Shown: positions 1-64,000 of the stretch, piece by piece
How the letters are laid out: every line of letters starts with the position of its first letter
Position numbering within the stretch: the first letter of the stretch is position 1
Assembly (NCBI GenBank): GCA_963749705.1
Contig: CAVVNQ010000008.1
Span: 192,001 to 256,000, forward strand
Reading direction: 5' to 3'
DNA: 64,000 nucleotides
DNA from: an uncultured Chloroflexia bacterium
Lineage (GTDB): Bacteria > Chloroflexota > Limnocylindria > Limnocylindrales > CSP1-4
Program-made: the position numbers and the translations under genes
The notes under the pieces: model-generated
Told to the model about the DNA's origin: nothing
Seen by the model: the letters and a program-made list of their open reading frames with translations, nothing else
The model's database searches: none

Positions 1-957
1 CAGGTCGGCCGCCCAGTAGGCGATCTCGATCCGGCTCTCGCTCGGGTCGTACAGGCCCGCGTAGCCCCCGCTGGTGCGGCTCTCGGCCTCCTGGACGGCG
101 ACCGGGTCCGTATGCGGCCACGGCAGCCCGATCTCGGCAGCGAGCTCGGGCAGGCTGTTCGACAGCACGCCGCCCACCTTGTCCGCCCAGGTCGGGTCAT
201 CGGCCCACGCGCGCATGGTGAGCGCGATGGGCTGGCCGGCCGCGTTGATCGTCAGCGGCGTGTCCGCGTAGGTGGCATCGCGCTGGCCGGTGACGTACGC
301 GAAGAACGTGAGCGGCTCGGCGATGGGCCTGGTCGTGAGGCTGGTGCCGCCGGTGTCGGTTGTCCGGGTGTCGTCGAACGCCCCCGTGTCCACGGTGACC
401 GTGTAGCCGGGAGGAAACAGCACCGTGACCGTGCTGCCCTTCGCCCCGTCGCTGGCGAACGCCCAGACCGGGAACGAGGCAAGCACGCCCCCGATCCTGA
501 CCTGGGCATCGGGTGACCCGGCGGCATCCTTGACATCGAAGGTCAGCGTGAACGTCTGCGTCTTGCCGCTGTACAGCCTCGCCCCGAAGTCGATCCGCAG
601 CATCGTGTATGTCGCGTCGCGCTTGGTGACATGGACCGCCGCTCCCTTGGCGCCGGACAGCTTGACGTTCGAGATCCCGGGCAGGACCGCCAGGTTCGCG
701 CGCTCGAAGTAGTACCGGTGCGTCTTGGTCTCGGCCTTGTTGTTGCGGGCCGTGATCTTGACCGCGACGTGCACCAGCCGGCTCTCGGGCTGCAGCTCGT
801 ACGTCGCGTCGGTGACCAGGGTGAGGTCGGTCGCCGCTGCCCGCGCGACCGGCGCCGGCGCAAGCCCGATGGCGGGGGCCAGGAGCCCGACCACGATCAC
901 CGTCGCGATCGCCGCCAGGATCCGCGACATCCCGCGCCCCCGCGCGACCCCCGTCAT
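1..957 (-). CDS. Secreted protein, probable M1/MA-clan metallopeptidase-like (3' end runs off the window)
   Basis: ATG at 957 overlaps the TGA of the upstream gene (ATGA). Hand translation gives a signal peptide (SRILAAIATVIVVGLLAPAIG...ARA), a beta-rich body and a GGYAGLY motif near the edge. HEXXH is not visible inside the window. Confidence 0.6.
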   Translation of the reverse strand, partial: MTGVARGRGMSRILAAIATVIVVGLLAPAIGLAPAPVARAAATDLTLVTDATYELQPESRLVHVAVKITARNNKAETKTHRYYFERANLAVLPGISNVKLSGAKGAAVHVTKRDATYTMLRIDFGARLYSGKTQTFTLTFDVKDAAGSPDAQVRIGGVLASFPVWAFASDGAKGSTVTVLFPPGYTVTVDTGAFDDTRTTDTGGTSLTTRPIAEPLTFFAYVTGQRDATYADTPLTINAAGQPIALTMRAWADDPTWADKVGGVLSNSLPELAAEIGLPWPHTDPVAVQEAESRTSGGYAGLYDPSESRIEIAYWAADL

Positions 958-1595
958 GCCGGTGTCCCGGCGGCGTGCGTCCCGGCGGTGCCCGTCCCGG
1001 CGGCGTCGGTCCGGGCGGAATCCGCCCCGGCCGAGTCGCGCGGAGCCGGCTCGGTGTCCATCGGCCCGGGATCCACCAGCTCGCGGACCGCATCCCCGTA
1101 GCGTTCGAGGACGGTGCGACCCGGCCCCGGACCGGCTGCGGCGACGGGCTCGGCCGGCCAGCCGCCGGCCTTGAGCCATTCGACCGACTCCGCGTGGAAG
1201 CGGTCCGCGACGGCGAGCTGGCGCGCGATCGCCCGGCCCAGTGCGTCCCGGTCCACGGTCTCGATCGGGAGCTCGGCGACGAGCAGTGGCCGCTCGTCCT
1301 CGCCGATCGAGAACTTGACGAAGGGCAGCTCGTCGTTCCAGCGCAGCAGCTTGCGATACGACCGCCGGAACCCGTCGTTGATCGGCGGCGCGTAGTGCGC
1401 CCAGCAGATGAGCGCCAGCGCCGGGTCGAGGATCAGCGTGATCCGGAGCGCGGCGCGCCGACGCCCATCGAGGACCAGGTCCCAGGACGTGATTCCCTCG
1501 CGATCGGCGCGCTCCAGGGGCGCAAGACCGAGGTCGGCGAGCCAGCCCTCGACATCGGCCGGCCCACACGCCGACGCCCGGGGGGCGGTGGACAT
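954..1595 (-). CDS. YbjN-like domain protein
   Basis: Pattern LICWAHYAPP...YRKLLRWNDELPFVKFSI...LLVAELP. TAGACT lies 7 nt before the ATG. Confidence 0.7.
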   Translation of the reverse strand: MSTAPRASACGPADVEGWLADLGLAPLERADREGITSWDLVLDGRRRAALRITLILDPALALICWAHYAPPINDGFRRSYRKLLRWNDELPFVKFSIGEDERPLLVAELPIETVDRDALGRAIARQLAVADRFHAESVEWLKAGGWPAEPVAAAGPGPGRTVLERYGDAVRELVDPGPMDTEPAPRDSAGADSARTDAAGTGTAGTHAAGTPA

Positions 1596-1661
1596 GGCGG
1601 GGAGTCTACCGGAGGTCGCCGCAGCGCCCGGAGATCGTTCGATGCGAGCGGCGAAGGGCGA

Positions 1662-2996
1662 CTACTCCACGGCTGCCGAGGCGCGCCCGCCGGGCGCGAC
1701 GGGTTCGGCCGCGCTGGCGGTGGCTCGCCGGGCGGTGGCGGGCTTGCGATCGACCGTGCCGCCCGATCGGACCGTCCGGGTCGTGAAATCGCCCGAGCGA
1801 ACCTTCTCCCCGACCTTCACGTTGCGGCCCAGGCGCGTGCCCCGCGGCACCACCGACTGCTTGCCCACGACGGTGATCCCGGTGTTCAACCGGCCGGGCT
1901 CGGCCTTGTTGGGCGTGTCGAAGTCGGGCCCGTCGCCGATGATCGCGCCCTGGCCGATGACCACCTCCTTGTCCAGGATGGCCCGGTCGACGACGGCGCC
2001 GGAACGGATGACCGAGTCGAACATCACGATCGAGTCGCGGACCACGGCACCGACGTCGACCCGGACACCCGGGGAGAGCACGCTGTTGACGACGGTCCCG
2101 TTGATCACGCAGCCGTGCGAGATCAGGCTCCGGTGCACCTGCGCCGTGGACCCGATCTTGGCCGGCGCGCGCTCCTCGGACCGGGTGTGGATCAGCCATT
2201 CGCGGTCGTACAGGTCGAGCTCGGGCGTGTCCGCGAGCAGGGCCATGTTGGCCTCCCAGAACGACTGGATCGTGCCCACGTCCTGCCAGTAGCCGTCGAA
2301 CCGGTAGCCGAACACGCGCGCGCCGCCCTCGAGCATGGCCGGGATCACGTTCGTGCCGAAGTCCGTCAGGTCGTCGGACAGCCAGCGGCGCAGCGCGCGC
2401 TTGGAGAACACGTACACGCCCATCGACGCAAGGTCGCTCCTGGGCTGCTTGGGCTTCTCCTGCCAGTCGATCACGCGGTTCTGCTCGTCGAGCGCGAGGA
2501 TGCCCATCCGGGTTGCCTCGGCCAGCGGCACGCGGCGGACCGCGAGGGTCACGTCGGCGCGGTGCCGGCGGTGTGCCGCCAGGAACGGCGTGTAGTCCAT
2601 CTTGTAGATGTGGTCGCCCGACAGGATCAGGACGGCGTCGCCGGCCTCGCGTTCGACCACGTTGAAGTTCTGGAGCACCGCGTCAGCGGTGCCGCGATAC
2701 CACTCCGCGACCCGGCCCCGCCGGATGTACGGCTGGAGCAGCTTGACGCCACCCCTGGCCCGGTCGAGGTCCCACGGCCGCCCGAGCCCGATGTGGTCGT
2801 TGAGCGAGTGCGGGTTGTACTGGGTCAGGACCAGCACGTCGTCGACGCCGGAGTTGACGCAGTTGGACAGGGTGAAGTCGATGATCCGGTACTTTCCGCC
2901 GAACGGGACCGCGGGCTTGGCCCGCACCGACGACAGGATCGACAGGCGCTCGCCCTCACCGCCGGCGAGGATGAGCGCGATCACGGGCTTCACCAT
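1662..2996 (-). CDS. glgC: Glucose-1-phosphate adenylyltransferase
   Basis: [53 protein letters not shown] and C-terminal beta-helix repeats. GGAGG RBS. Confidence 0.95.
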
Positions 2997-3138
2997 CCGT
3001 CGTTCCTCCGGGAGGGGGACCTTCCAGCCGCGATGCTAGCACCGGGGTCGGTCGCGGAATCATCGGGGACCGCGGTGTGCCGTGGCGTCCACGGGCCATG
3101 GGTCACCGCCGTTGACGACGGGTGAGGCGTCGTGCCGG

Positions 3139-4497
3139 TCAGACGAACAGCCGGGGGTTGGCGAAGTTGCCGTTGAGCTCGACCATCCAGTGCAGGTGCG
3201 CGCCGGTCGAGTGACCCGTGTTGCCCTCGTAGCCGATGACCTCGCCCTTGCTCACGACCTGACCGGCCCTGACCGGGTAGCGCGACTGCAGGTGGGCATA
3301 CCAGGTGGTCAGGTTCGAGGCGTGGGCGATGATGACGATCCAGGCGGGGTCGGCGCCGTCCGCGTAGTTCCAGCCGATGTACACCACGCGCCCGGCGGCG
3401 GAGGCGCGGACGGGCGTGCCGTAGGCGGCGACGATGTCGATCCCGTTGTGGTAATGCGAGCAGCTGCCGTACGCGGGCTCCCACGAGAACCCGGTGCAGC
3501 CGAAGTCCTGGGTGACCGTTCCGGACATGGGCCAGATCAGCGTCCCGTTGTACTGCGACGGGATGTTCCCATGGCTGAACTGGGCGGCGACCAGCTGGTC
3601 GATCTTCTTCTGCAGCTTCTTCTTCGCCGACTCGGCGCTGGCCATCGCCTTCTTGAGCTTGGCGGCGTCGGCGCTCATCCTCGCGTAATCCGCCTTCTGC
3701 GCGGCGAGATAGGCCTTGACGGCCTTCTCGAGCTTGGCGAGCTTCGCCTGCGTCTTCTTGAGCTCCGCCAGCTTCAGCTCGAGCTCATCCTTCTGGACCC
3801 CGGCCTCCTGGCTCAGCTCGGTCGTCGCGGCCTGCGTCTGCTCCACGGTCTGGTGGAGCGACAGCAGCGTCTCCCGATCCGTCGCGATCTGCGCTGCGAG
3901 GAGGCGAGCCTGGTCCGCGGCGTCGAGCTGCGCGCTCATCTCGGCGAGCATGTCCGTGAACGACGCCCCGGACAGGAGCGTCTCGAGCATCGACGTCCGC
4001 TCGGCTTCGTAGGCCTGCCGGATCCGCTCGGCCAGCTCGGCCTTGCGGGCGCCGAGCTCCTCCTTCTTCTGCGCCTCCTGCGCCTCGATCCTCTGGAGCT
4101 CCTGGGTGAGGGACTCGAGCTGGCTATCGAGCGCCTCGATCGTCTTCTTGACGGCGGCCACGTCAGCCGCCATCGCATCGACCTGCTTGCGGGTCGCCGC
4201 GAGGTCCTCGGTGATGCCGTTCAGCTTCGTCTTGGTCTGGGCGATCTGCCCCTGGAGCCGCGCCTGCGACGCGTTGAGGCTCGCGATCAGCTTCTTCTGG
4301 TCGCTGATCTTCCTGGCCAGGGCCGCCTGCTGCGCCTGGGCATCGGCCAGGTCGTCGGCAGCCACACGGGTGGGGGTCACCGCCGGTGCGGCGATCATGC
4401 CGAGGACGAACGGGATCGTCAGCAGGGCGAGGAGGAAGCGGCGGCGGCGGTCATGTCCGGACCGCGGGAAGTGCTGCGCGACCTTGTGGCGTGTCAA
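3139..4497 (-). CDS. Coiled-coil + M23 peptidase domain protein (EnvC/NlpD-like)
   Basis: Signal/TM segment, long coiled coil, and intact M23 motifs HNGID, YAHL and STGAHLH. Confidence 0.9.
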   Translation of the reverse strand: MTRHKVAQHFPRSGHDRRRRFLLALLTIPFVLGMIAAPAVTPTRVAADDLADAQAQQAALARKISDQKKLIASLNASQARLQGQIAQTKTKLNGITEDLAATRKQVDAMAADVAAVKKTIEALDSQLESLTQELQRIEAQEAQKKEELGARKAELAERIRQAYEAERTSMLETLLSGASFTDMLAEMSAQLDAADQARLLAAQIATDRETLLSLHQTVEQTQAATTELSQEAGVQKDELELKLAELKKTQAKLAKLEKAVKAYLAAQKADYARMSADAAKLKKAMASAESAKKKLQKKIDQLVAAQFSHGNIPSQYNGTLIWPMSGTVTQDFGCTGFSWEPAYGSCSHYHNGIDIVAAYGTPVRASAAGRVVYIGWNYADGADPAWIVIIAHASNLTTWYAHLQSRYPVRAGQVVSKGEVIGYEGNTGHSTGAHLHWMVELNGNFANPRLFV

Positions 4498-5057
4498 CGA
4501 GAAGGCGTCCTCATCTCGCGCGAGCGGTCACGCCATCGCATTGGCCTGAATGGCGCGACCCTTCGCCGGACCTGGCGCCGTCCGAGTGGGCACTCCCGAG
4601 ACGACCTCTGCCGGTTTCCAGCGCAGTGTACCAGCGGCCCGCAACGTATCGGCGGCATTACATTCCCGCTGACGCCCGCGGGAGCTCCCGTTCCGTCGGC
4701 CGCCGCGGCTCGCGTTCCGTGCCCGGCTCGAGCTCCGGTTCCGTCGCCCACCGCCACGCGCGGTGCTAGAGGCCCAGGGGCGCCTATCTGCTGTCAGGCA
4801 CCGCGGTGACCGGTGCTAGACCGACCCGGCGTTGATCGGAGCCGCATCGGCCGACTTTCGCGTGCGTGACCGACAGCTGGCGCGTGGCAAAAGGGTGGCA
4901 GGAACCAGGACAACACCACGCTCGGCGGTATGTGGCAGAAAGTGCGGACGGGCGACAGTCCGGCGGGCGAACCGGGCGCGAGGGTACGGCCGGGCGAAAC
5001 GGTACGGCCGGCTGGCGACGCCCGGGCCGGCGACGGTCCGGCGTTCAGGTCACGACC

Positions 5058-5696
5058 CTAGCGGATGACCAGGATCGCCCACATCGCGCCGAAGATCAGG
5101 AACGGCCCGAACGGGATGTACGTCTTGAGGGTGATCCGCCGCGCGACGAGCAGGACGATGATCACGACGCCGGCCAGCAGCGCCCCGTAGACGACGCCCG
5201 AGAACATCCGGAACGGTCCCGTCAGCAGGCCGACCGACACCAGCAGCTTCAGGTCCCCCATGCCGATCGCGCCCTCGCCGAACGGGATGGCGACGACCGC
5301 CAGCGCCAGCGGAACCGCAATCGCAACGGCGATCGCGAGCGGGAGGTCGCCGACCGTCACCAGCGGATCGAGCCCGAGCAGCACGAACCCCAGCGCCAGC
5401 GGGATCGCGGGAAGGGTGATGACGTCCGGCAGCAGCCGCTGGTCGAGATCGGTGGCGAGGAGCAGCACCAGGGCGACGAGGTATGCGCCGAAGACCAGGC
5501 TCGATGCCGGCTCCTCGAACCGGGCCGCGAGCGCGCCGAGGGCGAGCGCCCCGGTGACCGTCCCGACCACGGTCCGCCAGTCGATCGGCCTGACGCTGCC
5601 GTCGTCGTGCGCGGGCCAGCGAGCGCCGATCCGGTCCGCGGCAAATCCCCAGCCCGCGCCGAGGACCGCCAGAACCGCCGCGAGGGGTGTGATCAC
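5058..5696 (-). CDS. Prepilin peptidase (A24 family)
   Basis: TDLDQRLLPD, GMGDLKL and IPFGPFL motifs in a hydrophobic protein. GTG start chosen from TAGACT 7 nt upstream. Confidence 0.85.
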   Translation of the reverse strand: MITPLAAVLAVLGAGWGFAADRIGARWPAHDDGSVRPIDWRTVVGTVTGALALGALAARFEEPASSLVFGAYLVALVLLLATDLDQRLLPDVITLPAIPLALGFVLLGLDPLVTVGDLPLAIAVAIAVPLALAVVAIPFGEGAIGMGDLKLLVSVGLLTGPFRMFSGVVYGALLAGVVIIVLLVARRITLKTYIPFGPFLIFGAMWAILVIR

Positions 5697-5753
5697 GGAG
5701 CGGAGTCTATCGGGCCGGGATGCACGGCTGGACGCCATCGCCCCCGGCGCAGG

Positions 5754-7265
5754 TCAGCTCCCGGCGGCCCCCGACAGCGCGAGCTCGACCAGCGTGGCGT
5801 GGGTCACGCCCGTGGCGCCGCGCGCGGCGTACGGGTAGGCCTTGCGGAAGTAGGCGCTGCCGCCGATGTCGAGATGGGCCCACGGCACGGTTCGGAACTG
5901 CTCCAGGAACAGCCCGCTCTTGACGAGCGAGCCGTCGCTGGTGCCGGTGTTCTCGAAGTCCGCATACCAGCTGGCCATCTCGGGCATGTAGTCCTTGACC
6001 AGCGGGATCCGCCAGTACCGCTCGCCCGCGCGTGCGGCCGCGGCCGACACGTCATCCCACCAGGGATCCGGCGTCGCGAACACGCCGGTCACGAGGTTGC
6101 CGATCGCGCGTCCGACGGCGCCCGTCAACGTGGCCACGTCGACGATGTGCGTCGCGCCCAGCTGCTCGGCGTAGGTCATCGCGTCGGCCAGGATCAGTCG
6201 TCCCTCGGCGTCGGTGTTGATGATGTCGACCCATTTGCCGTTGAGGGCCTTGACGATGTCGCCGGGGCGCGAGGCATGCCCGCCGGGCATGTTCTCGACC
6301 GCGGGCGCAACGGCGAGCAGCGGCATCCCGGGCGCGAGCCGCGAGGCCGTGGCGATGGCCGCGATCACGGTGCACGCACCGGTCTTGTCCATCTTCATCT
6401 CTTCCATCCCGCCGGACGGCTTGATGCTGATGCCACCGGAGTCGAAGCACACGCCCTTACCGACCAGCGCGAGATGGCGGTCGAGCTTGTCCCTGGCACC
6501 CTCCGCACCCGAGCGCATCACGATCATCCGCGGCGGGTTGTCGCTGCCCTTGCCGACCGCGAGGAACAGGTTCATGCCCATCTCGGCGGCGCGCTTCTCA
6601 TCGATGACGTCGATCCACAGGCCGTGGGCTTCGGCGATCGCGCGCGCCTCCTCGGCGAGGACCTCCGGCGAGACGTCGTTCGCGGACCGGTTGGCGAGCC
6701 GACGGGCGATGTTGGCGCCATCCCCGATGATCTGGCCCCGCTCGGCCGATCGGGTGACCGTCGCGGCGTCCGCGCCGGGCGCGATCAGCACGAGCTCGTC
6801 CAGCTGCGGCGGCGCCTCATCGGAGTCCAGGCGGTAGATCGTCTTGGGATCGAAGGTCCCCTCGACGACGCCCCGGGCCACGAGCTCGGCGGCCAGCGGC
6901 ATCCCGCCGTCGAGGTGGTCGGCGAGCGGCGACAGCCAGACGGCCATCGTGGTGGCCTCGCGATCGATCAACCGGCGAATCGCCGTCGCGCCCATCCGGC
7001 GGGCGGTCTCACGGTCGAGGACCAGCGCGTCGCCCGTGGCCACCATCAGGACATGTCGGACCGGGAGGTCACCGGAGGCCGCGAGGGTCTTCGGGTACCG
7101 GCGCCCGCGCAGCTCGCCGAAGGTGGCCAGCGCCCGAAGCTCGCCACCGGTTCGACGGTCGAGCACGTCGAGATCCCCGGTGAAGTCGGGGTCGCCGACC
7201 ACGGGGATGACGAGGAGGTCGGCAGCGACCTCCCACGGCTGGTCGGTGACGACGCGGATCTGCAC
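5754..7265 (-). CDS. pepA: Leucyl aminopeptidase (M17)
   Basis: VGKGVCFDSGGISIKP, MKMDKTGA, NTDAEGRLILAD, VATLTGA and WAHLDIG. GGAGG RBS before GTG 7265. Confidence 0.92.
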   Translation of the reverse strand: MQIRVVTDQPWEVAADLLVIPVVGDPDFTGDLDVLDRRTGGELRALATFGELRGRRYPKTLAASGDLPVRHVLMVATGDALVLDRETARRMGATAIRRLIDREATTMAVWLSPLADHLDGGMPLAAELVARGVVEGTFDPKTIYRLDSDEAPPQLDELVLIAPGADAATVTRSAERGQIIGDGANIARRLANRSANDVSPEVLAEEARAIAEAHGLWIDVIDEKRAAEMGMNLFLAVGKGSDNPPRMIVMRSGAEGARDKLDRHLALVGKGVCFDSGGISIKPSGGMEEMKMDKTGACTVIAAIATASRLAPGMPLLAVAPAVENMPGGHASRPGDIVKALNGKWVDIINTDAEGRLILADAMTYAEQLGATHIVDVATLTGAVGRAIGNLVTGVFATPDPWWDDVSAAAARAGERYWRIPLVKDYMPEMASWYADFENTGTSDGSLVKSGLFLEQFRTVPWAHLDIGGSAYFRKAYPYAARGATGVTHATLVELALSGAAGS

Positions 7266-7441
7266 GGGAGAACGTCCTCCAGGAACACCACGAGCGGCTG
7301 CGATCGGCCGGCGTCGTGGCGAATGGCAACGCGGGATGTTGCCAAGAGTGTAGTCGGGGCGATGGTCGGGATGCCGCGCGCCGGGACCGCGTCCGGCCGG
7401 GGACGGCGGCAACGCGATCGGCCGCGCAGACGGAACGAGGA

Positions 7442-8416
7442 TCAGCCCGGCAGCTCCGGCCCCTGCTGGAGGCGATGCTGCGCGTTGAGCGCGGCGTTGA
7501 GCGAGCCGCGTGCCTGCTCGATCGAGATCACGGCCTGGTTGAGCCCGCCTCGAGCGACGTCGGACATGATCAGCACCAGCCCCCGGTTGTCGGCAGGCAG
7601 GTCGGCGAGCGCCGCCTCCTCGGCGGTGAACGCCGCGCGGATCGCGTCGGTGATCCGCCCCTTGGAGTCGAGCAGGTCCTGGTACAGCGTCCGGAGCGCG
7701 GCATCGTAGGCGTCCAGCCGGCGCAGCCACTCGTCGAGCGTCGACACGTCGGTCGTTGCGGCCAGGCGATCGCGAAGCGATCTCACCCGGGCCATGGTGG
7801 CGTCGGAGCCGTCGAGCTCCTTGAGCGCGGCGGCATAGTGCGCGGCCGATCCCTGCCTGGCGGCAGCCGCGGTCTGCTGGTCGTGCTCGGAGAGCAGCCC
7901 GAACAGGCTCGCGGCGTCGTTGGCGCGACCGGTGAACGCCGCCCAGTCGGCCGCGAGCCCGATGGTGAGCAGGCGCGTGGAGCCGAGCTCGTCGAACCGC
8001 TCGCGGAGATCCGCCGACAGGCGCAGGGCCGCGCCGCTGCCGGTTCCGGGCACCTCGGCGAGGCTCGCATCGAGCGCCCTGGACTGGGCATCGACCGCAC
8101 CGAGCTCGGCCGTCCCGGTGGCGATCGTGTCGTGGAGCGAATCGAGCTGGCCCGCGATCACCTGGGCCAGGGCCAGCCGGGCGGTCGTGCCGAGCGTCTC
8201 GACCCTGGTGGTGAGTCGCTCGAGCTCCGTGGTGGCCGCGTCGAGCGCCGGACGCGCGGCCTCATCGCCCGCCCAGGTCAGCTCCGCCCGGCTCGGGGTG
8301 CCGGGGACGTGGTCCATCGCGGCCACCAGGCCGGCGCCGCCGAGCGCGACGAGGATCGCGAGCAGGAGCCACACGAGGCGGACGACGAACCCTCGAGCGG
8401 CATGGACAACGGTCAC
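7442..8416 (-). CDS. Membrane-anchored helical hypothetical protein
   Basis: N-terminal TM helix and amphipathic helical body. TACCCT 7 nt before the GTG. Confidence 0.65.
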   Translation of the reverse strand: MTVVHAARGFVVRLVWLLLAILVALGGAGLVAAMDHVPGTPSRAELTWAGDEAARPALDAATTELERLTTRVETLGTTARLALAQVIAGQLDSLHDTIATGTAELGAVDAQSRALDASLAEVPGTGSGAALRLSADLRERFDELGSTRLLTIGLAADWAAFTGRANDAASLFGLLSEHDQQTAAAARQGSAAHYAAALKELDGSDATMARVRSLRDRLAATTDVSTLDEWLRRLDAYDAALRTLYQDLLDSKGRITDAIRAAFTAEEAALADLPADNRGLVLIMSDVARGGLNQAVISIEQARGSLNAALNAQHRLQQGPELPG

Positions 8417-8574
8417 GTGGCGGAGGGTAGCGGGTCGGTGCGGCCGGCGTCACCGGCGTCACCCGTCTGCGCGGGCTCGCCGCGTAACGCCCGCGCGGGG
8501 CGCTCGCCCGGGACGCCCGCGGGGCGCTCACCCGGTAGCGCCCGCGGGGCGCCGGCCCGCGAGCGACGACGAGA

Positions 8575-9522
8575 TCAGCTCGCGTCGGGCTCCTGATCGC
8601 GGACCCTTCGTCGCAGGTGGGTGAGGCCGCCCTCCATCGGACGCGGCTCGAAGCCGAACGCGGTCCGGACGCCGTCCAGCGCGCCCACGTTGTCATATTT
8701 GAGCTGGCGCAGCTGGTCGGTGGCCACGGGGAACGGCAGCCGGATCGCCTCGGCCGCGGCGGCAACCAGGCGGATCAATGCGACGGGCACCGGCACCAGC
8801 AGCCGCCGCTTGCCCATGCCGCGCAGCACCTCCTCCATCAGCTCCCGGTAGGTCCACACCCGCGGTCCCCCGAGCTCGTACTCGTGGCCGATCGTCCGGT
8901 CGTCCGCAAACGTGAGGACGGTCGCACGCGCGAGGTCCTCGATCGCCAGCGGCTGGAACCGCGCCTCGCCCGTGCCCGTGATGGGCACGATCCCTGGGGA
9001 CATGCGCACGAGGCCGGCGAGGATGTTGAAGAACCCGTCGCGCGGCCCGAACAGGAGCGACGGGCTGAGGATGGTCCAGTCGAGCCCGCTCTCGCGGACC
9101 AGCGCCATCGCCCTGGCCTTCGAGCTCGCGTAGTGAAGCTGTGGCTCGTCGACGACCCCCAGGGCGCCGAGGTGGACGAACCTGCGAATGCCCGCGTTCC
9201 CGGCCGCGACGAGGACGTTGCGCGTGCCCTCGGTGTTGACCAGGCGCAGGCTCGCACCGCCGTCCCAGTCGCGCGGGAGCGCGGCGAGATGGAGCACGGC
9301 GTCGGCGCCGGCGATCGCCGAGGCAAGGGTGTCGGGTGCCGTGACGTCACCCGCGCGGGTTTCGATGCGGGCTTGCCGGGCGGGACCGAGGCGACGGGTC
9401 ACCTCGTCCGCGGCATCGTCGTCGCGTACGAGCCCCAGGACGTCATGACCGGCATCGATCAGGGCCGGCACAAGGTGGCTGCCGACGAAGCCGTTGGCGC
9501 CGGTGACGAAGATGGTCGACAT
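8575..9522 (-). CDS. NAD(P)-dependent epimerase/dehydratase (atypical SDR, NDUFA9-like)
   Basis: VTGANGFVG Rossmann motif, YASSK and FQPLAIEDLA. Confidence 0.9.
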   Translation of the reverse strand: MSTIFVTGANGFVGSHLVPALIDAGHDVLGLVRDDDAADEVTRRLGPARQARIETRAGDVTAPDTLASAIAGADAVLHLAALPRDWDGGASLRLVNTEGTRNVLVAAGNAGIRRFVHLGALGVVDEPQLHYASSKARAMALVRESGLDWTILSPSLLFGPRDGFFNILAGLVRMSPGIVPITGTGEARFQPLAIEDLARATVLTFADDRTIGHEYELGGPRVWTYRELMEEVLRGMGKRRLLVPVPVALIRLVAAAAEAIRLPFPVATDQLRQLKYDNVGALDGVRTAFGFEPRPMEGGLTHLRRRVRDQEPDAS

Positions 9523-9644
9523 GCTGGCGCTCCGATATCACGAAAGTTGCTATCCAACGGTAGCACGATATCGTCGATCGAGCAACGCCCGGCTCGGGGT
9601 TGGCCGGCTCGATGGATGCCCGCCCACCGGCCTACCATGCGGCC

Positions 9645-10709
9645 ATGAGCGACCTCGATCCGCGCACGCTGCGCGCGCTCGTCCGTGCGATGCCCAAGGC
9701 GGAGCTGCACCTCCACCTCGATGGCTCGCTGCGCGTGGACACGGCGCTGGACATCGCCCGGACCCGAGGCGTGGACGCGCATCGCACGTTCGAGGGGATG
9801 CGCGCCGCGCTCGTCGGGCCGGACCAGGCGGCCGACCAGGCGCAGCTGCTGCTCGCGTTCGACCTGCCGATCGCCCTGCTCCAGGACGCCGAGGCGCTGG
9901 AACAGGCGGCCGCCGACCTGGTCGAGGACAAGGCGTTCGACAAGGTGCGCTACGTCGAGATCCGCTGGGCCCCGTTGCTCCACACGACGGGAGGCCTCAC
10001 CGGCCGCCAGGTCGTTGACGCCGTCGCGCGGGGCGCCGGCTCGATGGCGCGCCGGACGGGGGTGGAGGTGCGCCTGATCGCGACGCTGCTGCGGTCGCAT
10101 CTGCCCGAGGTCAACCTCGCGTTCATCGAGGACCTCGAGGCGCGGGGGCTGCCGGCGGGCCTGGTGGGCGTGGACCTGGCCGGCCAGGAGGCCCGGTTCC
10201 CCGATCCCGAGCGGCATCGCCCGGCGATCGACCTCGCGCGCCGGATCGGGCTCCACGTGACCCTCCACGCCGGCGAATGGGGCGGCTCCGCGCAGGTGCG
10301 TCGGGCCCTGACCCTGGATCCGGAACGGATCGCCCACGGACCGCTCGCGATCGACGATCCGGAGCTCGTCCGCGACCTGGCCACGACGGGGGTGTGGCTG
10401 GACCTGTGCCCCACCTCGAACGTCCAGGCCGGCATCGTGCCCACGCTCGCGGATCATCCGCTCGCCCGGCTGCTGCGGGCCGGCGTCCGGGTCACGCTCA
10501 ACACCGACGACCTCACGGTTTCCGACGTGTCGCTGTCCGACGAGTACGTGCGCGCGGTCGAGCACATCGGGCTCACGGTCCGTGAGCTGTGGGGCGTGGA
10601 CCTGGCCGCGCTCGACGCCGCCTTCTGCGACGAGCCGACGCGAGAGCGGCTGCGCGCCCAGTTCCTCGCCTGGGGCGCCGGGATCCCGGAGCTGGCGCCA
10701 ACCGACTGA
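9645..10709 (+). CDS. add: Adenosine deaminase
   Basis: PKAELHLHLDGS, HAGE, RIAHG, CPTSN and NTDD. Confidence 0.92.
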   Translation: MSDLDPRTLRALVRAMPKAELHLHLDGSLRVDTALDIARTRGVDAHRTFEGMRAALVGPDQAADQAQLLLAFDLPIALLQDAEALEQAAADLVEDKAFDKVRYVEIRWAPLLHTTGGLTGRQVVDAVARGAGSMARRTGVEVRLIATLLRSHLPEVNLAFIEDLEARGLPAGLVGVDLAGQEARFPDPERHRPAIDLARRIGLHVTLHAGEWGGSAQVRRALTLDPERIAHGPLAIDDPELVRDLATTGVWLDLCPTSNVQAGIVPTLADHPLARLLRAGVRVTLNTDDLTVSDVSLSDEYVRAVEHIGLTVRELWGVDLAALDAAFCDEPTRERLRAQFLAWGAGIPELAPTD

Positions 10710-10725
10710 CCCGGGCGAGCGCGCG

Positions 10726-11568
10726 TCAGGCCGCGGCCAGCTCCTCGAGCGCCCGGCTGAGCTCTGCCGCGTCGGCGGCGACCTTCGTCGGGCGCTGGTC
10801 GGGCGCCAGCGCATCGGCGGCCGCCCGGCTGGTGACCCCGGTGAGCATGAGCACGGTGCGGACGCCGACCGCACGCCCGGCCGTGATGTCGGTCAGCGCG
10901 TCACCGATCATGACCGCGCTCGCGAGGTCCCCTCCGGCGGCGTGCGCCGCGGCCTGGAGCAGGTACGGCTCGGGCTTGCCGATCGAGAGCAACGGGGCCG
11001 TCCGCGCGGCCGTCTCGACCGCCGCCACCACCGACCCCGCCCCCGGCCGAAGCCCGCGCTCGGTGGGGTAGACCGGGTCGCGATTGGTGGCGATGAACCG
11101 CGCGCCGGCCCGGATGCAATCGGCGGCGGCGGCAACGCGCATGTACGTCAGTTGCTGGTCAAGCCCGACGATCACCGCATCGGGGTGACCCGCGGCCGAC
11201 CAGCCGTCGATCCCCTCCTGGCTCATCCGCGTTGCCGCGTGGGCAGCGGCGACGACCTCGAAGCCCGCCTCGCGGAGCTCTCGATCAAGCCCGCTCGCGC
11301 CGACCGCGAGGACGCGACGCACGTCGGGAAGATGGTCCCGCACGTGGATCGCCGTTGCCCGCGCGGAGGTGACCACGCAATCCGGCCCGACGGGCGCCCC
11401 GTGACCGGCCAGCCGGCTTGCATAGTCGGCGTGGTAGTACATCGAGTTGTTGGTCACGTACACCACGTCATCGCCGAGCTCGGCGCGGGCCGCGAGCGCG
11501 GGGCCGACGCCGGGGACGGACTCGGACGCGCGATACACGACGCCGTCGAGATCCACGAGGAGAAGCAC
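10726..11568 (-). CDS. HAD-IIA hydrolase (NagD-like)
   Basis: DLDGVVY, VTNNS, ATNRD, GKP and IGDALTDI. Confidence 0.9.
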   Translation of the reverse strand: MLLLVDLDGVVYRASESVPGVGPALAARAELGDDVVYVTNNSMYYHADYASRLAGHGAPVGPDCVVTSARATAIHVRDHLPDVRRVLAVGASGLDRELREAGFEVVAAAHAATRMSQEGIDGWSAAGHPDAVIVGLDQQLTYMRVAAAADCIRAGARFIATNRDPVYPTERGLRPGAGSVVAAVETAARTAPLLSIGKPEPYLLQAAAHAAGGDLASAVMIGDALTDITAGRAVGVRTVLMLTGVTSRAAADALAPDQRPTKVAADAAELSRALEELAAA

Positions 11569-11575
11569 GGGGTCG

Positions 11576-11585
11576 ATGCTACCGT
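11576..11585. promoter_or_regulatory. Overlapping bidirectional -10 elements for two divergent leaderless genes
   Basis: TAGCAT (minus strand, 11576-11581) is 7 nt before GTG 11568. TACCGT (plus strand, 11580-11585) is 6 nt before ATG 11592. Confidence 0.6.
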
Positions 11586-11591
11586 CTGTCC

Positions 11592-12221
11592 ATGGTCGCG
11601 GCTCCCCGCTCCCCGCTCGAAGGCACGGATCGCCTGATCGTCGACGGCACGAACCTGCTGTACCGGCTCGGATCGATGGCGCGCGGCGCGACGGGGTCGG
11701 CGGGCGTGCCTGCGCCACCCGCCGCGATCATCGGGCGCGTCCGGGCGGCGATCCCGGCAGCGATCACGATCGACCTCGTGTTCGATGGCATCGGCCACGG
11801 CGTCAAGGGCCGGGTCGCCCAGGGGATGTTCGTGCGCTACGCCGGGCGGCGGCCGGCGGACGACCTGATCCTCGACCTCGCGGCGTCGGCCGAGACCGGC
11901 GCTGACCCCGCCGCATCGGCGAGGCTCCTCGTCGTCACCAACGATCGGGACCTGCGGGCGCGGCTCGAATCGCGGGGCGTGCGAAGCCGGCCCGTGGTGT
12001 GGCTGACCAACCGACTCGACATGCCGCGGCTGTCGTCGCCTGCCCCGGGCAACCGGCGGGCACCCATCGGACAGGGATCGCCCGGTGGGCCGGTCGGCGT
12101 CCCTGACATGGACGATGACAACGACCGGCGCGGCTGGCGGCCCGGACGGGGCGCGACGACCAAGACCGGGCCGGCCCACAAGATCGCGCGCCACAAGCGC
12201 CACCCAAGGCACACCGCCTGA
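11592..12221 (+). CDS. NYN/PIN-like (YacP-like) domain protein
   Basis: LIVDGTNL, LVFDG, ADDLI and VVTNDRDL acidic motifs, plus a basic tail. Confidence 0.75.
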   Translation: MVAAPRSPLEGTDRLIVDGTNLLYRLGSMARGATGSAGVPAPPAAIIGRVRAAIPAAITIDLVFDGIGHGVKGRVAQGMFVRYAGRRPADDLILDLAASAETGADPAASARLLVVTNDRDLRARLESRGVRSRPVVWLTNRLDMPRLSSPAPGNRRAPIGQGSPGGPVGVPDMDDDNDRRGWRPGRGATTKTGPAHKIARHKRHPRHTA

Positions 12222-12324
12222 GCCGGACGCTGGGCACGTCGCCGGACGGCGGTGCGACGACGCCGTCGCGCACGCCCTCGACACGTCGCGCACGCCCTCG
12301 CGAGCACGCTGGTAGCATGCGCGC

Positions 12325-12798
12325 GTGATCGTCAGCCAGCTTGAGCAGATCTGGAACGGCGTCCTCGGGCTCCTCGCGGTGTTCGTCACGCCCGACTGGA
12401 AGGACCCCATCTCATGGCTCCCCGACCTGCTCCTCGTGGGCGTCGTGGGGCCGCTGCTGACCCTGCTGGTGCTGGCCTGGCTCCGCTACGGCATCCTCAG
12501 GCCACGACCGAAGACGGCCTATGTCGATCCCCGGCGGGCGGCTGCGCTCGACGCGGCTGGGCGGCCGGTCTACCCGGCGGGTGAGCCGTACAGCCCTCGC
12601 GAGCAGATGATCTACGAGCCCGGAGCCACCCGTTCGTCGGGCGGCGAGGAGCTCGTCGTCGCGTGCCCCAAGTGCGGCCTGGTTCGGCCCGCCACGATGG
12701 ACACCTGCGGCAACTGCGGGCTGACGTTCAGCCTCAAGCCGACCACACGCTCCCTCCGCCCGGCCGGACCGCCGCCGGGCGGTGCCGCCGCCGCCTGA
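12325..12798 (+). CDS. Membrane protein with C-terminal zinc ribbon
   Basis: Two hydrophobic segments and CPKC...CGNC. TAGCAT 6 nt before the GTG. Confidence 0.7.
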   Translation: MIVSQLEQIWNGVLGLLAVFVTPDWKDPISWLPDLLLVGVVGPLLTLLVLAWLRYGILRPRPKTAYVDPRRAAALDAAGRPVYPAGEPYSPREQMIYEPGATRSSGGEELVVACPKCGLVRPATMDTCGNCGLTFSLKPTTRSLRPAGPPPGGAAAA

Positions 12799-12845
12799 CC
12801 TCGGCCGGGAGACCGGCCACCTGACCTCGGCCGGGAGACCGGCCA
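12794..12845. repeat. Perfect 26-bp tandem duplication
   Basis: CCTGACCTCGGCCGGGAGACCGGCCA x2, including the stop codon of the upstream gene. Confidence 0.85.
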
Positions 12846-12931
12846 CCGGCCGCATGGCCCTCCAGCCTCCGCCGGCCTCATCCGCGGTCCACCGGGCGAC
12901 CGGTCGGGCCCCCAGCGTCCCGGGATACGAC

Positions 12932-13870
12932 ATGGCACAGGCATCCTCGATCCTCTTCGTGCTCGGCTCCATCGCCGTCGCCATCGGCTTTGCGGCGCAC
13001 GTCGCCCATGCGGCGCTGCTCGCGAACGGGCGTCGTATCGTCGCCTTCTCACCAGCCTCGATGCCTGCCTTTGCGGCCGAGGGCGTGTCGGGATCGTTCG
13101 TGGCCGCCCGTGCGTCGGCCGCCGGAGCCGAGCTGGATCTCTCGGCCTCGCCGACGCCGCTGTCGCGTGCCGCGACGCTGATCACGGTGGCGGCATTCGC
13201 GCTGCTCATCGGATCGCTCGTGTCGCGCTCGATCGTGGTCGGCCGCGGGCCGTACGGCAACCTGTACGAGTTCAGCGTCGCGTTCGGGACGTCGATCCTC
13301 GGCGGCTACCTGTTCCTGGCTCGCCGGTACCCGATCCGCCAGATCGGGTTCATCCCCACCGGGGTCGCCCTGGCGATGCTCCTGTACGCGTCGTCGCTGC
13401 CGTCGCAGATCGAGGCCCTGGTGCCGGCGCTCCAGTTCCCGGCGATGCTCACGATCCATGTCGGGATGGCGGTCATCTCGTACGGGATCTTCGCGACCGC
13501 CTTCGCGGCCGGCGTCGGCTACCTGGTCCAGGGCACCCACGACCGCTTCGCCTGGCTGCCGTCGCACAAGACGCTGGACGAGGTCGCCTATCGGGCCGTG
13601 ATCATCGCGTTCCCGATCTTCGCGACGATGATCATCCTCGGCTCGTGGTGGGCCTCGATCGCGTGGTCGCGCTACTGGGGCTGGGACCCCAAGGAGACGT
13701 CGGCGCTGGTGACCTGGCTCACCTACGCGATCTACCTCCACGCCCGCAACCAGCGGCGATGGGCGGGGCGGCCCGCCGCGCTGCTGCTGGTGGTCGGCTT
13801 CGGGATGGTGCTGGTGACGTACTCGGGGAGCCTCTGGTTCAACGGGCTGCACGCATACAGCGGGCTGTAG
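12932..13870 (+). CDS. ccsA: Cytochrome c biogenesis protein, system II (CcsA/ResC type)
   Basis: Tryptophan-rich WWD motif GSWWASIAWSRYWGWDPKET, PYGNLYE and GLHAY. Confidence 0.92.
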   Translation: MAQASSILFVLGSIAVAIGFAAHVAHAALLANGRRIVAFSPASMPAFAAEGVSGSFVAARASAAGAELDLSASPTPLSRAATLITVAAFALLIGSLVSRSIVVGRGPYGNLYEFSVAFGTSILGGYLFLARRYPIRQIGFIPTGVALAMLLYASSLPSQIEALVPALQFPAMLTIHVGMAVISYGIFATAFAAGVGYLVQGTHDRFAWLPSHKTLDEVAYRAVIIAFPIFATMIILGSWWASIAWSRYWGWDPKETSALVTWLTYAIYLHARNQRRWAGRPAALLLVVGFGMVLVTYSGSLWFNGLHAYSGL

Positions 13871-13920
13871 CAGCCTTCGGCGGCGGCCATCCTCGACGGC
13901 GCTGGCGCGCACAGTCCCGT

Positions 13921-14009
13921 CCGCGATGAGCCTCCGCGCATCACACGCGGCGACGGCGCGGCCGAACCGGGTGCTGCCCGCGATGAGCCTCCGCGCATCA
14001 CTCGCGGCG
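13921..14009. repeat. Two copies of a ~32-bp imperfect palindromic (REP-like) unit
   Basis: CCGCGATGAGCCTCCGCGCATCAC(A/T)CGCGGCG at 13921 and 13978. Confidence 0.75.
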
Positions 14010-14109
14010 CGGCCGCCAGGGGAGCGGGAGGCCGGCGCTCAGGCGAGGCGTAGCCGCCGGTAATCGGAAGCGAAGCCGGCGATAAGCCGGTTCGGCCATC
14101 CTTCCGGAC

Positions 14110-14841
14110 ATGAAGGACTCGCGCCTCGGGGCGGTGGTCCGCGCGGTGCGGGTCCGCCGAGGCCTCCGACAGCGTGACGTGGCGGACCTTGCGGGCACCT
14201 CCCAGGACGCGGTTTCGCGACTCGAGCGGGGCCTGATCGGTGGGATCACCATGGATCGGATCCGCACGATTGCCGATGCTGTTGGCGTGCAGGTGGAGCT
14301 CGACCCGCGATGGCGGGGTGGCGAGCTGGACCGGCTGCTCGGTGCCCGCCACTCGGCGCTGCACGAGGCCGTCGCCGCCCGGTTCGCGGCGCTGGCCGGC
14401 TGGTCGGTTGCGCCGGAGGTGACCTTCTCCGAGTTCGGCGAACGCGGGGCGATCGACATCCTCGCATGGCACCCGACCACGAGGACGCTGCTCGTGATCG
14501 AGCTCAAGACCGAGCTCGTCGATGTCCAGGAGATGCTGGGCACGCTGGATCGCAAACGCCGCCTCGCACCCAAGGTCGCGCGAGATCGCGGCTGGGCGCC
14601 GCAGACGGTCGGCGTTTGGGTGATCCTCTCGGAGCATCGAACAAACCGCCGGCGAGTCGATGCCCATCGAGCGGTGCTGCGGGCGGCACTGCCATCCGAT
14701 GGGCGCGCGATGCCGGGCTGGCTGCTTGCACCCCGCGGCCCGATCGCGGTGTTGTCGTTCTGGCCACGGAACGATGGGGTGCGTGGTAACCGACCCATCG
14801 CCAAGGTGCATCGGGTTCGCCGCCCAGGTCGCGCTGCCTGA
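14110..14841 (+). CDS. XRE-family HTH fused to a PD-(D/E)XK nuclease-like domain
   Basis: N-terminal GLRQRDVADLAGTSQDAVSRLERG HTH, and C-terminal E...IDIL...IELKT. Confidence 0.8.
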   Translation: MKDSRLGAVVRAVRVRRGLRQRDVADLAGTSQDAVSRLERGLIGGITMDRIRTIADAVGVQVELDPRWRGGELDRLLGARHSALHEAVAARFAALAGWSVAPEVTFSEFGERGAIDILAWHPTTRTLLVIELKTELVDVQEMLGTLDRKRRLAPKVARDRGWAPQTVGVWVILSEHRTNRRRVDAHRAVLRAALPSDGRAMPGWLLAPRGPIAVLSFWPRNDGVRGNRPIAKVHRVRRPGRAA

Positions 14842-15165
14842 CGAGCGTGGTCCTGGCTGCGGGCTCGCCCTGGCGCGACCAGAACACGGCCACGCAACGC
14901 TGGGGTGCGTCTTTGGCCATTTGATCCTGGCCAAGCACGCATCTCATCGGTATCTGGCCATGTGGGCCTCCCGATCCCCGCCTTGCGACGCTCGTGGTCG
15001 TTAGCTGGCCAACACGCGAGCGGAAGCAGCGAGATACGACGCACGTGATCGTTAGGTGGCCAGGTACCCCGCCGCAGGAGCCGAGCGCGGCCGGGGCGGA
15101 GACGACGAGCGCTGCCGGGGCGGAGACCACGAGCGCAACGACGGGCCCACGAGTTGGTGCATAAT

Positions 15166-15179
15166 AGAACACCCGTTCT
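15166..15179. promoter_or_regulatory. LexA (SOS) box-like palindrome
   Basis: AGAAC-ACCC-GTTCT, a perfect GAAC-N4-GTTC, directly after CATAAT (15160-15165). Confidence 0.6.
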
Positions 15180-15312
15180 GTGGACAGACCGGAAAGGGAC
15201 GGTGGACAGGCGACACGCCACATGTGGACGACCGGCCCGGCGGCGTGGAAGAACGGCCCGCGAACGTGGACGAGCGGCGCCCCGACGTGGACGACGGGTC
15301 GCTGATCGTGGA
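15180..15312 (+). repeat. Phased array of seven GTGGA motifs (DnaA-box-like)
   Basis: GTGGA at 15180, 15202, 15224, 15245, 15266, 15287 and 15308 (spacing 22, 22, 21, 21, 21, 21). Confidence 0.75.
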
Positions 15313-15321
15313 TGTCTCGAA

Positions 15322-15370
15322 AACCCATATGTTGCGATCGGGTGACCCATCGCACCACTACATGTTGTGG
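15322..15370. promoter_or_regulatory. Tandem NrdR boxes
   Basis: AACCCATATGTTGCGA (15322-15337) and CCACTACATGTTGTGG (15355-15370) fit the acaCwAtATaTwGtgt consensus. They are 33 bp apart and upstream of nrdJ. Confidence 0.85.
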
Positions 15371-15378
15371 TTTAGGGG

Positions 15379-15408
15379 TTGACCGGCCCTGCCCGCCCGA
15401 CGTATCGT
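15379..15408 (+). promoter_or_regulatory. Sigma70-type promoter of nrdJ
   Basis: TTGACC-18 nt-TATCGT immediately downstream of the NrdR boxes. Confidence 0.55.
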
Positions 15409-15694
15409 AGTCGGGTCGCCCTGACGCCGGACGACCCTCGAAGCGCCCGAAGCACCCGGCCCGGATGCCGCGTGATCGGACCCACGGAGGACCGGCGGTG
15501 GAACGACCCGACGGACGGTCCCGCAGCTGCACGTCACCCCATCCGTGACGCGGAACCGCCAACCGGACGGAGCCCAAGCTGAACGACGACGTCCCGTCTG
15601 GCACCCGGGACGGCGCCGCCGGCAACGGACCCCCATCCGGGCCGCCGGAGCCACTGGATATCCCGCGCACGCGGGAGCGGAGGAGACGGACGAC

Positions 15695-18874
<3,180 letters not shown>

Positions 18875-18888
18875 GCCAGCGACACCTG

Positions 18889-18926
18889 AACGGGAGCCCG
18901 GGAGCTCGCTCGGGCTCCGTCCGTTT
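18889..18926 (+). terminator. Probable intrinsic terminator of nrdJ
   Basis: GGAGCCCG...CGGGCTCC stem followed by GTTT. Confidence 0.5.
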
Positions 18927-19056
18927 GCGGGCCGCAGCGTGCACGACAAGACCGACAGGCCACGTAGGTCCCGTCAGGCAAGATAGCCAAGCAGAAGCGC
19001 TGCGGACCTGCCGACAGGCCCGACGGAGGCAGTTCGAGTTGCTGGGAGAGCGGACG

Positions 19057-20054
19057 TTGCCGACCGGTGAACTTCTGCGGAGACTGCTCAAGGCGTACGC
19101 GGACGACAACGACCGAGCGTTTCGCGAGGCTGCTGGAGCGCTCATCTCGGAAGAGCGCGTAAAGAACCACCGGCTTCTTGCGGACGATCTGGAACGGATC
19201 GTAAATCGCAGGGCAACCCTCGACCGACCGACGCACCTTGCGCACATGGCAGCGCCACCGCGCGACCGAGATCGCGGTCTGCCTCTTGTGGAGATCAATG
19301 AGCCCGATCTCCCATGGTCGCGCATTGTGCTGCCGGAGGATTTGCTAAAGCGGCTCCATCGCCTCGTTGACGAACACCGACGGAGCGAACTTCTCGCGAC
19401 TTCGGGCCTCAGCCCGACGGCTCGCGTGCTCTTCTTGGGCCCGCCGGGCTGCGGCAAGACGCTTGCCGCGCGCGTGATCGCGAGCAGTCTTGACTATCCA
19501 CTGGTGACAGTCCGCCTTGACGTCATCGTCTCATCGCTCCTTGGCGAGTCGGCCGCTAACTTGGCGTCGGTATTTTCGTACCTTAGGACGACCCGAGCTG
19601 TCGTCCTATTTGACGAGATCGACTCCGTAGCAAGGAGCGAAGCGATCCAACGGAGCACGGGGAGCTCAAACGATTGGTCAATGCCCTGCTGCAGCAGATG
19701 GACTCATACGTCGGCGACAGCTTGCTCATCGCTGCAACCAACCATGAGTCCCTCCTCGACTCAGCGGCTTGGCGACGATTCGAGGCCGTCTTCAGATTCC
19801 CACTCCCCGATCGGCAGTCCCGGGAGCTGATTCTTCGGGCGGTTCTGCGAACTTGGAAGTGCGATGGCCAGGACTTGGCGCACGTGGCCGACCGCACGGC
19901 AGGCGCGTCCGGCTCGGACCTCGAAATGATCGCGATGGACGCTGCCCGGAGCGCAGTGCTCGCCTTGGATTCACGGGTCGAGAGACGCCATCTGACGGCA
20001 GCCCTGATGGCATTCCGGGCTCGACTAACCGATGGAGATGCCGAGACAACCTAG
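19057..20054 (+). pseudogene. AAA+ ATPase (IetA-like), one frameshift near 19637
   Basis: GPPGCGKT and VVLFDEID lie in one frame; DPTEHGELKRLVNALLQQMD...AATNH...WRRFE continues in the -1 frame. Could be a sequencing error. Confidence 0.8.
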
Positions 20055-20068
20055 TCGGGGGGGGGACG

Positions 20069-22454
20069 ATGCTCAATAATCTCCCACATCTAGCTCTACC
20101 CGTTGCCTCGCAACCAGTGGCACGGCGGCCCCGACCGGGCGGAGGTCGACCGCCGCATCTGGCCTCCCCCCGCGACCACTCGGCAGCCCTCACCGAGGAA
20201 GCTACCGCCGTCTCGGCAAGCCTGACTTCGATCGGCGACGAAGCACCCGGGGGGATCGACCCCCTCCTGGTCTTCGCATTGACCCTTGATCCGCGCGGGT
20301 CGATTGATGAATTGGCGCTCGCAGGCATGGGACTCACCCTCATCGCCGAAGATGGCGACCGGCGCCTTGTTGTGTTTCCGGACCGCGCGACACTGGACGC
20401 CTTCCGGCTTCGCATCGGGCGATATGGTGCTTCCGATGGGTTACAGAACCAAGCGATCGCATCGATTGCGTCTATCATTCCATCCGTCCTGAGGACCGTA
20501 TCGGCCCGAGGCTACATTCCGCCCGATCCCACGCGGTTGGACCGACTATGTCGATGTCGAGCTTTGGCACACGGGCTCGCGATCTCAGATGCTCGAATTG
20601 GTACAGTCCATTCGCGAAGGCGTCGGCTCGATCGCAATCACGGACCAGTATGTCGGGTCCTCAATGTGCCTCCTACGGATCCGTACGTCCGCCGAAGGAG
20701 TCGAGCAACTCAGCGCCATCGATCGAGTAAGAGAGATCGAACGGCGTCCAAGCGCGGAGTTCGAGATTACGGACATCTTCCAGACAGGCGTCGCCGACTT
20801 CGATGCACCTCAGACCCCCGCCCCTGATGCTCCCGGCATTGTCGTCATTGATAGTGGAATCGCGACAGGTCACCCGCTACTTGCGCCATTGATCGGCGAT
20901 ACGCAGGGCTTCCTGGGAACCCAGGTGCCCCAGGATGCCGACGGTGATGATCAGGGTCATGGCACAGCGTGGCAGGCATCGCAGCCTTCGGAGACGTCGG
21001 CGCTGCGATCAGCTCTCGGCGGTTCGAGTCATCGGTCTGGATGTTTGGCGCCAGAGTAACCGTCAACGGATCAGAATTCGACCCCGAACACCTCATCGAA
21101 AGTCAGCTCCGAGCGGTGGTCGAGTATTTCACCACCGCCTACCCTAACGCTAAGACGCTCAACTTCTCGATGGGCGACAAGGACCATCGATTGGACGATG
21201 CACGGGTTCAACTCAGGATTGCATCCGCCATTGACGAACTCGCATACGAGTTTCGGAGCCGGGAATTGCTATTTGTCGTACCGACTGGGAATTGGGTGCC
21301 CGGGGACGGCGAGCAAACACTCGTTGAGTATCCGGCGTACTTGCTTTCTGACGAGAACCGGCTGATTGATCCAGGTAGCAGTGCGCTCGCGGTTACCGTC
21401 GGTAGCCTGAGTTACGGTGAGGGGGAGCCGCTACAACGGGCATTTACAGATCGCGGTGTTGCCGATCGGATGTGGCCGTCACCCTTTACCCGACGGGGCC
21501 CGGGAATTGGTGGATCGCTAAAGCCCGACTTCGTTGAATGTGGTGGCGACTTGCGAATCACGCGTGGGCGTGTAGCGACTGAGCCATCCGTCAACGGCGT
21601 GCCGACGACATCGAACGAGTTTGCGCCACCGGACAGCCGTCTGTTCCGGACGGTGGCTGGCACAAGCTACGCGGCTCCGGCGGTCGCCAACACCATCGCT
21701 CGAGTGCGAGCGGCGCTTCCGGGTGCCTCGTCCAATCTGGTGCGCGCGCTGCTCGCGACCAGCAGTCGCGTTCCCAGTGACCGGCCTTTACAGTTTCGTG
21801 ACCTGCCAACGCACCACGACTCGATACTCAATGTCTACGGTGCTGGGCGGCCCGATGCCACCGCAGCGATCGCCTCGGCGCCGAACGACGTTGTCCTTGC
21901 CGTCGACGACGTTATGGAGTTGGATACCGTACGGGTCTATGCGGTTCCCGGATTGCCAAGCTCGTTCCTCGAGGCTCGCGGGACCGGCGAATTGCGCGTG
22001 GCTCTGGCGTTCGACCCACCAACCCGCCACACGCGTAGACGCAATTACTGTGGCGTTGCGATGCAATTTGCGATGTACCGCAATGTCCACGTTTCTGAAC
22101 TCGTCGAAGCGGTGAGGGCTTGGAGCCGCGAGGAACGGGAGGAACTGGAGGGTTCAGACCTTCCTGGATTGGCGGACCTCAGCAATAGGCGGGTCGAGCT
22201 GCTGCCCGGTCCCCGTCGACGGAACAACTCCATCCCTTCAGGTCGCATCCAAGACCATTCGTACGCGAGCGTGGCGATACGACGGCGAGGCTTTGCTCTT
22301 GGCGGTCGTTTGTCAGCGGCGCTGGGCAACCGATGTGGAGACACAGCGTTTTGCGGTCGCCGCTTCGGTACGGCACGAGAACGAGGATGTTGATATCTAC
22401 GCTCATCTCAGGGCCCGAACGACGGTACTCGAGCGCATCAGGGTGCGTAGCTAG
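20069..22454 (+). pseudogene. Subtilisin-like S8 serine protease (IetS-like), four frameshifts
   Basis: Catalytic motifs VIDSG, GHGT(A/V)AG and GTSYAAP, plus SPFTRRGPG and KPDFV. Frame changes occur at about 20483, 20530-20545, 20968 and 22233. Confidence 0.8.
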
Positions 22455-22593
22455 CAGGAGGGAGGGGCGCGCCACGTCTCGGCTCGGGGCGTCAACGCGG
22501 CGTACAGGGGACATTTCTGCCCTTGCAGGAGGCGAGCTCTGGCCCAGCAAGTGGGGCGCGCCAGTGTCCCGGGATCATCCTGCGCAGGGACGG

Positions 22594-23977
22594 TCACCCT
22601 TCCGGGAGCGAGGCATCCCCGAACGTGCGCTCGGCGGGCGAGGAGAACGGCGGCGGCTCCGGCGTGGCTTCGTCAGAGGGCTCGCCGGCGACCGGGAGTC
22701 GAGGCGCCGATGCGGACCAAGCGCGGAGCTGCTGCACGGTCGTCCGGTAGAACTCGGAGGCTTGGTTCTTCGACTCCAGGACGAATGAGCCGGCCCCTCG
22801 CCCGCGCTTCACCCCGAGCTCCTTCGCCTGGGCGATCCGGAACACCTTGGGATCTCGCTTCGGATCGGAGGGCAGGAGCAGCTTCTCCGGCTTGTCCCGA
22901 ACGTCCTTGAGGATCGCTGAGACAGTGTCCTTGGCATTCGGGTAGCGAACCCTGACGCGCGTGGCGTCCGGGGCGTCCTTCAATTGGCGGAGGAGCCAGC
23001 TGATGCGCGTCTTCGTTCGCCCTTCGCGTGGCGCGGCGACTTCGACGGCCGTTGTGAACAGGCGAGTGCGGAGATCCGCCTCAAGCTCGATTGGCGCGAC
23101 GGCACCCGGAACGCGAATGGCGGCGGTCAGCTTGCCAGCGTCAACAAGCGCCCGAATGCCGGCGTCGATGCGTGCTGCAGGATCGAGCTTCTTCGGCCAC
23201 AGCGGCACGACCTCCTCGCCGAGATCCTGTGTCAGGCCAAGACTCAGGTACTCGACGAACTGCTCCCACCGGGCGACGACCTGTCGGACGCCAGGATCGG
23301 CTGCCCGTAGCATCTTGGTGCGGGCGCCATCGCGCACGGCAACCCTCTTTTCGCCGATGTCGTCGAAGCCACCGGCGCCGGCTCGTTCGTGATCCAGGTA
23401 GGCGATGAGCTCGCCCAGGATCCATGCTTGATCGGGATCTGAGATCCCGCGATGCTTGTGCTGGACTCGGGCGGTGGTCATCACCTGCCACCAGGAAAGA
23501 TGGCGAAGCGCGACCCTCCTGAGCCGCCGCGCGTCGACCGTGATCGGAACCTCAGTCGGCGAGGCCGTGATCTGGTTCGAGATCGTCAGCACCGCGTCGA
23601 ACCCATTGGTTCGGGCTAGGTCCACATATCGGGTGACCTGCTCGGCCCGCAGCTCGGCCCCGCCCGTCTTGACCTCGACAAGGCAGACCCAGCGCTTCTT
23701 GCCCCACTCCACGATGACCGCACCGTCCGGAATGGAGAGCTTGCCGTTCTCCTCGGGGAACCGGACTTCGGTGAACGTCGAGACGCGCCCGGTCGGCGCA
23801 CCCGCAAGGGTCAGGATCGCCCGGCCGAACTGCGGGACTGCCTTCATCACCGCAAGGAGCGAAGACGTCGCGCGCTGCTCCTGTTCGTCCTGACCGCCAA
23901 TCCCTGTGGTCGGAATGAGCCTCGCCGTGCGCCACGCATCCTCAGGCTTCGAATTCGGCGAGCTTCGCGGCAGCCAT
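22594..23977 (-). CDS. PD-(D/E)XK nuclease-like hypothetical protein; 5' end apparently frameshifted
   Basis: PDG...CLVEVKTG...EQVTRY. The frame stays open upstream of 23850 (ARLIPTTGIGGQDEQEQRATSSLLAV), but the RBS-preceded ATG at 23977 is out of frame. Confidence 0.65.
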
Positions 23978-24083
23978 GACGGTCCCCCTCTTCAAGACGG
24001 TGCTTTCGATGATAGTCACCGCGAGGAGGAGCGGCGTTCGCATCTGGCTGGCAGACCTAGACCGCAGTTAAGCGAATTGGTCA

Positions 24084-24884
24084 TCACTCAGTCTCGGTGC
24101 CCAGCACCAGCACTCCGACGGGCTCGGCCTTGCCCTTGAGGTCGAGGTCGCGACGCTCGAGCGCGTCGAGGGTCGGGCGGCCGAGGTTCGCCGCTTCTGC
24201 CGCATCGACCGTGACCAGGAGCTCGCCGGCGGCAGCCGCTGAGGCCAGCCGGGCGGCGACGTTGACCACGTCGCCAAGTGCCGTGAACGTGGTTGCCGGC
24301 GGGTCCGCGAGCGATCCCACGAAGGCCACGCCCGTGTGGACGCCGACGCCGATCGGGATCCATGGGCCGCCGGGCTCGCCGTGGCCCGTCGCCCGCAGCA
24401 GGTCGCGGCCGGTCTCGAGCGCGCGTTGTGCGTGGCGCTCGCCGGTCAGCGCCGGGAGGAAGATCGCCATCACCTCGTCGCCCACGAACTTGTCGAGGAT
24501 CGCGTCATGGCGAAAGAGCACCTCGGCAGCGGTCGAGTAGAAGCGCTGCATCAGGTGCCGGAAGGCGGTGGGCGTCGTCTGCTCGGCCAGGGATGTCGAT
24601 CCCCGGACGTCGGCGAACAGGAGGCTGCACGGGATCTCCGCGCCGCCGCGGTGCTGGTCGAGGACCGAGAAGCAGCGCGTGCAGTAGTTCGGGTTCTTGT
24701 CCCAGCGCCGGCTGCCCATGAGCCGCGCGAGCGGCGAGCCGATGCCGCCGAACGGCGCGCCGCAGAAGTGGCACCGCGGACCGCCGGGCATGCGGCGCAT
24801 GATCTTCGAGAAGCGGATGAAATCGGGATCCGTGCCCAGCAGGACGGCCCGCCACTTGGGCTCGGTCGGAGCGTTCGACGTCAC
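24084..24884 (-). CDS. Class III adenylate/guanylate cyclase with N-terminal Cys motifs
   Basis: LLFADVRGST, DKFVGDEVMA, GVGVHTG, GDVVNVAARL and LKGK. CHFC and CTRC lie near the N-terminus. Confidence 0.9.
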   Translation of the reverse strand: MTSNAPTEPKWRAVLLGTDPDFIRFSKIMRRMPGGPRCHFCGAPFGGIGSPLARLMGSRRWDKNPNYCTRCFSVLDQHRGGAEIPCSLLFADVRGSTSLAEQTTPTAFRHLMQRFYSTAAEVLFRHDAILDKFVGDEVMAIFLPALTGERHAQRALETGRDLLRATGHGEPGGPWIPIGVGVHTGVAFVGSLADPPATTFTALGDVVNVAARLASAAAAGELLVTVDAAEAANLGRPTLDALERRDLDLKGKAEPVGVLVLGTETE

Positions 24885-24888
24885 GACG

Positions 24889-25146
24889 CTACCCGCGCCC
24901 GGTCGTCTGGCCATCGTGCTCGCCAGCCGGCGGTGGCACGGCCCCCAGCCGGGCTGCGTCGCGCATCCCCGCCTCGAGCGCCGCGATCGGCTCGTCGAGC
25001 GCCGCGATCGTCCGCTTGTCGAGCGGCAGCGACGCCAGCCACGCGCGCATCCGGGCAGCCTCCGCGGCGCGATCGAGCGCATCGTCGCGCTCCCGGAACG
25101 CGTCGCGTGCCGCGCTCGCGATCCACTCCTGGGCCATGTACGCCAT
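24889..25146 (-). CDS. Small helical hypothetical protein
   Basis: Fills the gap between two co-oriented genes with 3-4 nt spacing. Confidence 0.55.
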   Translation of the reverse strand: MAYMAQEWIASAARDAFRERDDALDRAAEAARMRAWLASLPLDKRTIAALDEPIAALEAGMRDAARLGAVPPPAGEHDGQTTGRG

Positions 25147-25149
25147 GCC

Positions 25150-25993
25150 TCAGCCCCCGGTGCGGGGCGACCCGGTGGCCGCGGTCAGGGGCGACCCGGC
25201 GGCCGCCGCCAGGCGTTCCAGCGTGGCGCGCTCGAAGAAGGCGCCGTCCACGTAGCACCAGATCCACCCCTCCCTGAGGCGGATCGAGCGCATCAGCGCG
25301 TGCCCCGTTGCCTCGGAGTGGGCGCGGAGGTGGCGGTTGAGCGAGGTGTCGCAGCAGCCGACGGCACCGCACACCAGGCACATCCGCAGGGCCGGCCAGT
25401 AGCTGCCCATCTCGACGCACTCGGCGCACACGGCGGTCGATCGGCTCGAACACGCGGGCATCGCCCAGGTGGCTGCACGGCTTGTCGGCCGCCTGCCCGG
25501 CAAACCCGAGCTTGAGCAGGAACTCCGGCGGCGCGATCGGGTCCCTGGGCTCGAGGTGCATCGCGTCCGCGGGTGGGATGACGCCCACCGCGCGCAGCGC
25601 GGCGATCGCGGCCGGGGGCGGATCGTCGCCCTGGACCAGCCAGCCTCGGTCCGTCGGGCGGAACCGGAGCGCGAGCTCGATCCGGACCGGCTTGCCAGTC
25701 GGCGGCGAGCCCCAGAGCTCGCGGGTGAACGTCCCGGTTGCGACGGCGCGGACGCCGACCTCCCGGGGGGCTGCCGCTTCGATCTCGCGTCCCTCGACCT
25801 CGATCCGGAGGTCCGGCATGGCTGCCCGAACGTCCGGGAGCAGGTCCAGCCAGCGATCGGCCTGGGACGGCTCGCCCGGTGCCCGGGTATGGCCGTAGTA
25901 GTCCTCGGCGAGGAACGACCGGATGGCGGCGTCGTCGCCGGCCATCAACGCGTGTGCAAAGGTAACGATGTCAGCGAGCGACCCAGCGGTCAT
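25150..25993 (-). CDS. SnoaL/ester-cyclase-like domain fused to a UBP-type zinc finger (apparent frameshift near 25440)
   Basis: AMPDL...GTFT.ELWG.PPTGK, then CSHL, then in the shifted frame CAEC...LRMCLVCGAVGCCD...H...H...WCY. Confidence 0.7.
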
Positions 25994-26109
25994 GGACGGC
26001 GGTCTCCGATCGCGCGCCGATGCTCGGGGCAGGCGGCCGTGAAGACGGCGGCGCTCGCGCATCGTACTGTGCCGCGCGGTTGGCCGGGAGCGTGCCGGAT
26101 CGCGGGGCT

Positions 26110-26769
26110 TCAGCCCCCCGTGCCGGTGGCGTCCACGACCTCGCTCACCTCCAGCACGATCGGTCCGAGGATGGCCTCCAGGCGCTCGGCGGACAGCCCG
26201 ACCACCTTGAGGAACACGTTCCGGGTCTCGGGCGCCACCGCGCCGTACGTGCACATCGCGCTCACCGATCCACCGGCCTCGGCGACGGCGCCGGTGACCT
26301 TGGCGAGCGCGCCCGGCCGGTCGGACACGGTCATCGTGACCCGGGCGCCCGGCTCGTGCGCGCCAAGCAGCTCGGCGAACACCCGGAAGATGTCGGACTC
26401 CGTGATCACGCCCACCACCTTGCCGCCGTCGACCACCGGCAACCCGCCGATCTTGCGGTCGAGCATGAGCTGGGCGGCATCCTCGATCGGCGTCTCCGGC
26501 CCGACCGTGAGCACGGCGCGCGTCATCACCTCGGCAACGGTCAGCCGGCCGAGGAGGTAGGTGATCTCCCACACGCTGAGGCTGGTCGCCGGCGACGGGG
26601 CCGCGTGCAGGAGGTCCTTGTCCGACACGATCCCGACCAGGTGTCCCTTCGCGTCCACGACGGGGAGGCGGCGGATGTGCTGCTCCTGCATCGTGCGAAG
26701 CGCCTCGCTGACCGGCGTCTCGGGCGCAGCGACCCGCGGCGGCGTGGACATGGAGTTGCCGACCAGCAT
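26110..26769 (-). CDS. CBS-pair + ACT domain protein (AcuB-like)
   Basis: IRRLPVV...GIVSDKD, IGGLPVV...GVITESD and DRPGAL. Confidence 0.88.
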   Translation of the reverse strand: MLVGNSMSTPPRVAAPETPVSEALRTMQEQHIRRLPVVDAKGHLVGIVSDKDLLHAAPSPATSLSVWEITYLLGRLTVAEVMTRAVLTVGPETPIEDAAQLMLDRKIGGLPVVDGGKVVGVITESDIFRVFAELLGAHEPGARVTMTVSDRPGALAKVTGAVAEAGGSVSAMCTYGAVAPETRNVFLKVVGLSAERLEAILGPIVLEVSEVVDATGTGG

Positions 26770-26783
26770 CACAATTCCTCCAG

Positions 26784-26996
26784 CTACAACCCCAGGTACG
26801 CGCGCTGGACGTCGGCGTTGCCGGCGATGTCGCCGGCTGGTCCACTCAGGACCGTGCGCCCCTGGCTGAGTACATGTGCATTGTCGCTCACCGCGAGCGC
26901 CAGCCGAACGTTCTGCTCCACGAGCAGCATGGTCAGGCCGTCGCGTGGCAGCTGCTGGGGCGACTCGAACAGGTTGATGGTGAGCAGCGGCGACCA
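26784..26996 (-). pseudogene. 3' remnant of a branched-chain amino acid ABC ATPase (LivF-like)
   Basis: Hand translation: SPLLTINLFE...GLTMLLVEQNVRLALAVSDNAHVLSQGRTVLSG...DVQRAYLGL*. The Walker A/B part is missing. Confidence 0.75.
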
Positions 26997-27025
26997 TAGA
27001 CGGCGGCCTTACCATCGGCAGCAGG

Positions 27026-28147
27026 ATGCCGTCCCTTGACGTCGCCGGGCTGCGCGCGTACCGGCCCCACTCGGCCGAGGAGATCCGCTTTGTCCGCGGC
27101 CACGGTGGGGTCCGGATTGCGTATGCGGTGCATGGAAGCGGGCCGCCGCTCATCGTCGTGTCGTGCTGGCTGAGCCACCTCCAGCACGACTGGGAGAGCC
27201 CGGTCTGGCGGCACTTCCTCGAGGGCCTTGGCTCGTTCTCGAGGCTGGTCCGCTTCGACGAGCGCGGCTTCGGCATGTCGGAGCGGAACATCACCGACTT
27301 CTCGCTCGACGCTCGCCTGGGTGACCTCGAGGCGGTCGTCGAGGAGCTCGGCTATGCCCGGTTTGCGCTCCTCGGCATGTCCCACGGCTCCGGCGTGGCG
27401 ATGGCATATGCCGCTCGTCACCCGGACCGCGTGACTCGTCTCGTCCTGTACGGGACGGTGTGCGGAGAGGCACGCAATTTCACTGGCGAGGCGGCGATCG
27501 AGGAGGAGACCAACCGCGGCATGATCCGGATCGGCTGGGCCAGGGAGGATCCACGCTTCCGGCGTTTCTTCACGCAGGCGTACATCCCCGACGCGACGGA
27601 AGAGCAGATGCGCTGGTTCGACGAGCTGCAGCGAGTGTCGACGTCGAGCGACAACTACCTCGCAGCGCGCGAAACGAGGCTTAGCGAGGACATCACCGAT
27701 GAGCTCAAGCGGATCACTGCACCGACCTTGATCATGCACGCCGTCGGCGATCGACAGATGACCTTCGAGAACGCGACGATGGTGGCGGCGCTCGTCCAGG
27801 ACGCACGGGTCGTCCCACTCGACAGCCAGAATCACATCCTGTTGGGAGACGAGCCCGCATGGGCGCAGTTCGTGGCCGAGGCTCGCGCGTTTCTCGAGCC
27901 CGATCGCATCGCGATGGTTGCCGTGGGCCATGACCCGGACCTCGTGGGCACCCTGTCCGCTCGCGAGCTGGAGGTCCTTCGCCTGGCGGCCGGCGGGCAG
28001 CCGAATGCCGACATCGCGGTGACGCTCGGACTGAGCATCCGGACGATCGAGCGCCATCTATCGAATGCCTACGGCAAGCTCGGCCTGACCGGCCCGGCGG
28101 CCCGGACGGCGGCCGTGGCGCAGCTCCTGCGAGCGCGGCTCGCCTGA
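27026..28147 (+). CDS. Alpha/beta-hydrolase fold fused to a LuxR HTH (regulator)
   Basis: FDERGFGMS, GMSHG and NH, then LSARELEVLRL...NADIA...TIERHLSNAYGKLG. Confidence 0.9.
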   Translation: MPSLDVAGLRAYRPHSAEEIRFVRGHGGVRIAYAVHGSGPPLIVVSCWLSHLQHDWESPVWRHFLEGLGSFSRLVRFDERGFGMSERNITDFSLDARLGDLEAVVEELGYARFALLGMSHGSGVAMAYAARHPDRVTRLVLYGTVCGEARNFTGEAAIEEETNRGMIRIGWAREDPRFRRFFTQAYIPDATEEQMRWFDELQRVSTSSDNYLAARETRLSEDITDELKRITAPTLIMHAVGDRQMTFENATMVAALVQDARVVPLDSQNHILLGDEPAWAQFVAEARAFLEPDRIAMVAVGHDPDLVGTLSARELEVLRLAAGGQPNADIAVTLGLSIRTIERHLSNAYGKLGLTGPAARTAAVAQLLRARLA

Positions 28148-28296
28148 TCCGGGCGTGGCGCCGTACGTGGGCGCCGCCATCACCGTTCATCCCGACCCGC
28201 CGCGATTGCGTGTCGGCGCGGTTCCCGTTCAGGGTGTGGCACTCGATCATCCCCGCTGACGTACGCACACCCAATGTGCCGTCAGCAGGAGCATGA

Positions 28297-29016
28297 ATGC
28301 AGCTCGACACGGTGTCCACGATCGGGGATCCATTCGCCAACGCGGAAGCCAACGCCTGCCGCATCGACCCGGTCCAACGACCGGGAACACGGCCGGCAAT
28401 CCACATCACCAGCGCGCCACCGACCTTGGAGGCTTTCATCGACAGCCTCTCGGCACGAGACTTCGAAAGGCTCGCGGCGTGTCTTGGTCCGGAGGCTCGC
28501 CTCCGTGCGCTGGTTCCGGCCGGCGCCGGGCAGTCTCTGGGCCGCGCCGCGGTCGTCGGCCAGTTCGCCGGCTGGTTCGGTGACGCCACGAGGTTTGACC
28601 TGTTCGAGCGGCGGATCGCGGCCGCGACGGATCGGTGGCTCATGTCCTACCGCATCGACCTCGACGAGGCCGGTGGTCGATACGCCATCGACCAGCACCT
28701 GTTCTGCGACCTCAGGGACGAGGCGATCGATCGCATCGACCTCCTGTGCTCCGGCTTCCGACGGGTCCGGATCTCCGACGACGACGATGTCCACCACTAC
28801 GACGCCGGGACGCTCGGCTGCGCCGATGGGCTGGCGGATGCCTTCCGGGCCCGCCTTGCCCAGGTCCCGGTGGGCGAATCGCTCGTCGTGATCGCCCGGG
28901 ACCCGGCTGCGAGAGAGGACCTCCCATCGCTGGCGAGGCTGCTCGGCAACCGCGTGCTATCGGTCACCACCAAGGACGACGGACACCTCGAGATGACAGT
29001 GGAGCGAGCACGATGA
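28297..29016 (+). CDS. SnoaL/NTF2-like domain + TusA-like sulfur-carrier domain
   Basis: N-terminal part ends in LLCSGF. C-terminal DAGTLGCADGL...VIARDPAAREDLP...LGN. The start codon is uncertain. Confidence 0.7.
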   Translation: MQLDTVSTIGDPFANAEANACRIDPVQRPGTRPAIHITSAPPTLEAFIDSLSARDFERLAACLGPEARLRALVPAGAGQSLGRAAVVGQFAGWFGDATRFDLFERRIAAATDRWLMSYRIDLDEAGGRYAIDQHLFCDLRDEAIDRIDLLCSGFRRVRISDDDDVHHYDAGTLGCADGLADAFRARLAQVPVGESLVVIARDPAAREDLPSLARLLGNRVLSVTTKDDGHLEMTVERAR

Positions 29017-29378
29017 GCCAGAAGCTGATCTTCAACTGCACCTACGGCAAGGAGCACGCGGAGCGCGCCACCTTGCCGTTCGTCGCCGCCAACATCGCCG
29101 CTGTGGCGGGCCAGGATTCCGTGGTGCTGTGCACCATCGAGGGCGTCTGGCTGGGCGCGCGTGGAGGACTTGCCGGCGTCGTGGCGGACGGTCTGCCTGT
29201 CCTGGCCGACCTGTTCCGCGACTTCATCGCCAATGGCGGCCAGGTCTGGTTGTGCGGGGCGTGCACCAAGCCGCGTGGGATCGGCGAGGACCAGCTCGCC
29301 GACGGCGTGACGATCGTCGGTGCGGCTCGTGTGGTCGAGGAGATCGTCAACGGGGCCAGGACGGTGGCGTTCGCCTGA
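29013..29378 (+). CDS. DsrE/DsrF-like protein
   Basis: ATGA overlap with the previous gene; ERATLPF.AN, EGVW and CGAC motifs. Confidence 0.85.
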   Translation: MSQKLIFNCTYGKEHAERATLPFVAANIAAVAGQDSVVLCTIEGVWLGARGGLAGVVADGLPVLADLFRDFIANGGQVWLCGACTKPRGIGEDQLADGVTIVGAARVVEEIVNGARTVAFA

Positions 29379-29485
29379 CGCCGGGGCTGCCGTGTCGAGC
29401 GGTGCAGGCAACCGGATCGGGGCTTGCGCGCCACGGCCCGGACCGCAGACAGTGGACACGACGTGCAACACCCCGTGTCCGCTCG

Positions 29486-30073
29486 ATGACCCAGCTCCTC
29501 GCGCTCATCGGCTTCTCGCTGGTGAGCTCGATCACGCCCGGGCCGAACAACGTCCTGCTGTGGGCGTCCGGTGCGGCGTTCGGGTTCCGCCGGACGTTGC
29601 CGCACGTCCTGGGCACGGCGCTGGGGCTCGGCTCCATGGCACTCGCGGCCGCGGCGGGGGTCGCTGCGCTGGTGACAGCGGTGCCCATCCTCGCCGTCGT
29701 GCTGCGCGTCATCGGGTCCGCGTACCTGCTCTACCTCGCATGGCAGATCTGGCGGTCTGGCACGCTCCGGTCCGCGGTCGTCGCCCGGCCGCTCGGCGTT
29801 CGCGGGGGCGCGGCGTTCCAGCTGGTCAACCCGAAGGCGTGGGTGTTCGCGCTGGGCGCCGTGACCACCTTCCGCCCGACCGACCTGCCGATCGTGACCG
29901 GAAGCGTGCTCGTCGCCGTGGTGATGATGGCGGTGATCCTGCCCGCCGCGTCGACCTGGGCCGGTGCCGGCGGCGCGATGAGCCGGCTGCTGGCCGGTGA
30001 GCGAACTCGGCGACCGGTCACGATCGCGCTCGCCGTGACGGTCGCGCTGACCGTGGTCCTGGTCTGGGTCTAG
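29486..30073 (+). CDS. LysE/RhtB family exporter
   Basis: SITPGPNN, YLLYLAW and FQLVNPKAW. Confidence 0.9.
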   Translation: MTQLLALIGFSLVSSITPGPNNVLLWASGAAFGFRRTLPHVLGTALGLGSMALAAAAGVAALVTAVPILAVVLRVIGSAYLLYLAWQIWRSGTLRSAVVARPLGVRGGAAFQLVNPKAWVFALGAVTTFRPTDLPIVTGSVLVAVVMMAVILPAASTWAGAGGAMSRLLAGERTRRPVTIALAVTVALTVVLVWV

Positions 30074-30291
30074 ACCGGAGCGGGGGTTGCGACGCGGGTG
30101 TCGCTGGGCGCATCGCGGTGCCACCTGTCACCACGTCGTCCGCAAGAGGTGATGCCATCCGGGGCGCGAAAGGCGCACACTCGGGTCCACCAAGGACCTG
30201 AGCCGGAGCGGACGCCGGATCGACCACCATCGATCGGACCGCGCACCGCGACGGGAGCGGCTCGGAGGGAGCCCGCTGGAGGAGGACGACC

Positions 30292-31908
30292 ATGCGACAT
30301 CGCAAGCCATTGGCGTTCGTGACCGTCATCGCGTTGCTCGCGAGCGTGACGGCCCTGTCGGCGGGGGCCGCGCTCGCCAGACCGTCGCTGCCCGAGGGCG
30401 GCATGGCGCTCAAGCGCACGGTGAGCGTCGACATGGCCGGCTACGCCAAGCAGCATGGCCCGCACTCGCAGTTCGAGTGCATCGTCGCGAGCGGCGGCGC
30501 CAACACCGACCTCGACTGCGACGACCCGTTCCCCAACAACGAGCCCGACATCGAGGTCAATCCCGCCAACGCGAACAACATCATCGCGAGCTCGAACGAC
30601 TACGGCTCGTGCTGCGACCAGTTCTACACGTCGCTCGATGGCGCGGCGACGTGGACGACCGGCAACATGTCGATCAACAACCCGCAGCAGACCGGCAGCG
30701 ACCCGGTCACGGTGTTCGACGTCAAGCACGGCGTCGCGATGCACTCGTCGCTGAACTACTCGTTCCAGCTGCCCAGCGGCGAGGCCTGCCGTGGCGACCT
30801 GGTGGTCTCTCGGTCGATGGACGCGGGCATCACCTGGGATCCGGCGATCGTCGTCGACTCCGGGTACGGCTGCGACCTGTCGAACCACCAGCTGTTCAAC
30901 GACAAGGAATGGATCGTCACCGACAACAATCCCTCGTCGCCGTACTACGGGCGGACCTACATCACGTGGTCGAAGTTCGATTCGATCAAGGGCGCCTACC
31001 AGTCGTCCGCCATCTGGGCCACGTACTCCGATGACGGCGGCAAGCACTGGACCAAGGGCCGGGAGATCTCCGGCTCGAACGCCGATCTGTGCACGTACCA
31101 GGAGACCGGACCGGCCGGACAGTGTGACGAGGACCAGTTCTCCGTTCCCACGATCGGCCCTGACGGGACGGTCTATGTCGCCTTCCAGAACGAGCAGAAC
31201 GAGGCGTTGTGGGGCGATGGTGCGTTCGCCAACCAGTACCTGCTGGTCAAGTCCACCAACGGCGGCAGGACGTGGTCCAGCCCGACGTTCGTGGTCGGCC
31301 TGCAGGACGGCACGAACGACTACCCGACCAACGTCAGCGGGCGCCAGACGCTCACCGGCTACCAGCTTCGCGTCAACTCGGCCGGGAACATCGTGGCGGC
31401 TCCGGACGGCACCCTGTACCTGGTGTTCAGCGACAACCGCAACGGGGTCCACGATTCGGATAATCCCGTCACCAACATCGACGTGTTCGTGATGACCTCC
31501 ACCGATGGCGGGGCCAGCTGGAGCGACCCGATGGCCGTCGACACGGCAGCGGGTGACCAGTGGTTCCCGTGGGTTGCGGTCAACCCGACCGACGGCTCGA
31601 TCGGGGTCCTGTACAACGACCGCGGGGCGTCGAACGGCGATACGTACAACGCGTCGCTATCCGAGGGCACGCCCGGCTCGTTCACCAAGACCGTCGTCAG
31701 CACGGCCCCGTCCGACCCCGTGCATTCGCGGTACTTCCGAGCGGGCGAGGACGCGGTCGGCTGTGAGGCGTGCGCGACGTTCAACGGCGACTACGTCGGC
31801 CTCGACTACGGGTCCGACGGCACGGCCCACATGGCCTGGACGGACATGCGAGTCCCGTCCGACCAGGAGGGCTTCTTCTACCAGTACATCTTCTACGCCC
31901 AGAAGTAG
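30292..31908 (+). CDS. Secreted sialidase-fold (BNR/Asp-box) protein
   Basis: Signal peptide and five Asp-box-like motifs (SLDGAATW, SMDAGITW, SDDGGKHW, STNGGRTW, STDGGASW), plus DKEW and GDY. Confidence 0.85.
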   Translation: MRHRKPLAFVTVIALLASVTALSAGAALARPSLPEGGMALKRTVSVDMAGYAKQHGPHSQFECIVASGGANTDLDCDDPFPNNEPDIEVNPANANNIIASSNDYGSCCDQFYTSLDGAATWTTGNMSINNPQQTGSDPVTVFDVKHGVAMHSSLNYSFQLPSGEACRGDLVVSRSMDAGITWDPAIVVDSGYGCDLSNHQLFNDKEWIVTDNNPSSPYYGRTYITWSKFDSIKGAYQSSAIWATYSDDGGKHWTKGREISGSNADLCTYQETGPAGQCDEDQFSVPTIGPDGTVYVAFQNEQNEALWGDGAFANQYLLVKSTNGGRTWSSPTFVVGLQDGTNDYPTNVSGRQTLTGYQLRVNSAGNIVAAPDGTLYLVFSDNRNGVHDSDNPVTNIDVFVMTSTDGGASWSDPMAVDTAAGDQWFPWVAVNPTDGSIGVLYNDRGASNGDTYNASLSEGTPGSFTKTVVSTAPSDPVHSRYFRAGEDAVGCEACATFNGDYVGLDYGSDGTAHMAWTDMRVPSDQEGFFYQYIFYAQK

Positions 31909-31957
31909 CCGGAAGCCTGCGCCGGTCACCGACCGGCGCCAACTCAGGCGATAACGG

Positions 31958-31990
31958 AACGGGGTCGACGCGTCGCGCCGGCCCCGTTTC
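31958..31990. terminator. Hairpin between convergent genes
   Basis: AACGGGG...CCCCGTTT inverted repeat. Confidence 0.5.
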
Positions 31991-32027
31991 TGGGTCCTGT
32001 GGGTCGAACCGCCTTCGCGGAGCGGCG

Positions 32028-32333
32028 TCAGCCGGCCGTCGGGCCCGGCGCGTAGGCGACCGCGACCACGGCCTTGGTCTCGTATCCGGAGCCGTCACGA
32101 CCCATGAACGCACCCGCGTGGCGCAATGGCATCGAGGTCATCGACACCATGCGGAGTCTGCGGTTGGCGGCCAGGTCCGCGGCGTCACGGGCGATGTCCG
32201 CATACAGCGTCATCGGGTCGATCTCCGACCCGTAGTCACCTGGTGCGTAGACAACGATCAGCTGGCCATCGCCAGCATCGAACTCGGCACGGCCCACGGT
32301 CCACCCCTTTTCGAGACCGCCTTCGTCGAACAT
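32028..32333 (-). CDS. Small hypothetical protein
   Basis: Natural-looking composition from MFDEGG onward, with host-like codon usage. Confidence 0.5.
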   Translation of the reverse strand: MFDEGGLEKGWTVGRAEFDAGDGQLIVVYAPGDYGSEIDPMTLYADIARDAADLAANRRLRMVSMTSMPLRHAGAFMGRDGSGYETKAVVAVAYAPGPTAG

Positions 32334-32554
32334 GAGATCGCCGATCGGCACGCCGAACCTACGGCGCACCAGCCGGCCGGTCAAGCGCTGCGCGGATCCA
32401 TGTCCGGTCCCGCCGATCCGCCGGACGGCGACCCGGTGACCCGGTCGCAGACGTCGGCCGGCGTTTCTTCCGTGAGCCACGCGACGATGGGTGCGCCGGC
32501 GTGCATCATGGATGGACGCCGGGTCACGCCACGGCGAGCAGCGGGAGGGATGCC

Positions 32555-32947
32555 ATGCCGACGCTGACGATCGAGGACCGGACGGCCACCGGGACGCCGA
32601 CGGGGTCGATCACGATGCCGGACATGCCGGACCGGATCACGCTCCGGGACCTGATCCGGCTGCGCGTCCGCGAGGAGGTTGCCCGGTACAACCTGAGGCC
32701 GGTCGAGCGGTTCAATGGGCTGGTCCAGCCGGCCGGCGCCCAACCGACCCTCGGCGGCTTCCTGATGGGCAAGCCGCGCCGGATCGACTGGGAGGTGCAG
32801 GCAGATATCGCCATCGAAAGCTTCCTGCGCAACGGGTTCTTCGTGCTGATCGACGGCCGGCAGGTCACCGATCTCGACGCCGAGGTCCGGCTGACCGGGA
32901 CGCTCGATGTCGGGTTCGTGAAGCTGACACCGCTCGTCGGGGGATGA
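32555..32947 (+). CDS. Ubiquitin/MoaD-like protein ending in Gly-Gly
   Basis: C-terminus FFVLIDGRQV..LD......DVGFVKLTPLVGG*. GGGAGG RBS. Confidence 0.7.
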   Translation: MPTLTIEDRTATGTPTGSITMPDMPDRITLRDLIRLRVREEVARYNLRPVERFNGLVQPAGAQPTLGGFLMGKPRRIDWEVQADIAIESFLRNGFFVLIDGRQVTDLDAEVRLTGTLDVGFVKLTPLVGG

Positions 32948-35484
32948 GCATGGGCGCCGGCGCGAACCCCGCCGACCTCACGCTCGAGGACCACCGGCGG
33001 CGGGCGGGTCTCGCCGTCGATGCGGCGATCGTCGCGGCGACCGGGCATCCGTACCTCGTACGAACCCTGGCCCCGGTTCGCGAGCTGGCCGAGGCCACGC
33101 CCGATGACCTCCGCTCGATCGTGATCGTGCTGATGGATCGGGCGTCACGGGGCGCATCGGTGCTCGACCGCGTTCGCGGCGTCGTGGGCGGCCGGCCCGC
33201 CGGATGGATCGCGTCGATGGTGCTCACGACCCTGGGCAGCCGCCGTCCGCCGTTCACCCGCGCCGACATCGCGCTGCTGCTCCGCCTCGCCGCGGAGGTG
33301 ACGCGCCGGCACCGCGGCCACGAGGAGTGGCTCCAGGTGTCGCTGTTCTCCCAGCCGGTCGCGGCGGCCGAGCGCGCGGTCAAGGCCGGCGGCCTGGCCG
33401 AGCTCGAACCGCCGATCCATGAGCTCGCCGATGCCCTCGAGGGCTTCACGCAGCACTCGGGCGCGCAGGTCGCGAAGTACCGCGCGCGGCTGGCCGCGCT
33501 GCTGCGCCCCGGCGAATCGGACGCGGAGCCAGGTCGCGCGGCGATCGATCCGTCGATGATCGCGGACGGCGACACCTGGGGCGCCACGTGGCGTGAACGC
33601 GTCACCGCCCTGTCGTCGAGAGAGGCGGCGCTGGTCGCGCACCTCCCGCTCGCCGCCGGCGTGACGCCGAGCGCCGCCTGGCGACGTCGGGCGGGAGCGC
33701 TTGCCGGCCAACCGGGCGCCGGCGACCTGCTGCGCGCGATGCTCGACGGTGCCACGACCTCGCGGACCACGCGCGAGCCGCAGCGCTACCAGATCGGCGA
33801 CCAGGTGCTCGTCGTCGCCCAGCCGGCGATCAGCGATGCGAACGTCCTGCTGCTGCGAGGCGCCATGTGGGCGGCCGCATCGCTGGACGAGCCGTGGGTC
33901 ACGGATCTGCTCACGGCGATCGGCCTCCACTTCGGGACCTCGGGCGGCTCCAGCAACGTGGCCCGGGACGAGCGACTCGCGAACACGGCCGCGGCGGCGC
34001 TGGGCTCGATGGCGGGGCCATCGGCGATCGCGGGGATCGGCCGGATGAAGGCGAAGGTCACCAACCGCAACGTGTCGCGGCAGATCGCCAAGGCGCTCGC
34101 CGCCGCGGCCGGTCGCGCCGGGATCACGCCCTCGGAGCTGCTCGAGGCGGCCGTCCCCACGCTCGGCCTCGATGCCGACGGGCGACGCGAGATCGCGGTC
34201 GCCGATCACGTCGCCGTGTTGACGCTCGAGGGCGACGAGGCATCGCTCGCATGGCGGGCTCCCGACGGGCGGGTCACGGCGCGGCCGCCGGCCGCCATCG
34301 CCGCGGACAAGGCGGCGATCGCCACGGCGAAGGCCGAGCTCGGGGAGCTGCGCAAGGCGCTGGCCGTGGAGCGGGGACGGATCGAGGAGCTGTACGTCGA
34401 GGATCGATCATGGGCGATCCAGGAGTGGCGGACGCGGTATCTCGAGCACCCGCTCACCGGATCGATCGGTCGGCGGCTGATCTGGGCATTCACCGACGGC
34501 GAGCGAGTGGCGACGGCGATCCCCGACGGCGACGAGCTCCTGGCGGCGGACGGCGGGCACGTGCAGCCGGGGCCGGACGCCACCGTCCGGCTGTGGCACC
34601 CGATCGTTGCGTCGGAGGCGGACATCGCGGCCTGGCGGACGCTGATCGTCGAGCGGCGCATCCGCCAGCCGATCAAGCAGGCGTTCCGCGAGGTCTACCG
34701 GCTGACGCCGGCGGAGGAGGAGACGGAGACCTACTCGAACCGGTTCGCCGCGCACATCCTCCGCTACCCGCAGGCTCGGGCGCTGATGACCGCGCGCCGC
34801 TGGGGCTCGAACTTCCTCGGCCCGTACGACGGCGGGTTCAACGGCGTCGCGAAGCGCGTGTTCCCGACACACGAGCTGCGCGCGGAGTTCTGGCACGACG
34901 CGATCGAGGCCGAGATGCACGGCGACGTCGCCCACTGCACGACCGACCAGGTGCGGTTCGTCCGGCCCGGTCCTCCGGAGGCGACCGTGCCGCTGCGTGA
35001 CGTCCCGTCGATCGTGCTGTCCGAGGCGATGCGCGACGTCGACCTGTTCGTCTCGGTGACGTCGGTCGGGGCGGACCGCAACTGGCAGGATGGCGGGCGC
35101 GACCGTGGCCACGTGTTCGACGGGTACTGGACGGCGTACTGGGATCAGCCGCTCACGGCGACGGCGAACGTCCGCCGCGACGTCCTCGAGCGCATGATCC
35201 CGGGCCTCGCGATCGCGGAGCGGCTCGAGGTCCGGGATCGCTGGCTGGTGGTCCGGGGCGATCTGCGCACCTACCGGATCCACCTGGGCAGCGGGAACAT
35301 CCTGATGGAGCCGTCCGACACGTACCTGTGCATCGTCCCGACCCGCGGCGGGTCGGCGGAGCGCCTGTTCCTGCCATTCGACGACGATCCGACGCTCAGC
35401 ATCATCCTCAGCAAGGCGTTCCTCCTGGCTGCGGACAACCGGATCACCGACCGGACGATCCTGAGCCAGATCCATCGGCCCTGA
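32944..35484 (+). CDS. DUF4132-type large protein
   Basis: RLWHP, QPIKQAFREVY, YSNRFAAHIL, SEAMRDVDLFV and YRIHLGSGNI. ATGA overlap with the upstream gene. Confidence 0.8.
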   Translation: MSMGAGANPADLTLEDHRRRAGLAVDAAIVAATGHPYLVRTLAPVRELAEATPDDLRSIVIVLMDRASRGASVLDRVRGVVGGRPAGWIASMVLTTLGSRRPPFTRADIALLLRLAAEVTRRHRGHEEWLQVSLFSQPVAAAERAVKAGGLAELEPPIHELADALEGFTQHSGAQVAKYRARLAALLRPGESDAEPGRAAIDPSMIADGDTWGATWRERVTALSSREAALVAHLPLAAGVTPSAAWRRRAGALAGQPGAGDLLRAMLDGATTSRTTREPQRYQIGDQVLVVAQPAISDANVLLLRGAMWAAASLDEPWVTDLLTAIGLHFGTSGGSSNVARDERLANTAAAALGSMAGPSAIAGIGRMKAKVTNRNVSRQIAKALAAAAGRAGITPSELLEAAVPTLGLDADGRREIAVADHVAVLTLEGDEASLAWRAPDGRVTARPPAAIAADKAAIATAKAELGELRKALAVERGRIEELYVEDRSWAIQEWRTRYLEHPLTGSIGRRLIWAFTDGERVATAIPDGDELLAADGGHVQPGPDATVRLWHPIVASEADIAAWRTLIVERRIRQPIKQAFREVYRLTPAEEETETYSNRFAAHILRYPQARALMTARRWGSNFLGPYDGGFNGVAKRVFPTHELRAEFWHDAIEAEMHGDVAHCTTDQVRFVRPGPPEATVPLRDVPSIVLSEAMRDVDLFVSVTSVGADRNWQDGGRDRGHVFDGYWTAYWDQPLTATANVRRDVLERMIPGLAIAERLEVRDRWLVVRGDLRTYRIHLGSGNILMEPSDTYLCIVPTRGGSAERLFLPFDDDPTLSIILSKAFLLAADNRITDRTILSQIHRP

Positions 35485-35746
35485 CCGACCACGACCACGT
35501 TCGAGATCACCTGGACCGAGCCCGACGGCGCCGCGTCATCGTTCCTCGTCTACGGCATGACCGTGTGCCTCCGCGACGAGGCGAGGTACGACGGTCAGCC
35601 ATGCGTCGTGCGCGGCATGAAGATCGACAAGGACACCCTGATCCTGATCGGCCAGGCCCCGGGCGACGCCCGCAACCAACGCCGCCGGCGACAGCATCTT
35701 CACGATCGTCCACAGCGACACCGTGTGCTTCCAGTGCACGTACTGA
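35485..35746 (+). pseudogene. 3' remnant of a Cys-containing, probably secreted beta-rich protein
   Basis: Strongly codon-biased but startless: TTFEITWTEPDG...YGMTVCLR...PCVV, then a frame change, then ATNAAGDSIFTIVHSDTVCFQCTY*. Confidence 0.5.
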
Positions 35747-36062
35747 GCGCCGGCGCAGCCCATCACGGGCCGGGCGGGCTCCGCGATGCCATGACGGAGG
35801 GTCGCCGGGCCTGACGGACGGCGATCCCACGTCTCCACGGCCCGGTACCGCGGGGGCAGGACCATCGTCCGGGCGACGTTCGATTCGGTGCGCGAATGCA
35901 CCGCAATGTGGCATCCGCGGGCCCGGATCGAGCGTCACGCACGGTAATGGGTGGTTGAGGGTACCGGCGTCCGTTGTGCCGCCGACGATCGGACGGTAGT
36001 GTCCGAATGATCCGGCGGAGTGCCCACCGTCTATCCCATGGGCAGCACTGATTGGAACGATA

Positions 36063-36878
36063 TTGCCCCTGGTGCCAGATCCCTGGCCCGAGTATCCCCG
36101 CGCGCCGTTTTCGGCTGACGGGCTGACGTTCGACGTGCTCCGGCACGTCGTGCCCGGTGCTGCCACCGTGATCCTCCTCCACGAGCTGCCGGGTCACGGC
36201 GAGCCAACGATCGCGGTCGCCGATCGCCTGGTCGCGGGCGGCTTCTCGGTCGCGATGCCGGTGCTGCTGCCGCCCGCCATTCGCCGTCCCGGCCTCCGGC
36301 AGGCGATCGGGAACGGCCGCAGCGTGCTCGCATCCGATGCGTTCGCGCCGCTCGCGCTTCGGAAGGATCGTCCGGTGACCGCGTGGCTGCGAAGGCTCGC
36401 GACCCACGAGGCGATGGTCTCGGGCCGGCCGGTCGGGATCGTGGGCATGTCGCTGACCGGCAGCTTCGCGCTCGCGGCCGCCGTCGATCCCGCGGTCGGT
36501 GCCGCTGTTGCGAGCCAGCCGTCGATGCCGCCGTCGCTGTTCAGGTGGCAGCTCGACCTGGCGATGTCGAACGCCACCCTCGATGAGCTCGTCGATCGCG
36601 CGGAGGCCGGGTTCCGCGTGCGTGCCCTGCGCTTCTCGCGCGACCCCATCTCGCGCGGCCGGCGGATGCGGTTCATCGGCGACATGCTGCCCAACGCCGA
36701 GATCGTCGAGGTCCCGACCCGGAGCCCGATCCGGCATTCGGTGCTCGCGTCCGCGACGCGCGCCCGCGAGGGTTCGCCGCTCCATTCGGCGCTGGTGGGC
36801 ACCATCTACTACCTGCGCGAACAGCTCGGCGCCCCGCCGGACAACCGGATCCCCCGGATCACGAGGGGGTTGTGGTGA
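36063..36878 (+). CDS. Dienelactone hydrolase family protein
   Basis: LLHELPG, GIVGMSLTG, D and HSVL. Confidence 0.8.
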   Translation: MPLVPDPWPEYPRAPFSADGLTFDVLRHVVPGAATVILLHELPGHGEPTIAVADRLVAGGFSVAMPVLLPPAIRRPGLRQAIGNGRSVLASDAFAPLALRKDRPVTAWLRRLATHEAMVSGRPVGIVGMSLTGSFALAAAVDPAVGAAVASQPSMPPSLFRWQLDLAMSNATLDELVDRAEAGFRVRALRFSRDPISRGRRMRFIGDMLPNAEIVEVPTRSPIRHSVLASATRAREGSPLHSALVGTIYYLREQLGAPPDNRIPRITRGLW

Positions 36879-39127
36879 GCATCGTGGGCACCGGACGCCA
36901 GCCCGAGGAGGAGGACGAGCTTCCCGTGTGGCTGCCCCGGTGGCGGCCGCCCGAGCGCGTGCTCGAGGCGCTGCCCGAGGACCTGCCGCCGGCCTTCCCG
37001 GAGCCGCAGGCGACCCTGAGCGAAGATCGGGAGCCCGTGGCCGAGCCACGCGTCGACGCACACGACGCGGACCGGTCCGGCCACCGGGCGGACGGCAAGC
37101 GGGACGACGGCAAGGGCGGCAGGAAGCGGACCCGGAAGCAGCGCAAGAAGGACCGGAAGCGGGAGCGCGAGGCGCTGGCTTTGGCAAACCGGATGCGGGA
37201 GCGACGAGCCCGGAACGCGCCCCTGGCCGAGGCTCCGCCGCGCGCCGAGGCGCGATTGCCGGACATCGTGGTCGACCGGCCGCCGCGGTCTGGCCCGGCG
37301 ACCGCCGAACCGGATGCCGAGCCCGAGGCGGCGGATCCCGAGCTCGAGGAGGTCGCAGCCGAGCCCGAGGGAGCGGCGGCCGGGGAGCCGCGCACCGGCA
37401 TCGGCGATGGCGGCGACCCGAACCGCATCGGGATCGTGTTCGTCCACGGCATCGATGGCCGCAGGCCGGGGGAGACGCTGATCGCTTGGGCGCGCCCGAT
37501 CGTGCGCCTGCTGACGGCGTGGGCGACGACCACGTACGGCGTCCGGCCGCAGAACGACCCGACGATATCGGCCGGGGTGGACTTCACGGGCGCCCGCCGA
37601 CCGGTCGTTGTCGCGTCCGTGTCCGAGCTTGGCGATCACCCGGCCCAGACGTGGATCATGACCGAGGCGTGGTGGGCGACCCAGGTGAGCCCGCCGCCAC
37701 TCGGAGCGATGCTGCGATGGCTGCTGCCGGGCGAGCTGATCCGGGTCTGGTCGGGCATCGTGTCGGGCACGGCCGGCCGGGCCGGGATCCTGTTCCGGCT
37801 CGCGGACGTGCTCCTCCTGTTCCTGTTCCTGGTGCCCGCCGGCATCGCGGTCCTGCTCGCGGCGATCCTCCTCCGCGTGCTGCGGGCGATCCCCTGGGGG
37901 CCGCTCCGGGACGTGGCGACGCGGTGGACGATGCGGCTGTTCCTGCTGGGCGGGTTCGGCGACGTCCGCCTCCTGCTCACCGACCGCGTCCAGGCGGCCA
38001 ACGCCCGGGGCCGGGTCGCCGAGGCGATCCGCGACTGCCGGGCAGCCGGCTGCGGGACGATCGTGCTGATCGGCCAGTCGAGCGGTGCGCTGGTGGCCTA
38101 CATGACCCTCGCCGACGAGACGTACGCCACGCTCCCGGTGCGCGAGCTCATCACCGTCGGCCAGACGCTGGGCACCGCCTGGCGCCTCGGGCACGCCGAC
38201 GAGTACGACGTGCCCGACCGCAGCCCGGACCGCCTGTACCGCGGCGATCGGCTGCGCGGGAACGTGGCCAGCCTCCCATTCCGCGCGGGGCTGCGCTGGC
38301 ACGACTTCTGGGCGACCCACGATCCCGGACCCGCCGGGCCGCTGATGACCGGATCGCAGGTGACGTTCCCCGAGCTCGCGGGTGGGGTGTCGACGCCGGT
38401 GTTCAACCGGATGAGCCTGCGCCGCGATCGGGACACCTACTGGGACAACGACGAGGAGCTCGTGCTGCCCGTCGCACGCCTCATCGACGAGGCGCCGGCC
38501 GGGCCGCCACGACGGTCGCGGTTCTTCCCCGAGGGCCCGTCGACCCGGCGCGTCGAGCGGCGCCGGCACCGGGTGCGGCTGCTCAGGCTCGCCTGGATCG
38601 CGATCGCCGTGTCGGTTGTTGCCTCGATCGCCCTTGCCGTGCTCGACCCGCTGGTCCCGGGCGGTGCCTCCGGCCTCGAGAACGCCGGGCGCGGCGCCCG
38701 TGACGGGCTCGCGGCGCTCCTCGACGGGCTGCGGCCGGCGCTCGACTCGGCAGGCGTGCAGCTCGGCGTCGGGACCATCGAGCGGAGTGCGGCGATCGCG
38801 GTCGGGCTGGTGCTGATCGTGGTGGCCTACTGGCTTGTCTCGAGCACGACGACCTGGCTGTGGCTTGCGTGGGACGCCCGCGAGCGGCGGATCGCGCTCC
38901 AGCCGATCCCCGAGTGGCGATCGATGCTGCCGCTCGCGATCCAGCTCGGCCTGTGCGCGGGCTCCGGACTGTGGCTGGCGACCGTGACGGCGACCGGCGA
39001 CTGGTCCTTTGCCGTGCCATCGACTGCCGCGCTCGTGCTGGCCGTGGTCGCCGGTGCGCTCACCAGGCGCGGCCGGATCCGCCGGCCGACCCTCGAGGAG
39101 CTGGCGTACGAGGACGTCCTGCCCTGA
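36872..39127 (+). CDS. Membrane protein with lipase-like alpha/beta-hydrolase domain
   Basis: IVFVHGI, GQSSG and WHDFWATHDP, several TM helices, and a charged low-complexity N-terminus. Confidence 0.65.
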   Translation: MVSIVGTGRQPEEEDELPVWLPRWRPPERVLEALPEDLPPAFPEPQATLSEDREPVAEPRVDAHDADRSGHRADGKRDDGKGGRKRTRKQRKKDRKREREALALANRMRERRARNAPLAEAPPRAEARLPDIVVDRPPRSGPATAEPDAEPEAADPELEEVAAEPEGAAAGEPRTGIGDGGDPNRIGIVFVHGIDGRRPGETLIAWARPIVRLLTAWATTTYGVRPQNDPTISAGVDFTGARRPVVVASVSELGDHPAQTWIMTEAWWATQVSPPPLGAMLRWLLPGELIRVWSGIVSGTAGRAGILFRLADVLLLFLFLVPAGIAVLLAAILLRVLRAIPWGPLRDVATRWTMRLFLLGGFGDVRLLLTDRVQAANARGRVAEAIRDCRAAGCGTIVLIGQSSGALVAYMTLADETYATLPVRELITVGQTLGTAWRLGHADEYDVPDRSPDRLYRGDRLRGNVASLPFRAGLRWHDFWATHDPGPAGPLMTGSQVTFPELAGGVSTPVFNRMSLRRDRDTYWDNDEELVLPVARLIDEAPAGPPRRSRFFPEGPSTRRVERRRHRVRLLRLAWIAIAVSVVASIALAVLDPLVPGGASGLENAGRGARDGLAALLDGLRPALDSAGVQLGVGTIERSAAIAVGLVLIVVAYWLVSSTTTWLWLAWDARERRIALQPIPEWRSMLPLAIQLGLCAGSGLWLATVTATGDWSFAVPSTAALVLAVVAGALTRRGRIRRPTLEELAYEDVLP

Positions 39128-39211
39128 GCCTGGGCTCCGGCAGTGTCGTCGGCCGGCGCGAGCCGGCGAGCGGCGCGACCGACCCCGGGTCACGCGTCGA
39201 GGCGAACCCCG

Positions 39212-39583
39212 TCAGCCGAGGGCGCGCCGGATCGCGGGGACGTCGTCGCCCAGCAGGACCACATGCCCGTCGACCGTCGTGTACAGCAGGGTGACATTGA
39301 CCCCGGCGTCCGCGACCCGACGCAGAAGCGCCGCGCCCGCGCCAGGCTCGTTCTCGACCGGCGCGACGGCCGCAGCGCTCTGGGCCAGGATGTCGAACCC
39401 GGCGTCGATCAGCGCCCGCGTCGCTCGCTCCGTGTCGACGACGAGGACGTGGCAGATCCCGCGATCGTCTTCCGCGAACCCGCAGGCGCCGTCGATGTTG
39501 ACGCCGGCATGACCCAGAGCGGCGAGCGCCTCGGCGAGCGTGCCCGGGCGGTTCGCCAGGCGGATCGTCAGGTCGGTCGTCAT
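39212..39583 (-). CDS. Tandem ACT domain protein
   Basis: NRPGTLA...GVNI and NEPG...GVNV. GGAGG RBS. Confidence 0.85.
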   Translation of the reverse strand: MTTDLTIRLANRPGTLAEALAALGHAGVNIDGACGFAEDDRGICHVLVVDTERATRALIDAGFDILAQSAAAVAPVENEPGAGAALLRRVADAGVNVTLLYTTVDGHVVLLGDDVPAIRRALG

Positions 39584-39627
39584 GCGTTGCCTCCGTCCAC
39601 GTGGCCCAGCTCGCGAACCGCGCGCTG

Positions 39628-39906
39628 TCAGGCGATGGTGTCGATGTGCCCGCCGAGCGGGACGTTCCAGCCGATGAGCTCGCAGCCGAGGTAATGCGGC
39701 GCGCCCTGGCCCGGGGTGCAGTCGGAGCAGCCCCAATAGGTCAGCCCGCCCTCGTCGGCCAGGTACGCGACATCGCACTGCGCCTCGGTGGGATCGCAGT
39801 TGCGAGCATGGCAGGCGCAGTTGCAGTGGGCCCAGTGATCGCAGGTGCAGGCGGCCGTGGGCGACGGGGACCGCAGGACGCTGGCCGGGAATGGGGACGC
39901 TTGCAT
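39628..39906 (-). CDS. Small Cys/His-rich protein
   Basis: GAGGAG RBS. 92 aa with 10 Cys and 5 His (CTCDHWAHCNCACHARNC...C...CSDC...H..C). Confidence 0.55.
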   Translation of the reverse strand: MQASPFPASVLRSPSPTAACTCDHWAHCNCACHARNCDPTEAQCDVAYLADEGGLTYWGCSDCTPGQGAPHYLGCELIGWNVPLGGHIDTIA

Positions 39907-40086
39907 GCCGGGTCTCCTCGCCGCGCCACCGACCGGGCGTTCCCGCCCCGGCCCGGTGGCATCGATTGTCCTCCGCACCGTCAACTGCGTGCCCGAGGAT
40001 GTCCGTGGATCGCGTGTCGGTTGTATCGATCTGATATCATTCTGATCGCGCGCATGCATGTCGCGCAGAAGGAGCATCGGACTTCG

Positions 40087-40989
40087 ATGAACAAGGAACG
40101 AATCGCCCAATCGCTGCCCGGAATCCCCGCCCTGGTCGTCCTCCTGGTGGCGTCGGTCGCCTACGTCGCGGGGTTCATCTGGTATGCCGTCGAGGTCCTT
40201 GGGCCGCTCGGCGACCGCTTCGGCCTCCTCGACCTCGCCCAGCTCGGGCTGGTCTCGCTGGTGGGGATCATCATCGCCGTCGCCTGGGGCGGGCTGACCC
40301 CGGTCAACCCCAACGAGGCGCGGGCACTGGTCCTGTTCGGCCACTACGCGGGATCGATCCGCGAGCAGGGCTTTCACTGGGTCAACCCGTTCACGCGCCG
40401 GCCCAGGATCTCCGTCCGGGTCCGCAACTTCGAGACCTCGAAGCTCAAGGTCAACGACCATGACGGCAACCCGATCGAGATCGCCGCGGTCGTGGTGTGG
40501 AAGGTGACCGACACGGCCGAGGCCCTGTTCGAGGTCGACGACTTCGAGAACTTCGTCCATGTCCAGGCCGAGTCCGCGCTGCGGAACCTGGCCACGACGC
40601 ATCCCTATGACGCGCACAACGAGGGGGACGTCGCCCTCCGGGCCAACCAGGCGGAGATCGCCGACCAGCTCCGCACGGAGATCCAGGATCGGCTGGTCAA
40701 GGCCGGCCTGGAGGTCATCGAGGCACGGATCAGCCACCTCGCCTACGCCCCCGAGATCGCCAACGCGATGCTCCGCCGGCAGCAGGCGAACGCGGTCATC
40801 GCGGCGCGTTCCCGGATCGTCGAGGGCGCGGTCGGCATGGTCGAGATGGCGCTCGACCAGCTGTCCGCCAAGCAGGTCGTGAACCTCGACGAGGAGCGCA
40901 AGGCGCAGATGGTGAGCAACCTGCTGGTCGTGCTGTGCTCGGATCACGAGCTCCAGCCGGTGGTCAACACCGGGACGCTCTACGCGTAG
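40087..40989 (+). CDS. SPFH/band-7 domain protein
   Basis: [35 protein letters not shown] and VSNLLVVLC. Confidence 0.92.
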
Positions 40990-41037
40990 CGGCGGGCCGG
41001 GCGGACCGCCCACGCGGGACGACACGCGCCGACCGTC

Positions 41038-41226
41038 ATGACCGAGCGGAAGCCGTTCCTCCTCCGCCTCGACCCGGAGACGTTCGCGGCCCTCCAGCGA
41101 TGGGCCGCGGACGACCTCCGCTCGGTCAACGGCCAGATCGAGTTCCTGCTGCGTCGAGCGTTGCGGGATGCGAGCCGGGCGCCGAAGCCCGCCAGCCGCC
41201 CAGGGTCCGCGAAGGCTGACCCGTAG
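41038..41226 (+). CDS. Arc/ribbon-helix-helix DNA-binding protein
   Basis: RKPFLLRLD...[17 protein letters not shown], the usual partner of this SPFH family. Confidence 0.85.
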
Positions 41227-41378
41227 CCGGGCTCGGCACGTCGATCGCTCGCGCGGCTGCCGGCGAGCCGGCCGCCCTCCGGTCCGGACCCTCGTCCCGT
41301 CCGGTCACGCCGAACGGACCTTCCCAGGACCGGCCGGCTCGTTGATGCTCGGGACACCGTCACGCACGGAGGTTGGGC

Positions 41379-41582
41379 ATGATCGCGAAGGTCGGCGACC
41401 GGATCATCATCGAGACCGAGAAGGTCGGGCAGCGGGACCGCGAGGGCGAGATCCTGGCCGTGTTCGAGTCCCCGTTCGGAACGAACTACCGCGTCCGCTG
41501 GGACGACGGCCACGAGAGCGAGATTCGCCCGGGAGCCGGCAGCGCGCGGATCGTCCCGGCCGCGAAGGTCGGACGAGCCTGA
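41379..41582 (+). CDS. DUF1918-like small SH3-fold protein
   Basis: AKVGDRIII...REGEI...YRVRWDDGHE..PG. Confidence 0.8.
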   Translation: MIAKVGDRIIIETEKVGQRDREGEILAVFESPFGTNYRVRWDDGHESEIRPGAGSARIVPAAKVGRA

Positions 41583-41661
41583 GGTCGGCGATCCCAGCGG
41601 CCAGGCTCGCGGACCTCCGGCGGCGCGCTGCGCGTCGCGATGCGCGGCGACGACCCCGACC

Positions 41662-43212
41662 CTAACCGTCCGCGATCGGCCCCACCTGGGTCGGGATCAC
41701 GCCCGGGCCGACGACGACGAACACGCGCACCGCCGGCGCGCTGCCGAGGGCAGCGAACGAGCCGTCGACATCGTCGCGGACGTCAAGGACCATGGCCCAC
41801 ACGCCGGGCGTCTCGGGCACGGTGACCTGGCCATCCAGCTCCGAGCGGCCGCCGGGCGCCAGCGGGACCACGCCGAGGCTGACGTCCGGAGGAGGGGTGG
41901 GGTCGGCCGCGACCGGATCATCGACGGCCGTGCCGCCCGGCAGCGCATCCGCCCGGACGCTGATCGGGATCCACCGGGCGACCACGTGCGTGTTCCGCCG
42001 CACCGGCAGCTGCGTGCTCGCCGCGATCGTGAGCGGGCCCTCCGCCCAGGTCGCGCTGCCGATGTTCGCGACCGTCAGCGCCACGTTGACCGCGGAACCG
42101 GCGATCACGGTCGTGTCCGCGGCCTGCAGGTCGAGGGCTGCGTGCCGGTCACCGGGAACGAACACGGCGAACGGCCCGGACCGGGCCACGACGTGGCCGA
42201 ACCGGCGGTCCTTGAGCGTCGTTGTCGCCGCGTACGCGCCGGCGTCGAGCGGCAGGGGCGTGACCGCCCGGAGCGTCCGCTCCGAGACGCTGGCGACGGG
42301 TCGCGCCGGGAGATCGCTGGACCCGAGCTGCGCCACCGGCGCGGCTGAGGTCGCGGCAAGCACGAGCGGGTCCGGATCGACGGAGAACCGCGTCGTGACG
42401 TCGGCACCCGGGAACCGCCACCCATCGGGCGTCCTGATCCCCCAGCTCACCTCGAGGGTCCGCGGCGTCTGCGTGGCGATCGCGGTCCCGACGACGACGC
42501 CGGTGAACGGCGCGGGCTTCGCGATCGGCGTGACCGCGACCGACAGCACGCCGGCCCGCGTGGTCCAGGCGTAGGCCTTGAGGGCCTTGACGCTGATCCA
42601 CTCCCCCGCCCAGTCTCCCCGCCCCAGCGGATCCATCAGCCACACGCGACCGCGCTTGCGGTCGTATCGCTCGATGTAGACGGCGTGGTTGTCGCCCTCG
42701 TCGGTTGCCCGCCAGAACGGCGGATCCCAGCGCCCGTACCAGCGGGGAAGCTTCGAGTCGTCGCCCAGCAGGACGGCGCCGGCGCCGTGCTCGAGGCGGC
42801 TGAGGAGCGTCCGCCAGGTGATGGTCGCGCCGCCGTCGGGCGAATACGCGAGCGCGATCCCGAGCTTCGCGTACGCGGTGCGCAGGTCCGCAAGCGTCGA
42901 TCCGCCGTGGGTGTCGCCGGACAGCCGGCGCAACGCCTGGCGCGAGACGACATCCCTGCCGTTGGTCCACTTGTCGAGGAGCATCGCGCCGGACGCCCAC
43001 AGGCAGTCCTGCCACGGGCGGGTGTCGGTCTCGGTCACGAACGCAGGGTGATACCCGGGCAGGGGCTGCGGCGGGTCCAGCGCGGCCGCCGGACCGGCAC
43101 CGGCCGCGAGGAGCGTGGACGCGGCGAGCCATGCGGCGGCGAGCGTGCGGACGAGGGTGGGTCGGATGGGCATTGGGGCCGTGGCTGGGGCGGTCTGTGC
43201 GACACCGGTCAC
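41662..43212 (-). CDS. Secreted papain-fold (C39-like) peptidase with Ig-like C-terminal domains
   Basis: Signal peptide, DCLWASGAMLL (Cys), NHAVY (His) and MDP (Asp). The start may be 43173. Confidence 0.65.
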   Translation of the reverse strand: MTGVAQTAPATAPMPIRPTLVRTLAAAWLAASTLLAAGAGPAAALDPPQPLPGYHPAFVTETDTRPWQDCLWASGAMLLDKWTNGRDVVSRQALRRLSGDTHGGSTLADLRTAYAKLGIALAYSPDGGATITWRTLLSRLEHGAGAVLLGDDSKLPRWYGRWDPPFWRATDEGDNHAVYIERYDRKRGRVWLMDPLGRGDWAGEWISVKALKAYAWTTRAGVLSVAVTPIAKPAPFTGVVVGTAIATQTPRTLEVSWGIRTPDGWRFPGADVTTRFSVDPDPLVLAATSAAPVAQLGSSDLPARPVASVSERTLRAVTPLPLDAGAYAATTTLKDRRFGHVVARSGPFAVFVPGDRHAALDLQAADTTVIAGSAVNVALTVANIGSATWAEGPLTIAASTQLPVRRNTHVVARWIPISVRADALPGGTAVDDPVAADPTPPPDVSLGVVPLAPGGRSELDGQVTVPETPGVWAMVLDVRDDVDGSFAALGSAPAVRVFVVVGPGVIPTQVGPIADG

Positions 43213-43345
43213 GCGCCGGGATACCGAGAACCGCGGGGAGTGGCTTCAGCGTCGCGTGGGTCGCTCGGCCGGGCCATGGATCGGCGGTCAGGGGGCCGGT
43301 CCGACGATGGTCCGGTCCACCGGGCCCGAATGCTCGCTCGGTTGC

Positions 43346-43858
43346 TCAGTCCGGGGCGGCATCCCGGGGCGGCGCGGGGTTCGCCAGACCGTCGATGACG
43401 TCGACATTGGGGAGCGACCGCAGGATCGATGGCGGCGCGATCACCTTCCAGCTCCGGCTGCCACCACCGAGGACGATCCGCTGGCGGGCCATGACCGCGG
43501 CATCGACCCAGACGGGAAGGTCGGCGGGCAGGCCGAACACGGTCACACCCCCGATCTCGTGGCCCGTCAACGCCCGCGTCTCGTCCGGCGAGGCGAACGA
43601 CGACTTGCGCCCGAACCGCTGCTTGATCGCGTGGTTGACGTCGAGGCGGTGCGTGGCCAGCACCACGCACGCGGCGAAGGCGGGCGGGCTTCCCTTGCCC
43701 ACGACGATGATCGTGTTCGCCGAATCCTCGGGCGCGAACCCGTAGGCGGCGCAGAACGCGGCCGTGTCGGCGAGCGCCGGGTCGCACGGGAACAGCTCGT
43801 ACTCGCCGTGGCCGGCGAGGGCGGCCTCGAGCGCGTCGCGTTCCGGATCGGTGGTCAT
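43346..43858 (-). CDS. YbaK/EbsC aminoacyl-tRNA deacylase family protein
   Basis: SANTIIV, TGHEIGGVTVFG and LGGGSRSWK. Confidence 0.85.
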   Translation of the reverse strand: MTTDPERDALEAALAGHGEYELFPCDPALADTAAFCAAYGFAPEDSANTIIVVGKGSPPAFAACVVLATHRLDVNHAIKQRFGRKSSFASPDETRALTGHEIGGVTVFGLPADLPVWVDAAVMARQRIVLGGGSRSWKVIAPPSILRSLPNVDVIDGLANPAPPRDAAPD

Positions 43859-44409
43859 GCCCGAAACGCTACCGTCTGCGGCGCGGTGGCGCCGGCATCG
43901 CCCGGCTCGGGTGAGACGCCGGCCGGCTTGGGGGAGACGGCGGCCGGAACGGGCGATGCACCAGCGTCGACCGGCTCGAGGGCGTCCAGCCGGTAGAACC
44001 GGCCCACGGCGCGCACGTTGCCCCGGAACAGCCAGTACAGGACCGTCCCCGGAAACGGGTGCTGTCGGAACGTGGCCCGGATGACGGCCTCGCGCTCCGG
44101 GCCGGGCGGCAGCAACGTGGCGTCGAACCGGAACCGGCGTCCATCGTGATGCTCCAGCTCACCGCCGCCCGCGGCGTCCAGGTTGCTGGTCCAGGCGCAG
44201 GCGACATCGGGGTGGCCGAGATAGCTGCGGTCCCCGACCCGGAGCAGGCCGAGATACAGCGATCGCGGCTTGCCCGAGCGCCGCCCGGTGATCGTCACGC
44301 GGATGACGTTGCCGATGCCCGAGCGGCGCCACTTCCGCGCAAGCAGCCCGTCGGCGCGTGCAAGCCCGCGGTACCAGCGCGGCCAGAAGGCGTGGGCGAC
44401 CCGGGACAT
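43855..44409 (-). CDS. Deazaflavin-dependent nitroreductase (Ddn)-like protein
   Basis: TITGRRSGKPR and W..NL.A motifs. Confidence 0.7.
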   Translation of the reverse strand: MSRVAHAFWPRWYRGLARADGLLARKWRRSGIGNVIRVTITGRRSGKPRSLYLGLLRVGDRSYLGHPDVACAWTSNLDAAGGGELEHHDGRRFRFDATLLPPGPEREAVIRATFRQHPFPGTVLYWLFRGNVRAVGRFYRLDALEPVDAGASPVPAAVSPKPAGVSPEPGDAGATAPQTVAFRA

Positions 44410-44540
44410 GCCACAGATCGTACCGCCGCGGACCCGGCCATCGGTGGACGCAACCCGGAACGCGATGGACGAGGGCCGCAGGCACGAGCCAAGATGACCG
44501 TCCACGGACCCAGCTGCTCCCCGACCGACCGGAGATCCCG

Positions 44541-46058
44541 ATGACCGACACCCTCGTTCCCGCGATCGACCAGGCGAAGGCCGAGATCGCCGCCCTGTCC
44601 CTGCGGACGCAGCTGTTCATCGATGGCGAGTTCCGGGACGCGCGCGGCGGACGGCGCTATGTGACCCGCAACCCGGCCACCGGCCAGCCCATCGCCGAGG
44701 TCGCCGAGGGCGATGCGTCGGACGTGGACGCGGCCGTCGCGGTGGCCCGACGGGCGGCCGATGACGGTCGGTGGTCGCGGATGAGCCCCGGCGACCGGAA
44801 GCGGATCCTGGTCCGCTGGGCGGACCTGATCGAGGCGGGCGCGCGCGAGCTCGGCCTGATCGAGACGATCGACGCGGGCAAGCCGATCAGCGACACGGTG
44901 GGCCTGGACATGCCCGAGACGGCGGCCTGCATCCGCTGGCACGCGGAGGCCGCCGACAAGCTGTACGGCCAGGTCGCGCCATCGCCCGAGGGCACGGTCG
45001 CGACGATCACCCGCGAGCCGGTGGGCGTGGTGGGCGCCGTGATCCCCTGGAACTACCCGGCCCAGATGGCCGCCTGGAAGCTCGGACCCGCGCTCGCGAC
45101 CGGCAACACCGTGGTCATGAAGCCCGCGTCCAACACCTCGCTCAGCCTGCTCCGGATCGCCGAGCTGGGCGCGGAGGCGGGGATCCCGGACGGCGTGCTC
45201 AACGTGGTCACCGGACCGGGCGACGTCGTGGGCGAAGCGATCGGGCGCCACCCCGACATCGACTGCCTCGCGTTCACCGGCTCCACCGAGGTCGGCCGGC
45301 GCTTCCTCCACTACAGCGCTGACACCAACCTCAAGCGCGTCCTGCTCGAGCTCGGCGGCAAGAGCCCCCAGATCGTGTTCCCGGATGCCGCGGACCTCGC
45401 GTCCGTCGCCGCCAACGTGGCGATCGCGATCTTCTGGAACATGGGCGAGAACTGTTCGGCGGGGTCGCGACTGATCGTCCATCGCTCGGTCAGGGACCGG
45501 CTGCTCGAGGCGGTGGCCGCCGAGCTCGCCGGCTGGCCCGTCGGCGACCCGCTCGACCCGGCCACCCGGATCGGCGCGCTCATCAGCCGCAGCCACATGG
45601 AGACGGTCCTGCGCTACGTGCAGGCGGGTATCGACGAAGGCGCGCGGCTGGTCACCGGCGGGTCGCGGATCCTCGAGGAGACCGGCGGCTGGTTCGTGCC
45701 GCCCACGATCTTCGACGGGGTGCGCAACGACATGACGATCGCGCGCGAGGAGATCTTCGGGCCGGTCCTGTCGGTCATCGAGTTCGACACCGAGGCCGAG
45801 GCCGTCGCGCTGGCCAACGACACCCCCTACGGGCTCGCGTCCTCGCTGTACACCGAGGACCTCAACGTCGCCCACCGCGTGGCGCGCAACCTGCATGCGG
45901 GGGTGGTCGCGGTCAACGCCTACTCCGAGGGCGACATGACGACGCCGTTCGGCGGCTACAAGCTGTCCGGCTTCGGCGGCCACGACAAGTCGGTCCACGC
46001 CCACGACCAGTACACCGAGACCAAGACGATCTGGATCCAGCTGCGCGACGCCGGGTAG
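44541..46058 (+). CDS. Aldehyde dehydrogenase (PuuC-like)
   Basis: PWNYP, FTGSTEVG, LELGGKSP, GENCSAG, EEIFGPV and PFGGYKLSG. Confidence 0.95.
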   Translation: MTDTLVPAIDQAKAEIAALSLRTQLFIDGEFRDARGGRRYVTRNPATGQPIAEVAEGDASDVDAAVAVARRAADDGRWSRMSPGDRKRILVRWADLIEAGARELGLIETIDAGKPISDTVGLDMPETAACIRWHAEAADKLYGQVAPSPEGTVATITREPVGVVGAVIPWNYPAQMAAWKLGPALATGNTVVMKPASNTSLSLLRIAELGAEAGIPDGVLNVVTGPGDVVGEAIGRHPDIDCLAFTGSTEVGRRFLHYSADTNLKRVLLELGGKSPQIVFPDAADLASVAANVAIAIFWNMGENCSAGSRLIVHRSVRDRLLEAVAAELAGWPVGDPLDPATRIGALISRSHMETVLRYVQAGIDEGARLVTGGSRILEETGGWFVPPTIFDGVRNDMTIAREEIFGPVLSVIEFDTEAEAVALANDTPYGLASSLYTEDLNVAHRVARNLHAGVVAVNAYSEGDMTTPFGGYKLSGFGGHDKSVHAHDQYTETKTIWIQLRDAG

Positions 46059-46193
46059 GCCGCGTCGCGACCCGAACGGCCGTCGGGAGACCGGCGCAGG
46101 CGCCGGGCCGCTGCGAGGCCAGCGTGGACGCCGGGCCGCCGGCCCTGCGACAACTGGGCAAAGCTGGGTAGACCCGCCTCCATAGGCTGGAGA

Positions 46194-46247
46194 GGTCTCT
46201 CCCCGAGACCCTGAGGCGCCCGGTCCATCCCCCTGGCCGGGTGCCTC
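46194..46247 (+). ncRNA. Candidate 6C-like small RNA (two hairpins with C-rich loops)
   Basis: GGTCTC-TCCCC-GAGACC and GAGGCGCCCGGTCCA-TCCCCC-TGGCCGGGTGCCTC, with TAGGCT at 46183-46188. Confidence 0.5.
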
Positions 46248-46294
46248 TCGACGCCCCCCGGCCCGGTCGGCGTGCCGCCTCGACGTGCGCCGCG

Positions 46295-46870
46295 TCAGTG
46301 GTAGGCGGGCGCCCCGAGGATCCCGAACGAGCTGGCCGGCCAGTAGCGCAGGAACGCGCGCCCGATGACGCTTGCCGAATCGATCGGGCCGAACGCGCGC
46401 GAATCCGACGACGCCTCGCGGTGATCCCCCATCACGAACAGCTGGCCGGGTCCCAGCACCCACGAGGACGTGCCCGTCAGCGGCGTGGTCGGGCCGTTCT
46501 GGCCATCCGCGTTGCGGAAGGTGTAGGAGCGCTCGTCAAGCGGCGCGCCGTCGACGTACACGAGCCCGTCATCGCGGATCTCGACCTTGTCGCCCGGCAG
46601 GCCGATCACGCGCTTGACGAACGGCGTGTCGCCCTGGTCCTCCCAGCCCGGCGGCGGCCGGAGCACCACGATGTCGCCGCGATGGTAGGCGTCCCAGCGC
46701 GGCGACAGCTTGTCCACGAGCACGAACTGGCCGGGCTCCAGGGTGTGCTCCATCGAGTTCTGCTCGACCTGGAACGGCTGCGCCACGAACGTCTGGATGA
46801 CGAAGAAGATCACGAGCGTGAGGAGCAGGGTCTCGACCAGCTCGAGGATGAGTCGCCGGGATGGGATCAC
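46295..46870 (-). CDS. lepB: Signal peptidase I
   Basis: SMEHTL, RGDIVV, FVKRVIGLPGD and MGDHREASSDSR. Confidence 0.93.
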   Translation of the reverse strand: MIPSRRLILELVETLLLTLVIFFVIQTFVAQPFQVEQNSMEHTLEPGQFVLVDKLSPRWDAYHRGDIVVLRPPPGWEDQGDTPFVKRVIGLPGDKVEIRDDGLVYVDGAPLDERSYTFRNADGQNGPTTPLTGTSSWVLGPGQLFVMGDHREASSDSRAFGPIDSASVIGRAFLRYWPASSFGILGAPAYH

Positions 46871-46983
46871 CGGTGAAGTATGGCGGGGAACGGCGGAACA
46901 GGCGGAGCGGCGACACCCGAGGACGGCATCCGCGGCCACCCTGCCCGAACCTGCTCCACAATGCATGGTGACAGGAGGCACGC

Positions 46984-47433
46984 ATGGCCGACATCGCGAT
47001 CGAGGTTCTGCCCCAGCCGCGGATCGATACCCTGGTCACCGACGCGGCGACCGGCGCCCAGCGGCGGCGCACCGAGTACAGCGGCACGGTCTGGTTCGGT
47101 GGACGTCCGCAGGTCACCGGCTTCGGGTCGATCACGCTCGCAACCATGGCCGTGATCGACCGTCCCCTGTTCCTCCCCGACAGCCTCCCCTACCGCCCCG
47201 ATCCGCTCAACGACGCGCTGGTGGTGTGCAGCGTTGCGATCCAGGGTTCGATGGACGAGCCCCACCACGTCCTCGAATGCCGCGCCGGCCTGGTCCCGGA
47301 CCCGCGCAACGCGGCCGTCAGCTGGATCCAGCTCCAGGTCGCGGCACGAGCCAGGACGCCGTTCGCGATCAGCTACCGGGTCACGGTGGTCGTCGCCCTC
47401 AACGCCCTGCTCGAGACGGGCTCGGGATCGTGA
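46984..47433 (+). CDS. Beta-rich hypothetical protein
   Basis: AGGAGG RBS and GTGA overlap with the next gene. Confidence 0.65.
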   Translation: MADIAIEVLPQPRIDTLVTDAATGAQRRRTEYSGTVWFGGRPQVTGFGSITLATMAVIDRPLFLPDSLPYRPDPLNDALVVCSVAIQGSMDEPHHVLECRAGLVPDPRNAAVSWIQLQVAARARTPFAISYRVTVVVALNALLETGSGS

Positions 47434-48125
47434 TCGACTTCAGCCGCTTCGATGTCCTGACCTTCGACTGCTACGGCACCCTCATCGACTGGGAGGCCGG
47501 GATCCTGGCCGCGCTGCGGGCGGCGCTCGACGCGCACGGTGTCACGGCCGGAGACGATGACCTCCTCGGCCGGTACGCGGTCCACGAGGCCGAGATCGAG
47601 CACGGCCCGTATTTGCGCTACCGGGAGGTCCTGTCGCGCGGCATGACCGCCGTGTGCCGCGAGCTGGGCGTCGAGCCCGACGCGGACGAGATCGCCGCGT
47701 TCGGTGGATCCGTCGCCGACTGGCCCGCCTTTCCCGATTCGGCGGACGCGCTCGCCCGGCTCCACCGCCGGTTCAAGCTCGCGGTGATCACGAACTGCGA
47801 CGACGACCTGTTCGCGGCGTCGAACCGCCGGCTTGGCGATGTGTTCGACTTCGTGATCACGGCGCAGCAGGCCGGCAGCTACAAGCCCGACCATCGCAGC
47901 TTCGAGATCGCGTTCGAGCGGATCGACCGCCCCCGGAGCCGGATCCTCCACGTGGCGCAGAGCCTGTTCCACGACCATGTGCCCGCCAGGCAGCTGGGGC
48001 TGACCTCGGTGTGGGTCGATCGCCGCCACGACCGGCCGGGGAGCGGCGCCACGCCGCCCGCGGAGGCCGCGCCGGACCTCACCGTCCCCGACATGGACAC
48101 GCTCGCGACGCTCGCGACCGCGTGA
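47430..48125 (+). CDS. Haloacid dehalogenase type II (HAD)
   Basis: FDCYGTLIDWE, ITNCD, YKP and HVAQSLFHDH. Confidence 0.92.
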   Translation: MIDFSRFDVLTFDCYGTLIDWEAGILAALRAALDAHGVTAGDDDLLGRYAVHEAEIEHGPYLRYREVLSRGMTAVCRELGVEPDADEIAAFGGSVADWPAFPDSADALARLHRRFKLAVITNCDDDLFAASNRRLGDVFDFVITAQQAGSYKPDHRSFEIAFERIDRPRSRILHVAQSLFHDHVPARQLGLTSVWVDRRHDRPGSGATPPAEAAPDLTVPDMDTLATLATA

Positions 48126-48149
48126 ACCCGGCTCAGTGACCGCGCCGAC

Positions 48150-48851
48150 ATGACAGCAGAGCACATCGCGGATCCGCCGCCCGCGCAACGGGCAACCACC
48201 ACGCGTGCGGGCATCCTCGCCGGGATCGCGGCACCCGTGATCTCGTGGGGGCTGAGCGTCATCGTCATCGCCGGCTGGCCCGGCTACGACCCGATCGCGC
48301 AGTCAATCAGCCTGCTCGCGACCGCGCCGCTCGGATGGCTGCAGACCGTGGCGTTCGGGATCAGCGGGCTCCTCGGCGCCGCGTGGGCCATCGGGGTGTC
48401 GAGCGTGCTGGGCCGGACGGCGCGTCAGCGGGCGCTCGTGCGCGGCCTGCTCCTGGTCCAGGCCGCGATCGCATTCGGGTTCGCGGTGCTGCCGACCGAT
48501 CGCGCCGGAGTGCCCACGACCACGATCGGATCGCTCCACCTGCTCGACTTCTACCTGTACTCGATCACGATGCCGCTGACGCTGGTTGCCCTCGGGCTCG
48601 TGATGCGACGTGACCCGCGCTGGCACGGGGCGGCCGGGCCGACGCTCGCGGCCGCGGGCCTGGTCGTGCTTGCGACCGTGCTCGTGCCGGCCACGGTGGA
48701 CGGGCCGCTCACGCCCTGGCTGGGCCTGCTCGAGCGGCTGTACGTCGCGATCCCGTCCGCGTGGCAGGTCGGGGCCGGGATCGTCGCCTGGCGGCTGTCG
48801 TCCGGCCCCACGGCTGGCGCTCGCGACCAGGCCCTCCCCGTCCGTCGCTGA
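48150..48851 (+). CDS. DUF998-like membrane protein
   Basis: PGYDPIAQSISLL, PTD, LH and GLLER. Confidence 0.75.
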   Translation: MTAEHIADPPPAQRATTTRAGILAGIAAPVISWGLSVIVIAGWPGYDPIAQSISLLATAPLGWLQTVAFGISGLLGAAWAIGVSSVLGRTARQRALVRGLLLVQAAIAFGFAVLPTDRAGVPTTTIGSLHLLDFYLYSITMPLTLVALGLVMRRDPRWHGAAGPTLAAAGLVVLATVLVPATVDGPLTPWLGLLERLYVAIPSAWQVGAGIVAWRLSSGPTAGARDQALPVRR

Positions 48852-48915
48852 AACCGCCTCCGCGGGATCGACGTATCCAGGCCTGCCGGGGGAACGAGAC
48901 AGCTGGAGGACCTGG

Positions 48916-49170
48916 ATGAAGCGACTCGCGATCAGCCTTGGACTTGCCCTCGCACTCGCCCTGCCGGGCTCGGCACTCGCCTTCCACCACACCGGGCTGC
49001 CGGCGACCTTCTGCCACGCCGCGGCCGCGGGAAGCCCGTCCAACGACAACGGGATGGCCAAGGAGGCGCTCCTCGCGCACAACCCGCAGGGCCTTCCCCT
49101 GCCACCGGTCGGCACGCCCGGCCAGGGCCAGGGTGAGGGCGGCGAGCACTGCGCCAACGCCACCGACTGA
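48916..49170 (+). CDS. Small secreted protein
   Basis: GGAGG RBS, classic signal peptide ending ALA, and two Cys. Confidence 0.7.
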   Translation: MKRLAISLGLALALALPGSALAFHHTGLPATFCHAAAAGSPSNDNGMAKEALLAHNPQGLPLPPVGTPGQGQGEGGEHCANATD

Positions 49171-49258
49171 ACATCCCTCCGCTCCCGGCGGACCGAGCCG
49201 GACCCCTCAGGCCCGGTCCGCCGGCCTGCACCTGGGCGTGGCGGCGCCCCTGCCGACC

Positions 49259-50500
49259 CTAGCCCTTGATCGCCCGAAGTCGCTTGCGCAGGGCGACCTG
49301 TGGCACCGCGGCAACATCGATCCGGCGCGCGCCGAGGAAGCGGATGAACCGCTGCATGCCCATGGCCAGCGCCTCGACGAATGCGGCATCTGCCGCAAGG
49401 GCCGGATCCTCGAGCCACAGGCCGAGGATCCGGAGCGTGCCGGTCGCACGGTCCAGCTTGGGGTCGAACCGGCCGACCAGTCGATCGCCCCACAGGATCG
49501 GGAGCACGTAGTAGCCGAAGCGCCGCTTCGCCGCCGGCACGTACACCTCCCAGGTGTAGTCGAACCCGAACAGCGGCCTGGCACGACCGCGCGCCGAGAC
49601 CGGGTCGAGCGGCGACAGGAACACGGCCTCCTGCTCGGAGGTGGTGTCGATGGCGGTCCACGCCTGCGGCACGCGACCCGCCTCGAGCTCCTCGAGCAGC
49701 GGGGCATCGGTGGCGACCGCCAGCCGGGTCGTCCGCCAGCCCTCCACCCTGACCTCGATCGCGAGGTTCGCGTCGATCCAGCGCTGCTGCCGGTCCTGGA
49801 GCTCGCCCTTGGGCACCTCGCGCCGCAGGAACCAGTTGACGCCGGTGAGCCGGGCCAGGCCGTCCGCCGCCACCTCCTTGCGCAGGAGCACGTCATCGGC
49901 CTCCTCCGCCGGCACGTCGCGGAGCGCCTCGGGCGGCGCGATGGCCTCCGTGATCGCGTACACGCGCTCGAACCGCTCGCGCCGGCTGACCATCGCCTCG
50001 CCCGTTCGCCACAGGTAGTGGAGCGCCAGCGCGCTGTCCTTTCGACCGCGATAGCTGTCCACGCGAGTCCGGTCGCGCATCTCGAAGTCCCGGTTCGAGA
50101 CCTCGCGCCCGGAGCGAAGGATCCTGCGCATCTCCTCGATCGCGTCCGGGTGCTCGCGGGCGATCTGCGCCATCTGTCCCTGGCCGCCCTCGCGTCGCAT
50201 CAGGACCCGCCACCACGGCAGCTCGTCCATCGGCCGCACGGCCAGCCAGCCGCCCCATTCGAAGAACCGGCGCTGCTCGTAGGTCAGCCGGGCCCAGTCG
50301 TCGACCTCGTAGTCGACGACGCGGCTGGCGAGCATGAGATCGTGGGCACGGGCGACGACGACCAGCGGGTCGAGCTGGAGGTGCTCCATCGTCCGCATCG
50401 CCGACGCGGCGCCCTCGAGTCCCTGCCACCGGCGGCCCGGCCACAGGCCCTGCCGGCCCATGACGTACCGGCGCGCGGTCACGGCCGAGATCTCAAGCAT
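49259..50500 (-). CDS. YcaQ/AlkZ-like winged-helix DNA glycosylase (crosslink repair)
   Basis: LQLDP..VVARAH, FLSPLDP and FGFDYTWEVYVPAAKRRFGYYVLPIL.GDRLVGR.D. Confidence 0.88.
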   Translation of the reverse strand: MLEISAVTARRYVMGRQGLWPGRRWQGLEGAASAMRTMEHLQLDPLVVVARAHDLMLASRVVDYEVDDWARLTYEQRRFFEWGGWLAVRPMDELPWWRVLMRREGGQGQMAQIAREHPDAIEEMRRILRSGREVSNRDFEMRDRTRVDSYRGRKDSALALHYLWRTGEAMVSRRERFERVYAITEAIAPPEALRDVPAEEADDVLLRKEVAADGLARLTGVNWFLRREVPKGELQDRQQRWIDANLAIEVRVEGWRTTRLAVATDAPLLEELEAGRVPQAWTAIDTTSEQEAVFLSPLDPVSARGRARPLFGFDYTWEVYVPAAKRRFGYYVLPILWGDRLVGRFDPKLDRATGTLRILGLWLEDPALAADAAFVEALAMGMQRFIRFLGARRIDVAAVPQVALRKRLRAIKG

Positions 50501-50729
50501 GTCGCATCCGCGTGATCGTACGAGGTCTGCTCGCGGCGGTGGCGAGGCAGATCCCGGCCCACCCCCGCCCAAGGCTCGCCGGACCACATGACGGACCGTC
50601 ATGACAGCCGCGTGGCCCGGGCACATCCTTCCGCGGTCGAATCCGCGCGTGGCCCTGGAGCAGCGGGGGCGGCCGGTCCCTGAACACTACGTTCGGGCGG
50701 TCGCGCCAATCCCTCCGGCGGGTCGTCAA

Positions 50730-50821
50730 AATACCCCCGGCGGGTATTGACTTGGGGGGTTGTCAGCGGTGCGAGAATGGCCTAGACTTCTAATCCAAGG
50801 CGTGTCAAGACTTGACACGCC
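50730..50821. promoter_or_regulatory. Two palindromic operator candidates between the ycaQ-like gene and the sigma factor gene
   Basis: AATACCC-N5-GGGTATT (50730-50748) overlaps TTGACT. GGCGTGTCAAG-A-CTTGACACGCC spans 50799-50821. Confidence 0.55.
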
Positions 50822-50940
50822 CTCACGTGTGTCCGCTGGCGTGGATTGGACATACGGTTTCGGCCCTCGGGCCCGGCGATTGAACGGCGAACCCACAGGC
50901 AGTTGCACGGCGTGGTGCGGCGCCTGACACCAGGAGCAAT

Positions 50941-52485
50941 GTGACCCAGACGAGAACCCCCGCAACCCCAGTCATCGATAACGAAGCAGAGCTCGCGGCA
51001 GCGGCCGTCGCGCTCGATCCCGAGCTGCTCGAGCTCGAGGCCGAGGTGCTCGACTCCGAGGTCGTGGCGACCAAGCCCGAAGCTGCGGCCACCAAGCCCG
51101 CCGCGGACGAGGAGGCCGAGCCCGAGCCGGTCGCGGCCGAGGTGCTCGACACCGACGACTCGGTGCGCCTGTACCTGCGCGAGATCGGTCGCGTGCCGCT
51201 GCTCACCGCGGAGGAGGAGGTCATCCTCGCCAAGGGCATGGAGCTCGGCGCGCAGATCGACGCGGAGCCATGGAAGGCGATCCTGGCCATCCACGAATGG
51301 ACGCTGCACGGGACCGAGCCGACGGGCCGCCGCAAGGACCGCCGGTACTTCCTGCCCTTCGAGGCCGAGGCGCACCGCATCGTGCAGGCTGCCCTCAGCT
51401 CGGACGACGCGATGGACCTGCTGGTCACGGCACCGTCCTTCGACCTGCCCGACGCGCTCAAGAAGGCCGAGACGGACTCCCTCAGGGAGCGCCTCGTGCG
51501 CGCCCAGGACCTCCGCTCGGTCTACAACGAGCGCCTCGACCCCGAGTCCTTCCTCGACCTCCTCAACTGGATCGAGGGTGAGCTCGGCCGTCCGAACGTC
51601 GAGCTCCGCGCGAGCGCGGCGCTGCATGCCGTGCGCAACTGGTCTCGCGACGAGGTCGCCTACCCGGCGATCCGCCGCTACCTCGAGGCGGGCCTCGACG
51701 AGGACACCGTCGCCGAGATGGTCCTGACCCTCAAGGCGCTCGCGAAGCAGTCGCGCGACCACCTGACGTCGGCCAACCTGCGGCTGGTCGTGTCGATCGC
51801 CCGCAAGTACATCAACCAGGCCGGCATGGGTCTCCTGGACCTCGTCCAGGAGGGCAACGCGGGCCTGATCCGCGCCGTCGACAAGTTCGAGTACGAGCGC
51901 GGGTTCAAGTTCTCGACGTACGCGACGTGGTGGATCCGCCAGGCCATCCAGCGCGGCCTCGCGGACCAGTCGCGGACGATCCGCATCCCGGTGCACATGG
52001 TCGAGACCATGGGCCGGGTCGCGCGGGTGGTGCGCGAGCTCTCGACCCAGCTGGGCCGCGAGCCCACCAACACCGAGATCGCGGCGGCGCTTCCCGACGA
52101 GACGCCGGCGATGACGCCGACCCGCGTCGAGGAGATCCGCAAGCTCGGGCGCGAGCCCGTGTCGCTCCAGTCGCCGGTCGGCGACGAGGGCGATGCCGAG
52201 CTGGGCGAGCTCATCCCCGACGAGGACGCCGTGTCCCCGCTCGATGTCGTGTCCGACCGGATGCGCCGCGAGCAGATCGAGCACGTGCTCAACAGCCTCG
52301 ACGGCCGCGAGCAGCGCGTCCTCCGCCTCCGCTTCGGCCTCGACGACGGGCACGCCCGGACGCTCGAGGAGGTCGGCCGCGAGTTCGGCCTGACCCGCGA
52401 ACGGATCCGCCAGATCGAGGTCCAGGCGCTGCGCAAGCTGCGCCACCCGTCCCGAAGCCGCAAGCTGCGCGAGTTCGCCGCGTAG
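50941..52485 (+). CDS. RpoD/SigA-like sigma-70 factor
   Basis: [50 protein letters not shown] and TRERIRQIE. Confidence 0.95.
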
Positions 52486-52647
52486 CGACTCCGCGTCGGC
52501 CAACCACATATGGCGTCACCCCGAACCCGCTGCGTCGCACGCCGACGTGGCGGGTTCGCGCGTTGAGGGTGCGGGTCCGCCGTTGGGCGGCGGGGCGTAT
52601 CCCGCAGGCACGCAGACCGGCCGGGTCCGATGCGCCTCCCGCAGAGG

Positions 52648-53244
52648 CTACTCGCGGGCGCGCACTCCGAGCTCCCGCCCGACCCGCATCCAGATCAGGA
52701 CACCTGCGACGAGGAGGGTTGCTCCGACGACGTACCCCGAGTAGTGGAATGACGCGGTCCGACCTGCGGCAACGGCGATGGCGAACGGCCCCAGCCCGGC
52801 GATCACCGCGACCGCGGCATAGATCCGGGTCCGGTGCATCCAGACATAGGGCAGGAAGTGCCCGCCGTTGGTGGCGGCAAACGTGGCCGGGACGAGCAGC
52901 GGTTCGAGGTTGTACACGATGATCGAGGCCGGCAGCGCGATGGCCTGGACCATCGCCACCTGGACCACGAGGGGCGTGAAGGGGTTCGTGCTCGTCAGTC
53001 GTCGATAACCGAGGGCGTTCTCGAGCAGGAGCGAGCCGGGGAATGCCACGACTCCCTGGAACAGGAACACGAGCGCCGCGCCGGTGACCGACAGCACCTG
53101 GCTGAGGATCGCGGCCGCGATCCAGGTCAGCCCGTGGACGATGAGGAAGGCAAAGCCACCGCGGTTCGAGAATCGGATCTCGTCGCGCGCCTCATCGAGG
53201 GTCCGCGGACTCCCGCTGGGCAGTCGGTTCGTCGCTGCGGTCAT
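52648..53244 (-). CDS. Multi-pass membrane hypothetical protein
   Basis: About six TM segments and a GGHFLPY motif. GGAGG RBS. Confidence 0.75.
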   Translation of the reverse strand: MTAATNRLPSGSPRTLDEARDEIRFSNRGGFAFLIVHGLTWIAAAILSQVLSVTGAALVFLFQGVVAFPGSLLLENALGYRRLTSTNPFTPLVVQVAMVQAIALPASIIVYNLEPLLVPATFAATNGGHFLPYVWMHRTRIYAAVAVIAGLGPFAIAVAAGRTASFHYSGYVVGATLLVAGVLIWMRVGRELGVRARE

Positions 53245-53427
53245 CGCATCCTCCCATCCTCGCGGGCTCCCCGGCGCGGCCCACGGCGGTTGCAGGGATG
53301 GTGTCCGGGGCGGCCCTGTCCTGCTGGGTCAGGACCAACGCGCAGCGGCCGACACGGCGAACGACCATGCGACGCCGGGCCATCCTACCAATCGGCCGCC
53401 AACGCGACCACGCGAACGCCGCGTGGT

Positions 53428-55515
53428 CTACCCGGACACGGCGTCCGCGCAGTCGTAGACCGAGCTCGCGGAGCCGTCGATCGTGACCGCGGTGCAAGCG
53501 GACGCGACCCAGCTCGAGATGGTCGACGATGAGGCACCGCCGGGCGCTCCCCCACCACCGCCGACGGCGACGAACCGAAGCTCGCCGTTGGCGATCAGGG
53601 ACTGGAGCTGCTCCAGCGTCGGGGCGTCGTCGGCGCCATTGAAGCCGCCCATCGCCATCACCGGCCTGCCGGTTTCGATCTCGACCTGACCGGCCCAGGT
53701 CCCGCCCGAGACCGCGACGATCCAGGTGGCGGACCCCTGATTGGCGACCAGGTAGTCGATGACGCCGCTGCTCAGCCCGACGACCGGTCCTGCGGCCGCA
53801 CCGCCCGTACCGCCCGCTCCGCCCGCTCCGAAGGCGATCCCACCCTGCGCATCCCGGACGGAACCCGGCGGCGTGCCCCGCGTTCCGTCGATTGCCGCCG
53901 GCGGCTGGCCGGGCGTCCCGTTCGCGAGCGGTCCGCCGAGGCCGGCCGGCGCTCCGGCGCCGCCGAGACCCCGATCGGTGCCGGCGGCCTGCGGTCCCGC
54001 CGAAGGATCGCCACCGGAATAGGCGGTGGCCATCGTGTCGACGGCGTAGGCGGCCGGCCCGGCGAGGAGGACCGCCACGCCCAGGACGGCTGCCGCCAGC
54101 TGGACGCGTGCGCGGCCGGATCGAGGCCGCAGTGCGAGCGCCGGCAGCACGATCGCCGCGACGGCAACCACCGCCAGCCCGAGCCCCGGTGCGAACGACG
54201 GGGTCCGGTCGAGCAGCATCCACGCGATGACGGCCGACCCGAGGATCGACAGGCCGAGCACGGCGCCGGCCCAGGCGAACCGCGCGCGAGCGCGCCACAG
54301 CTCGACCACGCCGCCGCCCACGAGGGCCCCGACCGCCGGCGCCATGACCACGACGTAGTAGCTGTGGATGATCCCGGACATGAAGCTGAACACGACGATG
54401 TGGACGAGCAGCCACAGGCCCCACATCAGCCACGCGGCGCGAGCCAGGTCGGTTCGCGGGCCGCGGATCCGCGCGATGAGCCCGCTCACCAGTCCCACCA
54501 GGGACAGCGGCAGGAGCCACGCGATCTGCCCGCCGAGCTCGGCGTTGAACAGCCGCAGGATGCCGGGCGTGCCCGAGAACCCGCCACCAGCCGCTCCGGC
54601 TCCACCACCCGGCGGACCGCCTCCCCCGGCGACGGCCGCGCCGCCACCACCCTGGCCGAAGATCCGGCCCAGGCCGTCGTAGCCGAGCACCAGGTCGAGC
54701 GCGGAGTTGTCGGTGCTGCCGCCGATGTAGGGCCGCGATGCCGCGGGGATCAGCTCGATCGCGGCCACCCACCAGGCGCTGCTCGCGATCACGGCCACGG
54801 CCGCGACGGTGAGGCCGGCGACCCGACGGCGGATCGATCCCGGAGCCGCGATCGCCCACGTGATCGCGAACGCCGGCAGGACGAGGTAGCCCTGGAGCAG
54901 CTTTGTCTCGAACGCGAGCCCGATCAGGACGCCGGCCAGCGCGACCCACCGCAGCCGGTCGGTCTCGAGCGCCCGGATGAACGCGTATGCGGCGCCCACG
55001 AACAGGAGCGTCAGCAGCGCGTCCGGGTTGTTGTAGCGGAAGATCAGGACCGCGGCCGGGGTGAGCGCCATCACCAGCCCCGCGATGATCGAGGCGGCCG
55101 CGCCGAACGTGCGGCGAACGGTGGCCATCAGCAGGGCCACGGTCGCGACGCCCATCAGCGCCTCGGGCAGCAGGATCGATGCCGGGCTCAGCCCGAACAG
55201 CCGCACGGACAAGCCCATGACCATCGTCGCCAGCGGCGGCTTGTCAAGGGTGATGAAGTTGGCGGGGTCGATGGAGCCGAAGAACCACGCCGACCAGCTC
55301 TGCGAGGCCGCCCACGCGGCCCCCGAGTAGTAGACGTTGGCGTAGCCGCTCACGGTCAGGTTGACGACGTACAGCAGCGTCGCGGCCAGCAGCACGCCGG
55401 CGGTCGCCGGGAGCACCCACGCGGCATCCCGGGAACGGCTGCGTGCGATGTCGCGAACGGTGGCCAGGCGGCCTGCCGGGCGGGGTTCGACCCTGGGCGG
55501 TGCGATCGAGGTCAT
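53428..55515 (-). CDS. GT-C fold (ArnT/PMT-like, GT39/83) glycosyltransferase
   Basis: ANVYYS, TLDKPPL, RYNNPD, PYIGGS, GYDGLGR, HSYY and PVMAMGGF, with Gly-rich loops. Confidence 0.9.
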   Translation of the reverse strand: MTSIAPPRVEPRPAGRLATVRDIARSRSRDAAWVLPATAGVLLAATLLYVVNLTVSGYANVYYSGAAWAASQSWSAWFFGSIDPANFITLDKPPLATMVMGLSVRLFGLSPASILLPEALMGVATVALLMATVRRTFGAAASIIAGLVMALTPAAVLIFRYNNPDALLTLLFVGAAYAFIRALETDRLRWVALAGVLIGLAFETKLLQGYLVLPAFAITWAIAAPGSIRRRVAGLTVAAVAVIASSAWWVAAIELIPAASRPYIGGSTDNSALDLVLGYDGLGRIFGQGGGGAAVAGGGGPPGGGAGAAGGGFSGTPGILRLFNAELGGQIAWLLPLSLVGLVSGLIARIRGPRTDLARAAWLMWGLWLLVHIVVFSFMSGIIHSYYVVVMAPAVGALVGGGVVELWRARARFAWAGAVLGLSILGSAVIAWMLLDRTPSFAPGLGLAVVAVAAIVLPALALRPRSGRARVQLAAAVLGVAVLLAGPAAYAVDTMATAYSGGDPSAGPQAAGTDRGLGGAGAPAGLGGPLANGTPGQPPAAIDGTRGTPPGSVRDAQGGIAFGAGGAGGTGGAAAGPVVGLSSGVIDYLVANQGSATWIVAVSGGTWAGQVEIETGRPVMAMGGFNGADDAPTLEQLQSLIANGELRFVAVGGGGGAPGGASSSTISSWVASACTAVTIDGSASSVYDCADAVSG

Positions 55516-55538
55516 GGCCGGCTCCGGGATGGCGGTCG

Positions 55539-55862
55539 TCAGGAGCCGCCGGTGGACACGTGCCCCGATCCGCGCGTACGGGTCGGCGCCTGGAAGCCGT
55601 TGTTGCCCTGGAACGGCTGGAACCCGTCGTTCTGCTGGTCGTCGAAGGGCACCACCTCCTGCCGGGGCGCGACGGTCGTGCCCCGGCCACTGGTGGAGCT
55701 CCCGGCCGGCTGCTGATCCGAGGCGCCGCGGTACCCGCCGGCGGCGGCGAAGCCGAACCCCACGGTGGCGGCGATCCCGGTGACGGCGATCCCGGTGGTG
55801 AGCGTCCGGAGTCGGGTCAGCGCGTCGTACCGACGGCGCGCGGAATGTCGAAAGGCGTCCAT
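55539..55862 (-). CDS. Small anchored protein ending in HVSTGGS (copy 2)
   Basis: Arg-rich N-terminus, one hydrophobic helix, a flexible linker and C-terminal GHVSTGGS*. Confidence 0.75.
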   Translation of the reverse strand: MDAFRHSARRRYDALTRLRTLTTGIAVTGIAATVGFGFAAAGGYRGASDQQPAGSSTSGRGTTVAPRQEVVPFDDQQNDGFQPFQGNNGFQAPTRTRGSGHVSTGGS

Positions 55863-55885
55863 GCCCCCAAGTCTCGGGCGTGGAT

Positions 55886-55903
55886 CCTTTCGGTCCGGTT
55901 ACG
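55886..55903 (-). promoter_or_regulatory. OmpR-type box, copy A
   Basis: CGTAACCGGACCGAAAGG on the minus strand, 23 nt upstream of ATG 55862. Identical to 60109-60126. Confidence 0.65.
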
Positions 55904-55992
55904 GTCGTCGCCGGACGAGGCGCTCCCGCAGCCTGTCGGGACGGCGCAGGCGAAGGGTTGCACGGGATGCACGGGATGATCCCGCTTCGCCA

Positions 55993-57234
55993 TCAGCCGA
56001 ACGAGGCGCGGCTCCAGCTCACGGCGAACCGCGCGCCGCCGGTGGGTGACGACTCGACCGACCACCGACCGCCGGTCGCCCGCACGATCGCATCGCCGAT
56101 CGCCAGGCCCAGGCCCGCGCCGTCGGCACCCGTCGCGGTCGCCAGCGCACGATGGAACCGGTCGAACACCCGCTGGCGATCCTCGGGCGGGATGCCGGGC
56201 CCCGAATCATCGACCGTGAGCATCGCCCGCGCGCCATCGAGCGCGACCGTGACATCGACGCGACCGCCCTCCGGCGCGTACTTGCACGCATTGTCGAGGA
56301 GCACGCCGACGAGGCGGTCGATCAGGTCGGGCGCGGCCGCGATGACGGCGCCTGCCGGCGGCACGTGGACGCCCAGCTCGAGCCGGCGCGCCTCGGCCAC
56401 CGCGGCGAAGCGGTCCGTGGCCTGGGTTGCGATCACGCCCAGGTCGACGGGCTCCGAGGCCGGCGTCGCGTGCTCGGCATCGAACCTGGCCAGCCACAGC
56501 ATGTCCTCGAGCAGCCGGCGCATCCGCTTGGACTCGCGGTCCACGCGCGTGAACGCCGTCTGGTACCAGGCCGCGTCACGTGGCTGTGTCAGCGCGAGCG
56601 ACGTGTGCGCCTCGATCACCGACAGCGGCGTCCGGAGCTCGTGCGAGGCGTCGGCGGTGAACTCCAGCTGGCGCCGGCGGGCCGCCTCGATCGGCTCGGC
56701 GACGCGGCGCCCGATGAGCACCGCGCCCAGGAACACGGCGGCGAACAGCAGCGGCGCGATCAGCAGCTCGCCCAGGATGATCGTCCGCTGGGCATCGGAC
56801 ACGAGGTCCATCGCCTGCGCCACCACCACGTAGTCGTCGCCGATCGAGGCACCGGCGACGCGGACCTGGGTCCCGTCGATCGTCGCCGTGGTCGGGCCCA
56901 CGACCGCTCGGAGGTCCGTCGGGAGGTCGGGCGTCGAGGCGCTGGCGAGCACCGTCCCGTTCGATTCGACGGTCCAGACGAGCAGCGGCACCCCGAGCGG
57001 GCGCCCGGGGTCGCGGCCCGGATCGTACGGCGAGTCCGGCGGGCGGTTGGCGTCCGGAGGCAGGCGCCGGAAGGACTCCGTGAGCCGCTGGTCGATCTGG
57101 GATGTCAGGTCGCGCGTGGCGAACGCGACCACGCCGGCCGCGACGACCAGGTACGCGACGGCAACGATCGCGGTGGCGCTGAGCGCGACCCGGATCGACT
57201 GACGGCGGACTGCCGGCACGTGCGACATCGTCAT
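55993..57234 (-). CDS. Sensor histidine kinase
   Basis: Two TM segments, ADASHELRTPL, DNACKY, DSGPGI and GAGLGL. Confidence 0.95.
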   Translation of the reverse strand: MTMSHVPAVRRQSIRVALSATAIVAVAYLVVAAGVVAFATRDLTSQIDQRLTESFRRLPPDANRPPDSPYDPGRDPGRPLGVPLLVWTVESNGTVLASASTPDLPTDLRAVVGPTTATIDGTQVRVAGASIGDDYVVVAQAMDLVSDAQRTIILGELLIAPLLFAAVFLGAVLIGRRVAEPIEAARRRQLEFTADASHELRTPLSVIEAHTSLALTQPRDAAWYQTAFTRVDRESKRMRRLLEDMLWLARFDAEHATPASEPVDLGVIATQATDRFAAVAEARRLELGVHVPPAGAVIAAAPDLIDRLVGVLLDNACKYAPEGGRVDVTVALDGARAMLTVDDSGPGIPPEDRQRVFDRFHRALATATGADGAGLGLAIGDAIVRATGGRWSVESSPTGGARFAVSWSRASFG

Positions 57235-57899
57235 CCGGCGTCCAGCCGGTACCCCGCCCCGCGCACGGTCACGATTCGCAGCCCCGCGTCCGACAGCTTG
57301 GCGCGCAGCCGGCTCATCTGGACGTCGATCGCGTTGGACCCGAGCGGCTCGGTCTCGTCGGCCCAGGCGTGCTCGGCGATCGCCTTGCGATCGACGACGG
57401 CGGGCGCACGCCGCAGCAGGAGCTCGAGGATCCGGTATTCGGTGCTGGTCAGGGCTCGCTCCCGGCCATCCACGGTCACGACGCGGGTGACGGGATCGAG
57501 GCTCAGGCGGCCGGCCCCGAGGACGGGTGCATCGACCCCGCGCGGCCGTCGCTGGAGGGCGCGGACGCGCGCCAGCAGCTCCCCGAAGTCGAAGGGCTTG
57601 ACGAGGTAGTCGTCGGCGCCGGTGTCGAGGCCACGGATCCGGTCTGCCGGCGTGTCCCGGGCGGTGAGCATGATGATCGCGGTCGGGCGCTGCTTCCGCC
57701 GGGCCCAGGCAACGACATCGATGCCCTCGGCACCGGGCATCCGCCAGTCGACGACCGCGACGTCGTAGTCGTACCAGCCCAGGTAGTCGATCGCGTCATC
57801 GCCGCGTCCGACCGCGTCCACGTGGTATCCGGCGTCGGACAGGCCGAGCACGAGCACATCGCGCAGCCCCTCGTCGTCCTCCGCCACCAGCACGCGCAC
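57231..57899 (-). CDS. OmpR/PhoB-family response regulator
   Basis: VAEDD, VDWRMP, LTARD, GADDYLVKPF and TVRGAGY. Confidence 0.95.
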   Translation of the reverse strand: MRVLVAEDDEGLRDVLVLGLSDAGYHVDAVGRGDDAIDYLGWYDYDVAVVDWRMPGAEGIDVVAWARRKQRPTAIIMLTARDTPADRIRGLDTGADDYLVKPFDFGELLARVRALQRRPRGVDAPVLGAGRLSLDPVTRVVTVDGRERALTSTEYRILELLLRRAPAVVDRKAIAEHAWADETEPLGSNAIDVQMSRLRAKLSDAGLRIVTVRGAGYRLDAG

Positions 57900-57924
57900 C
57901 CGATCACCCTCCCAGCCTTCGTGC

Positions 57925-58194
57925 CTACCCGCCGCCTGCCGGGCCTCGGCCGGCGCGTGCAATGGTGGCACGGGCGGGGGCGACGAGACGGAGCGCCAGG
58001 ACGGGGCAGGTATCGACCGCCATCCGGGCATGCTCCATGAGGCTGGGTGGAACCGGGCCCGGACGCAGGATCGGATAGCCCCATTCGTCGAGCGCGATCA
58101 TCTCCGGGAGCAGCTCGGCACACGAGCCGTAGCCGTCGCACGCGATCCGGTCGACGGCGAGGGCGGGTTGGTCGGACGCGGCGAGCGTCGTCAC
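57925..58194 (-). CDS. Single-cluster ferredoxin
   Basis: CDGYGSC...CPVLAL. GTGA overlap with the upstream gene. Confidence 0.85.
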   Translation of the reverse strand: MTTLAASDQPALAVDRIACDGYGSCAELLPEMIALDEWGYPILRPGPVPPSLMEHARMAVDTCPVLALRLVAPARATIARAGRGPAGGG

Positions 58195-59432
58195 GCCGCC
58201 CTCCACGCCTGTCGACCGGCCACGCAGCCACGGCCGCGCTGGTGCGACGTGAAGTCCGTCTCGAACACGCGCAGCGCGCTCCGGAGCAGCCCGACCGCAC
58301 CGTCCGGGTGACGGCACGCGCCTCGCCCGGCGAGGGTGTCGGTCCAGCCGGCAAGCCGGCGCAGGTCATCGCCGTGGGGGCGTCCGGTGGCCAGCCGCGC
58401 CGTCGCGTCGGCGATCGCCCGGAGGCCGAACACGCACGGTCCGCACTGGGCCGCGCTCTCGCCCGCCATGTAGTCGAGGATCCGGGCTGACGCGCGCACC
58501 CCGCAATCGTCGTCGCCGAGGAACCACACGATGCCGCAGCCGAACGAGGCGCCGGTCGCGCGAAGCTCCGGCGGGTCGAGCGGCATCTGCCACGCGTCGC
58601 TGCCCGCCACCCAGCCGCCGAAGTACCCGCCCTGCAGGACCGGACCGCCGGTCAGCTGAAAGCCGGCGCGTCGGGCGACCTCCGCGAGCGTGGTCCCGAT
58701 CTCGATCTCGGTGACGCCGGGCAGCGGTGCGCCGCCGATCGTCACCAGCGCCGTGCCCCGGGTCCGGCCGCGACCGGCCTCGCGATACCAGCCGTCGCCG
58801 AACCGGGCGATCAGCGCGGCGTGGGCCAGGCTCTCGACGTTCTGGACGAGCGTCGGCAGCCCGTCGATCCCGCGCTCGAACGGTCGCGGGGGCGTCGTGG
58901 TGGGTCGGGCGTCGCCCTCGTTGATGAAGTGGACGGCCGCCGACTCCTCGCCCGAGATGTAGGTCGGGGGCGCCGCGACGAGCTCGATCGGGAGGCGTGA
59001 GCGGATCCGCGAGACGTCCGCCATGCGCTCGTCGAGCGCGCGGCGCAGCGCCTTGCGCGCCGCGACGTGCTCCGACCCGACGTACAGCACGACCCGGTCG
59101 GCCCCGACGACGCGGGCCGCGAGCTCGGCGCCATCGAGCACGAGGTGCGGCCGGGTGCTCATCAGGAGACGATCCTTGGAGCTCAGCGGCTCACCCTCGG
59201 CGCCGTTGGCCAGGACGACCGCGCCGCCGGTGGCTCGATCGCGCACCGAGCCCCACTTGCGCGCCACCGGGAAGCCGGCACCGCCGCGACCGAGCAGGCC
59301 GGCCGCATCGAGCATGGCCACGGCATCGAGCCCGTCCTCGGGTCCCGGCAGGCGGCCGAGGCGCAGCGTGTGGTCCGCGAGCGACTCGGGACCGGCGGCC
59401 AGCGGCGGCCCGGCGAGCAGTCGGGCGGTCAT
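58191..59432 (-). CDS. Stand-alone NuoF-like NADH-binding FMN/Fe-S protein
   Basis: GLLGRGGAGFP, NGAEGEP...KD, YISGEESA, QNVESLA, ESAAQCGPC..G and GACRHPDG. Confidence 0.9.
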   Translation of the reverse strand: MTARLLAGPPLAAGPESLADHTLRLGRLPGPEDGLDAVAMLDAAGLLGRGGAGFPVARKWGSVRDRATGGAVVLANGAEGEPLSSKDRLLMSTRPHLVLDGAELAARVVGADRVVLYVGSEHVAARKALRRALDERMADVSRIRSRLPIELVAAPPTYISGEESAAVHFINEGDARPTTTPPRPFERGIDGLPTLVQNVESLAHAALIARFGDGWYREAGRGRTRGTALVTIGGAPLPGVTEIEIGTTLAEVARRAGFQLTGGPVLQGGYFGGWVAGSDAWQMPLDPPELRATGASFGCGIVWFLGDDDCGVRASARILDYMAGESAAQCGPCVFGLRAIADATARLATGRPHGDDLRRLAGWTDTLAGRGACRHPDGAVGLLRSALRVFETDFTSHQRGRGCVAGRQAWRAA

Positions 59433-60022
59433 CGGGCGCTCCGGTTCGAGGTCGACTGCCACGACGAGCTCGCGACCACGTCGGCCAGGCGGGCGCGGGG
59501 CGGCTCGATGGCCACCCGCCAGGCGAGGCTGCCCGCGACCGCCGCGAGGCAGGCCAGGTCGATCGCCAGCATCCACGGCGCCGATGCGTCGCTGCCCGCG
59601 GTGAACCCGTGGAGCAGGGCGAGCGGCCACATCGCGTAGCTGGTCCAGTGGATCGCCCGCCACGTCCCCTGGCCGATGTGCTTGCGCAGCAGGCTGGTGA
59701 CGATCAGGGCGACGAACAGGTACATCGCGATGACCCCGAGGGCCACCGGGACCGGCCGGTACGTCGACGCGAGCGGGACCAGCGCCGCACCGATGCCGAG
59801 GCTCGTGAACGGGTCGAACACCGCCGTGAGGATGTGAACCGCGAGGAACACGATCGACAGCAGCGACACCCGCCGGTGCATCTCGTAGTTGAAGAACCGC
59901 GGCCAGCCGGCGGCCTGGAACCGGACGACGGTCACGAGGCCCAGGCAGGTCGCCGCCGTGAACATCAGCAGCGACACGGCGCCGGCGCCTCGCGTCGCGA
60001 ACCACAGGACCTGGTCGAACAT
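59429..60022 (-). CDS. Ferric-reductase-like (MsrQ-like) transmembrane cytochrome b
   Basis: About five TM segments with His pairs HRR...VH and WRAIH...LH. Confidence 0.85.
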   Translation of the reverse strand: MFDQVLWFATRGAGAVSLLMFTAATCLGLVTVVRFQAAGWPRFFNYEMHRRVSLLSIVFLAVHILTAVFDPFTSLGIGAALVPLASTYRPVPVALGVIAMYLFVALIVTSLLRKHIGQGTWRAIHWTSYAMWPLALLHGFTAGSDASAPWMLAIDLACLAAVAGSLAWRVAIEPPRARLADVVASSSWQSTSNRSAR

Positions 60023-60108
60023 CTGGCTATCGCTCCGGGGAGGGGCGCGGGACCGGGGGGGTCGGTCCCGCGCCGGGAAAGATCACGCGAACAGTGTCCC
60101 GGCCGGCA

Positions 60109-60126
60109 CCTTTCGGTCCGGTTACG
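60109..60126 (-). promoter_or_regulatory. OmpR-type box, copy B
   Basis: CGTAACCGGACCGAAAGG overlapping the apbE TAA stop. Confidence 0.65.
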
Positions 60127-61201
60127 ACGCGGGCGAGCCCTCACGATCCGCCGAAATCGTCGTCGCCTCGCCGTCCGTGGCGGTTGGCGCCGGCACGCCA
60201 TCCAGATCCGGTGCCGGCCAGCCGCCGAGGCGGACCACCCGCCCATCGTTGCCGACCAGCCGTGCCGGGAGGCCGGCGGCGTCCAGCCATCCCGGCGCGT
60301 CATGGCCCAGCACGATCGCGGCGGTCGAAGCGCCATTGGCCAGCTCGCACGTCGTCGCGACCACGGTGGCGGTCCGCCACGGGGTGACCGCGGCGAGGCC
60401 CGTCCGTGGGTCGACGATGTGGTGGACGGTCACGCCATCTGCCGACGTCCAGTGCCGGACCGTCGTGCTCGAGGTGGCGATGGCGCCGCCCTGGATCGCG
60501 ACGACCTCACCGTCGCCGTCCGACGGGGCACGGCTGTCCTCGGCCACGAGGACCCGCCAGCCACTTTCGGGTGCCCTGCCCGCGGCCGTCATATCGCCGC
60601 CGAGGCTGACCAGGACGCCGGCATCGGGACCGACAACCTGCAGCGCGGCGTCTGCAGCCAGGTCGGCGGCCAGGCCCTTGCCCGTGGCACCGAGATCGAG
60701 CTCCACGCCGCCGGGCACGCGCAGCTCCCTGGACCGCCGATCGAACGAGATCGCGGACCAGCCCGGGACGGGCGCGACGCGCAGCTCGAGCGAGCGGCTG
60801 GAGCCGGCGAGCTGGTCGAAGTCGAGGTCGTAGCCGATGACCCGCATCGCCCGGCCGACCGTGGGGTCGACCGCGCCGTTCGAGCGGCGGGCGGCCTCGA
60901 TCGCGCCGGCCAGCGCGCGCGCCAGCAGCGGGCTCACCCGGATCGTGCGGCCGGCGGCGGCGTTTGCCGCCATCAGCTCACTGTCAGCGCGGAACCGGCT
61001 GTACGCGCGATCGACGTCGCCCAGCACCTGCTCGACCGCCACCTGCGCCGCGGCGAGGTCGCCGTCGAGCACCAGCAGGCGGACGCCCGTGCCCAGCGCC
61101 CGCCAGTCTGCCTGTTCGATCACGCCCGGGTCGCGTCGGTCGGCCGAATGGATCGTCGCGCCGCCGCTCACGAGGTGGCGCGTGGGCCCCGCCGCGCTCA
61201 T
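60122..61201 (-). CDS. apbE: FAD:protein FMN transferase
   Basis: ALGT, SRFRADSEL, VDPTVG, DLGATGKG, SLGGD, ATS and HHIVDPRTG. Confidence 0.92.
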   Translation of the reverse strand: MSAAGPTRHLVSGGATIHSADRRDPGVIEQADWRALGTGVRLLVLDGDLAAAQVAVEQVLGDVDRAYSRFRADSELMAANAAAGRTIRVSPLLARALAGAIEAARRSNGAVDPTVGRAMRVIGYDLDFDQLAGSSRSLELRVAPVPGWSAISFDRRSRELRVPGGVELDLGATGKGLAADLAADAALQVVGPDAGVLVSLGGDMTAAGRAPESGWRVLVAEDSRAPSDGDGEVVAIQGGAIATSSTTVRHWTSADGVTVHHIVDPRTGLAAVTPWRTATVVATTCELANGASTAAIVLGHDAPGWLDAAGLPARLVGNDGRVVRLGGWPAPDLDGVPAPTATDGEATTISADREGSPAS

Positions 61202-61503
61202 GAGCCGCCCGTGGAGACGTGCGCCTGGCCGGTGGTGCTGGCCACTGTCGGTGCCGCGGTCGCTGCGGCGGTCGATGTCGAGCTCGATGTCCCGCTCGTG
61301 GCCGGCGTCGCACCGTCGACGGTCTCCGTGGTGACGGCGGCCGTGAGGGCTGACTGGGTCAGCGCGCCGTTGTACGTGAGCGCCGACGCCCAGCCGAGCC
61401 CGCCGGTCGCGGCGACACCGAGGATGGCGGTCACGATGGTCATCCTGCGGAGGCGGCGGTTGGCGCGGGACCGAGCCTCGGCGCGCTGGTCATTCGTGTT
61501 CAT
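61198..61503 (-). CDS. Small anchored Ser/Thr-rich protein ending in HVSTGGS (copy 1)
   Basis: NRRLRRMT, a hydrophobic helix, an S/T/A linker and AHVSTGGS*. ATGA overlap with apbE. Confidence 0.8.
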   Translation of the reverse strand: MNTNDQRAEARSRANRRLRRMTIVTAILGVAATGGLGWASALTYNGALTQSALTAAVTTETVDGATPATSGTSSSTSTAAATAAPTVASTTGQAHVSTGGS

Positions 61504-61525
61504 GGCCCGATGTTGCCCGGACCCA

Positions 61526-61543
61526 CCTTTCAACTCCGTGACG
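61526..61543 (-). promoter_or_regulatory. OmpR-type box, copy C
   Basis: CGTCACGGAGTTGAAAGG, 22 nt upstream of ATG 61503. Confidence 0.6.
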
Positions 61544-61942
61544 GCTCGTGGCAACTCGTGGCCGTGGGGACGGTAACCGGGCCCCGAATCGCGCTCCGCC
61601 CCTGTTCCGATTCGCGCTCTGCCCCTGTTCCGCGGGTCCGAATCGTGCCCCGCCCCTGACAGTTGCCCGCCCTGCGAGCACTGGCCAGCGAGCCGGGTCC
61701 GACAGCGCCACGAGCTCGCCCAACTGCCCCGTTTCGCCTGCCACGTGTCCAACCGATGGGCACGTGGCGTGCCTTCAGCCGCGTCGGCAGCGCCGAGGCC
61801 GTCCCCGACCAGGGGCGCGGTGGCGAACGCCCGCATGACGGGCAAATGGCATGGGCGCGCGGGGCGGTTGGCCGGTTGGCCGGTTGGCCGCCGAGGTGCG
61901 CCGTGTCGTTCGTGTTCATGCCCCGGTCATCGGGGCGGAAAT

Positions 61943-61958
61943 CCTTCGATCCGGTGAC
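61943..61958 (-). promoter_or_regulatory. OmpR-type box, copy D
   Basis: GTCACCGGATCGAAGG, 23 nt upstream of ATG 61919. Confidence 0.5.
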
Positions 61959-62890
61959 TACTCGTCGGGCTTCACGTCGTCCAGCGAATCGGCGGTCTCG
62001 ACGGTTCCGTCGACACCCGGCGGTGCGACTGGCGGGGGTGCGCCTCCGCCGCCGGCCGCCGGGTCGGGGCTCCCGCCGGCCGGCGTCGTGTCCGGGCTGC
62101 CCGTCGCCGGCGTCGTGTCCGCATCCCCGGGATCCTCGTCGCGAGAGGCGTCGGGCACGGTCGGCACGACCTCCTGAGGTGTCCTGACCGGCGCTCGCGC
62201 CGCGAGGGCGGCGGCCGCCCCCGTTCCGAGGTTCTTCGAGCCGAAGTAGAAGCCTGCCACCGCAACGACGAGCGTGCTCACCGTGGTCAGCAGCTGGAGC
62301 GCGAAGTCATGGCCCTCGGCGGACATCCGCTGGCGGATCCGGACGGTGTACAGGGGTTCGGCCGGCGTGGCACCCGGTCCGGTCGCCGGCATCAGGTCCT
62401 GCTCGAGCACGTTGCCACCGCCGGCGCGGATCGAATCGATCTGGGTCTGGGTGAGCCCTTCGGACGTGTACACGTCCCCCGACGTCGAGGACTGGAGCAC
62501 CACCACCCCGATGATCGCGAAGATCAGGATGAGGACCATCGCGATGAGCGCCCGGATCGACCCGGGCGGCATCCCGAGCGCCTCCCCCGGCGTCGGCATC
62601 CCGAGGGCCGTCATGACCACCGTTCCCGTGTACAGGATGAGCGTGACGGTCACGAACCCTGCGATGAGCAGGACCACGCTGTCCAGCTTGATCGCCCACG
62701 CTGCGACGTTGGGCAGGGCGGCGAACATGAGCGCCAGGACGATGAACGCCCCGAACACGAGCACCGCCGCCCCCAGGGTCCCAAGCCGGCCCCACGGCGA
62801 GGCCCGGTCACCGGTTGGCGCGTCGCCCGATCCTGGATTCGCTCTGCCGCCCTGTCCCTCGTCGTCCTCGGTCGTCCGATCCTGCGTCAT
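61958..62890 (-). CDS. Membrane hypothetical protein
   Basis: Four TM segments, ALGMPPGSIRA and AVAGFYFGS, with an acidic Pro-rich tail. Confidence 0.75.
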   Translation of the reverse strand: MTQDRTTEDDEGQGGRANPGSGDAPTGDRASPWGRLGTLGAAVLVFGAFIVLALMFAALPNVAAWAIKLDSVVLLIAGFVTVTLILYTGTVVMTALGMPTPGEALGMPPGSIRALIAMVLILIFAIIGVVVLQSSTSGDVYTSEGLTQTQIDSIRAGGGNVLEQDLMPATGPGATPAEPLYTVRIRQRMSAEGHDFALQLLTTVSTLVVAVAGFYFGSKNLGTGAAAALAARAPVRTPQEVVPTVPDASRDEDPGDADTTPATGSPDTTPAGGSPDPAAGGGGAPPPVAPPGVDGTVETADSLDDVKPDE

Positions 62891-63068
62891 GGCTCCCACC
62901 CCACCTGCTCCGTGGCCGCACTCTACGACCGCGCCGATGTCGTGCCTAGCCCCAAACGCGTGGGCCCGGGCGCCGAGCCTTGACCCTGGGGAGCGCGGTG
63001 CTAGGCTCCGGGGAACCACCGCCGAAGGCCGCCCGGCCGGGCGCTGGGCGCCCGGGGAGGGGCGACGA

Positions 63069-64000
63069 ATGCACGGTCAGTGGCAGCGGATCGGCGGCCG
63101 CGCGACGTACCTTCCGCCGTTCGTGAACGAGCGGTTCGACGGCCCACCGTACTGGGCCTGCACGTTCACCTCGCTGCTCAACGGCGTCAACGTCGGCTGG
63201 CTGGGCGAGAAGCCGGCCACCCAGGCCGAGGTCCGCGCACTGGCCCGCGCATCGGGCGACGTCGACCTCCGCGGCGGGAGCCGGTCGAGCCACATGATCC
63301 GGGCGATGAAGGTCCGCTACGGGCGATCGATGCGGATCGAGCGCCGGACGCCCGCCGAGGCCATCGACCGCCTCGGGCGAGGATGGGCGATGGTCGGGGC
63401 CGTGACCTACGGCGGGCTGCCCAGGCGATATCGGCGGTGGAGCCCGCAATTCACCGGTGGTCACCGCATCGTGCTCATCGGGTGGCAGAACGGCAACTCG
63501 CGCCTGCTTGATCCGCTGGCCAAGCACGATGCGACCTACGGCGGCGAGTGGATCCGGTGGTCGGATTTCGAGCCCGCTTGGTGGGCCGCCGAGCAGCTGT
63601 GGTTCCGCGAGGGCATGTTCCTGGCGCAGCCACGGTTCGGCACCCTGGTCCCACTAGCGGCACCGCGATCGTGGCGCGTCGCGGCGTCGACCACCGTGGA
63701 CTTCCTGTCGGCGGATCAGCCCGGAGTCGTCGCCCGCCGGGTGCGCATCGATACGGCGAGCGAAGCGATGTACGACGCGACCGTCCCGCTGCTGCCCGCG
63801 GATGCGTCCGCCGGCACCGAGCTGACGCTCGTTCGCGTGTCCACGGGCCGGTTCGCCGGGTACCTCGTTGACGGACACGCACCGGGGATCACGGCAACGG
63901 GTCTGGATGTGAGCGATCCGGCCCCGGCACCGAGCGCCGAAAACGCGACGCCCATGGAGGGCAACGCCACGGCGGCCGAGATCCTCAAGGCGCGCCAGGA
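63069..64000 (+). CDS. Papain-fold (C39-like) peptidase domain protein (runs off the window)
   Basis: Hand translation from ATG 63069: PPFVNE...YWACTFTSLL...GGHRIVLIG...LLDPL...GEWI. The frame is open to the window end. Confidence 0.65.
   Translation, partial: MHGQWQRIGGRATYLPPFVNERFDGPPYWACTFTSLLNGVNVGWLGEKPATQAEVRALARASGDVDLRGGSRSSHMIRAMKVRYGRSMRIERRTPAEAIDRLGRGWAMVGAVTYGGLPRRYRRWSPQFTGGHRIVLIGWQNGNSRLLDPLAKHDATYGGEWIRWSDFEPAWWAAEQLWFREGMFLAQPRFGTLVPLAAPRSWRVAASTTVDFLSADQPGVVARRVRIDTASEAMYDATVPLLPADASAGTELTLVRVSTGRFAGYLVDGHAPGITATGLDVSDPAPAPSAENATPMEGNATAAEILKARQ

Follow-up and report, generated by a model that had tools for sequence, protein, structure and literature searches.

The window analysed here, a 64,000-nucleotide stretch of DNA, carries on its forward strand two adjacent genes which encode, in order, a small ubiquitin-like protein (Ubl) and a large protein containing the domains DUF4132 and DUF7737. 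The Ubl gene (P0001, 32555..32947, +) specifies a protein of 130 amino acids whose translation ends in FVKLTPLVGG and is followed directly by TGA, the codons of Gly129 and Gly130 (GGG GGA) and the stop occupying 32939..32947. The AlphaFold2 model of this protein (pLDDT 88.1, pTM 0.83) has a beta-grasp fold with a flexible tail in which the pLDDT falls below 50, and it matches the folds of MOCS2A/MoaD, SAMP1, CysO and ubiquitin, with MoaD/SAMP1 the nearest (PDB entries 5MPO, 1WGK, 1VJK, 6JBZ, 6JC0 and 2L52). Sequence searches placed P0001 in no Pfam or NCBIfam family (E up to 1), and a profile of the Ubl compared with PDB sequences gave only noise. Judged by the predicted structure and its fold matches, P0001, which the initial annotation had called ubiquitin-like, is a ubiquitin-like beta-grasp protein that is made in its mature form.

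The large partner gene (P0002, +) begins either at an ATG at 32944, which overlaps the Ubl stop codon as ATGA, or at a second ATG at 32950, in a frame that is open to 35484 (GGGGGATGAGCATG); the corresponding products are 846 and 844 amino acids long. The overlapping arrangement described in the initial annotation is present, but the start in use is probably the second, 2 nucleotides past the Ubl stop, because the close relatives L002 and L003 lack an ATG at the first start position and have a GTG at the second, and because the stored protein of the large gene (P0270) has 844 residues. The two genes are tightly coupled whichever start is used. The glycine codons, read as GGGGGA, also lie at the expected position of the ribosome-binding site of the large gene; these codons differ between loci, which implies that the constraint acts on the protein.

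From N- to C-terminus, the large protein has a variable helical region, the DUF4132 domain, a middle domain of alpha/beta type and the DUF7737 domain. The N-terminal region (residues 1-435, 32944..34248, +) is mostly helical and poorly conserved, with few conserved alignment columns, and it gave weak matches to designed helical repeats and nothing else. DUF4132 (PF13569; residues 442-620, 34267..34803, +; E 1.2e-44, 152.8 bits against a cut-off of 27) contains the invariant residues H552, K578, Q579, R582, E583, E591, S598, H604 and R618, and the alpha/beta sandwich of the middle domain (residues about 595-707, 34726..35064, +) contains the invariant residues E694, R697, D698 and D700. DUF7737 (PF24879; residues 741-843, 35164..35472, +; E 1.8e-40, 137.5 bits against a cut-off of 27) is a candidate E2/UBC-like domain, whose candidate active-site residues, all within 35281..35331 (+) and with their codons checked, are His780 (35281-35283), Asn785 (35296-35298) and Cys796 (35329-35331). 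In a Foldseek search of the PDB with the C-terminal half of the protein, nothing reached an E-value of 0.001. Across the family the large proteins range from 800 to 1700 amino acids, and up to three tandem paralogues may accompany one Ubl.

Downstream of the pair, and not part of the module, lies the remnant of a neighbouring gene (35500..35746, +), corresponding to the 3' third of a gene for a 239-amino-acid protein. Pfam searches of the open reading frames of 35485-36062 found nothing, and the remnant was recognized only by comparison with L003: window positions 35500-35679 match residues 136-194 of the L003 protein (66% identity, E 2e-27), and positions 35678-35746, in another frame, match its residues 218-239 (82%). 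The first 135 or so codons are missing, and what is left has undergone an internal deletion and a change of frame. Since the intact counterpart follows the pair in L003, the neighbouring gene decayed by deletion in the window. The remnant reported in the initial annotation is real, but the recent insertion that it was taken to suggest is not supported, given this arrangement and the fact that L057, a relative with 90% identity, has the pair in the same position. A scan of 31900-36200 found a terminator-like hairpin upstream of the Ubl gene (32441-32461) and no promoter-like site.

Conservation, linkage and spread of the pair

The length of the small protein and its Gly-Gly end are kept in more than 1000 homologues, far beyond chance, and clustering at 90% identity divides the family into more than 1000 groups. 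Gly129 and Gly130 are invariant in 122 sequences, and the Gly-Gly end is found in 119 of 120 stored word-search matches, directly before the stop codon in 50 of 53 genomic loci, and in 128 of 148 Ubl representatives, the others being mostly fragments or frameshifts. Of the full-length members, which come from at least seven phyla, over 95% have the two glycines as their very last residues. One apparent fusion protein (P0176, 969 aa) was rejected as a frameshifted read-through, and the N-terminal extensions of other Ubl matches look like miscalled starts.

The linkage of the two genes, on which the proposal of a two-gene module depended, recurs in other genomes and can be measured from either side. 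A relative of P0002 adjoins the Ubl gene on the same strand in 44 of 53 loci, and of 76 loci found through the large protein, 68 have a GG-ended Ubl beside the DUF4132-DUF7737 gene. A partner that is absent at the locus is present elsewhere in the genome in 3 of 4 genomes of one set and in all 5 of another. In a sample of 301 Bacteroidota genomes, 9 have a DUF7737 match above the cut-off, and precisely these 9 are matched by the Ubl profile, an overlap whose chance is 2e-17 if the genomes are assumed to be independent. The Ubl and the large protein are one conserved functional unit. Each of the three conditions that could have refuted the initial annotation (no beta-grasp fold, an unconserved Gly-Gly end, genes not linked elsewhere) was checked and none applied, so that its suggestion of a two-gene module, with the large protein acting on the Ubl or together with it, is well supported.

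The module is widespread. At least 6431 DUF4132-DUF7737-like proteins were scored, and the loci come from Chloroflexota, Actinomycetota, Bacteroidota, Planctomycetota, Verrucomicrobiota, Cyanobacteriota and Pseudomonadota, with Gemmatimonadota as a further phylum and Deinococcota added by the literature. Candidate conserved neighbours other than an E1 were rejected, since the clusters proved to be shadow open reading frames or common enzymes and regulators (SDR, aldo-keto reductase, ABC ATPase, response regulator) that occupy no fixed position.

The initial annotation hinted that the pair might be an anti-phage defence system, which would be of the Bil, Bub or CBASS-Cap2 kind, a proposal about biological role which would be compatible with the mechanisms considered below. 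Known bacterial Ubl-E1-E2 operons do include defence systems, and the tandem, diversifying paralogues with their variable N-terminal regions resemble the diversification of sensors. Against this, the PADLOC defence models gave no match to P0001 and only a 9.8-bit noise match to the large protein, no defence genes occur among the scanned neighbours, and neither profile found a true relative in viral contigs, where the Ubl profile had no match at all and one weak DUF7737 match was rejected because it lies inside a phage structural module, in no real open reading frame. The regulation of the Deinococcus counterpart by DNA damage (PMC8533742) also argues against a defensive role, which we regard as highly improbable.

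Activating enzymes and the sister clade

The initial annotation had remarked that no E1 was in sight, which is correct for the 64-kb window (contig C8), where neither an E1 nor a JAB gene was found, but does not hold for the family. In 10 of 129 GG-type loci a ThiF-family protein of 234-245 amino acids (PF00899, E 1.5e-68) is encoded directly 3' of the pair and is translationally coupled to it; the hosts are Pedobacter/Sphingobacteriaceae, Saprospiraceae, Fluviicola and one unassigned Bacteroidota MAG, and the gene is kept in the operon despite a changed gene order in L013. This operon E1 is a minimal MoeB/ThiF-like protein that falls under every NCBIfam equivalog cut-off and contains no recognized domain for docking an E2. 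The remaining 119 GG-type loci, including the window, have no E1 nearby, and the genomes checked hold only housekeeping-like ThiF homologues, 31-41% identical to the operon E1; in 85 loci of the non-GG clade none was found. In the source genome ThiF matches occur on contigs C3 and C6 and the sole Prok-JAB match on C3; its only E1 is a MoeZ-like rhodanese-ThiF fusion, encoded on a contig other than that of the pair, beside a CysO-like gene and a cysteine synthase gene.

The non-GG loci form a sister clade with the architecture DUF5724-DUF4132-DUF7737, in which the Ubl ends in G[ST]YW and the large protein has a serine in place of Cys796 and no counterpart of Asn785, though it retains His780 and the DUF4132 core. 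All 5 members of this clade from an unbiased genome sample show this state, and across all loci 106 combine GG with Cys, 84 combine G[ST]YW with Ser and none is mixed, with the qualification that 80 extra sister-clade loci were found by a pattern that includes the tail. Because a single clade carries the other state, the covariation of GG with Cys is probably the product of one evolutionary event. The contrast between GG/Cys and G[ST]YW/Ser provides a ready-made natural control. That the strongly conserved DUF4132 core is kept in proteins lacking Cys796 suggests that this residue may be dispensable for the main activity of the large protein.

The sister clade also lends weight to an explanation which we consider rather unlikely overall, namely that the Ubl is a stable, non-covalent regulatory or structural partner whose tail is plugged into a pocket of the large protein and is kept for binding. 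The pair is strictly linked in this clade (all 5 sampled genomes, and the 84 loci of the clade that contain the two genes), so the partnership survives without the GG end; the absence of an E1 from most loci fits the same idea, as do pull-downs of the Deinococcus counterpart DR_A0165, in which N-terminal and C-terminal tags gave overlapping sets of partners (PMC9650054). A purely non-covalent role would, however, leave unexplained the E1 that is coupled to the pair in 10 loci, the strictly terminal position of the two glycines, and the restriction of the invariance of Asn785 and Cys796 to the GG clades.

Candidate carrier domain and proposed mechanisms

DUF7737 matches the E2/UBC fold weakly, and H780, N785 and C796 are shared by all 74 sequences compared. 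UBC-clan Pfam families found no match among 36 DUF7737 members (E up to 10), and a profile search of the PDB with DUF7737 found no E2. An hhalign comparison with 8 Prok-E2_B domains, drawn from 301 Pseudomonadota genomes, was not significant (probability 0.75%, P 0.075); the best local alignment in that comparison, which is likewise not significant, sets C796 on the Prok-E2_B cysteine. The spacing from His780 to Cys796 is 16 residues, and that from His to Cys in E2s is usually shorter. DUF7737 is read here as a candidate cryptic E2/UBC-like domain, which may be homologous to the E2s.

The best explanation, to which we give about even credence, is that Cys796 of this cryptic E2-like domain receives the Ubl after its activation by an E1, which in the source genome would act in trans. 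The observations behind it are the fold of the Ubl, the conservation of its GG end, the obligate linkage of the pair, the E1 in a subset of operons, the invariant His, Asn and Cys, and the loss of Asn and Cys together with GG in the sister clade. In the first step, a ThiF/MoeB-type E1 would adenylate the tail of the Ubl, this enzyme being supplied by the operon in some Bacteroidota and by the single MoeZ-like protein in the source genome; an E1 in trans is plausible because SAMP and TtuB are conjugated without an E2, through a shared E1. The activated Ubl would then be passed to Cys796, presumably as a thioester, with His780 and Asn785 in the role of residues of the E2 “HPN” motif, and finally moved to a lysine, either on a target protein or on the large protein. 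The choice would be made by the variable helical N-terminal region, and the conserved DUF4132 core would have a further role.

A rival explanation invokes sulfur chemistry. A MoeB/MoeZ-type E1 might adenylate and thiocarboxylate the Ubl, and the sulfur would then go to a substrate on the DUF4132-DUF7737 protein, where Cys796 could act as a persulfide carrier or form an acyl-disulfide, by comparison with MoaD-MoaE, ThiS-ThiG and CysO-CysM. Sulfur carriers are the nearest relatives of the Ubl by structure, the operon E1 is of the minimal MoeB/ThiF-like type, the sole E1 of the source genome is a rhodanese-ThiF fusion with CysO-like and cysteine synthase genes beside it, a TusA-domain protein is encoded about 3.5 kb upstream in the window, and the covariation of GG with Cys suits sulfur chemistry as well as it suits a thioester. 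The large protein, however, has no recognized sulfur-insertion, PP-loop or Fe-S signature and a single invariant cysteine, its fold searches matched no synthase, and its great and variable length, variable helical N-terminus and tandem paralogues are unlike the architecture of known synthases; in addition, the neighbouring genes form no conserved biosynthetic cluster, and moeA and moeB are reported not to be co-regulated with DRA0166 in Deinococcus (PMC8533742). A sulfur-carrier pair is a possible but somewhat unlikely explanation.

Finally, it is conceivable, though distinctly improbable, that tagging proceeds without any E1, the DUF4132 core being a new Ubl-activating domain from which the charged GG tail would pass to Cys796, with the helical N-terminus as an E3-like, damage-switched region. 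No enzyme of solved structure is clearly related to the alpha/beta sandwich of this core, which displays invariant Lys, Arg, Glu, Asp and His residues, and such a machine would account for the 119 GG-type loci that lack a nearby E1.

Taken as a whole, the two genes probably make up a module for protein tagging or sulfur transfer that has not been described before and is tied to stress responses. Bacterial ubiquitin-like conjugation is a young field with few operon types (Bil, Bub, CBASS Cap2/Cap3). A family-wide picture of the Ubl-DUF4132-DUF7737 pair was not found in print; new here are the operon E1 in 10 Bacteroidota loci, the weak E2/UBC fold match of DUF7737 together with its invariant His780, Asn785 and Cys796, and the G[ST]YW/Ser sister clade. 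If Cys796 carries the Ubl, a large DUF family would be a new branch of E2-like enzymes, and a damage-induced bacterial tagging pathway would become testable in tractable organisms, Pedobacter and D. radiodurans among them; if the sulfur-carrier alternative is true, a thiolation pathway not known at present would be indicated.

Comparison with known systems

The closest described counterpart is the D. radiodurans pair DR_A0165/DR_A0166, in which, as in the window, a small protein is encoded upstream of a DUF4132 protein; the D. radiodurans control genome has matches to DUF4132 and to DUF7737. DR_A0165 (SEP068184, 83 aa) has been treated as a Deinococcus-specific small peptide (PMC9650054, PMC8533742). 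Its predicted fold is MoaD/SAMP1-like, with the same PDB entries as structural neighbours as those listed above for the window Ubl, and its listed sequence ends in LAGG, an end which together with the C-terminal pattern resembles the window Ubl family when the supplement is compared by eye, without alignment (PMC9650054). The drA0165-drA0166 operon is controlled by DdrO/IrrE and induced by mitomycin C (PMC8533742), and the DR_A0165 protein increases after irradiation and H2O2, its deletion raising H2O2 tolerance (PMC9650054). The two papers disagree on a DdrO (RDRM) site before the DR_A0165 gene (PMC8533742, PMC9650054), and the published 20-nt DdrO motif, used as a query for the Deinococcus locus, gave 0 matches. 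In the portions available to us, the Deinococcus papers make no mention of the Gly-Gly end, a ubiquitin-like role, the DUF4132-DUF7737 link, or an E1 or E2. By analogy, this counterpart points to DNA damage or oxidative stress as the inducer of the module.

A more distant likeness is found in the E. coli yehF-yehH-yehI genes (the MolR region, DUF4132 with WGR), since YehI carries DUF4132, as the window protein does, and molR is among the LexA-regulated genes (PMC6590174), which echoes the damage induction in Deinococcus. YehI, however, stops short of the DUF7737 region when compared by eye, and has a different DUF4132 architecture and no Ubl; YehK, encoded downstream of it, was rejected as a Ubl because it has no GG end. 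LexA-type GAAC-N4-GTTC boxes showed no enrichment ahead of the two genes, being present at 3 of 68 loci when the background is 14% (gene starts were crudely estimated); the window has one LexA-type site with 1 mismatch.

MoaD/ThiS/CysO, SAMP, TtuB and Urm1 share with the window Ubl the beta-grasp fold and a free GG end that needs no processing, and a minimal MoeB-like E1 accompanies some operons of its family. The window Ubl differs from them in that it belongs to none of these families by sequence, has 130 amino acids with an insert of about 30 residues, and is partnered not by MoaE, ThiG, CysM or a tRNA thiolase but by a protein that matches DUF4132 and DUF7737 only.

From Bil, Bub types 1 and 2 and CBASS Cap2/Cap3, as they appear in the partial descriptions available to us, the module is distinguished by a candidate E2 that forms the C-terminal domain of a protein of 800-1700 amino acids and has no detectable sequence similarity to E2 families, by the lack of a linked JAB, by the absence of an E1 from most loci and by the lack of a PADLOC match. 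What it has in common with them is a GG-ended Ubl, an adenylating E1 in a subset of its loci, and a candidate carrier domain with a cysteine.

The gene pair and its surroundings

The gene for the small Gly-Gly-ending protein (the Ubl) occupies positions 32555-32947 of the + strand and encodes 130 aa ending in FVKLTPLVGG, with TGA immediately after; the protein has no family match in Pfam, NCBIfam or PADLOC. The gene for its large partner is an open frame on the same strand from 32944 or 32950 to 35484 (846 or 844 aa), and in its start context, GGGGGATGAGCATG, one ATG at 32944 overlaps the Ubl stop and a second stands at 32950. The true start is probably 32950, since in two close relatives the second start position is GTG and there is no ATG at the first, and since the stored protein for the window's contig has 844 aa. 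Whichever start is used, the two genes are coupled, with at most 2 nt between them. DUF4132 spans residues 442-620 of the large protein (E 1.2e-44) and DUF7737 residues 741-843 (E 1.8e-40).

The two-gene module proposed in the initial annotation is borne out by linkage in other genomes. A same-strand relative of the large protein is present in 44 of 53 Ubl loci, mostly immediately downstream (it lies upstream in L009, L013 and L032), and several of the nine loci that lack a partner are contig ends; when the C-terminal half of the large protein is the query, a GG-ended Ubl adjoins the large gene in 68 of 76 loci. In 301 evenly drawn Bacteroidota genomes, searched with the DUF7737 cut-off and a Ubl profile, DUF7737 exceeds its cut-off in nine and the Ubl profile matches in exactly the same nine, at adjacent coordinates; the sample holds one more DUF7737 fragment (five stops), without a Ubl. 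Where the partner is missing at the locus, it is present elsewhere in the genome in 3 of 4 and 5 of 5 genomes, the Ubl being truncated or frameshifted in two of the latter five. The Ubl and large-protein genes certainly work together. At least 6431 proteins of the large-protein family were scored, both domains being present in 118 of the 120 listed, and in actinomycetes there are often two or three tandem DUF4132-DUF7737 paralogues per Ubl. An apparent 969-aa DUF4132-Ubl fusion (P0176) was rejected as a frameshifted read-through with about 220 Arg-rich out-of-frame residues between its parts.

No defence gene is among the pair's neighbours in the window, which comprise the gene for a BNR-repeat protein, a weak dienelactone-hydrolase-like ORF, a small unknown ORF on the opposite strand and, about 3.5 kb upstream, the gene for a SnoaL-like and TusA sulfurtransferase-domain protein (28297-29016). 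The gene remnant downstream (35500-35746) had been taken to indicate recent insertion of the pair, a reading that comparison with relatives does not support. The remnant is the truncated, frameshifted 3' third of the gene for a 239-aa protein. Locus L003 has this gene intact (7971-8690), a short way downstream of the pair, and in the 90%-identical relative L057 nearly all of it is deleted; the pair stands at the same place in L057, compared with which the window is about 290 nt longer after the stop. Deletions have eroded this neighbour gene, further in L057 than in the window. The distance from the BNR-repeat gene to the Ubl is about 0.5 kb in the window (31988-32494) as against about 1.9 kb in L057 (2349-4245), so both flanks of the pair are indel-prone.

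Fold and Gly-Gly end of the small protein

The AlphaFold2 model of the Ubl, built on a 122-sequence alignment, has pLDDT 88.1 and pTM 0.83, with the final seven residues unstructured. Foldseek returned no match to it at E 0.001 or better, and there is no sequence-level relative among solved structures; the top rows are almost all ubiquitin-fold, including 5mpo_A (MOCS2A/MoaD) at probability 0.97, and Urm1, SAMP1, ubiquitin and NEDD8 follow. The model and these rows support the early suggestion of a beta-grasp fold, and the small protein is, as modelled, ubiquitin-like.

The Gly-Gly end proves to be conserved, as had been supposed. A word-indexed search found 1004 relatives at E 0.001 or better, nearly all of 130 aa, and 119 of the 120 matches listed end in GG; an exhaustive search of 1.84 billion representatives found 1116 matches, with GG at the end of 128 of the 148 listed, the other 20 being mostly truncated or frameshifted, with a few genuine variants (...LVAG, for example, or GG with two more residues). 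Across the 122-sequence alignment G129 and G130 do not vary, and GG is followed by a stop in 50 of 53 genomic loci, which span Chloroflexia, Kribbella, cyanobacteria, Planctomycetota, Verrucomicrobiota, many Bacteroidota and Photobacterium. Since the glycine codons vary among loci, the constraint acts on the protein. These codons (window 32939-32944; loci L001-L132) often read GGAGGA or GGGGGA, which is Shine-Dalgarno-like, just before the next start; such codons occur in 20 of 80 loci with the Ubl upstream versus 0 of 29 with the Ubl as the last gene.

A candidate activation and loading pathway

The most coherent mechanism, to which we give roughly an even chance, is one in which an E1 would activate the GG tail of the Ubl and the activated Ubl would be loaded on Cys796 of a cryptic E2-like domain. 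In agreement with the initial annotation, neither an E1 nor a JAB gene is present in the window, whose contig is C8; its genome has ThiF matches on contigs C3 and C6 and its sole Prok-JAB match on C3. Of 129 GG-type loci, 10 have a 234-245-aa ThiF-family protein (E 1.5e-68) encoded immediately after the pair, as clustering of neighbouring ORFs and a Pfam scan showed; these 10 belong to Pedobacter/Sphingobacteriaceae, Fluviicola, a Saprospiraceae MAG and another Bacteroidota MAG. In L017 the E1 start and the large-gene stop overlap. The E1 has been kept despite rearrangement in L013, where the large gene comes first, then the Ubl and then the E1. The operon E1s fall below all MoeB, ThiF and UbaA equivalog cut-offs, keep the nucleotide-binding glycines and have no CxxC pairs; one Cys would correspond to the cross-over-loop Cys of MoeB/ThiF. 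A sulfur-carrier role for the Ubl is less likely than loading on Cys796.

With no operon E1 in the window, an E1, if one is used here, must act in trans. The sole E1 of the window's genome is a rhodanese-ThiF fusion; it passes a MoeB model and shares 34% identity with the Pedobacter E1. In five other genomes that have the pair without an operon E1 the only ThiF homologues are 31-41% identical to the operon E1. The fusion (MoeZ-like; C3, locus L054, 1099-3600) adjoins genes for a cysteine synthase and a CysO/MoaD-like protein with five further residues after GG, and the JAB gene lies just downstream (C3:308767-309141); in its gene content this cluster resembles a cysteine pathway of the CysO type that includes a trimming protease.

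The C-terminal 410 residues of the large protein are far more conserved than the N-terminus (68 invariant columns in 36 sequences from several phyla). No solved relative was found by sequence, and Foldseek gave no clear match to the AF2 model of residues 436-846 (pLDDT 82.5). In a wide structural search DUF7737 (model 300-411) is covered by only seven rows, all E2 or E2-variant chains (1zdn 4.8, 2cyx 4.7, 2f4w 4.5, 2y9m 4.4, 1zuo 4.4, 8qat_D 4.2 and 4r8p_L 4.2). The modelled order of elements is a helix, four strands, the Cys796 loop and two helices, which agrees with the UBC layout, and all 74 sequences compared have the candidate active-site residues His780, Asn785 and Cys796. DUF7737 failed the sequence tests for E2 membership, the best local hhalign alignment placing Cys796 on the Prok-E2_B Cys at a probability of 0.75%. 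A purely non-covalent partnership of the Ubl and the large protein is a little less likely again than a sulfur-carrier role.

The tail and the candidate active site differ together in a sister clade found in the Bacteroidota sample, in which proteins of about 1670 aa (DUF5724-DUF4132-DUF7737) adjoin a divergent Ubl. In 5 of 5 sampled genomes this Ubl ends in L[AVT]G[ST]YW rather than GG, Ser takes the place of Cys796 and Asn785 is missing; the clade keeps His780 together with most of the DUF4132 core (K578, R582, E583, E591, S598, H604, R618, E694, R697, D698, D700). Loci holding both genes comprise 106 GG-with-Cys, 84 G[ST]YW-with-Ser and 0 mixed, 80 sister-clade loci having been retrieved by a pattern that includes the tail. 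The ORFs missed by the residue pattern are seven that still have Cys, one fragment and five Cys-less paralogues. As the sister clade is one lineage, the covariation probably represents a single evolutionary event. No E1 was found in 85 sister-clade loci (L152-L236; Chryseobacterium, Flavobacterium). Within DUF5724, one member matches the NEL E3-ligase family weakly and below threshold (E 0.0054).

Regulation and comparison with known systems

The literature searched yielded no mention of DUF7737 and no mention of DUF4132 that concerns function. Both families match the D. radiodurans control genome. In the text available from PMC8533742, DdrO depletion strongly derepresses the drA0165-drA0166 operon of this species, an RDRM site supported by ChIP-seq is mapped at -83, and mitomycin C raises the level of DRA0166 protein in a response that depends on IrrE. 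The accessible part of PMC9650054 describes DR_A0165 ("SEP068184"), with a listed sequence of 83 aa and an LAGG end, as Deinococcus-specific and as more abundant after irradiation and after H2O2; H2O2 tolerance is higher when it is deleted, pull-downs show that it binds the thioredoxin DR_A0164, and the structure predicted for it is similar to MOCS2A and SAMP1. The two sources, as far as available, conflict on the DdrO (RDRM) site before DR_A0165, which is mapped in PMC8533742 and for which PMC9650054 reports none. In a simple search, LexA boxes were not enriched upstream of the pair.

The LexA regulon given in the part of PMC6590174 available includes molR, which in E. coli is a gene of the WGR-DUF4132 type. 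By eye, E. coli YehI seems to stop short of the DUF7737 region of the large protein, and YehK differs from the Ubl in having no GG. The five Cys-less paralogues have Arg or His at 796 and sit, one per array, in actinomycete tandem arrays (L079, L099, L100, L101 and L114; Actinomadura, Spirillospora), each with two or three DUF4132-DUF7737 paralogues, a Cys paralogue among them, and one Ubl; this combination is reminiscent of inactive E2 variants paired with active E2s.

Follow-up and report, generated by a model that had tools for sequence, protein, structure and literature searches.

The window, the whole 64,000-nucleotide stretch of DNA analysed, comes from the 3.6 Mb assembly of a soil Chloroflexota and includes nine co-oriented genes on the minus strand (53428-61503; Table 1). 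They encode two small proteins (small1 and small2), an ApbE-family enzyme, a ferric-reductase-like cytochrome b (Fre), a NuoF-like flavoprotein, a ferredoxin, a response regulator (RR), a histidine kinase (HK) with an extracytoplasmic loop of ~110 aa, and a GT-C glycosyltransferase. The original prediction had described this single-strand block, and all nine genes lie where it placed them and match the families it named. It had also reported several overlaps between consecutive genes. There are three of the ATGA type (small1/ApbE, Fre/NuoF-like and RR/HK) and one GTGA (NuoF-like/ferredoxin).

Table 1. Genes and sequence features of the operon, with positions in the window
Feature	Position	Strand	Details
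Operator site 1	61527..61542	-	GTCACGGAGTTGAAAG; first base ~39 nt upstream of small1 ATG
small1	61198-61503	-	101 aa; ends HVSTGGS-stop; no Pfam or NCBIfam family
ApbE-family FAD:protein FMN transferase	60122-61201	-	359 aa; PF02424, 169 bits
Operator site 2	60110..60125	-	GTAACCGGACCGAAAG; ~100 nt upstream of Fre-like start
Hairpin	60044..60074	-	GC-rich, 12-bp stem; conserved; presumed 5' leader of Fre-like gene
Ferric-reductase-like (MsrQ-like) membrane cytochrome b, Fre	59429-60022	-	197 aa; PF01794, 31.1 bits (cut-off 28 bits)
Stand-alone NuoF-like flavoprotein	58191-59432	-	413 aa; PF01512 and PF10589
Single-cluster ferredoxin	57925-58194	-	89 aa; Fer4_15; GTG start overlaps NuoF-like stop
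OmpR/PhoB-family response regulator (RR)	57231-57899	-	222 aa from GTG 57899, chosen because GGGAGGG sits 8 nt upstream
Membrane histidine kinase (HK)	55993-57234	-	413 aa; HisKA and HATPase_c; ATG overlaps RR stop
Operator site 3	55887..55902	-	GTAACCGGACCGAAAG; first base 40 nt upstream of small2 ATG
small2	55539-55862	-	107 aa; ends HVSTGGS-stop; small1 paralogue, same architecture
GT-C glycosyltransferase	53428-55515	-	695 aa; PMT_2 and YkcB_C; starts 23 nt after small2

Small1 and small2 are built alike: a basic N-terminus, a single transmembrane helix, a linker rich in Ser, Thr and Ala, and HVSTGGS at the C-terminus. The 3.6-Mb assembly has just two copies of the HVSTGGS-stop coding pattern, both in the window (0.00 expected there). 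Small2 matches the family profile with an E value of 2.7e-26, and a full hmmsearch recovered 662 representatives at E ≤ 1e-3. A word search brought up 26 clusters of such proteins, none of which has a Pfam domain. Among the best 150 representatives, 138 have [ST]G[GSA][ST] within four residues of the end, and in 104 it is exactly terminal; the cores are TGGS (88), SGGS (37), TGSS (5), TGAS (5), SGAS (2) and TGGT (1). The HVSTGGS motif first noted is thus the end of both proteins here, but only a shorter [ST]-G-G-S near the C-terminus is kept across the family. In the 122 of these 150 representatives that retain the tail and are at most 135 aa long, the N-terminal side of the helix is always more positive than the C-terminal side. 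Their linkers have a median length of 56 aa and 43.5% Ser+Thr; twin-arginine features occur in only 62 and AxA features in only 63.

The family pattern x-x-x-[ST]-G-G-S lines up with D-x-x-[ST]-G-A-[ST], the ApbE motif of seven residues. Seven residues are described as the minimal motif, the last being the modified Ser/Thr, in the relevant sections of a review (JBC 2025, PMC12052999). The small proteins depart from the canonical form in having Gly for Ala at position 6 and His, Gln or Val for Asp at position 1, and judged by sequence these departures would count against reading the end as a flavin tag. The same sections report minor effects of changing the Asp to Ala, halved flavinylation of a model protein when the conserved Gly becomes Ala or the Ala becomes Val, and greatest tag effectiveness at a protein terminus (PMC12052999). 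Small1 is described here as a candidate ApbE substrate, as well as a candidate subunit of the cytochrome b.

The operon ApbE has no signal peptide and no room for one, so modification would have to precede export. This clashes with simple extracytoplasmic flavinylation, a point that the original prediction had not considered. To our knowledge, there is no precedent for the export of a pre-flavinylated tail. Cytosolic ApbEs do exist, according to the review (PMC12052999). No FAD exporter appears among the family matches in the operon. The genome has three ApbE genes, and a search of it for FMN_bind proteins gave 0 matches, so the usual acceptor is absent. The other two ApbE genes each adjoin a Fre-like gene and genes for small transmembrane proteins, one of which ends ...TTGASGVP. 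A second locus of the genome brings together Fre, ApbE, small proteins, RR, HK, a 2x[4Fe-4S] ferredoxin and an FNR-like reductase, built from non-homologous parts.

Four histidines of Fre (His49, 63, 125 and 138) are unchanged across 30 sequences, some of them paralogues at 26-31% identity, and their spacing of 14 and 13 residues is that of NOX2. Fre resembles E. coli MsrPQ and the NOX, FRE and STEAP proteins in having two predicted b-haems, four His on two helices, and a proposed passage of electrons across the membrane. It differs from these in that an MsrP partner and a fused FAD/NAD domain are both missing, and its input would come via the separate NuoF-like protein and ferredoxin. A complex model of small1 with Fre scored 0.88 in three of three runs, and the best of three controls scored 0.00. 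Of 157 solved complexes, 116 scored as high as this, as did 2 of 215 mismatched pairs; these counts are only rough because our own alignments were used and ligands were included in the model. The runs share at least 81% of contacts, with a partner pLDDT of at least 66. Residues 14-45 of small1 contact Fre residues 4-23, 41-62 and 144-151, which would put the tail on the His63/His138 side, i.e., outward; the tail itself is not confidently placed. Modelling thus supports the small proteins as putative bitopic cytochrome subunits. The hairpin upstream of Fre matches no Rfam family and shows compensatory changes, with both sides altered in 5 of 9 predicted pairs.

The NuoF-like protein carries GRGGAGFP and a variant cluster motif, SAAQCGPC. 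Where the canonical N3 cluster motif has its first Cys, this protein has none, which makes its cofactor content uncertain. Rather than grouping with canonical complex I, it forms a clade apart, marked by a distinctive Cys signature, and is always paired with the ferredoxin, in line with the stand-alone protein originally proposed. The two NuoE genes of the genome adjoin two other NuoF homologues, away from the operon. The NuoF-like protein contains one [ST]GA[ST] match, ATGAS, which its orthologues do not keep.

Synteny, proposed earlier as a check, is conserved across several Chloroflexota classes, with shuffled gene order. The tail gene adjoins Fre in 34 of 36 loci; ApbE is adjacent in 27, the NuoF-like gene in 25 and the regulator in 23. 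In other families and classes of the phylum, the small gene occurs with ApbE and Fre in 11 of 12 loci, again in shuffled orders. The modules are also seen apart, as NuoF-like and ferredoxin genes alone, as loci without the NuoF-like gene and as loci without ApbE; all five genomes checked that have an ApbE-less locus encode an ApbE of similar Pfam score elsewhere. The second small gene and the GT-C enzyme had been taken, with a shared operator, to make this a fuller regulon. They appear to be co-regulated here, but both are optional and missing from most loci (GT-C is present in 16 of 36, a second small protein in 13). GT-C is confined to loci with a two-component system.

A shared operator had also been claimed, and we find GTNAC-N6-GAAAG four times in the window (0.05 expected), with the three operon-strand copies upstream of small1, Fre and small2. 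Site 1 is followed by a -10-like hexamer and site 3 by GAGACT; site 2 includes the ApbE stop codon. The 36 regions contain 49 exact sites, every one of them on the operon strand. At least one exact site occurs in 22 of 23 loci with a two-component system (23 of 23 with one mismatch allowed) and in 1 of 13 loci without. Across loci, sites precede small1, the cytochrome gene, and small2 or gtrA. The distance from site start to ATG is 39-40 nt for 14 of the 21 small1 sites among two-component-system loci and for 20 of 22 downstream sites. From its sequence distribution, the operator appears to unite the regulator, the two small genes and the GT-C module in a single regulon. The best NCBIfam matches of the regulator are RppA and CopR-type, all under cut-off. 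The predicted operator shares two 5-nt half-sites and 11-nt periodicity with the actinomycete GlnR box, gTnAc-n6-GaAAc, a string that appears in three reports (PMC3561978, PMC10704036, PMC3087709). The regulator here is kinase-partnered and its targets are redox and glycosylation genes, as against the nitrogen genes of GlnR.

The best explanation, which we hold to be reasonably probable, is a single autoregulated regulon for a membrane electron-transfer module with flavin-tagged small proteins. Going by family knowledge, the NuoF-like flavoprotein would oxidise NAD(P)H on the cytoplasmic side and pass electrons via the small ferredoxin into a five-helix di-haem cytochrome b at its inner haem. 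The small-protein helix is modelled as packing on cytochrome helices 1 and 2 with its N-terminus inside, and the unstructured Ser/Thr-rich linker of ~55 residues would emerge on the outer-haem side. We infer from the motif, the gene coupling and the absence of any FMN_bind protein that the co-translated ApbE attaches FMN to the last Ser of the tail. As this ApbE has no export signal, attachment would most likely be cytoplasmic, before tail export. The tethered flavin would then take electrons from the outer haem and may deliver them to a putative further acceptor. Three promoters (small1-apbE; fre-nuoF-fdx-RR-HK; small2 or gtrA-GT-C) would each have an operator at the -35 position that the OmpR-type regulator is predicted to bind; two or more of these promoters look leaderless. 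GT-C, with GtrA where present, would be a co-regulated optional output, whose target for glycosylation may be the Ser/Thr-rich tethers or something else in the envelope; this is the weakest step of the proposal.

Could the small proteins be structural or assembly subunits of the cytochrome that are never flavinylated, with GGS serving protease or kinase recognition and ApbE acting elsewhere or in flavin trafficking? The motif is off-canonical at two of seven positions, the ApbE is predicted to be cytoplasmic and the tail outside, and in 9 of 36 loci no ApbE gene adjoins the small gene and Fre. We nonetheless consider this unlikely, given that the [ST]-G-[GSA]-[ST] end persists in 138 of 150 distant relatives (7 with the canonical GA form), the overlap of the small1 stop with the ApbE start points to co-translation, the genome lacks FMN_bind proteins and has analogous small partners beside its other ApbE genes, and the alternative NuoF-like site is unconserved. 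It is improbable that the C-terminus is instead cytoplasmic and carries an ApbE-attached flavin through which electrons from ferredoxin enter the inner haem, much as with the FAD of NOX/Fre reductases. The positive-inside rule opposes this arrangement in 122 of 122 family members, the model has the basic N-segment of small1 beside Fre loops that carry positive charge, and the end of the helix at the Fre N-terminus and the 144-151 loop, and Ser/Thr-rich linkers with a co-regulated GT-C suit an outside position. In its favour are the missing ApbE export signal, the missing FAD exporter, and the cytoplasmic-face flavin of NOX-type enzymes.

Two further readings concern the regulon. The redox chain may be chiefly a sensor input, in which the kinase is informed of redox conditions outside the cell or in the membrane by a tethered flavin, above all the one on small2, whose gene directly follows that of the kinase, and envelope remodelling by GtrA/GT-C is the true output. 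Consistent with this, a kinase gene is followed by a small gene in several gene orders, operators lie upstream of gtrA or small2, and GT-C occurs in 16 of 23 two-component-system loci versus 0 of 13 others. Yet redox genes lack a nearby regulator in 13 of 36 loci, 7 of 23 regulator loci lack GT-C, and we give this reading little credence. That ApbE/Fre, NuoF-like/ferredoxin and a two-component system/GT-C envelope cassette are chance neighbours with no common function seems very improbable: one operator precedes genes of all modules and tracks regulator presence, the combination recurs in other classes in differing gene orders, and the second genome locus repeats the logic. The observations that fit chance are that each module is found alone somewhere, with 10 of the 14 loci in the genus having the NuoF-like and ferredoxin genes in a different setting, and that some loci lack the NuoF-like gene, ApbE or the regulator.

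For the regulon with flavin-tagged small proteins, partial precedents exist. In the engineered Flavin-tag, a terminal seven-residue motif suffices for FMN attachment by ApbE, and signal-less ApbE works in the E. coli cytoplasm, as summarised in parts of two articles (Tong et al. 2021, via PMC12052999; PMC9400968). That tag is artificial and NqrC-derived (D-x-x-S-G-A-T), whereas a natural family here ends x-x-x-[ST]-G-G-S. ApbE-associated FMN_red proteins likewise have their site on a disordered C-terminal stretch, but the available description has it folding onto the protein's own flavodoxin-like flavin pocket (Huang et al. 2024, 10.1101/2024.03.13.584918). The small proteins have no folded domain, and any pocket would have to come from a partner. 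Listeria FmnB/PplA/Ndh2/EetAB resembles the proposed system in its monoderm-type envelope, in a covalent flavin that depends on ApbE and in exporting electrons; as outlined in two papers, it differs in its extracytosolic ApbE-like enzyme, folded FMN_bind acceptor domains, electron flow through quinone and FAD export by an ECF transporter (PMC8238504, PMC9973259).

The closest match bears out the claim of similar core operons in Actinobacteria, where MsrQ-like, NuoF-like clusters are mainly reported (Meheust et al. 2021, eLife, PMC8238504). The passages on these clusters place ApbE beside a PF01794 di-haem protein and a PF10589 NuoF-like protein and propose NAD(P)H-driven transmembrane electron transfer. 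They 'typically include' an FMN_bind gene, unlike the genome here, where the candidate acceptor is a domain-free ~100-aa protein. The main-text passages make no mention of a two-component system, operator or GT-C. That survey retained a cluster only if ApbE or a known substrate had a signal peptide or a lipidation site, and loci with a signal-less ApbE may therefore have escaped it. The original interpretation is, as a whole, partly supported. The core genes (small protein, ApbE, Fre, NuoF-like and ferredoxin) belong to the MsrQ-like, NuoF-like flavinylation clusters, and the operon probably serves to carry electrons taken from NADH through the membrane, to small unfolded proteins anchored in it that have a flavin-tag-like end.

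The nine genes are co-oriented as originally predicted: they run head to tail on the minus strand, in DNA of 72–74% G+C, with four stop/start overlaps (ATGA three times and GTGA once). The block begins with a small protein (small1, 101 aa) whose stop codon overlaps the start of the ApbE gene (PF02424, 169 bits), and the adjoining gene encodes a ferric-reductase-like, MsrQ-like cytochrome b (Fre), well inside the five genes from ApbE within which Meheust et al. (2021) sought PF01794 genes. These are followed by a NuoF-like protein, a single-cluster ferredoxin (Fer4_15), an OmpR-type regulator (RR) with receiver and winged-helix domains, a histidine kinase (HK) with the Pfam domains HisKA and HATPase, a second small protein (small2, 107 aa) and a GT-C glycosyltransferase that matches PMT_2 and YkcB_C above cut-off (PF13231, 98.8 bits; PF24878, 91.5 bits). 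The best NCBIfam matches of the regulator and kinase are RppA and heavy-metal types, all under cut-off. The doubling of the candidate flavin acceptor is also borne out. Within the 3.6-Mb assembly, the HVSTGGS-stop coding pattern is found at just two places, both in this operon. Around the operon lie unrelated genes, namely DUF7010, the principal sigma factor, an AlkZ-like glycosylase and one gene without a family. MAGs under the labels Chloroflexia or Candidatus Limnocylindrales are the nearest relatives that carry a name. The principal sigma-70 gene is convergent and just downstream of the operon, with the DUF7010 membrane protein gene between them in the window, and serves as a conserved synteny anchor in 12 loci.

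Locations of the operon, its regulatory elements and neighbours, and the other ApbE loci of the source genome (G000)
Feature	Location	Strand	Remark
Nine-gene operon	window 53428-61503	-
Operator site	window 61527-61542	-	operon strand
Operator site	window 60110-60125	-	operon strand
Operator site	window 55887-55902	-	operon strand
Fourth operator match	window 4855
Further operator match	C3:383599		upstream of a secreted protein
Fre-leader hairpin	window 60044-60074	-	12-bp stem
Degenerate copy of small1 promoter region	window 61919-61958	-
DUF7010 membrane protein	window 52648-53244
Principal sigma-70 factor	window 51046-52485	+
Other ApbE locus L085	G000:C3:257286-260068		outside the window
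Other ApbE locus L086	G000:C8:315695-321341		outside the window

A search with the Fre-like protein (one genome per species) recovers 35 loci, all in Chloroflexota MAGs. With the window included, a tail gene encoding the small protein's C-terminal motif lies directly upstream of Fre in 32 of the 36 loci by the strict pattern, and in 34 if the variants ...HAAVSTGGS and ...QATTGGS are counted. ApbE is adjacent in 27 loci, and the other components are the NuoF-like protein (25), ferredoxin (23), regulator (23), kinase (22), GT-C (16), GtrA (14) and a second small gene (13). Because several loci run into the end of a contig, absences are lower bounds. In all five checked genomes whose locus lacks ApbE, an ApbE gene of similar Pfam score (171–175 bits vs 169.6) is present elsewhere. 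The GT-C gene tracks the two-component system (TCS): all 16 occurrences fall within the 23 TCS loci, and there are none in the 13 loci without it. In the Fre tree, loci without the NuoF-like protein group in one supported clade (96/93), and those without a regulator, L080 excepted, in another (100/100). The tree does not resolve the full loci at its base, and branches are long for the two distant paralogues and for L080. Loci L064-L075, paired within genomes, consist of a regulated small-ApbE-Fre-RR-HK-GtrA-GT-C locus and a second small-Fre-NuoF-Fdx locus lacking ApbE and regulator, with each of the two Fre paralogues in a supported clade of its own, as though a single ancestral operon had been divided in two. 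In L050 (=L037), L056, L062, L081 and L083, NuoF-like, ApbE, RR, HK or GT-C genes are in two to three frame-shifted pieces, which may be MAG assembly errors or real decay.

The association extends beyond close relatives. A small-protein profile finds matches in 18 of 401 genomes from an even sample of the phylum, spread over five families, and synteny holds across Chloroflexota: small gene, ApbE and Fre stay together in 11 of 12 profile-matched loci, 10 of which also keep the NuoF-like protein and ferredoxin. The order of the genes varies between loci (HK-small-ApbE-Fre-NuoF-Fdx in one case, small-Fre-NuoF-Fdx-ApbE-RR-HK in another), and the tails include GHATTGGSR, TVTSGGS and VAVSGGS. NuoF-like orthologues (at least 55% identity) occur in 13 of the 24 other genomes of the genus, whereas all 16 genomes from a second genus lack them. 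Among 14 same-genus loci, three have the order small-ApbE-Fre-NuoF-Fdx-RR-HK, one has small-Fre-NuoF-Fdx, and ten have only the NuoF-like protein and ferredoxin, in different gene surroundings.

Both small proteins have an Arg-rich N-terminus, one hydrophobic helix, a Ser/Thr/Ala/Pro-rich linker and an identical end. Neither matches a Pfam or NCBIfam family, even at E ≤ 1, and a word-indexed search returned 26 clusters, all unnamed or ‘hypothetical’ apart from one labelled VasK, evidently wrongly. The alignment has a conserved N-terminal R-x-R-A-x-R-R-L-R-x-[ML]-T and C-terminal A-H-[VA]-x-[ST]-G-G-S, and a full hmmsearch with the broader alignment (A4) finds 662 representatives at E ≤ 1e-3, 163 of them at E ≤ 1e-10. 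Among the best 150 of these 662, [ST]G[GSA][ST] lies at most four residues from the C-terminus in 138 and is the exact end in 104; the 12 without a tail are apparently truncated or over-extended gene calls. The 122 of the best 150 with a tail and at most 135 aa have a median length of 108 aa, a helix that begins at residue 23, and a linker with a median of 56 aa and 43.5% Ser+Thr. Their net charge falls from +4 ahead of the helix to 0 behind it, and in all 122 the N-side is the more positive. None of 6062 candidates is a longer fused form of small1, which is weak evidence. Judged from these alignments, the small proteins are a real, unannotated family.

Could such a tail be an ApbE substrate? 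As described in a 2025 JBC review of ApbE (PMC12052999), the minimal ApbE motif has seven residues, D-x-x-[S/T]-G-A-[S/T], with FMN on the last, and works best as a tag at the N or C terminus. The same source reports that replacing the Asp by Ala has only minor effects, that Gly-to-Ala and Ala-to-Val changes halve the yield, and that Ser is less well accepted than Thr. Aligned residue by residue, HVSTGGS agrees with this motif at positions 4, 5 and 7 and differs at positions 1 and 6. Position 4 is Thr or Ser in 138/138 tails, and the equivalents of G99 and S101 in small1 are invariant in alignments A1 and A4, Ser being the last residue of both window proteins. Position 1 is His in both, not Asp; across the 138 tails, the residue six before the last Ser is His in 85, Gln in 29, Val in 12, another residue in 12 and Asp in none. 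Position 6 is Gly in both, not Ala (Gly 126, Ser 5 and Ala 7 across the tails, so that the canonical GA form is present in 7/138). The tail cores are TGGS (88), SGGS (37), TGSS (5), TGAS (5), SGAS (2) and TGGT (1). An ATGAS sequence in the NuoF-like protein was considered as an alternative flavinylation site and rejected because its Ser is not conserved in orthologues.

The Fre-like protein matches PF01794 (31.1 bits; cut-off 28), and all of 30 sequences share His49, 63, 125 and 138, two paralogues at 26–31% identity among them. Their spacings, 14 and 13, equal those on the pair of haem-binding helices in ferric-reductase domains of the NOX type. The family match and four conserved His on two helices fit a di-haem cytochrome b, with haem binding predicted. 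By inspection, Arg and Lys are concentrated in loops 34-51 and 113-125 and at the C-terminus; these loops would be cytoplasmic, in which case His49/125 are predicted to hold the inner haem and His63/138 the outer.

Complex prediction with Fre (alignment A3), two haems, FMN and small1 (alignment A1) gives a score of 0.88 in three of three runs, with the best of three controls at 0.00. Of 157 solved complexes, 116 score this high, as do 2 of 215 mismatched pairs; these counts hold only roughly because our own alignments were used and ligands were included. Contact agreement between runs is at least 81%, and the partner pLDDT is at least 66. The confident interface pairs small1 residues 14-45 with Fre residues 4-23, 41-62 and 144-151, with the basic N-terminal segment against a cytoplasmic loop and the helix end against the outer face; the tail itself has no confident placement. 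The model supports a role for the small protein as a cytochrome subunit, with its tail predicted on the outer-haem side.

The location of the ApbE bears directly on this topology. An in-frame stop occurs 1–19 codons upstream of the conserved ...ADWRALGTG... domain start in 8 of 26 loci, and inspection finds no hydrophobic N-terminal stretch, which leaves the ApbE apparently without room for a signal peptide. Cytosolic ApbEs do exist, according to the review PMC12052999. One rival explanation that we keep is that the tail is cytoplasmic, beside such an ApbE, and acts as an entry flavin; the predicted complex instead favors an exposed tail on the outer-haem side. The two locations, ApbE in the cytoplasm and the tail outside it, would be compatible if the flavin were attached before export, which is conceivable for a candidate substrate that is an unstructured terminal tag. 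Tat-like features are equivocal (RR before the helix in 62/122, AxA after it in 63/122), and TatC is encoded in the genome.

We regard as possible, though on the unlikely side, the combined reading of a natural, domain-free flavin carrier whose last Ser is flavinylated by a cytoplasmic ApbE before the tether is exported, all under the operon's own two-component control. The carrier would be a ~100-aa subunit of a di-haem cytochrome b with an unstructured, possibly O-glycosylated tether. The signal-less ApbE would attach flavin to the very last Ser in the cytoplasm, and only then would the tether be threaded or Tat-exported across the membrane. As a ‘flavin on a leash’, it could carry electrons from the outer haem to distant acceptors, and the system would be switched on by its own regulator through GTNAC-N6-GAAAG at leaderless promoters. 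The original NADH-to-tethered-FMN interpretation stands as the best-supported reading of the operon, with every biochemical step in it deduced.

Electron entry in that reading depends on the NuoF-like protein, which might have been a stray subunit of canonical complex I or of a hydrogenase. It has PF01512 and PF10589, can be aligned end to end with NuoF/HydB proteins (iron-hydrogenase HydB, E 1e-44), and retains the GRGGAGFP loop for flavin and NADH. It scores 197.5 bits against the NuoF equivalog TIGR01959 (cut-off 558.65), lacks both the C-x-x-C-x-x-C...C motif and an adjacent NuoE gene, and belongs to its own clade. The first Cys of the N3 cluster motif is replaced by Ala (S-A-x-Q-C-G-P-C) in 28/28 clade sequences that cover the motif (L078 ends before it and was left out). 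The clade also conserves G-R-G-A-C-[RHK]-[HLM]-P-D-G (H-P-D-G in 21/28) and a Cys near the C-terminus. The two other NuoF homologues of the genome (33–37% identity) each lie beside a NuoE-type PF01257 gene on another contig. The altered cluster motif and the placement of NuoE beside the other homologues argue for a distinct stand-alone clade, always followed by a Fer4_15 ferredoxin, and for a protein predicted to work like a NuoF-type NAD(P)H dehydrogenase module, not a stray subunit of complex I or of a hydrogenase. The NuoF-like and Fer4_15 pair is also found without ApbE, Fre or small gene at L036 and L038-L046 (same-genus genomes G001-G024), 54–59% identical to the window's pair and with varied metabolic neighbours; it looks like a portable NAD(P)H:ferredoxin module.

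The predicted shared operator is confirmed as a sequence pattern. The sequence common to the small1 and small2 upstream regions resolves into GTNAC-N6-GAAAG(G), with four matches in the window against 0.05 expected; three are on the operon strand and the fourth is unrelated. Genome-wide there are seven matches, about seven being expected by chance, and three are in the operon; the four further matches were set aside as about chance level. Across the 36 loci, 49 exact sites occur on the operon strand and none on the opposite strand. At least one exact site is present in 22 of 23 TCS loci (23/23 with one mismatch allowed), and 12 of 13 loci without the TCS have no site. With one mismatch, 65 of 66 sites occupy three positions: upstream of small1 (21), ~100–120 nt upstream of Fre (22) and upstream of small2 or gtrA (22). 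The consensus is CGTaAC-n6-GAAAGG-n9-10-GAsACT-n6-7-ATG, and the distance from site start to ATG is 39–40 nt in 14/21 small1 sites and 20/22 downstream sites. The -10-like hexamer ends only six to seven bases before the ATG, and this position suggests leaderless transcripts; the putative activator site would take the place of a -35 element. Domain content and site conservation fit an OmpR/PhoB-type system with a direct-repeat operator, the sites being putative binding sites. The half-site layout is that of the actinomycete GlnR box, gTnAc-n6-GaAAc.

Two other readings of the element were rejected by eye. As an RNA hairpin, the three window copies have no consistent common stem, and a Shine-Dalgarno role for GAAAGG conflicts with its distance of 23 nt to the small2 ATG, there being no other start codon in frame. 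A separate GC-rich hairpin occurs between the Fre operator/-10-like element and the Fre start codon. It is conserved across 15 loci, and in 5 of the 9 predicted pairs both partners have changed. It has no U-tract, and an Rfam search of 53000-62500 is empty at E ≤ 1. Its role may be attenuation in the leader, stabilisation, or termination of the small1-apbE transcript. The small1 promoter region also has a degenerate second copy, about 416 nt further upstream, with an operator-like GTCAC-CGGATC-GAAGG (one base missing) followed by ATG AAC ACG AAC GAC (MNTND, the first five codons of small1), before it diverges into three repeats of GGCCAACC. This copy is absent from the two nearest relatives and is probably a relic of partial duplication.

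The source genome has three ApbE genes, and the other two are each beside a Fre-like PF01794 gene and family-less small membrane-anchored proteins, one ending ...TSTTTGASGVP and another ...TTRQSGTVR. L086 also has a divergent RR-HK pair, a 2x[4Fe-4S] ferredoxin and an FNR-like NAD(P)H reductase, and thus repeats the logic of the operon with non-homologous parts.

How does the operon relate to known systems? Meheust et al. (2021; PMC8238504) describe 1797 MsrQ-like flavinylation-associated clusters, mostly in Actinobacteria and 31 with a NuoF-like protein. To be analysed there, a cluster needed a signal peptide or lipidation site, either in ApbE or in a known substrate; by inspection, neither is present here. 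In those clusters an FMN_bind acceptor is typical, although not obligatory, whereas the present assembly (88% complete) has no FMN_bind (PF04205) match. Huang et al. (2024; bioRxiv 10.1101/2024.03.13.584918) added FMN_red and Flavodoxin_4 substrates, some with the motif on a disordered C-terminal extension. The small-protein tail, if flavinylated, would be the natural counterpart of the engineered Flavin-tag. Within the literature searched, which included few subscription journals and some sources only in part, there is no description of a domain-free small-protein ApbE substrate, of a natural C-terminal flavin-tag protein, or of the regulator-operator-GT-C regulon. New relative to print are the domain-free candidate acceptor family with its predicted cytochrome-subunit role, the signal-less ApbE, and the autoregulated regulon with its operator (putative sites).

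The signal-less ApbE raises the question of how covalent flavin gets outside the cell, and the dedicated regulator and well-defined operator offer a handle to find the signal, hence the physiological acceptor. Should the tail be flavinylated, ApbE substrates would include proteins without any flavin-binding fold, and some ‘orphan’ ApbE genomes would be explained. If the full mechanism is true, it would represent a new ApbE substrate class and place covalent flavin outside the cell without FAD export, and soil Chloroflexota would gain NAD(P)H-fed extracytosolic electron transfer via a tethered mobile flavin.

Follow-up and report, generated by a model that had tools for sequence, protein, structure and literature searches.

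A family of predicted membrane microproteins encoded beside apbE appears to end in a natural, domain-less C-terminal FMN acceptor for the neighboring ApbE, a reading to which we give a probability of about 0.7 on the evidence of sequence and gene context. Flavinylation by ApbE is one of the principal ways in which bacteria set up redox chemistry beyond the cytoplasm, and in the natural ApbE substrates described in the available text of the literature we surveyed the flavin is housed within a folded domain or packed against one. The two microproteins from which our analysis started, here called micro1 and micro2, both end in HVSTGGS and lie in one gene cluster (Table 1) within a 64,000-nucleotide stretch of DNA from an uncultured Chloroflexia bacterium, hereafter the window.

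Table 1. Positions of the microproteins and of the associated cluster features in the window.
Feature	Position	Strand	Description
GT-C glycosyltransferase (PMT_2 with YkcB_C)	53428..55515	minus	starts 23 nt past micro1
micro1	55539-55862	minus	107 aa, ending ...GSGHVSTGGS; linker Q/N/F/G-rich
micro1 tag codons (HVSTGGS)	55542..55562	minus	
Sensor histidine kinase	55993..57234	minus	HisKA, HATPase_c
OmpR-type response regulator	57231..58031	minus	PF00072, PF00486
Single-cluster 4Fe-4S ferredoxin	57925..58317	minus	PF13459, 8.4e-13
NuoF-like cytoplasmic NADH-binding FMN / 4Fe-4S protein	58191..59432	minus	PF01512 (1.7e-33), PF10589 (1.2e-15)
MsrQ-like / ferric-reductase-domain membrane cytochrome	59429..60022	minus	197 aa, six helices
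apbE	60122..61201	minus	ApbE-family FAD:protein FMN transferase, 359 aa; Pfam PF02424, E 2e-49
micro2	61198-61503	minus	101 aa, ending ...GQAHVSTGGS
micro2 tag codons (H95-S101)	61201..61221	minus	
Three 23-nt direct repeats	61584..61660		80-160 nt upstream of micro2

Both open reading frames are present on the minus strand where a first-pass annotation of this DNA had placed them, and alignments bear out its description of an Arg-rich N-terminus, a single helix and unrelated linkers. Its remark that the tag codons differ synonymously also holds: the last seven codons and the stop read CAC GTG TCC ACC GGC GGC TCC TGA in micro1 and CAC GTC TCC ACG GGC GGC TCA TGA in micro2, with three of seven codons differing, every one synonymously. 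The two proteins are not "otherwise dissimilar", as that annotation had it; BLASTP aligns them across the N-terminus, helix and tag (34% identity, E 6e-9), indicating that they are paralogs with diverged linkers. In micro2, the Arg-rich N-terminus and single helix are followed by a disordered linker rich in S/T/A and by the C-terminal HVSTGGS, and we take the ATG at 61503 as its start because 26 homologs (85-134 aa) begin at the same MNTND-like start. Of the 40,951 stop-to-stop open reading frames in the window's genome that reach 40 aa or more, only three have [ST][ST]GGS as their end, and two of these are micro1 and micro2, 5.6 kb apart in the one cluster; the third is a 65-aa Arg/Ser-rich frame on a different contig. 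Chance is therefore excluded as the source of the common HVSTGGS end. With regard to structure, AlphaFold2 modeled micro2 as a helix (residues 3-43) followed by coil without secondary structure (mean pLDDT 55), with no fold predicted, and neither Pfam nor NCBIfam returned a match for micro1, micro2, a third, cytochrome-adjacent type or a Frankia member. A search for longer or fused forms of the family, whose outcome is weak evidence, found none.

The family to which micro1 and micro2 belong is undescribed and unnamed. A scan of 1.84 billion proteins placed it in 429 representative clusters of proteins of ~100 aa, built from about 20 Arg-rich residues, one helix, a disordered linker of 40-70 aa and a conserved C-terminal tail with the consensus [H/Q]-[V/A]-[S/T]-[S/T]-G-G-S; the Arg-rich residues are predicted to be cytoplasmic and the helix to be a membrane helix. 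When ApbE-adjacent copies were aligned, G99 and S101 proved invariant in 36 of 36, as were the cytoplasmic-side residues R11 and R17, and the helix was rich in small residues (G/A/T); the linkers, which average 46% Ser+Thr in the family, could not be aligned. A [ST]G[GSA][ST] motif lies 0-3 residues from the C-terminus in 132 of the 150 best representatives. The domain-less C-terminal acceptor proposed by the first-pass annotation is partly supported, by the enrichment of the tag beside apbE (see below), by its being the only conserved [ST]G[AGS][ST] motif in the cluster proteins and by the lack of a domain or fold around it, but two particulars fall away. A free C-terminus is not a strict requirement: an exact GGS end is seen in only 81 of the 150 best representatives, and in many the tail runs on for one to three extra residues. 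Nor is the His fixed: among 54 copies chosen for ending in GGS, the position six before the acceptor is H in 30, Q in 12, L in 4, V in 3, M in 3, R in 1 and D in 1. Codon use in these 54 tails spans all four Gly codons and the four TCN Ser codons. The residue just before the acceptor is Gly, sometimes Ser, and is Ala in only three of the 150 best representatives (HATSGASG, HASTGASG and AQVSTGAS). A second ApbE-adjacent family in the window's genome has the canonical [ST]GAS beside the C-terminus in 8 of 14 ortholog tails, the remainder being five other x-A-S-G variants and one TGGS; A and G interchange at the pre-acceptor position.

The available text of a review (PMC12052999) gives the minimal ApbE motif as seven residues, D-x-x-[S/T]-G-A-[S/T], of which the last is modified, and reports that its performance is best when it is placed at the N- or C-terminus as a tag. 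The Asp is termed 'strictly conserved' there, yet a D->A change has a minor effect, and A->V halves flavinylation; we found no test of A->G at the pre-acceptor position in the available text of the flavinylation literature surveyed. HVSTGGS aligns to this motif residue for residue, except for D->H and A->G. A Ser/Thr acceptor is the last motif residue (Ser throughout the 36 aligned copies), the invariant G99 stands two before it, [S/T] stands three before it in 49 of the 54 GGS-ending copies (G in 4, V in 1), and the gene is linked to apbE. The tail departs from canonical sites in having Gly or sometimes Ser in place of Ala, in having Asp in a single one of the 54 copies, and in lying outside any recognizable folded domain of the FMN_bind (PF04205), DUF2271 or DUF3570 type. 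By sequence, it is a variant of the minimal 7-residue flavinylation motif. Speaking against flavinylation, Asp and Ala are both termed conserved in the available text of the review, and the tag deviates at each. No conserved [ST]G[AGS][ST] motif other than the tag was found in the cluster proteins; the only other occurrence in the cluster's redox proteins, in the NuoF-like protein, is retained by 1 of 45 orthologs.

Enrichment of the tag beside apbE, which the first-pass annotation had put forward as a test, was evident in two surveys. Among 78 family copies at 67 loci, with neighbors judged within 7 kb, 48 lie directly upstream of apbE, and the gap between microprotein and apbE, measured from the tblastn match, runs from -66 to +57 nt; in the window, the micro2 TGA stop overlaps the apbE ATG (ATGA). 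Five copies immediately precede the cytochrome gene, and the stretch retrieved around them contains no apbE; 16 directly follow the cluster's kinase, and for four no gene of the cluster was seen inside 7 kb. Overall, apbE lies within 7 kb of 69 of the 78 copies and the cytochrome is present in the locus of 70. A blind scan of 185,579 species genomes with the DNA pattern of the tag alone returned 79 matches. Of these, 65 fall within this type of ApbE / MsrQ-like cytochrome / NuoF-like cluster; they come from Chloroflexota (Limnocylindrales) and Actinomycetota (Frankia, Streptosporangiaceae). An apbE start lies within 200 nt of 39 of the 79, and 26 fall elsewhere in the cluster: eight have the cytochrome next, without apbE in the retrieved stretch, 14 come after the kinase, and four have another cluster gene within 2 kb. 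The 14 matches without a cluster gene include 13 open reading frames of 8-102 aa, of which 12 are in unrelated phyla and one is in a Thermomicrobiales (Chloroflexota) MAG. ApbE is encoded in 62 of 63 family-bearing genomes versus 183 of 338 genomes without the family, an association that is overstated, as related genomes are not independent. At the level of sequence, the tail tracks ApbE. Cultured Frankia strains also carry the family, Frankia torreyi CpI1 being one such carrier.

The clusters lack an FMN_bind gene, and the microprotein takes over its position in what is otherwise an electron-transfer cluster of the MsrQ-like kind. We found no FMN_bind protein in the window's genome (88% complete), and only one genome has an FMN_bind gene less than 7 kb from a family copy. 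Many family-bearing genomes do encode FMN_bind proteins at other loci, so at the genome level the family does not simply replace FMN_bind.

The ApbE matches PDB 1vrm_A (E 5e-26), retains the HH-x-x-DP-x-TG and GGD motifs and looks catalytically intact. The cytochrome matches PF01794 (E 2.7e-7; 31.1 bits, cut-off 28) and is encoded next to apbE; a PF01794 protein within a flavinylation-associated cluster is part of the operational definition of an MsrQ-like flavinylation system in Méheust et al. (2021). H49, H63, H125 and H138 are invariant in 36 cytochrome sequences, and the AlphaFold2 model (pLDDT 87) has SpNOX, NOX5, DUOX and STEAP as its best fold matches, each with E > 0.001. The TIGR01959 match of the NuoF-like protein is under its cut-off. 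The ferredoxin probably starts further downstream than its listed frame, because that frame overlaps the NuoF-like gene, and the response regulator probably begins around residue 44 of its listed frame; the 23-nt repeats could be a response-regulator binding site. Micro1 lies between the kinase and the glycosyltransferase.

The predicted topology conflicts with the properties of the cluster ApbE. The flank N-terminal to the microprotein's hydrophobic helix (seen in the alignment and the AlphaFold2 model) has a mean net charge of +3.9 (minimum +2) over 36 sequences, and the C-terminal flank one of -1.1, which predicts an N-in/C-out protein with its tail outside the cell. The cluster ApbE has no N-terminal hydrophobic segment, and an export signal or anchor is possible in none of 54 orthologs, a point that the first-pass annotation did not consider. 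Two readings would reconcile this: export of a tail that already carries its flavin, or an error in the predicted topology. The window's genome does encode TatC; judged by sequence, Tat cannot be the general export route, because a twin-arginine occurs in only 16 of 36 copies.

In the mechanism we propose, the cognate ApbE would move FMN from FAD onto the hydroxyl of S101 of micro2, probably in the cytoplasm and ahead of translocation of the unfolded tail, since the cluster ApbE lacks an export signal. The NuoF-like NADH module and the ferredoxin would feed the MsrQ-like cytochrome from the cytoplasm, and the flavin, held on a flexible arm at the outer face of this di-heme protein, would pass electrons to an extracytoplasmic acceptor; micro1, as a second copy, may lengthen the relay. 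A more speculative version, which we consider possible though rather less likely than not to be correct, makes the missing domain an adaptation: a signal-less cytoplasmic ApbE would load a disordered tail that, with its flavin, can be threaded across the membrane, to serve as a swinging-arm shuttle from the outer heme to extracellular acceptors. The same logic would extend to at least two further unnamed small-protein families, which adjoin the other two ApbEs of the window's genome. Against the model, a flavin without a pocket would be solvent-exposed, with poorly defined redox control.

The most substantial competing explanation, although an unlikely one, is that the microprotein is a structural or assembly subunit of the cytochrome whose unflavinylated tail is a docking or ligand peptide, its His, Ser or carboxylate binding heme, metal or a partner, with ApbE modifying something else or only processing FAD. 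Adjacency to the cytochrome is about as consistent as that to apbE (the locus includes the cytochrome for 70 of 78 copies, and five copies directly precede it without apbE), the small-residue helix suits helix packing, R11 and R17 are invariant, and a signal-less ApbE is a poor fit for an extracytoplasmic substrate. However, no other cluster protein offers a conserved flavinylation-like motif, many copies have Q, R, M, L or V where the putative ligand His would be but keep Gly-Gly-Ser, the micro2 stop overlaps the apbE start, and A and G interchange with canonical SGAS/TGAS.

Two further possibilities strike us as very improbable. The tail or linker might be an O-glycosylation recognition site for the PMT_2/YkcB-type glycosyltransferase, leaving only shared regulation as the link to ApbE. 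The linkers are Ser/Thr-rich and the glycosyltransferase begins 23 nt past micro1; where a copy follows the kinase, a glycosyltransferase gene comes next in 8 of 16 loci and in 13 of 14 pattern matches. Yet most copies (48 of 78) pair with apbE and not with a glycosyltransferase, and several clusters with an ApbE-adjacent copy have none in the retrieved stretch. Moreover, the invariant residues are those of the terminal G-G-S, which matches the ApbE motif, whereas the S/T-rich stretch is unconstrained. The suggestion of the first-pass annotation that the glycosyltransferase modifies an S/T-rich linker may hold alongside tag flavinylation; the enzyme does belong to the cluster, but within the window it adjoins micro1, with its Q/N/F/G-rich linker, the S/T-rich micro2 being the apbE-adjacent copy. 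Equally improbable is that the hydrophobic segment is a cleaved Sec or Tat signal peptide, releasing a secreted peptide of 55-60 aa whose tag serves sorting, maturation or signaling. An A-x-A-like stretch (WASA, WAAA, FAAA) past the helix, the RR before it in 16 of 36 copies, the TatC of the window's genome and the signal-peptide-like look of Actinomycetota members would suit this, but the twin-arginine is not conserved and the cluster has no conserved sortase-like or peptide-maturation gene. As cleavage is compatible with flavinylation, we regard this possibility as a version of the main model more than as a competitor to it.

If the tail is indeed a flavin acceptor for ApbE, membrane microproteins would be natural flavin carriers without a folded flavin-binding domain, and surveys filtered by Pfam domain and signal peptide would miss a whole class of substrates. 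Some remaining 'orphan' apbE genes would be explained; 670 genomes have an orphan apbE with substrates still unidentified, according to the available text of Méheust et al. (PMC8238504). The tail would also be a natural counterpart of the engineered Flavin-tag, with GGS for GAT and no Asp, may widen tag design, and would raise the question of whether flavinylated peptides can be exported.

Comparison with known systems, as far as the available text of the sources goes, places the cluster close to the MsrQ-like clusters of Méheust et al. (2021, eLife, PMC8238504). These likewise encode, along with apbE, a di-heme membrane protein of PF01794 and an electron donor on the cytoplasmic NAD(P)H side (31 with a NuoF-like protein, PF10589, were counted) and have been described mostly from Actinobacteria, a phylum that also holds the microprotein family. 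They differ in that the present ApbE lacks an export signal, and such clusters may for this reason have been filtered out of that survey. DUF2271 and DUF3570 from the same study also pair an orphan apbE with a conserved neighbor bearing a [S/T]GA[S/T]-like motif; these are folded domains of ~135 and ~420 aa with internal motifs, validated by co-expression, whereas the microprotein family is known from sequence. In FMN_red proteins (Huang et al. 2024, mSystems, PMC11334425), experimentally validated flavinylation sites similarly lie on an unstructured C-terminal extension outside the FMN_bind fold, but that tail folds back onto a globular FMN_red domain, at a pre-existing pocket for non-covalent flavin, and the microprotein has no globular domain at all; those proteins are also from Firmicutes and carry the canonical motif. 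A parallel to the tail itself is the engineered Flavin-tag (Tong et al. 2021, via PMC12052999 and PMC9400968), in which a short terminal peptide, with a minimal length of seven residues, the same as HVSTGGS, is enough for ApbE and is flavinylated in the cytoplasm by a signal-less enzyme. That tag is artificial and has the canonical D-x-x-S-G-A-T; the microprotein tag is natural, with H/Q for D, G for A and the proposed acceptor Ser as its last residue.

The two membrane microproteins micro1 (107 aa) and micro2 (101 aa) both end in HVSTGGS, as the first-pass annotation had read, and synonymous differences occur at 3 of the 7 tag codons. That annotation had also called the two proteins otherwise dissimilar, which holds for their linkers but not for the remainder, as they are paralogs (34% identity, E 6e-9) with a common N-terminus, helix and tag. 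Of the 40,951 ORFs of 40 aa or more in the 3.6-Mb genome, no more than 3 have [ST][ST]GGS at the C-terminus, micro1 and micro2 among them, and a profile scan of 1.84 billion representatives returned 429 matches at E <= 1e-3, of which 144 reach E <= 1e-10. On the strength of this ORF count and profile scan we rejected the possibility that these are chance or non-coding ORFs, and the match between the tags is confirmed as far beyond chance.

A word-indexed search identified 26 relatives of 85-134 aa, every one of them tag-ended and, apart from one obvious misnomer, either nameless or called hypothetical. Among the best 150 of the 429 profile matches, [ST]G[GSA][ST] lies 0-3 residues from the end in 132, while 102 carry H-x-x-[ST]-G-[GSA]-S and 81 have the exact GGS end. 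Most of the tagless matches fall among 18 that we inspected and found to be unusually long or partial; several of these end in Arg/Pro-rich sequence, as expected of a gene call that shifts frame, and two (database proteins P0037 and P0081) continue into ApbE-like sequence. We rejected a genuine fusion of microprotein and ApbE in the latter two, which look like frame-shifted gene calls reaching ApbE sequence. A search for longer or fused relatives found none, a weak indication against such forms. One further database protein, P0114, joins the family N-terminus to a YkcB_C-like C-terminus, probably through an assembly or deletion artefact. Four residues (R11, R17, G99 and S101) are invariant in the 36 ApbE-adjacent copies. 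Among 54 copies chosen for their GGS end, the last three tag positions draw on the full set of four Gly codons as well as four TCN codons, a variety that indicates synonymous turnover under amino-acid constraint. Comparison of both microproteins with NCBIfam gave noise only, an exact-sequence cluster look-up gave no names (two Frankia sequences, as delimited here, are absent from that collection), and the ESM Atlas holds unnamed clusters only, in Chloroflexota and Actinomycetota. A related-locus search with micro2 alone returned one locus.

ORF and Pfam annotation of the window places both genes in a single, tightly packed cluster on the minus strand at 52.6-61.5 kb, with 4-nt overlaps between several adjacent genes and with the TGA of micro2 overlapping the ATG of apbE. 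No Pfam family was found for the 353-aa membrane protein encoded upstream, and Rfam had no match over window positions 52000-64000. Upstream of micro2, at a distance of 80-160 nt, are three direct repeats (CCGAATCGCGCTCCGCCCCTGTT-like, with spacings of 23 and 31 nt) that could be binding sites of the cluster's OmpR-type regulator. A 90% identical copy of the micro2 start region, MNTND codons included, is found 416 nt upstream, right behind the stop of the 353-aa protein gene, and may be a duplication remnant or an insertion. The glycosyltransferase, which the first-pass annotation put forward as a possible modifier of the S/T-rich linker, has long low-complexity inserts, rich in Gly, Ala and Pro, that separate its membrane domain from the C-terminal one.

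Features of the cluster and of the region upstream of it, in window coordinates
Feature	Position	Strand	Annotation
21-nt copy of micro2 start region	61905-61925		
Three 23-nt direct repeats	61584-61660		
micro2 start region (source of copy)	61489-61509		
micro2	61198-61503	-	no Pfam, no NCBIfam family
ApbE	60122-61201	-	PF02424, E 2e-49
Ferric-reductase/MsrQ-like membrane protein	59429-60022	-	PF01794
NuoF-like protein	58191-59432	-	PF01512 + PF10589
4Fe-4S ferredoxin		-	in cluster
OmpR-type response regulator		-	in cluster
Histidine kinase		-	in cluster
micro1	55539-55862	-	no Pfam, no NCBIfam family
PMT_2/YkcB_C glycosyltransferase	53428-55515	-	in cluster
DUF7010 protein		-	in cluster

The family is strongly linked to apbE across the class. 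The two-copy layout recurs with a spacing of 5.5-5.7 kb in five further genomes of the genus, and in a 401-genome sample of the class the family is present in 63 genomes (counting G296, which is unpublished). ApbE is encoded by 62 of these 63 genomes versus 183 of the 338 without the family, a tally that counts unpublished genomes and in which related genomes are not independent. We fetched 65 regions around hits with E below ~1e-6 (omitting G296, weaker hits in genomes G087, G319 and G364, and a third hit in G367), to which the window and one earlier locus were added, giving 78 family ORFs. For 48 of these copies the next gene downstream is apbE and for 5 it is the cytochrome gene, while 16 come straight after the kinase gene; of the remaining nine, two sit at contig ends, one follows ferredoxin, one is the second copy of a tandem, one is a degraded frame and four are isolated. 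The fetched stretch includes apbE for 69 of the 78 copies and the cytochrome gene for 70. The four isolated copies, which lack any cluster gene within 7 kb, are at loci L112 (also L115 and L118) and L089. At L112 a gene for a NosD/beta-helix protein lies upstream on the same strand, and at L089 a 1075-aa DUF11 surface protein is encoded downstream, with a Flavodoxin_5 gene divergently upstream.

A third type of family member has linkers rich in Q, N and G, and its tails include SHVTSGGS and HAVSGGS. It occurs at loci L016, L024 and L026 (extended as L030-L032), L063, L066 and L074, directly upstream of an operon encoding the cytochrome, NuoF-like protein and ferredoxin, with no apbE in the fetched stretch. 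Since 4 of the 6 genomes concerned (G021, G026, G230 and G424) also carry a separate microprotein-ApbE-cytochrome locus, flavinylation would here occur in trans, if the model holds.

The first-pass annotation had proposed looking for enrichment of such tags beside apbE, and this enrichment is evident in a search that was blind to the rest of the protein. A DNA pattern encoding only G-x-[A/G]-H-[V/A]-x-x-G-G-S-stop, run on all 185,579 species genomes, gave 79 matches, with apbE starting at most 200 nt downstream in 39 and the cytochrome gene starting there in 8. A further 14 lie behind the cluster's kinase gene, 4 are within 2 kb of some other cluster gene and 14 have no cluster gene nearby. 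Of these last 14, one is at a Frankia contig end; the other 13, ORFs between 8 and 102 aa long, serve as an internal gauge of chance pattern matches, 12 of them belonging to unrelated phyla and one to a Thermomicrobiales MAG. Two phyla supply the true matches: Chloroflexota, with MAGs under the labels Chloroflexia, Chloroflexi or Candidatus Limnocylindrales, and Actinomycetota, with among others Streptosporangiaceae MAGs, one Nakamurella MAG and four strains of cultured Frankia, Frankia torreyi CpI1 being one. Family members in Actinomycetota are built alike, and those of their neighbouring ApbE N-termini that are readable likewise lack a signal.

The best-supported explanation for the tag is that proposed by the first-pass annotation, namely that it is a flavin acceptor, a reading to which we assign a probability of about 0.7 from sequence comparison. 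According to a review (PMC12052999), the minimal ApbE motif is the seven residues D-x-x-[S/T]-G-A-[S/T], the last being modified; replacing D with A has little effect, G-to-A and A-to-V changes roughly halve flavinylation, and the motif performs best at a protein terminus. An ApbE lacking a signal likewise flavinylates it in the cytoplasm of E. coli (PMC9400968). HVSTGGS is in register with this motif, with H in place of D and G in place of A. The A/G interchange at the penultimate position is seen within the family itself, where a few members have TGAS or SGAS, and a second ApbE-adjacent family also mixes SGAS or TGAS with TGGS. The cluster ApbE retains the conserved motifs of its family. As to another substrate within the cluster, the NuoF-like protein has a TGAS at residue 293, but we rejected it because just one ortholog in 45 keeps this motif, and we found no conserved motif of the flavinylation type in the other cluster proteins. 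MsrQ-like clusters normally include an FMN_bind gene (PMC8238504). No such gene was found in the window's genome (88% complete); across the class a single genome has one at most 7 kb from a family copy, and 112 of 401 genomes have one elsewhere (a tally that includes the unpublished G421 and G159). The canonical FMN_bind proteins of the class consist of an anchor, an S/T/G linker and a domain with D-x-I-SGAT-YTS, and one fetched example is encoded between the cytochrome gene and apbE. This layout and position, together with the rarity of FMN_bind near the family, argue that the microprotein occupies the FMN_bind slot.

The cytochrome has four invariant His residues and six predicted helices (pLDDT 87). 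In a fold search with its model nothing reached E <= 0.001, the weak top rows being NOX and STEAP ferric-reductase domains. With a cytoplasmic NuoF-like module and ferredoxin at hand, we propose that electrons would pass from NADH to FMN/Fe-S in that module and the ferredoxin, then across the membrane through two hemes of the cytochrome, and finally to the tethered FMN outside and an acceptor. In an AlphaFold2 model of micro2 (36 sequences), a single helix spans residues 3-43 and no secondary structure follows. The charge distribution in family sequences, with a mean of +3.9 on the N-terminal side of the helix and -1.1 on the C-terminal side, predicts an N-in/C-out topology. A tail outside the cell conflicts, however, with an ApbE that lacks a signal: a hydrophobic N-terminus is possible in 0 of 54 cluster ApbEs, even from the earliest possible start codon, and the other two ApbEs of the window's genome likewise lack one. 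The simplest reconciliation would be flavinylation in the cytoplasm followed by export of the unfolded tail. TatC is present in the genome, but just 16 of 36 copies have a twin-arginine, and thus Tat is not the general export route.

The other two ApbE genes of the genome, both outside the window, are also preceded by genes for small anchored proteins. Before the second is a distinct, unnamed 195-aa protein (G000:C3:258287-258871, minus strand; positions 8288-8872 of locus L004) that combines an anchor helix and a coiled-coil-like region with the tail ...TSTTTGASGVP and is flanked by another ferric-reductase-like membrane protein. Orthologs are found in 20 of 41 relatives; among 14 ortholog tails, 8 have canonical [ST]GAS 1-4 residues from the C-terminus, 5 have other x-A-S-G variants and one has TGGS. 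The protein thus seems to represent another family with a C-terminal acceptor, the second in this genome. Before the third apbE, whose ATG its stop overlaps, is the gene for a 124-aa protein (G000:C8:317394-317765, minus strand; positions 9395-9766 of locus L005), near a two-component system, a ferredoxin and an ORF that by eye resembles ferredoxin reductase. Its 13 ortholog tails read ...T-[R/K]-Q-S-G-x-[P/R], a non-canonical motif that may represent a third type of acceptor tail.

Each sequencing run that contains part of the stretch carries a small share of it only. In the metatranscriptome run X9, contigs ~95% identical to the window cover 55604-55807 (most of micro1) and 61137-61481, the latter a single contig joining micro2 and the start of apbE. 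This weakly hints that a close relative transcribes all three; DNA carry-over is possible in this library, and we therefore do not count it as evidence of expression.

In the main texts of openly available papers, we came across no natural ApbE substrate described as lacking a domain. Two systems come nearest. In one, FMN_red proteins are flavinylated on an unstructured C-terminal extension (PMC11334425), like the tail proposed here, but theirs packs onto a globular flavin pocket. The other is the engineered Flavin-tag, which is likewise a short peptide that accepts flavin, but an artificial one.
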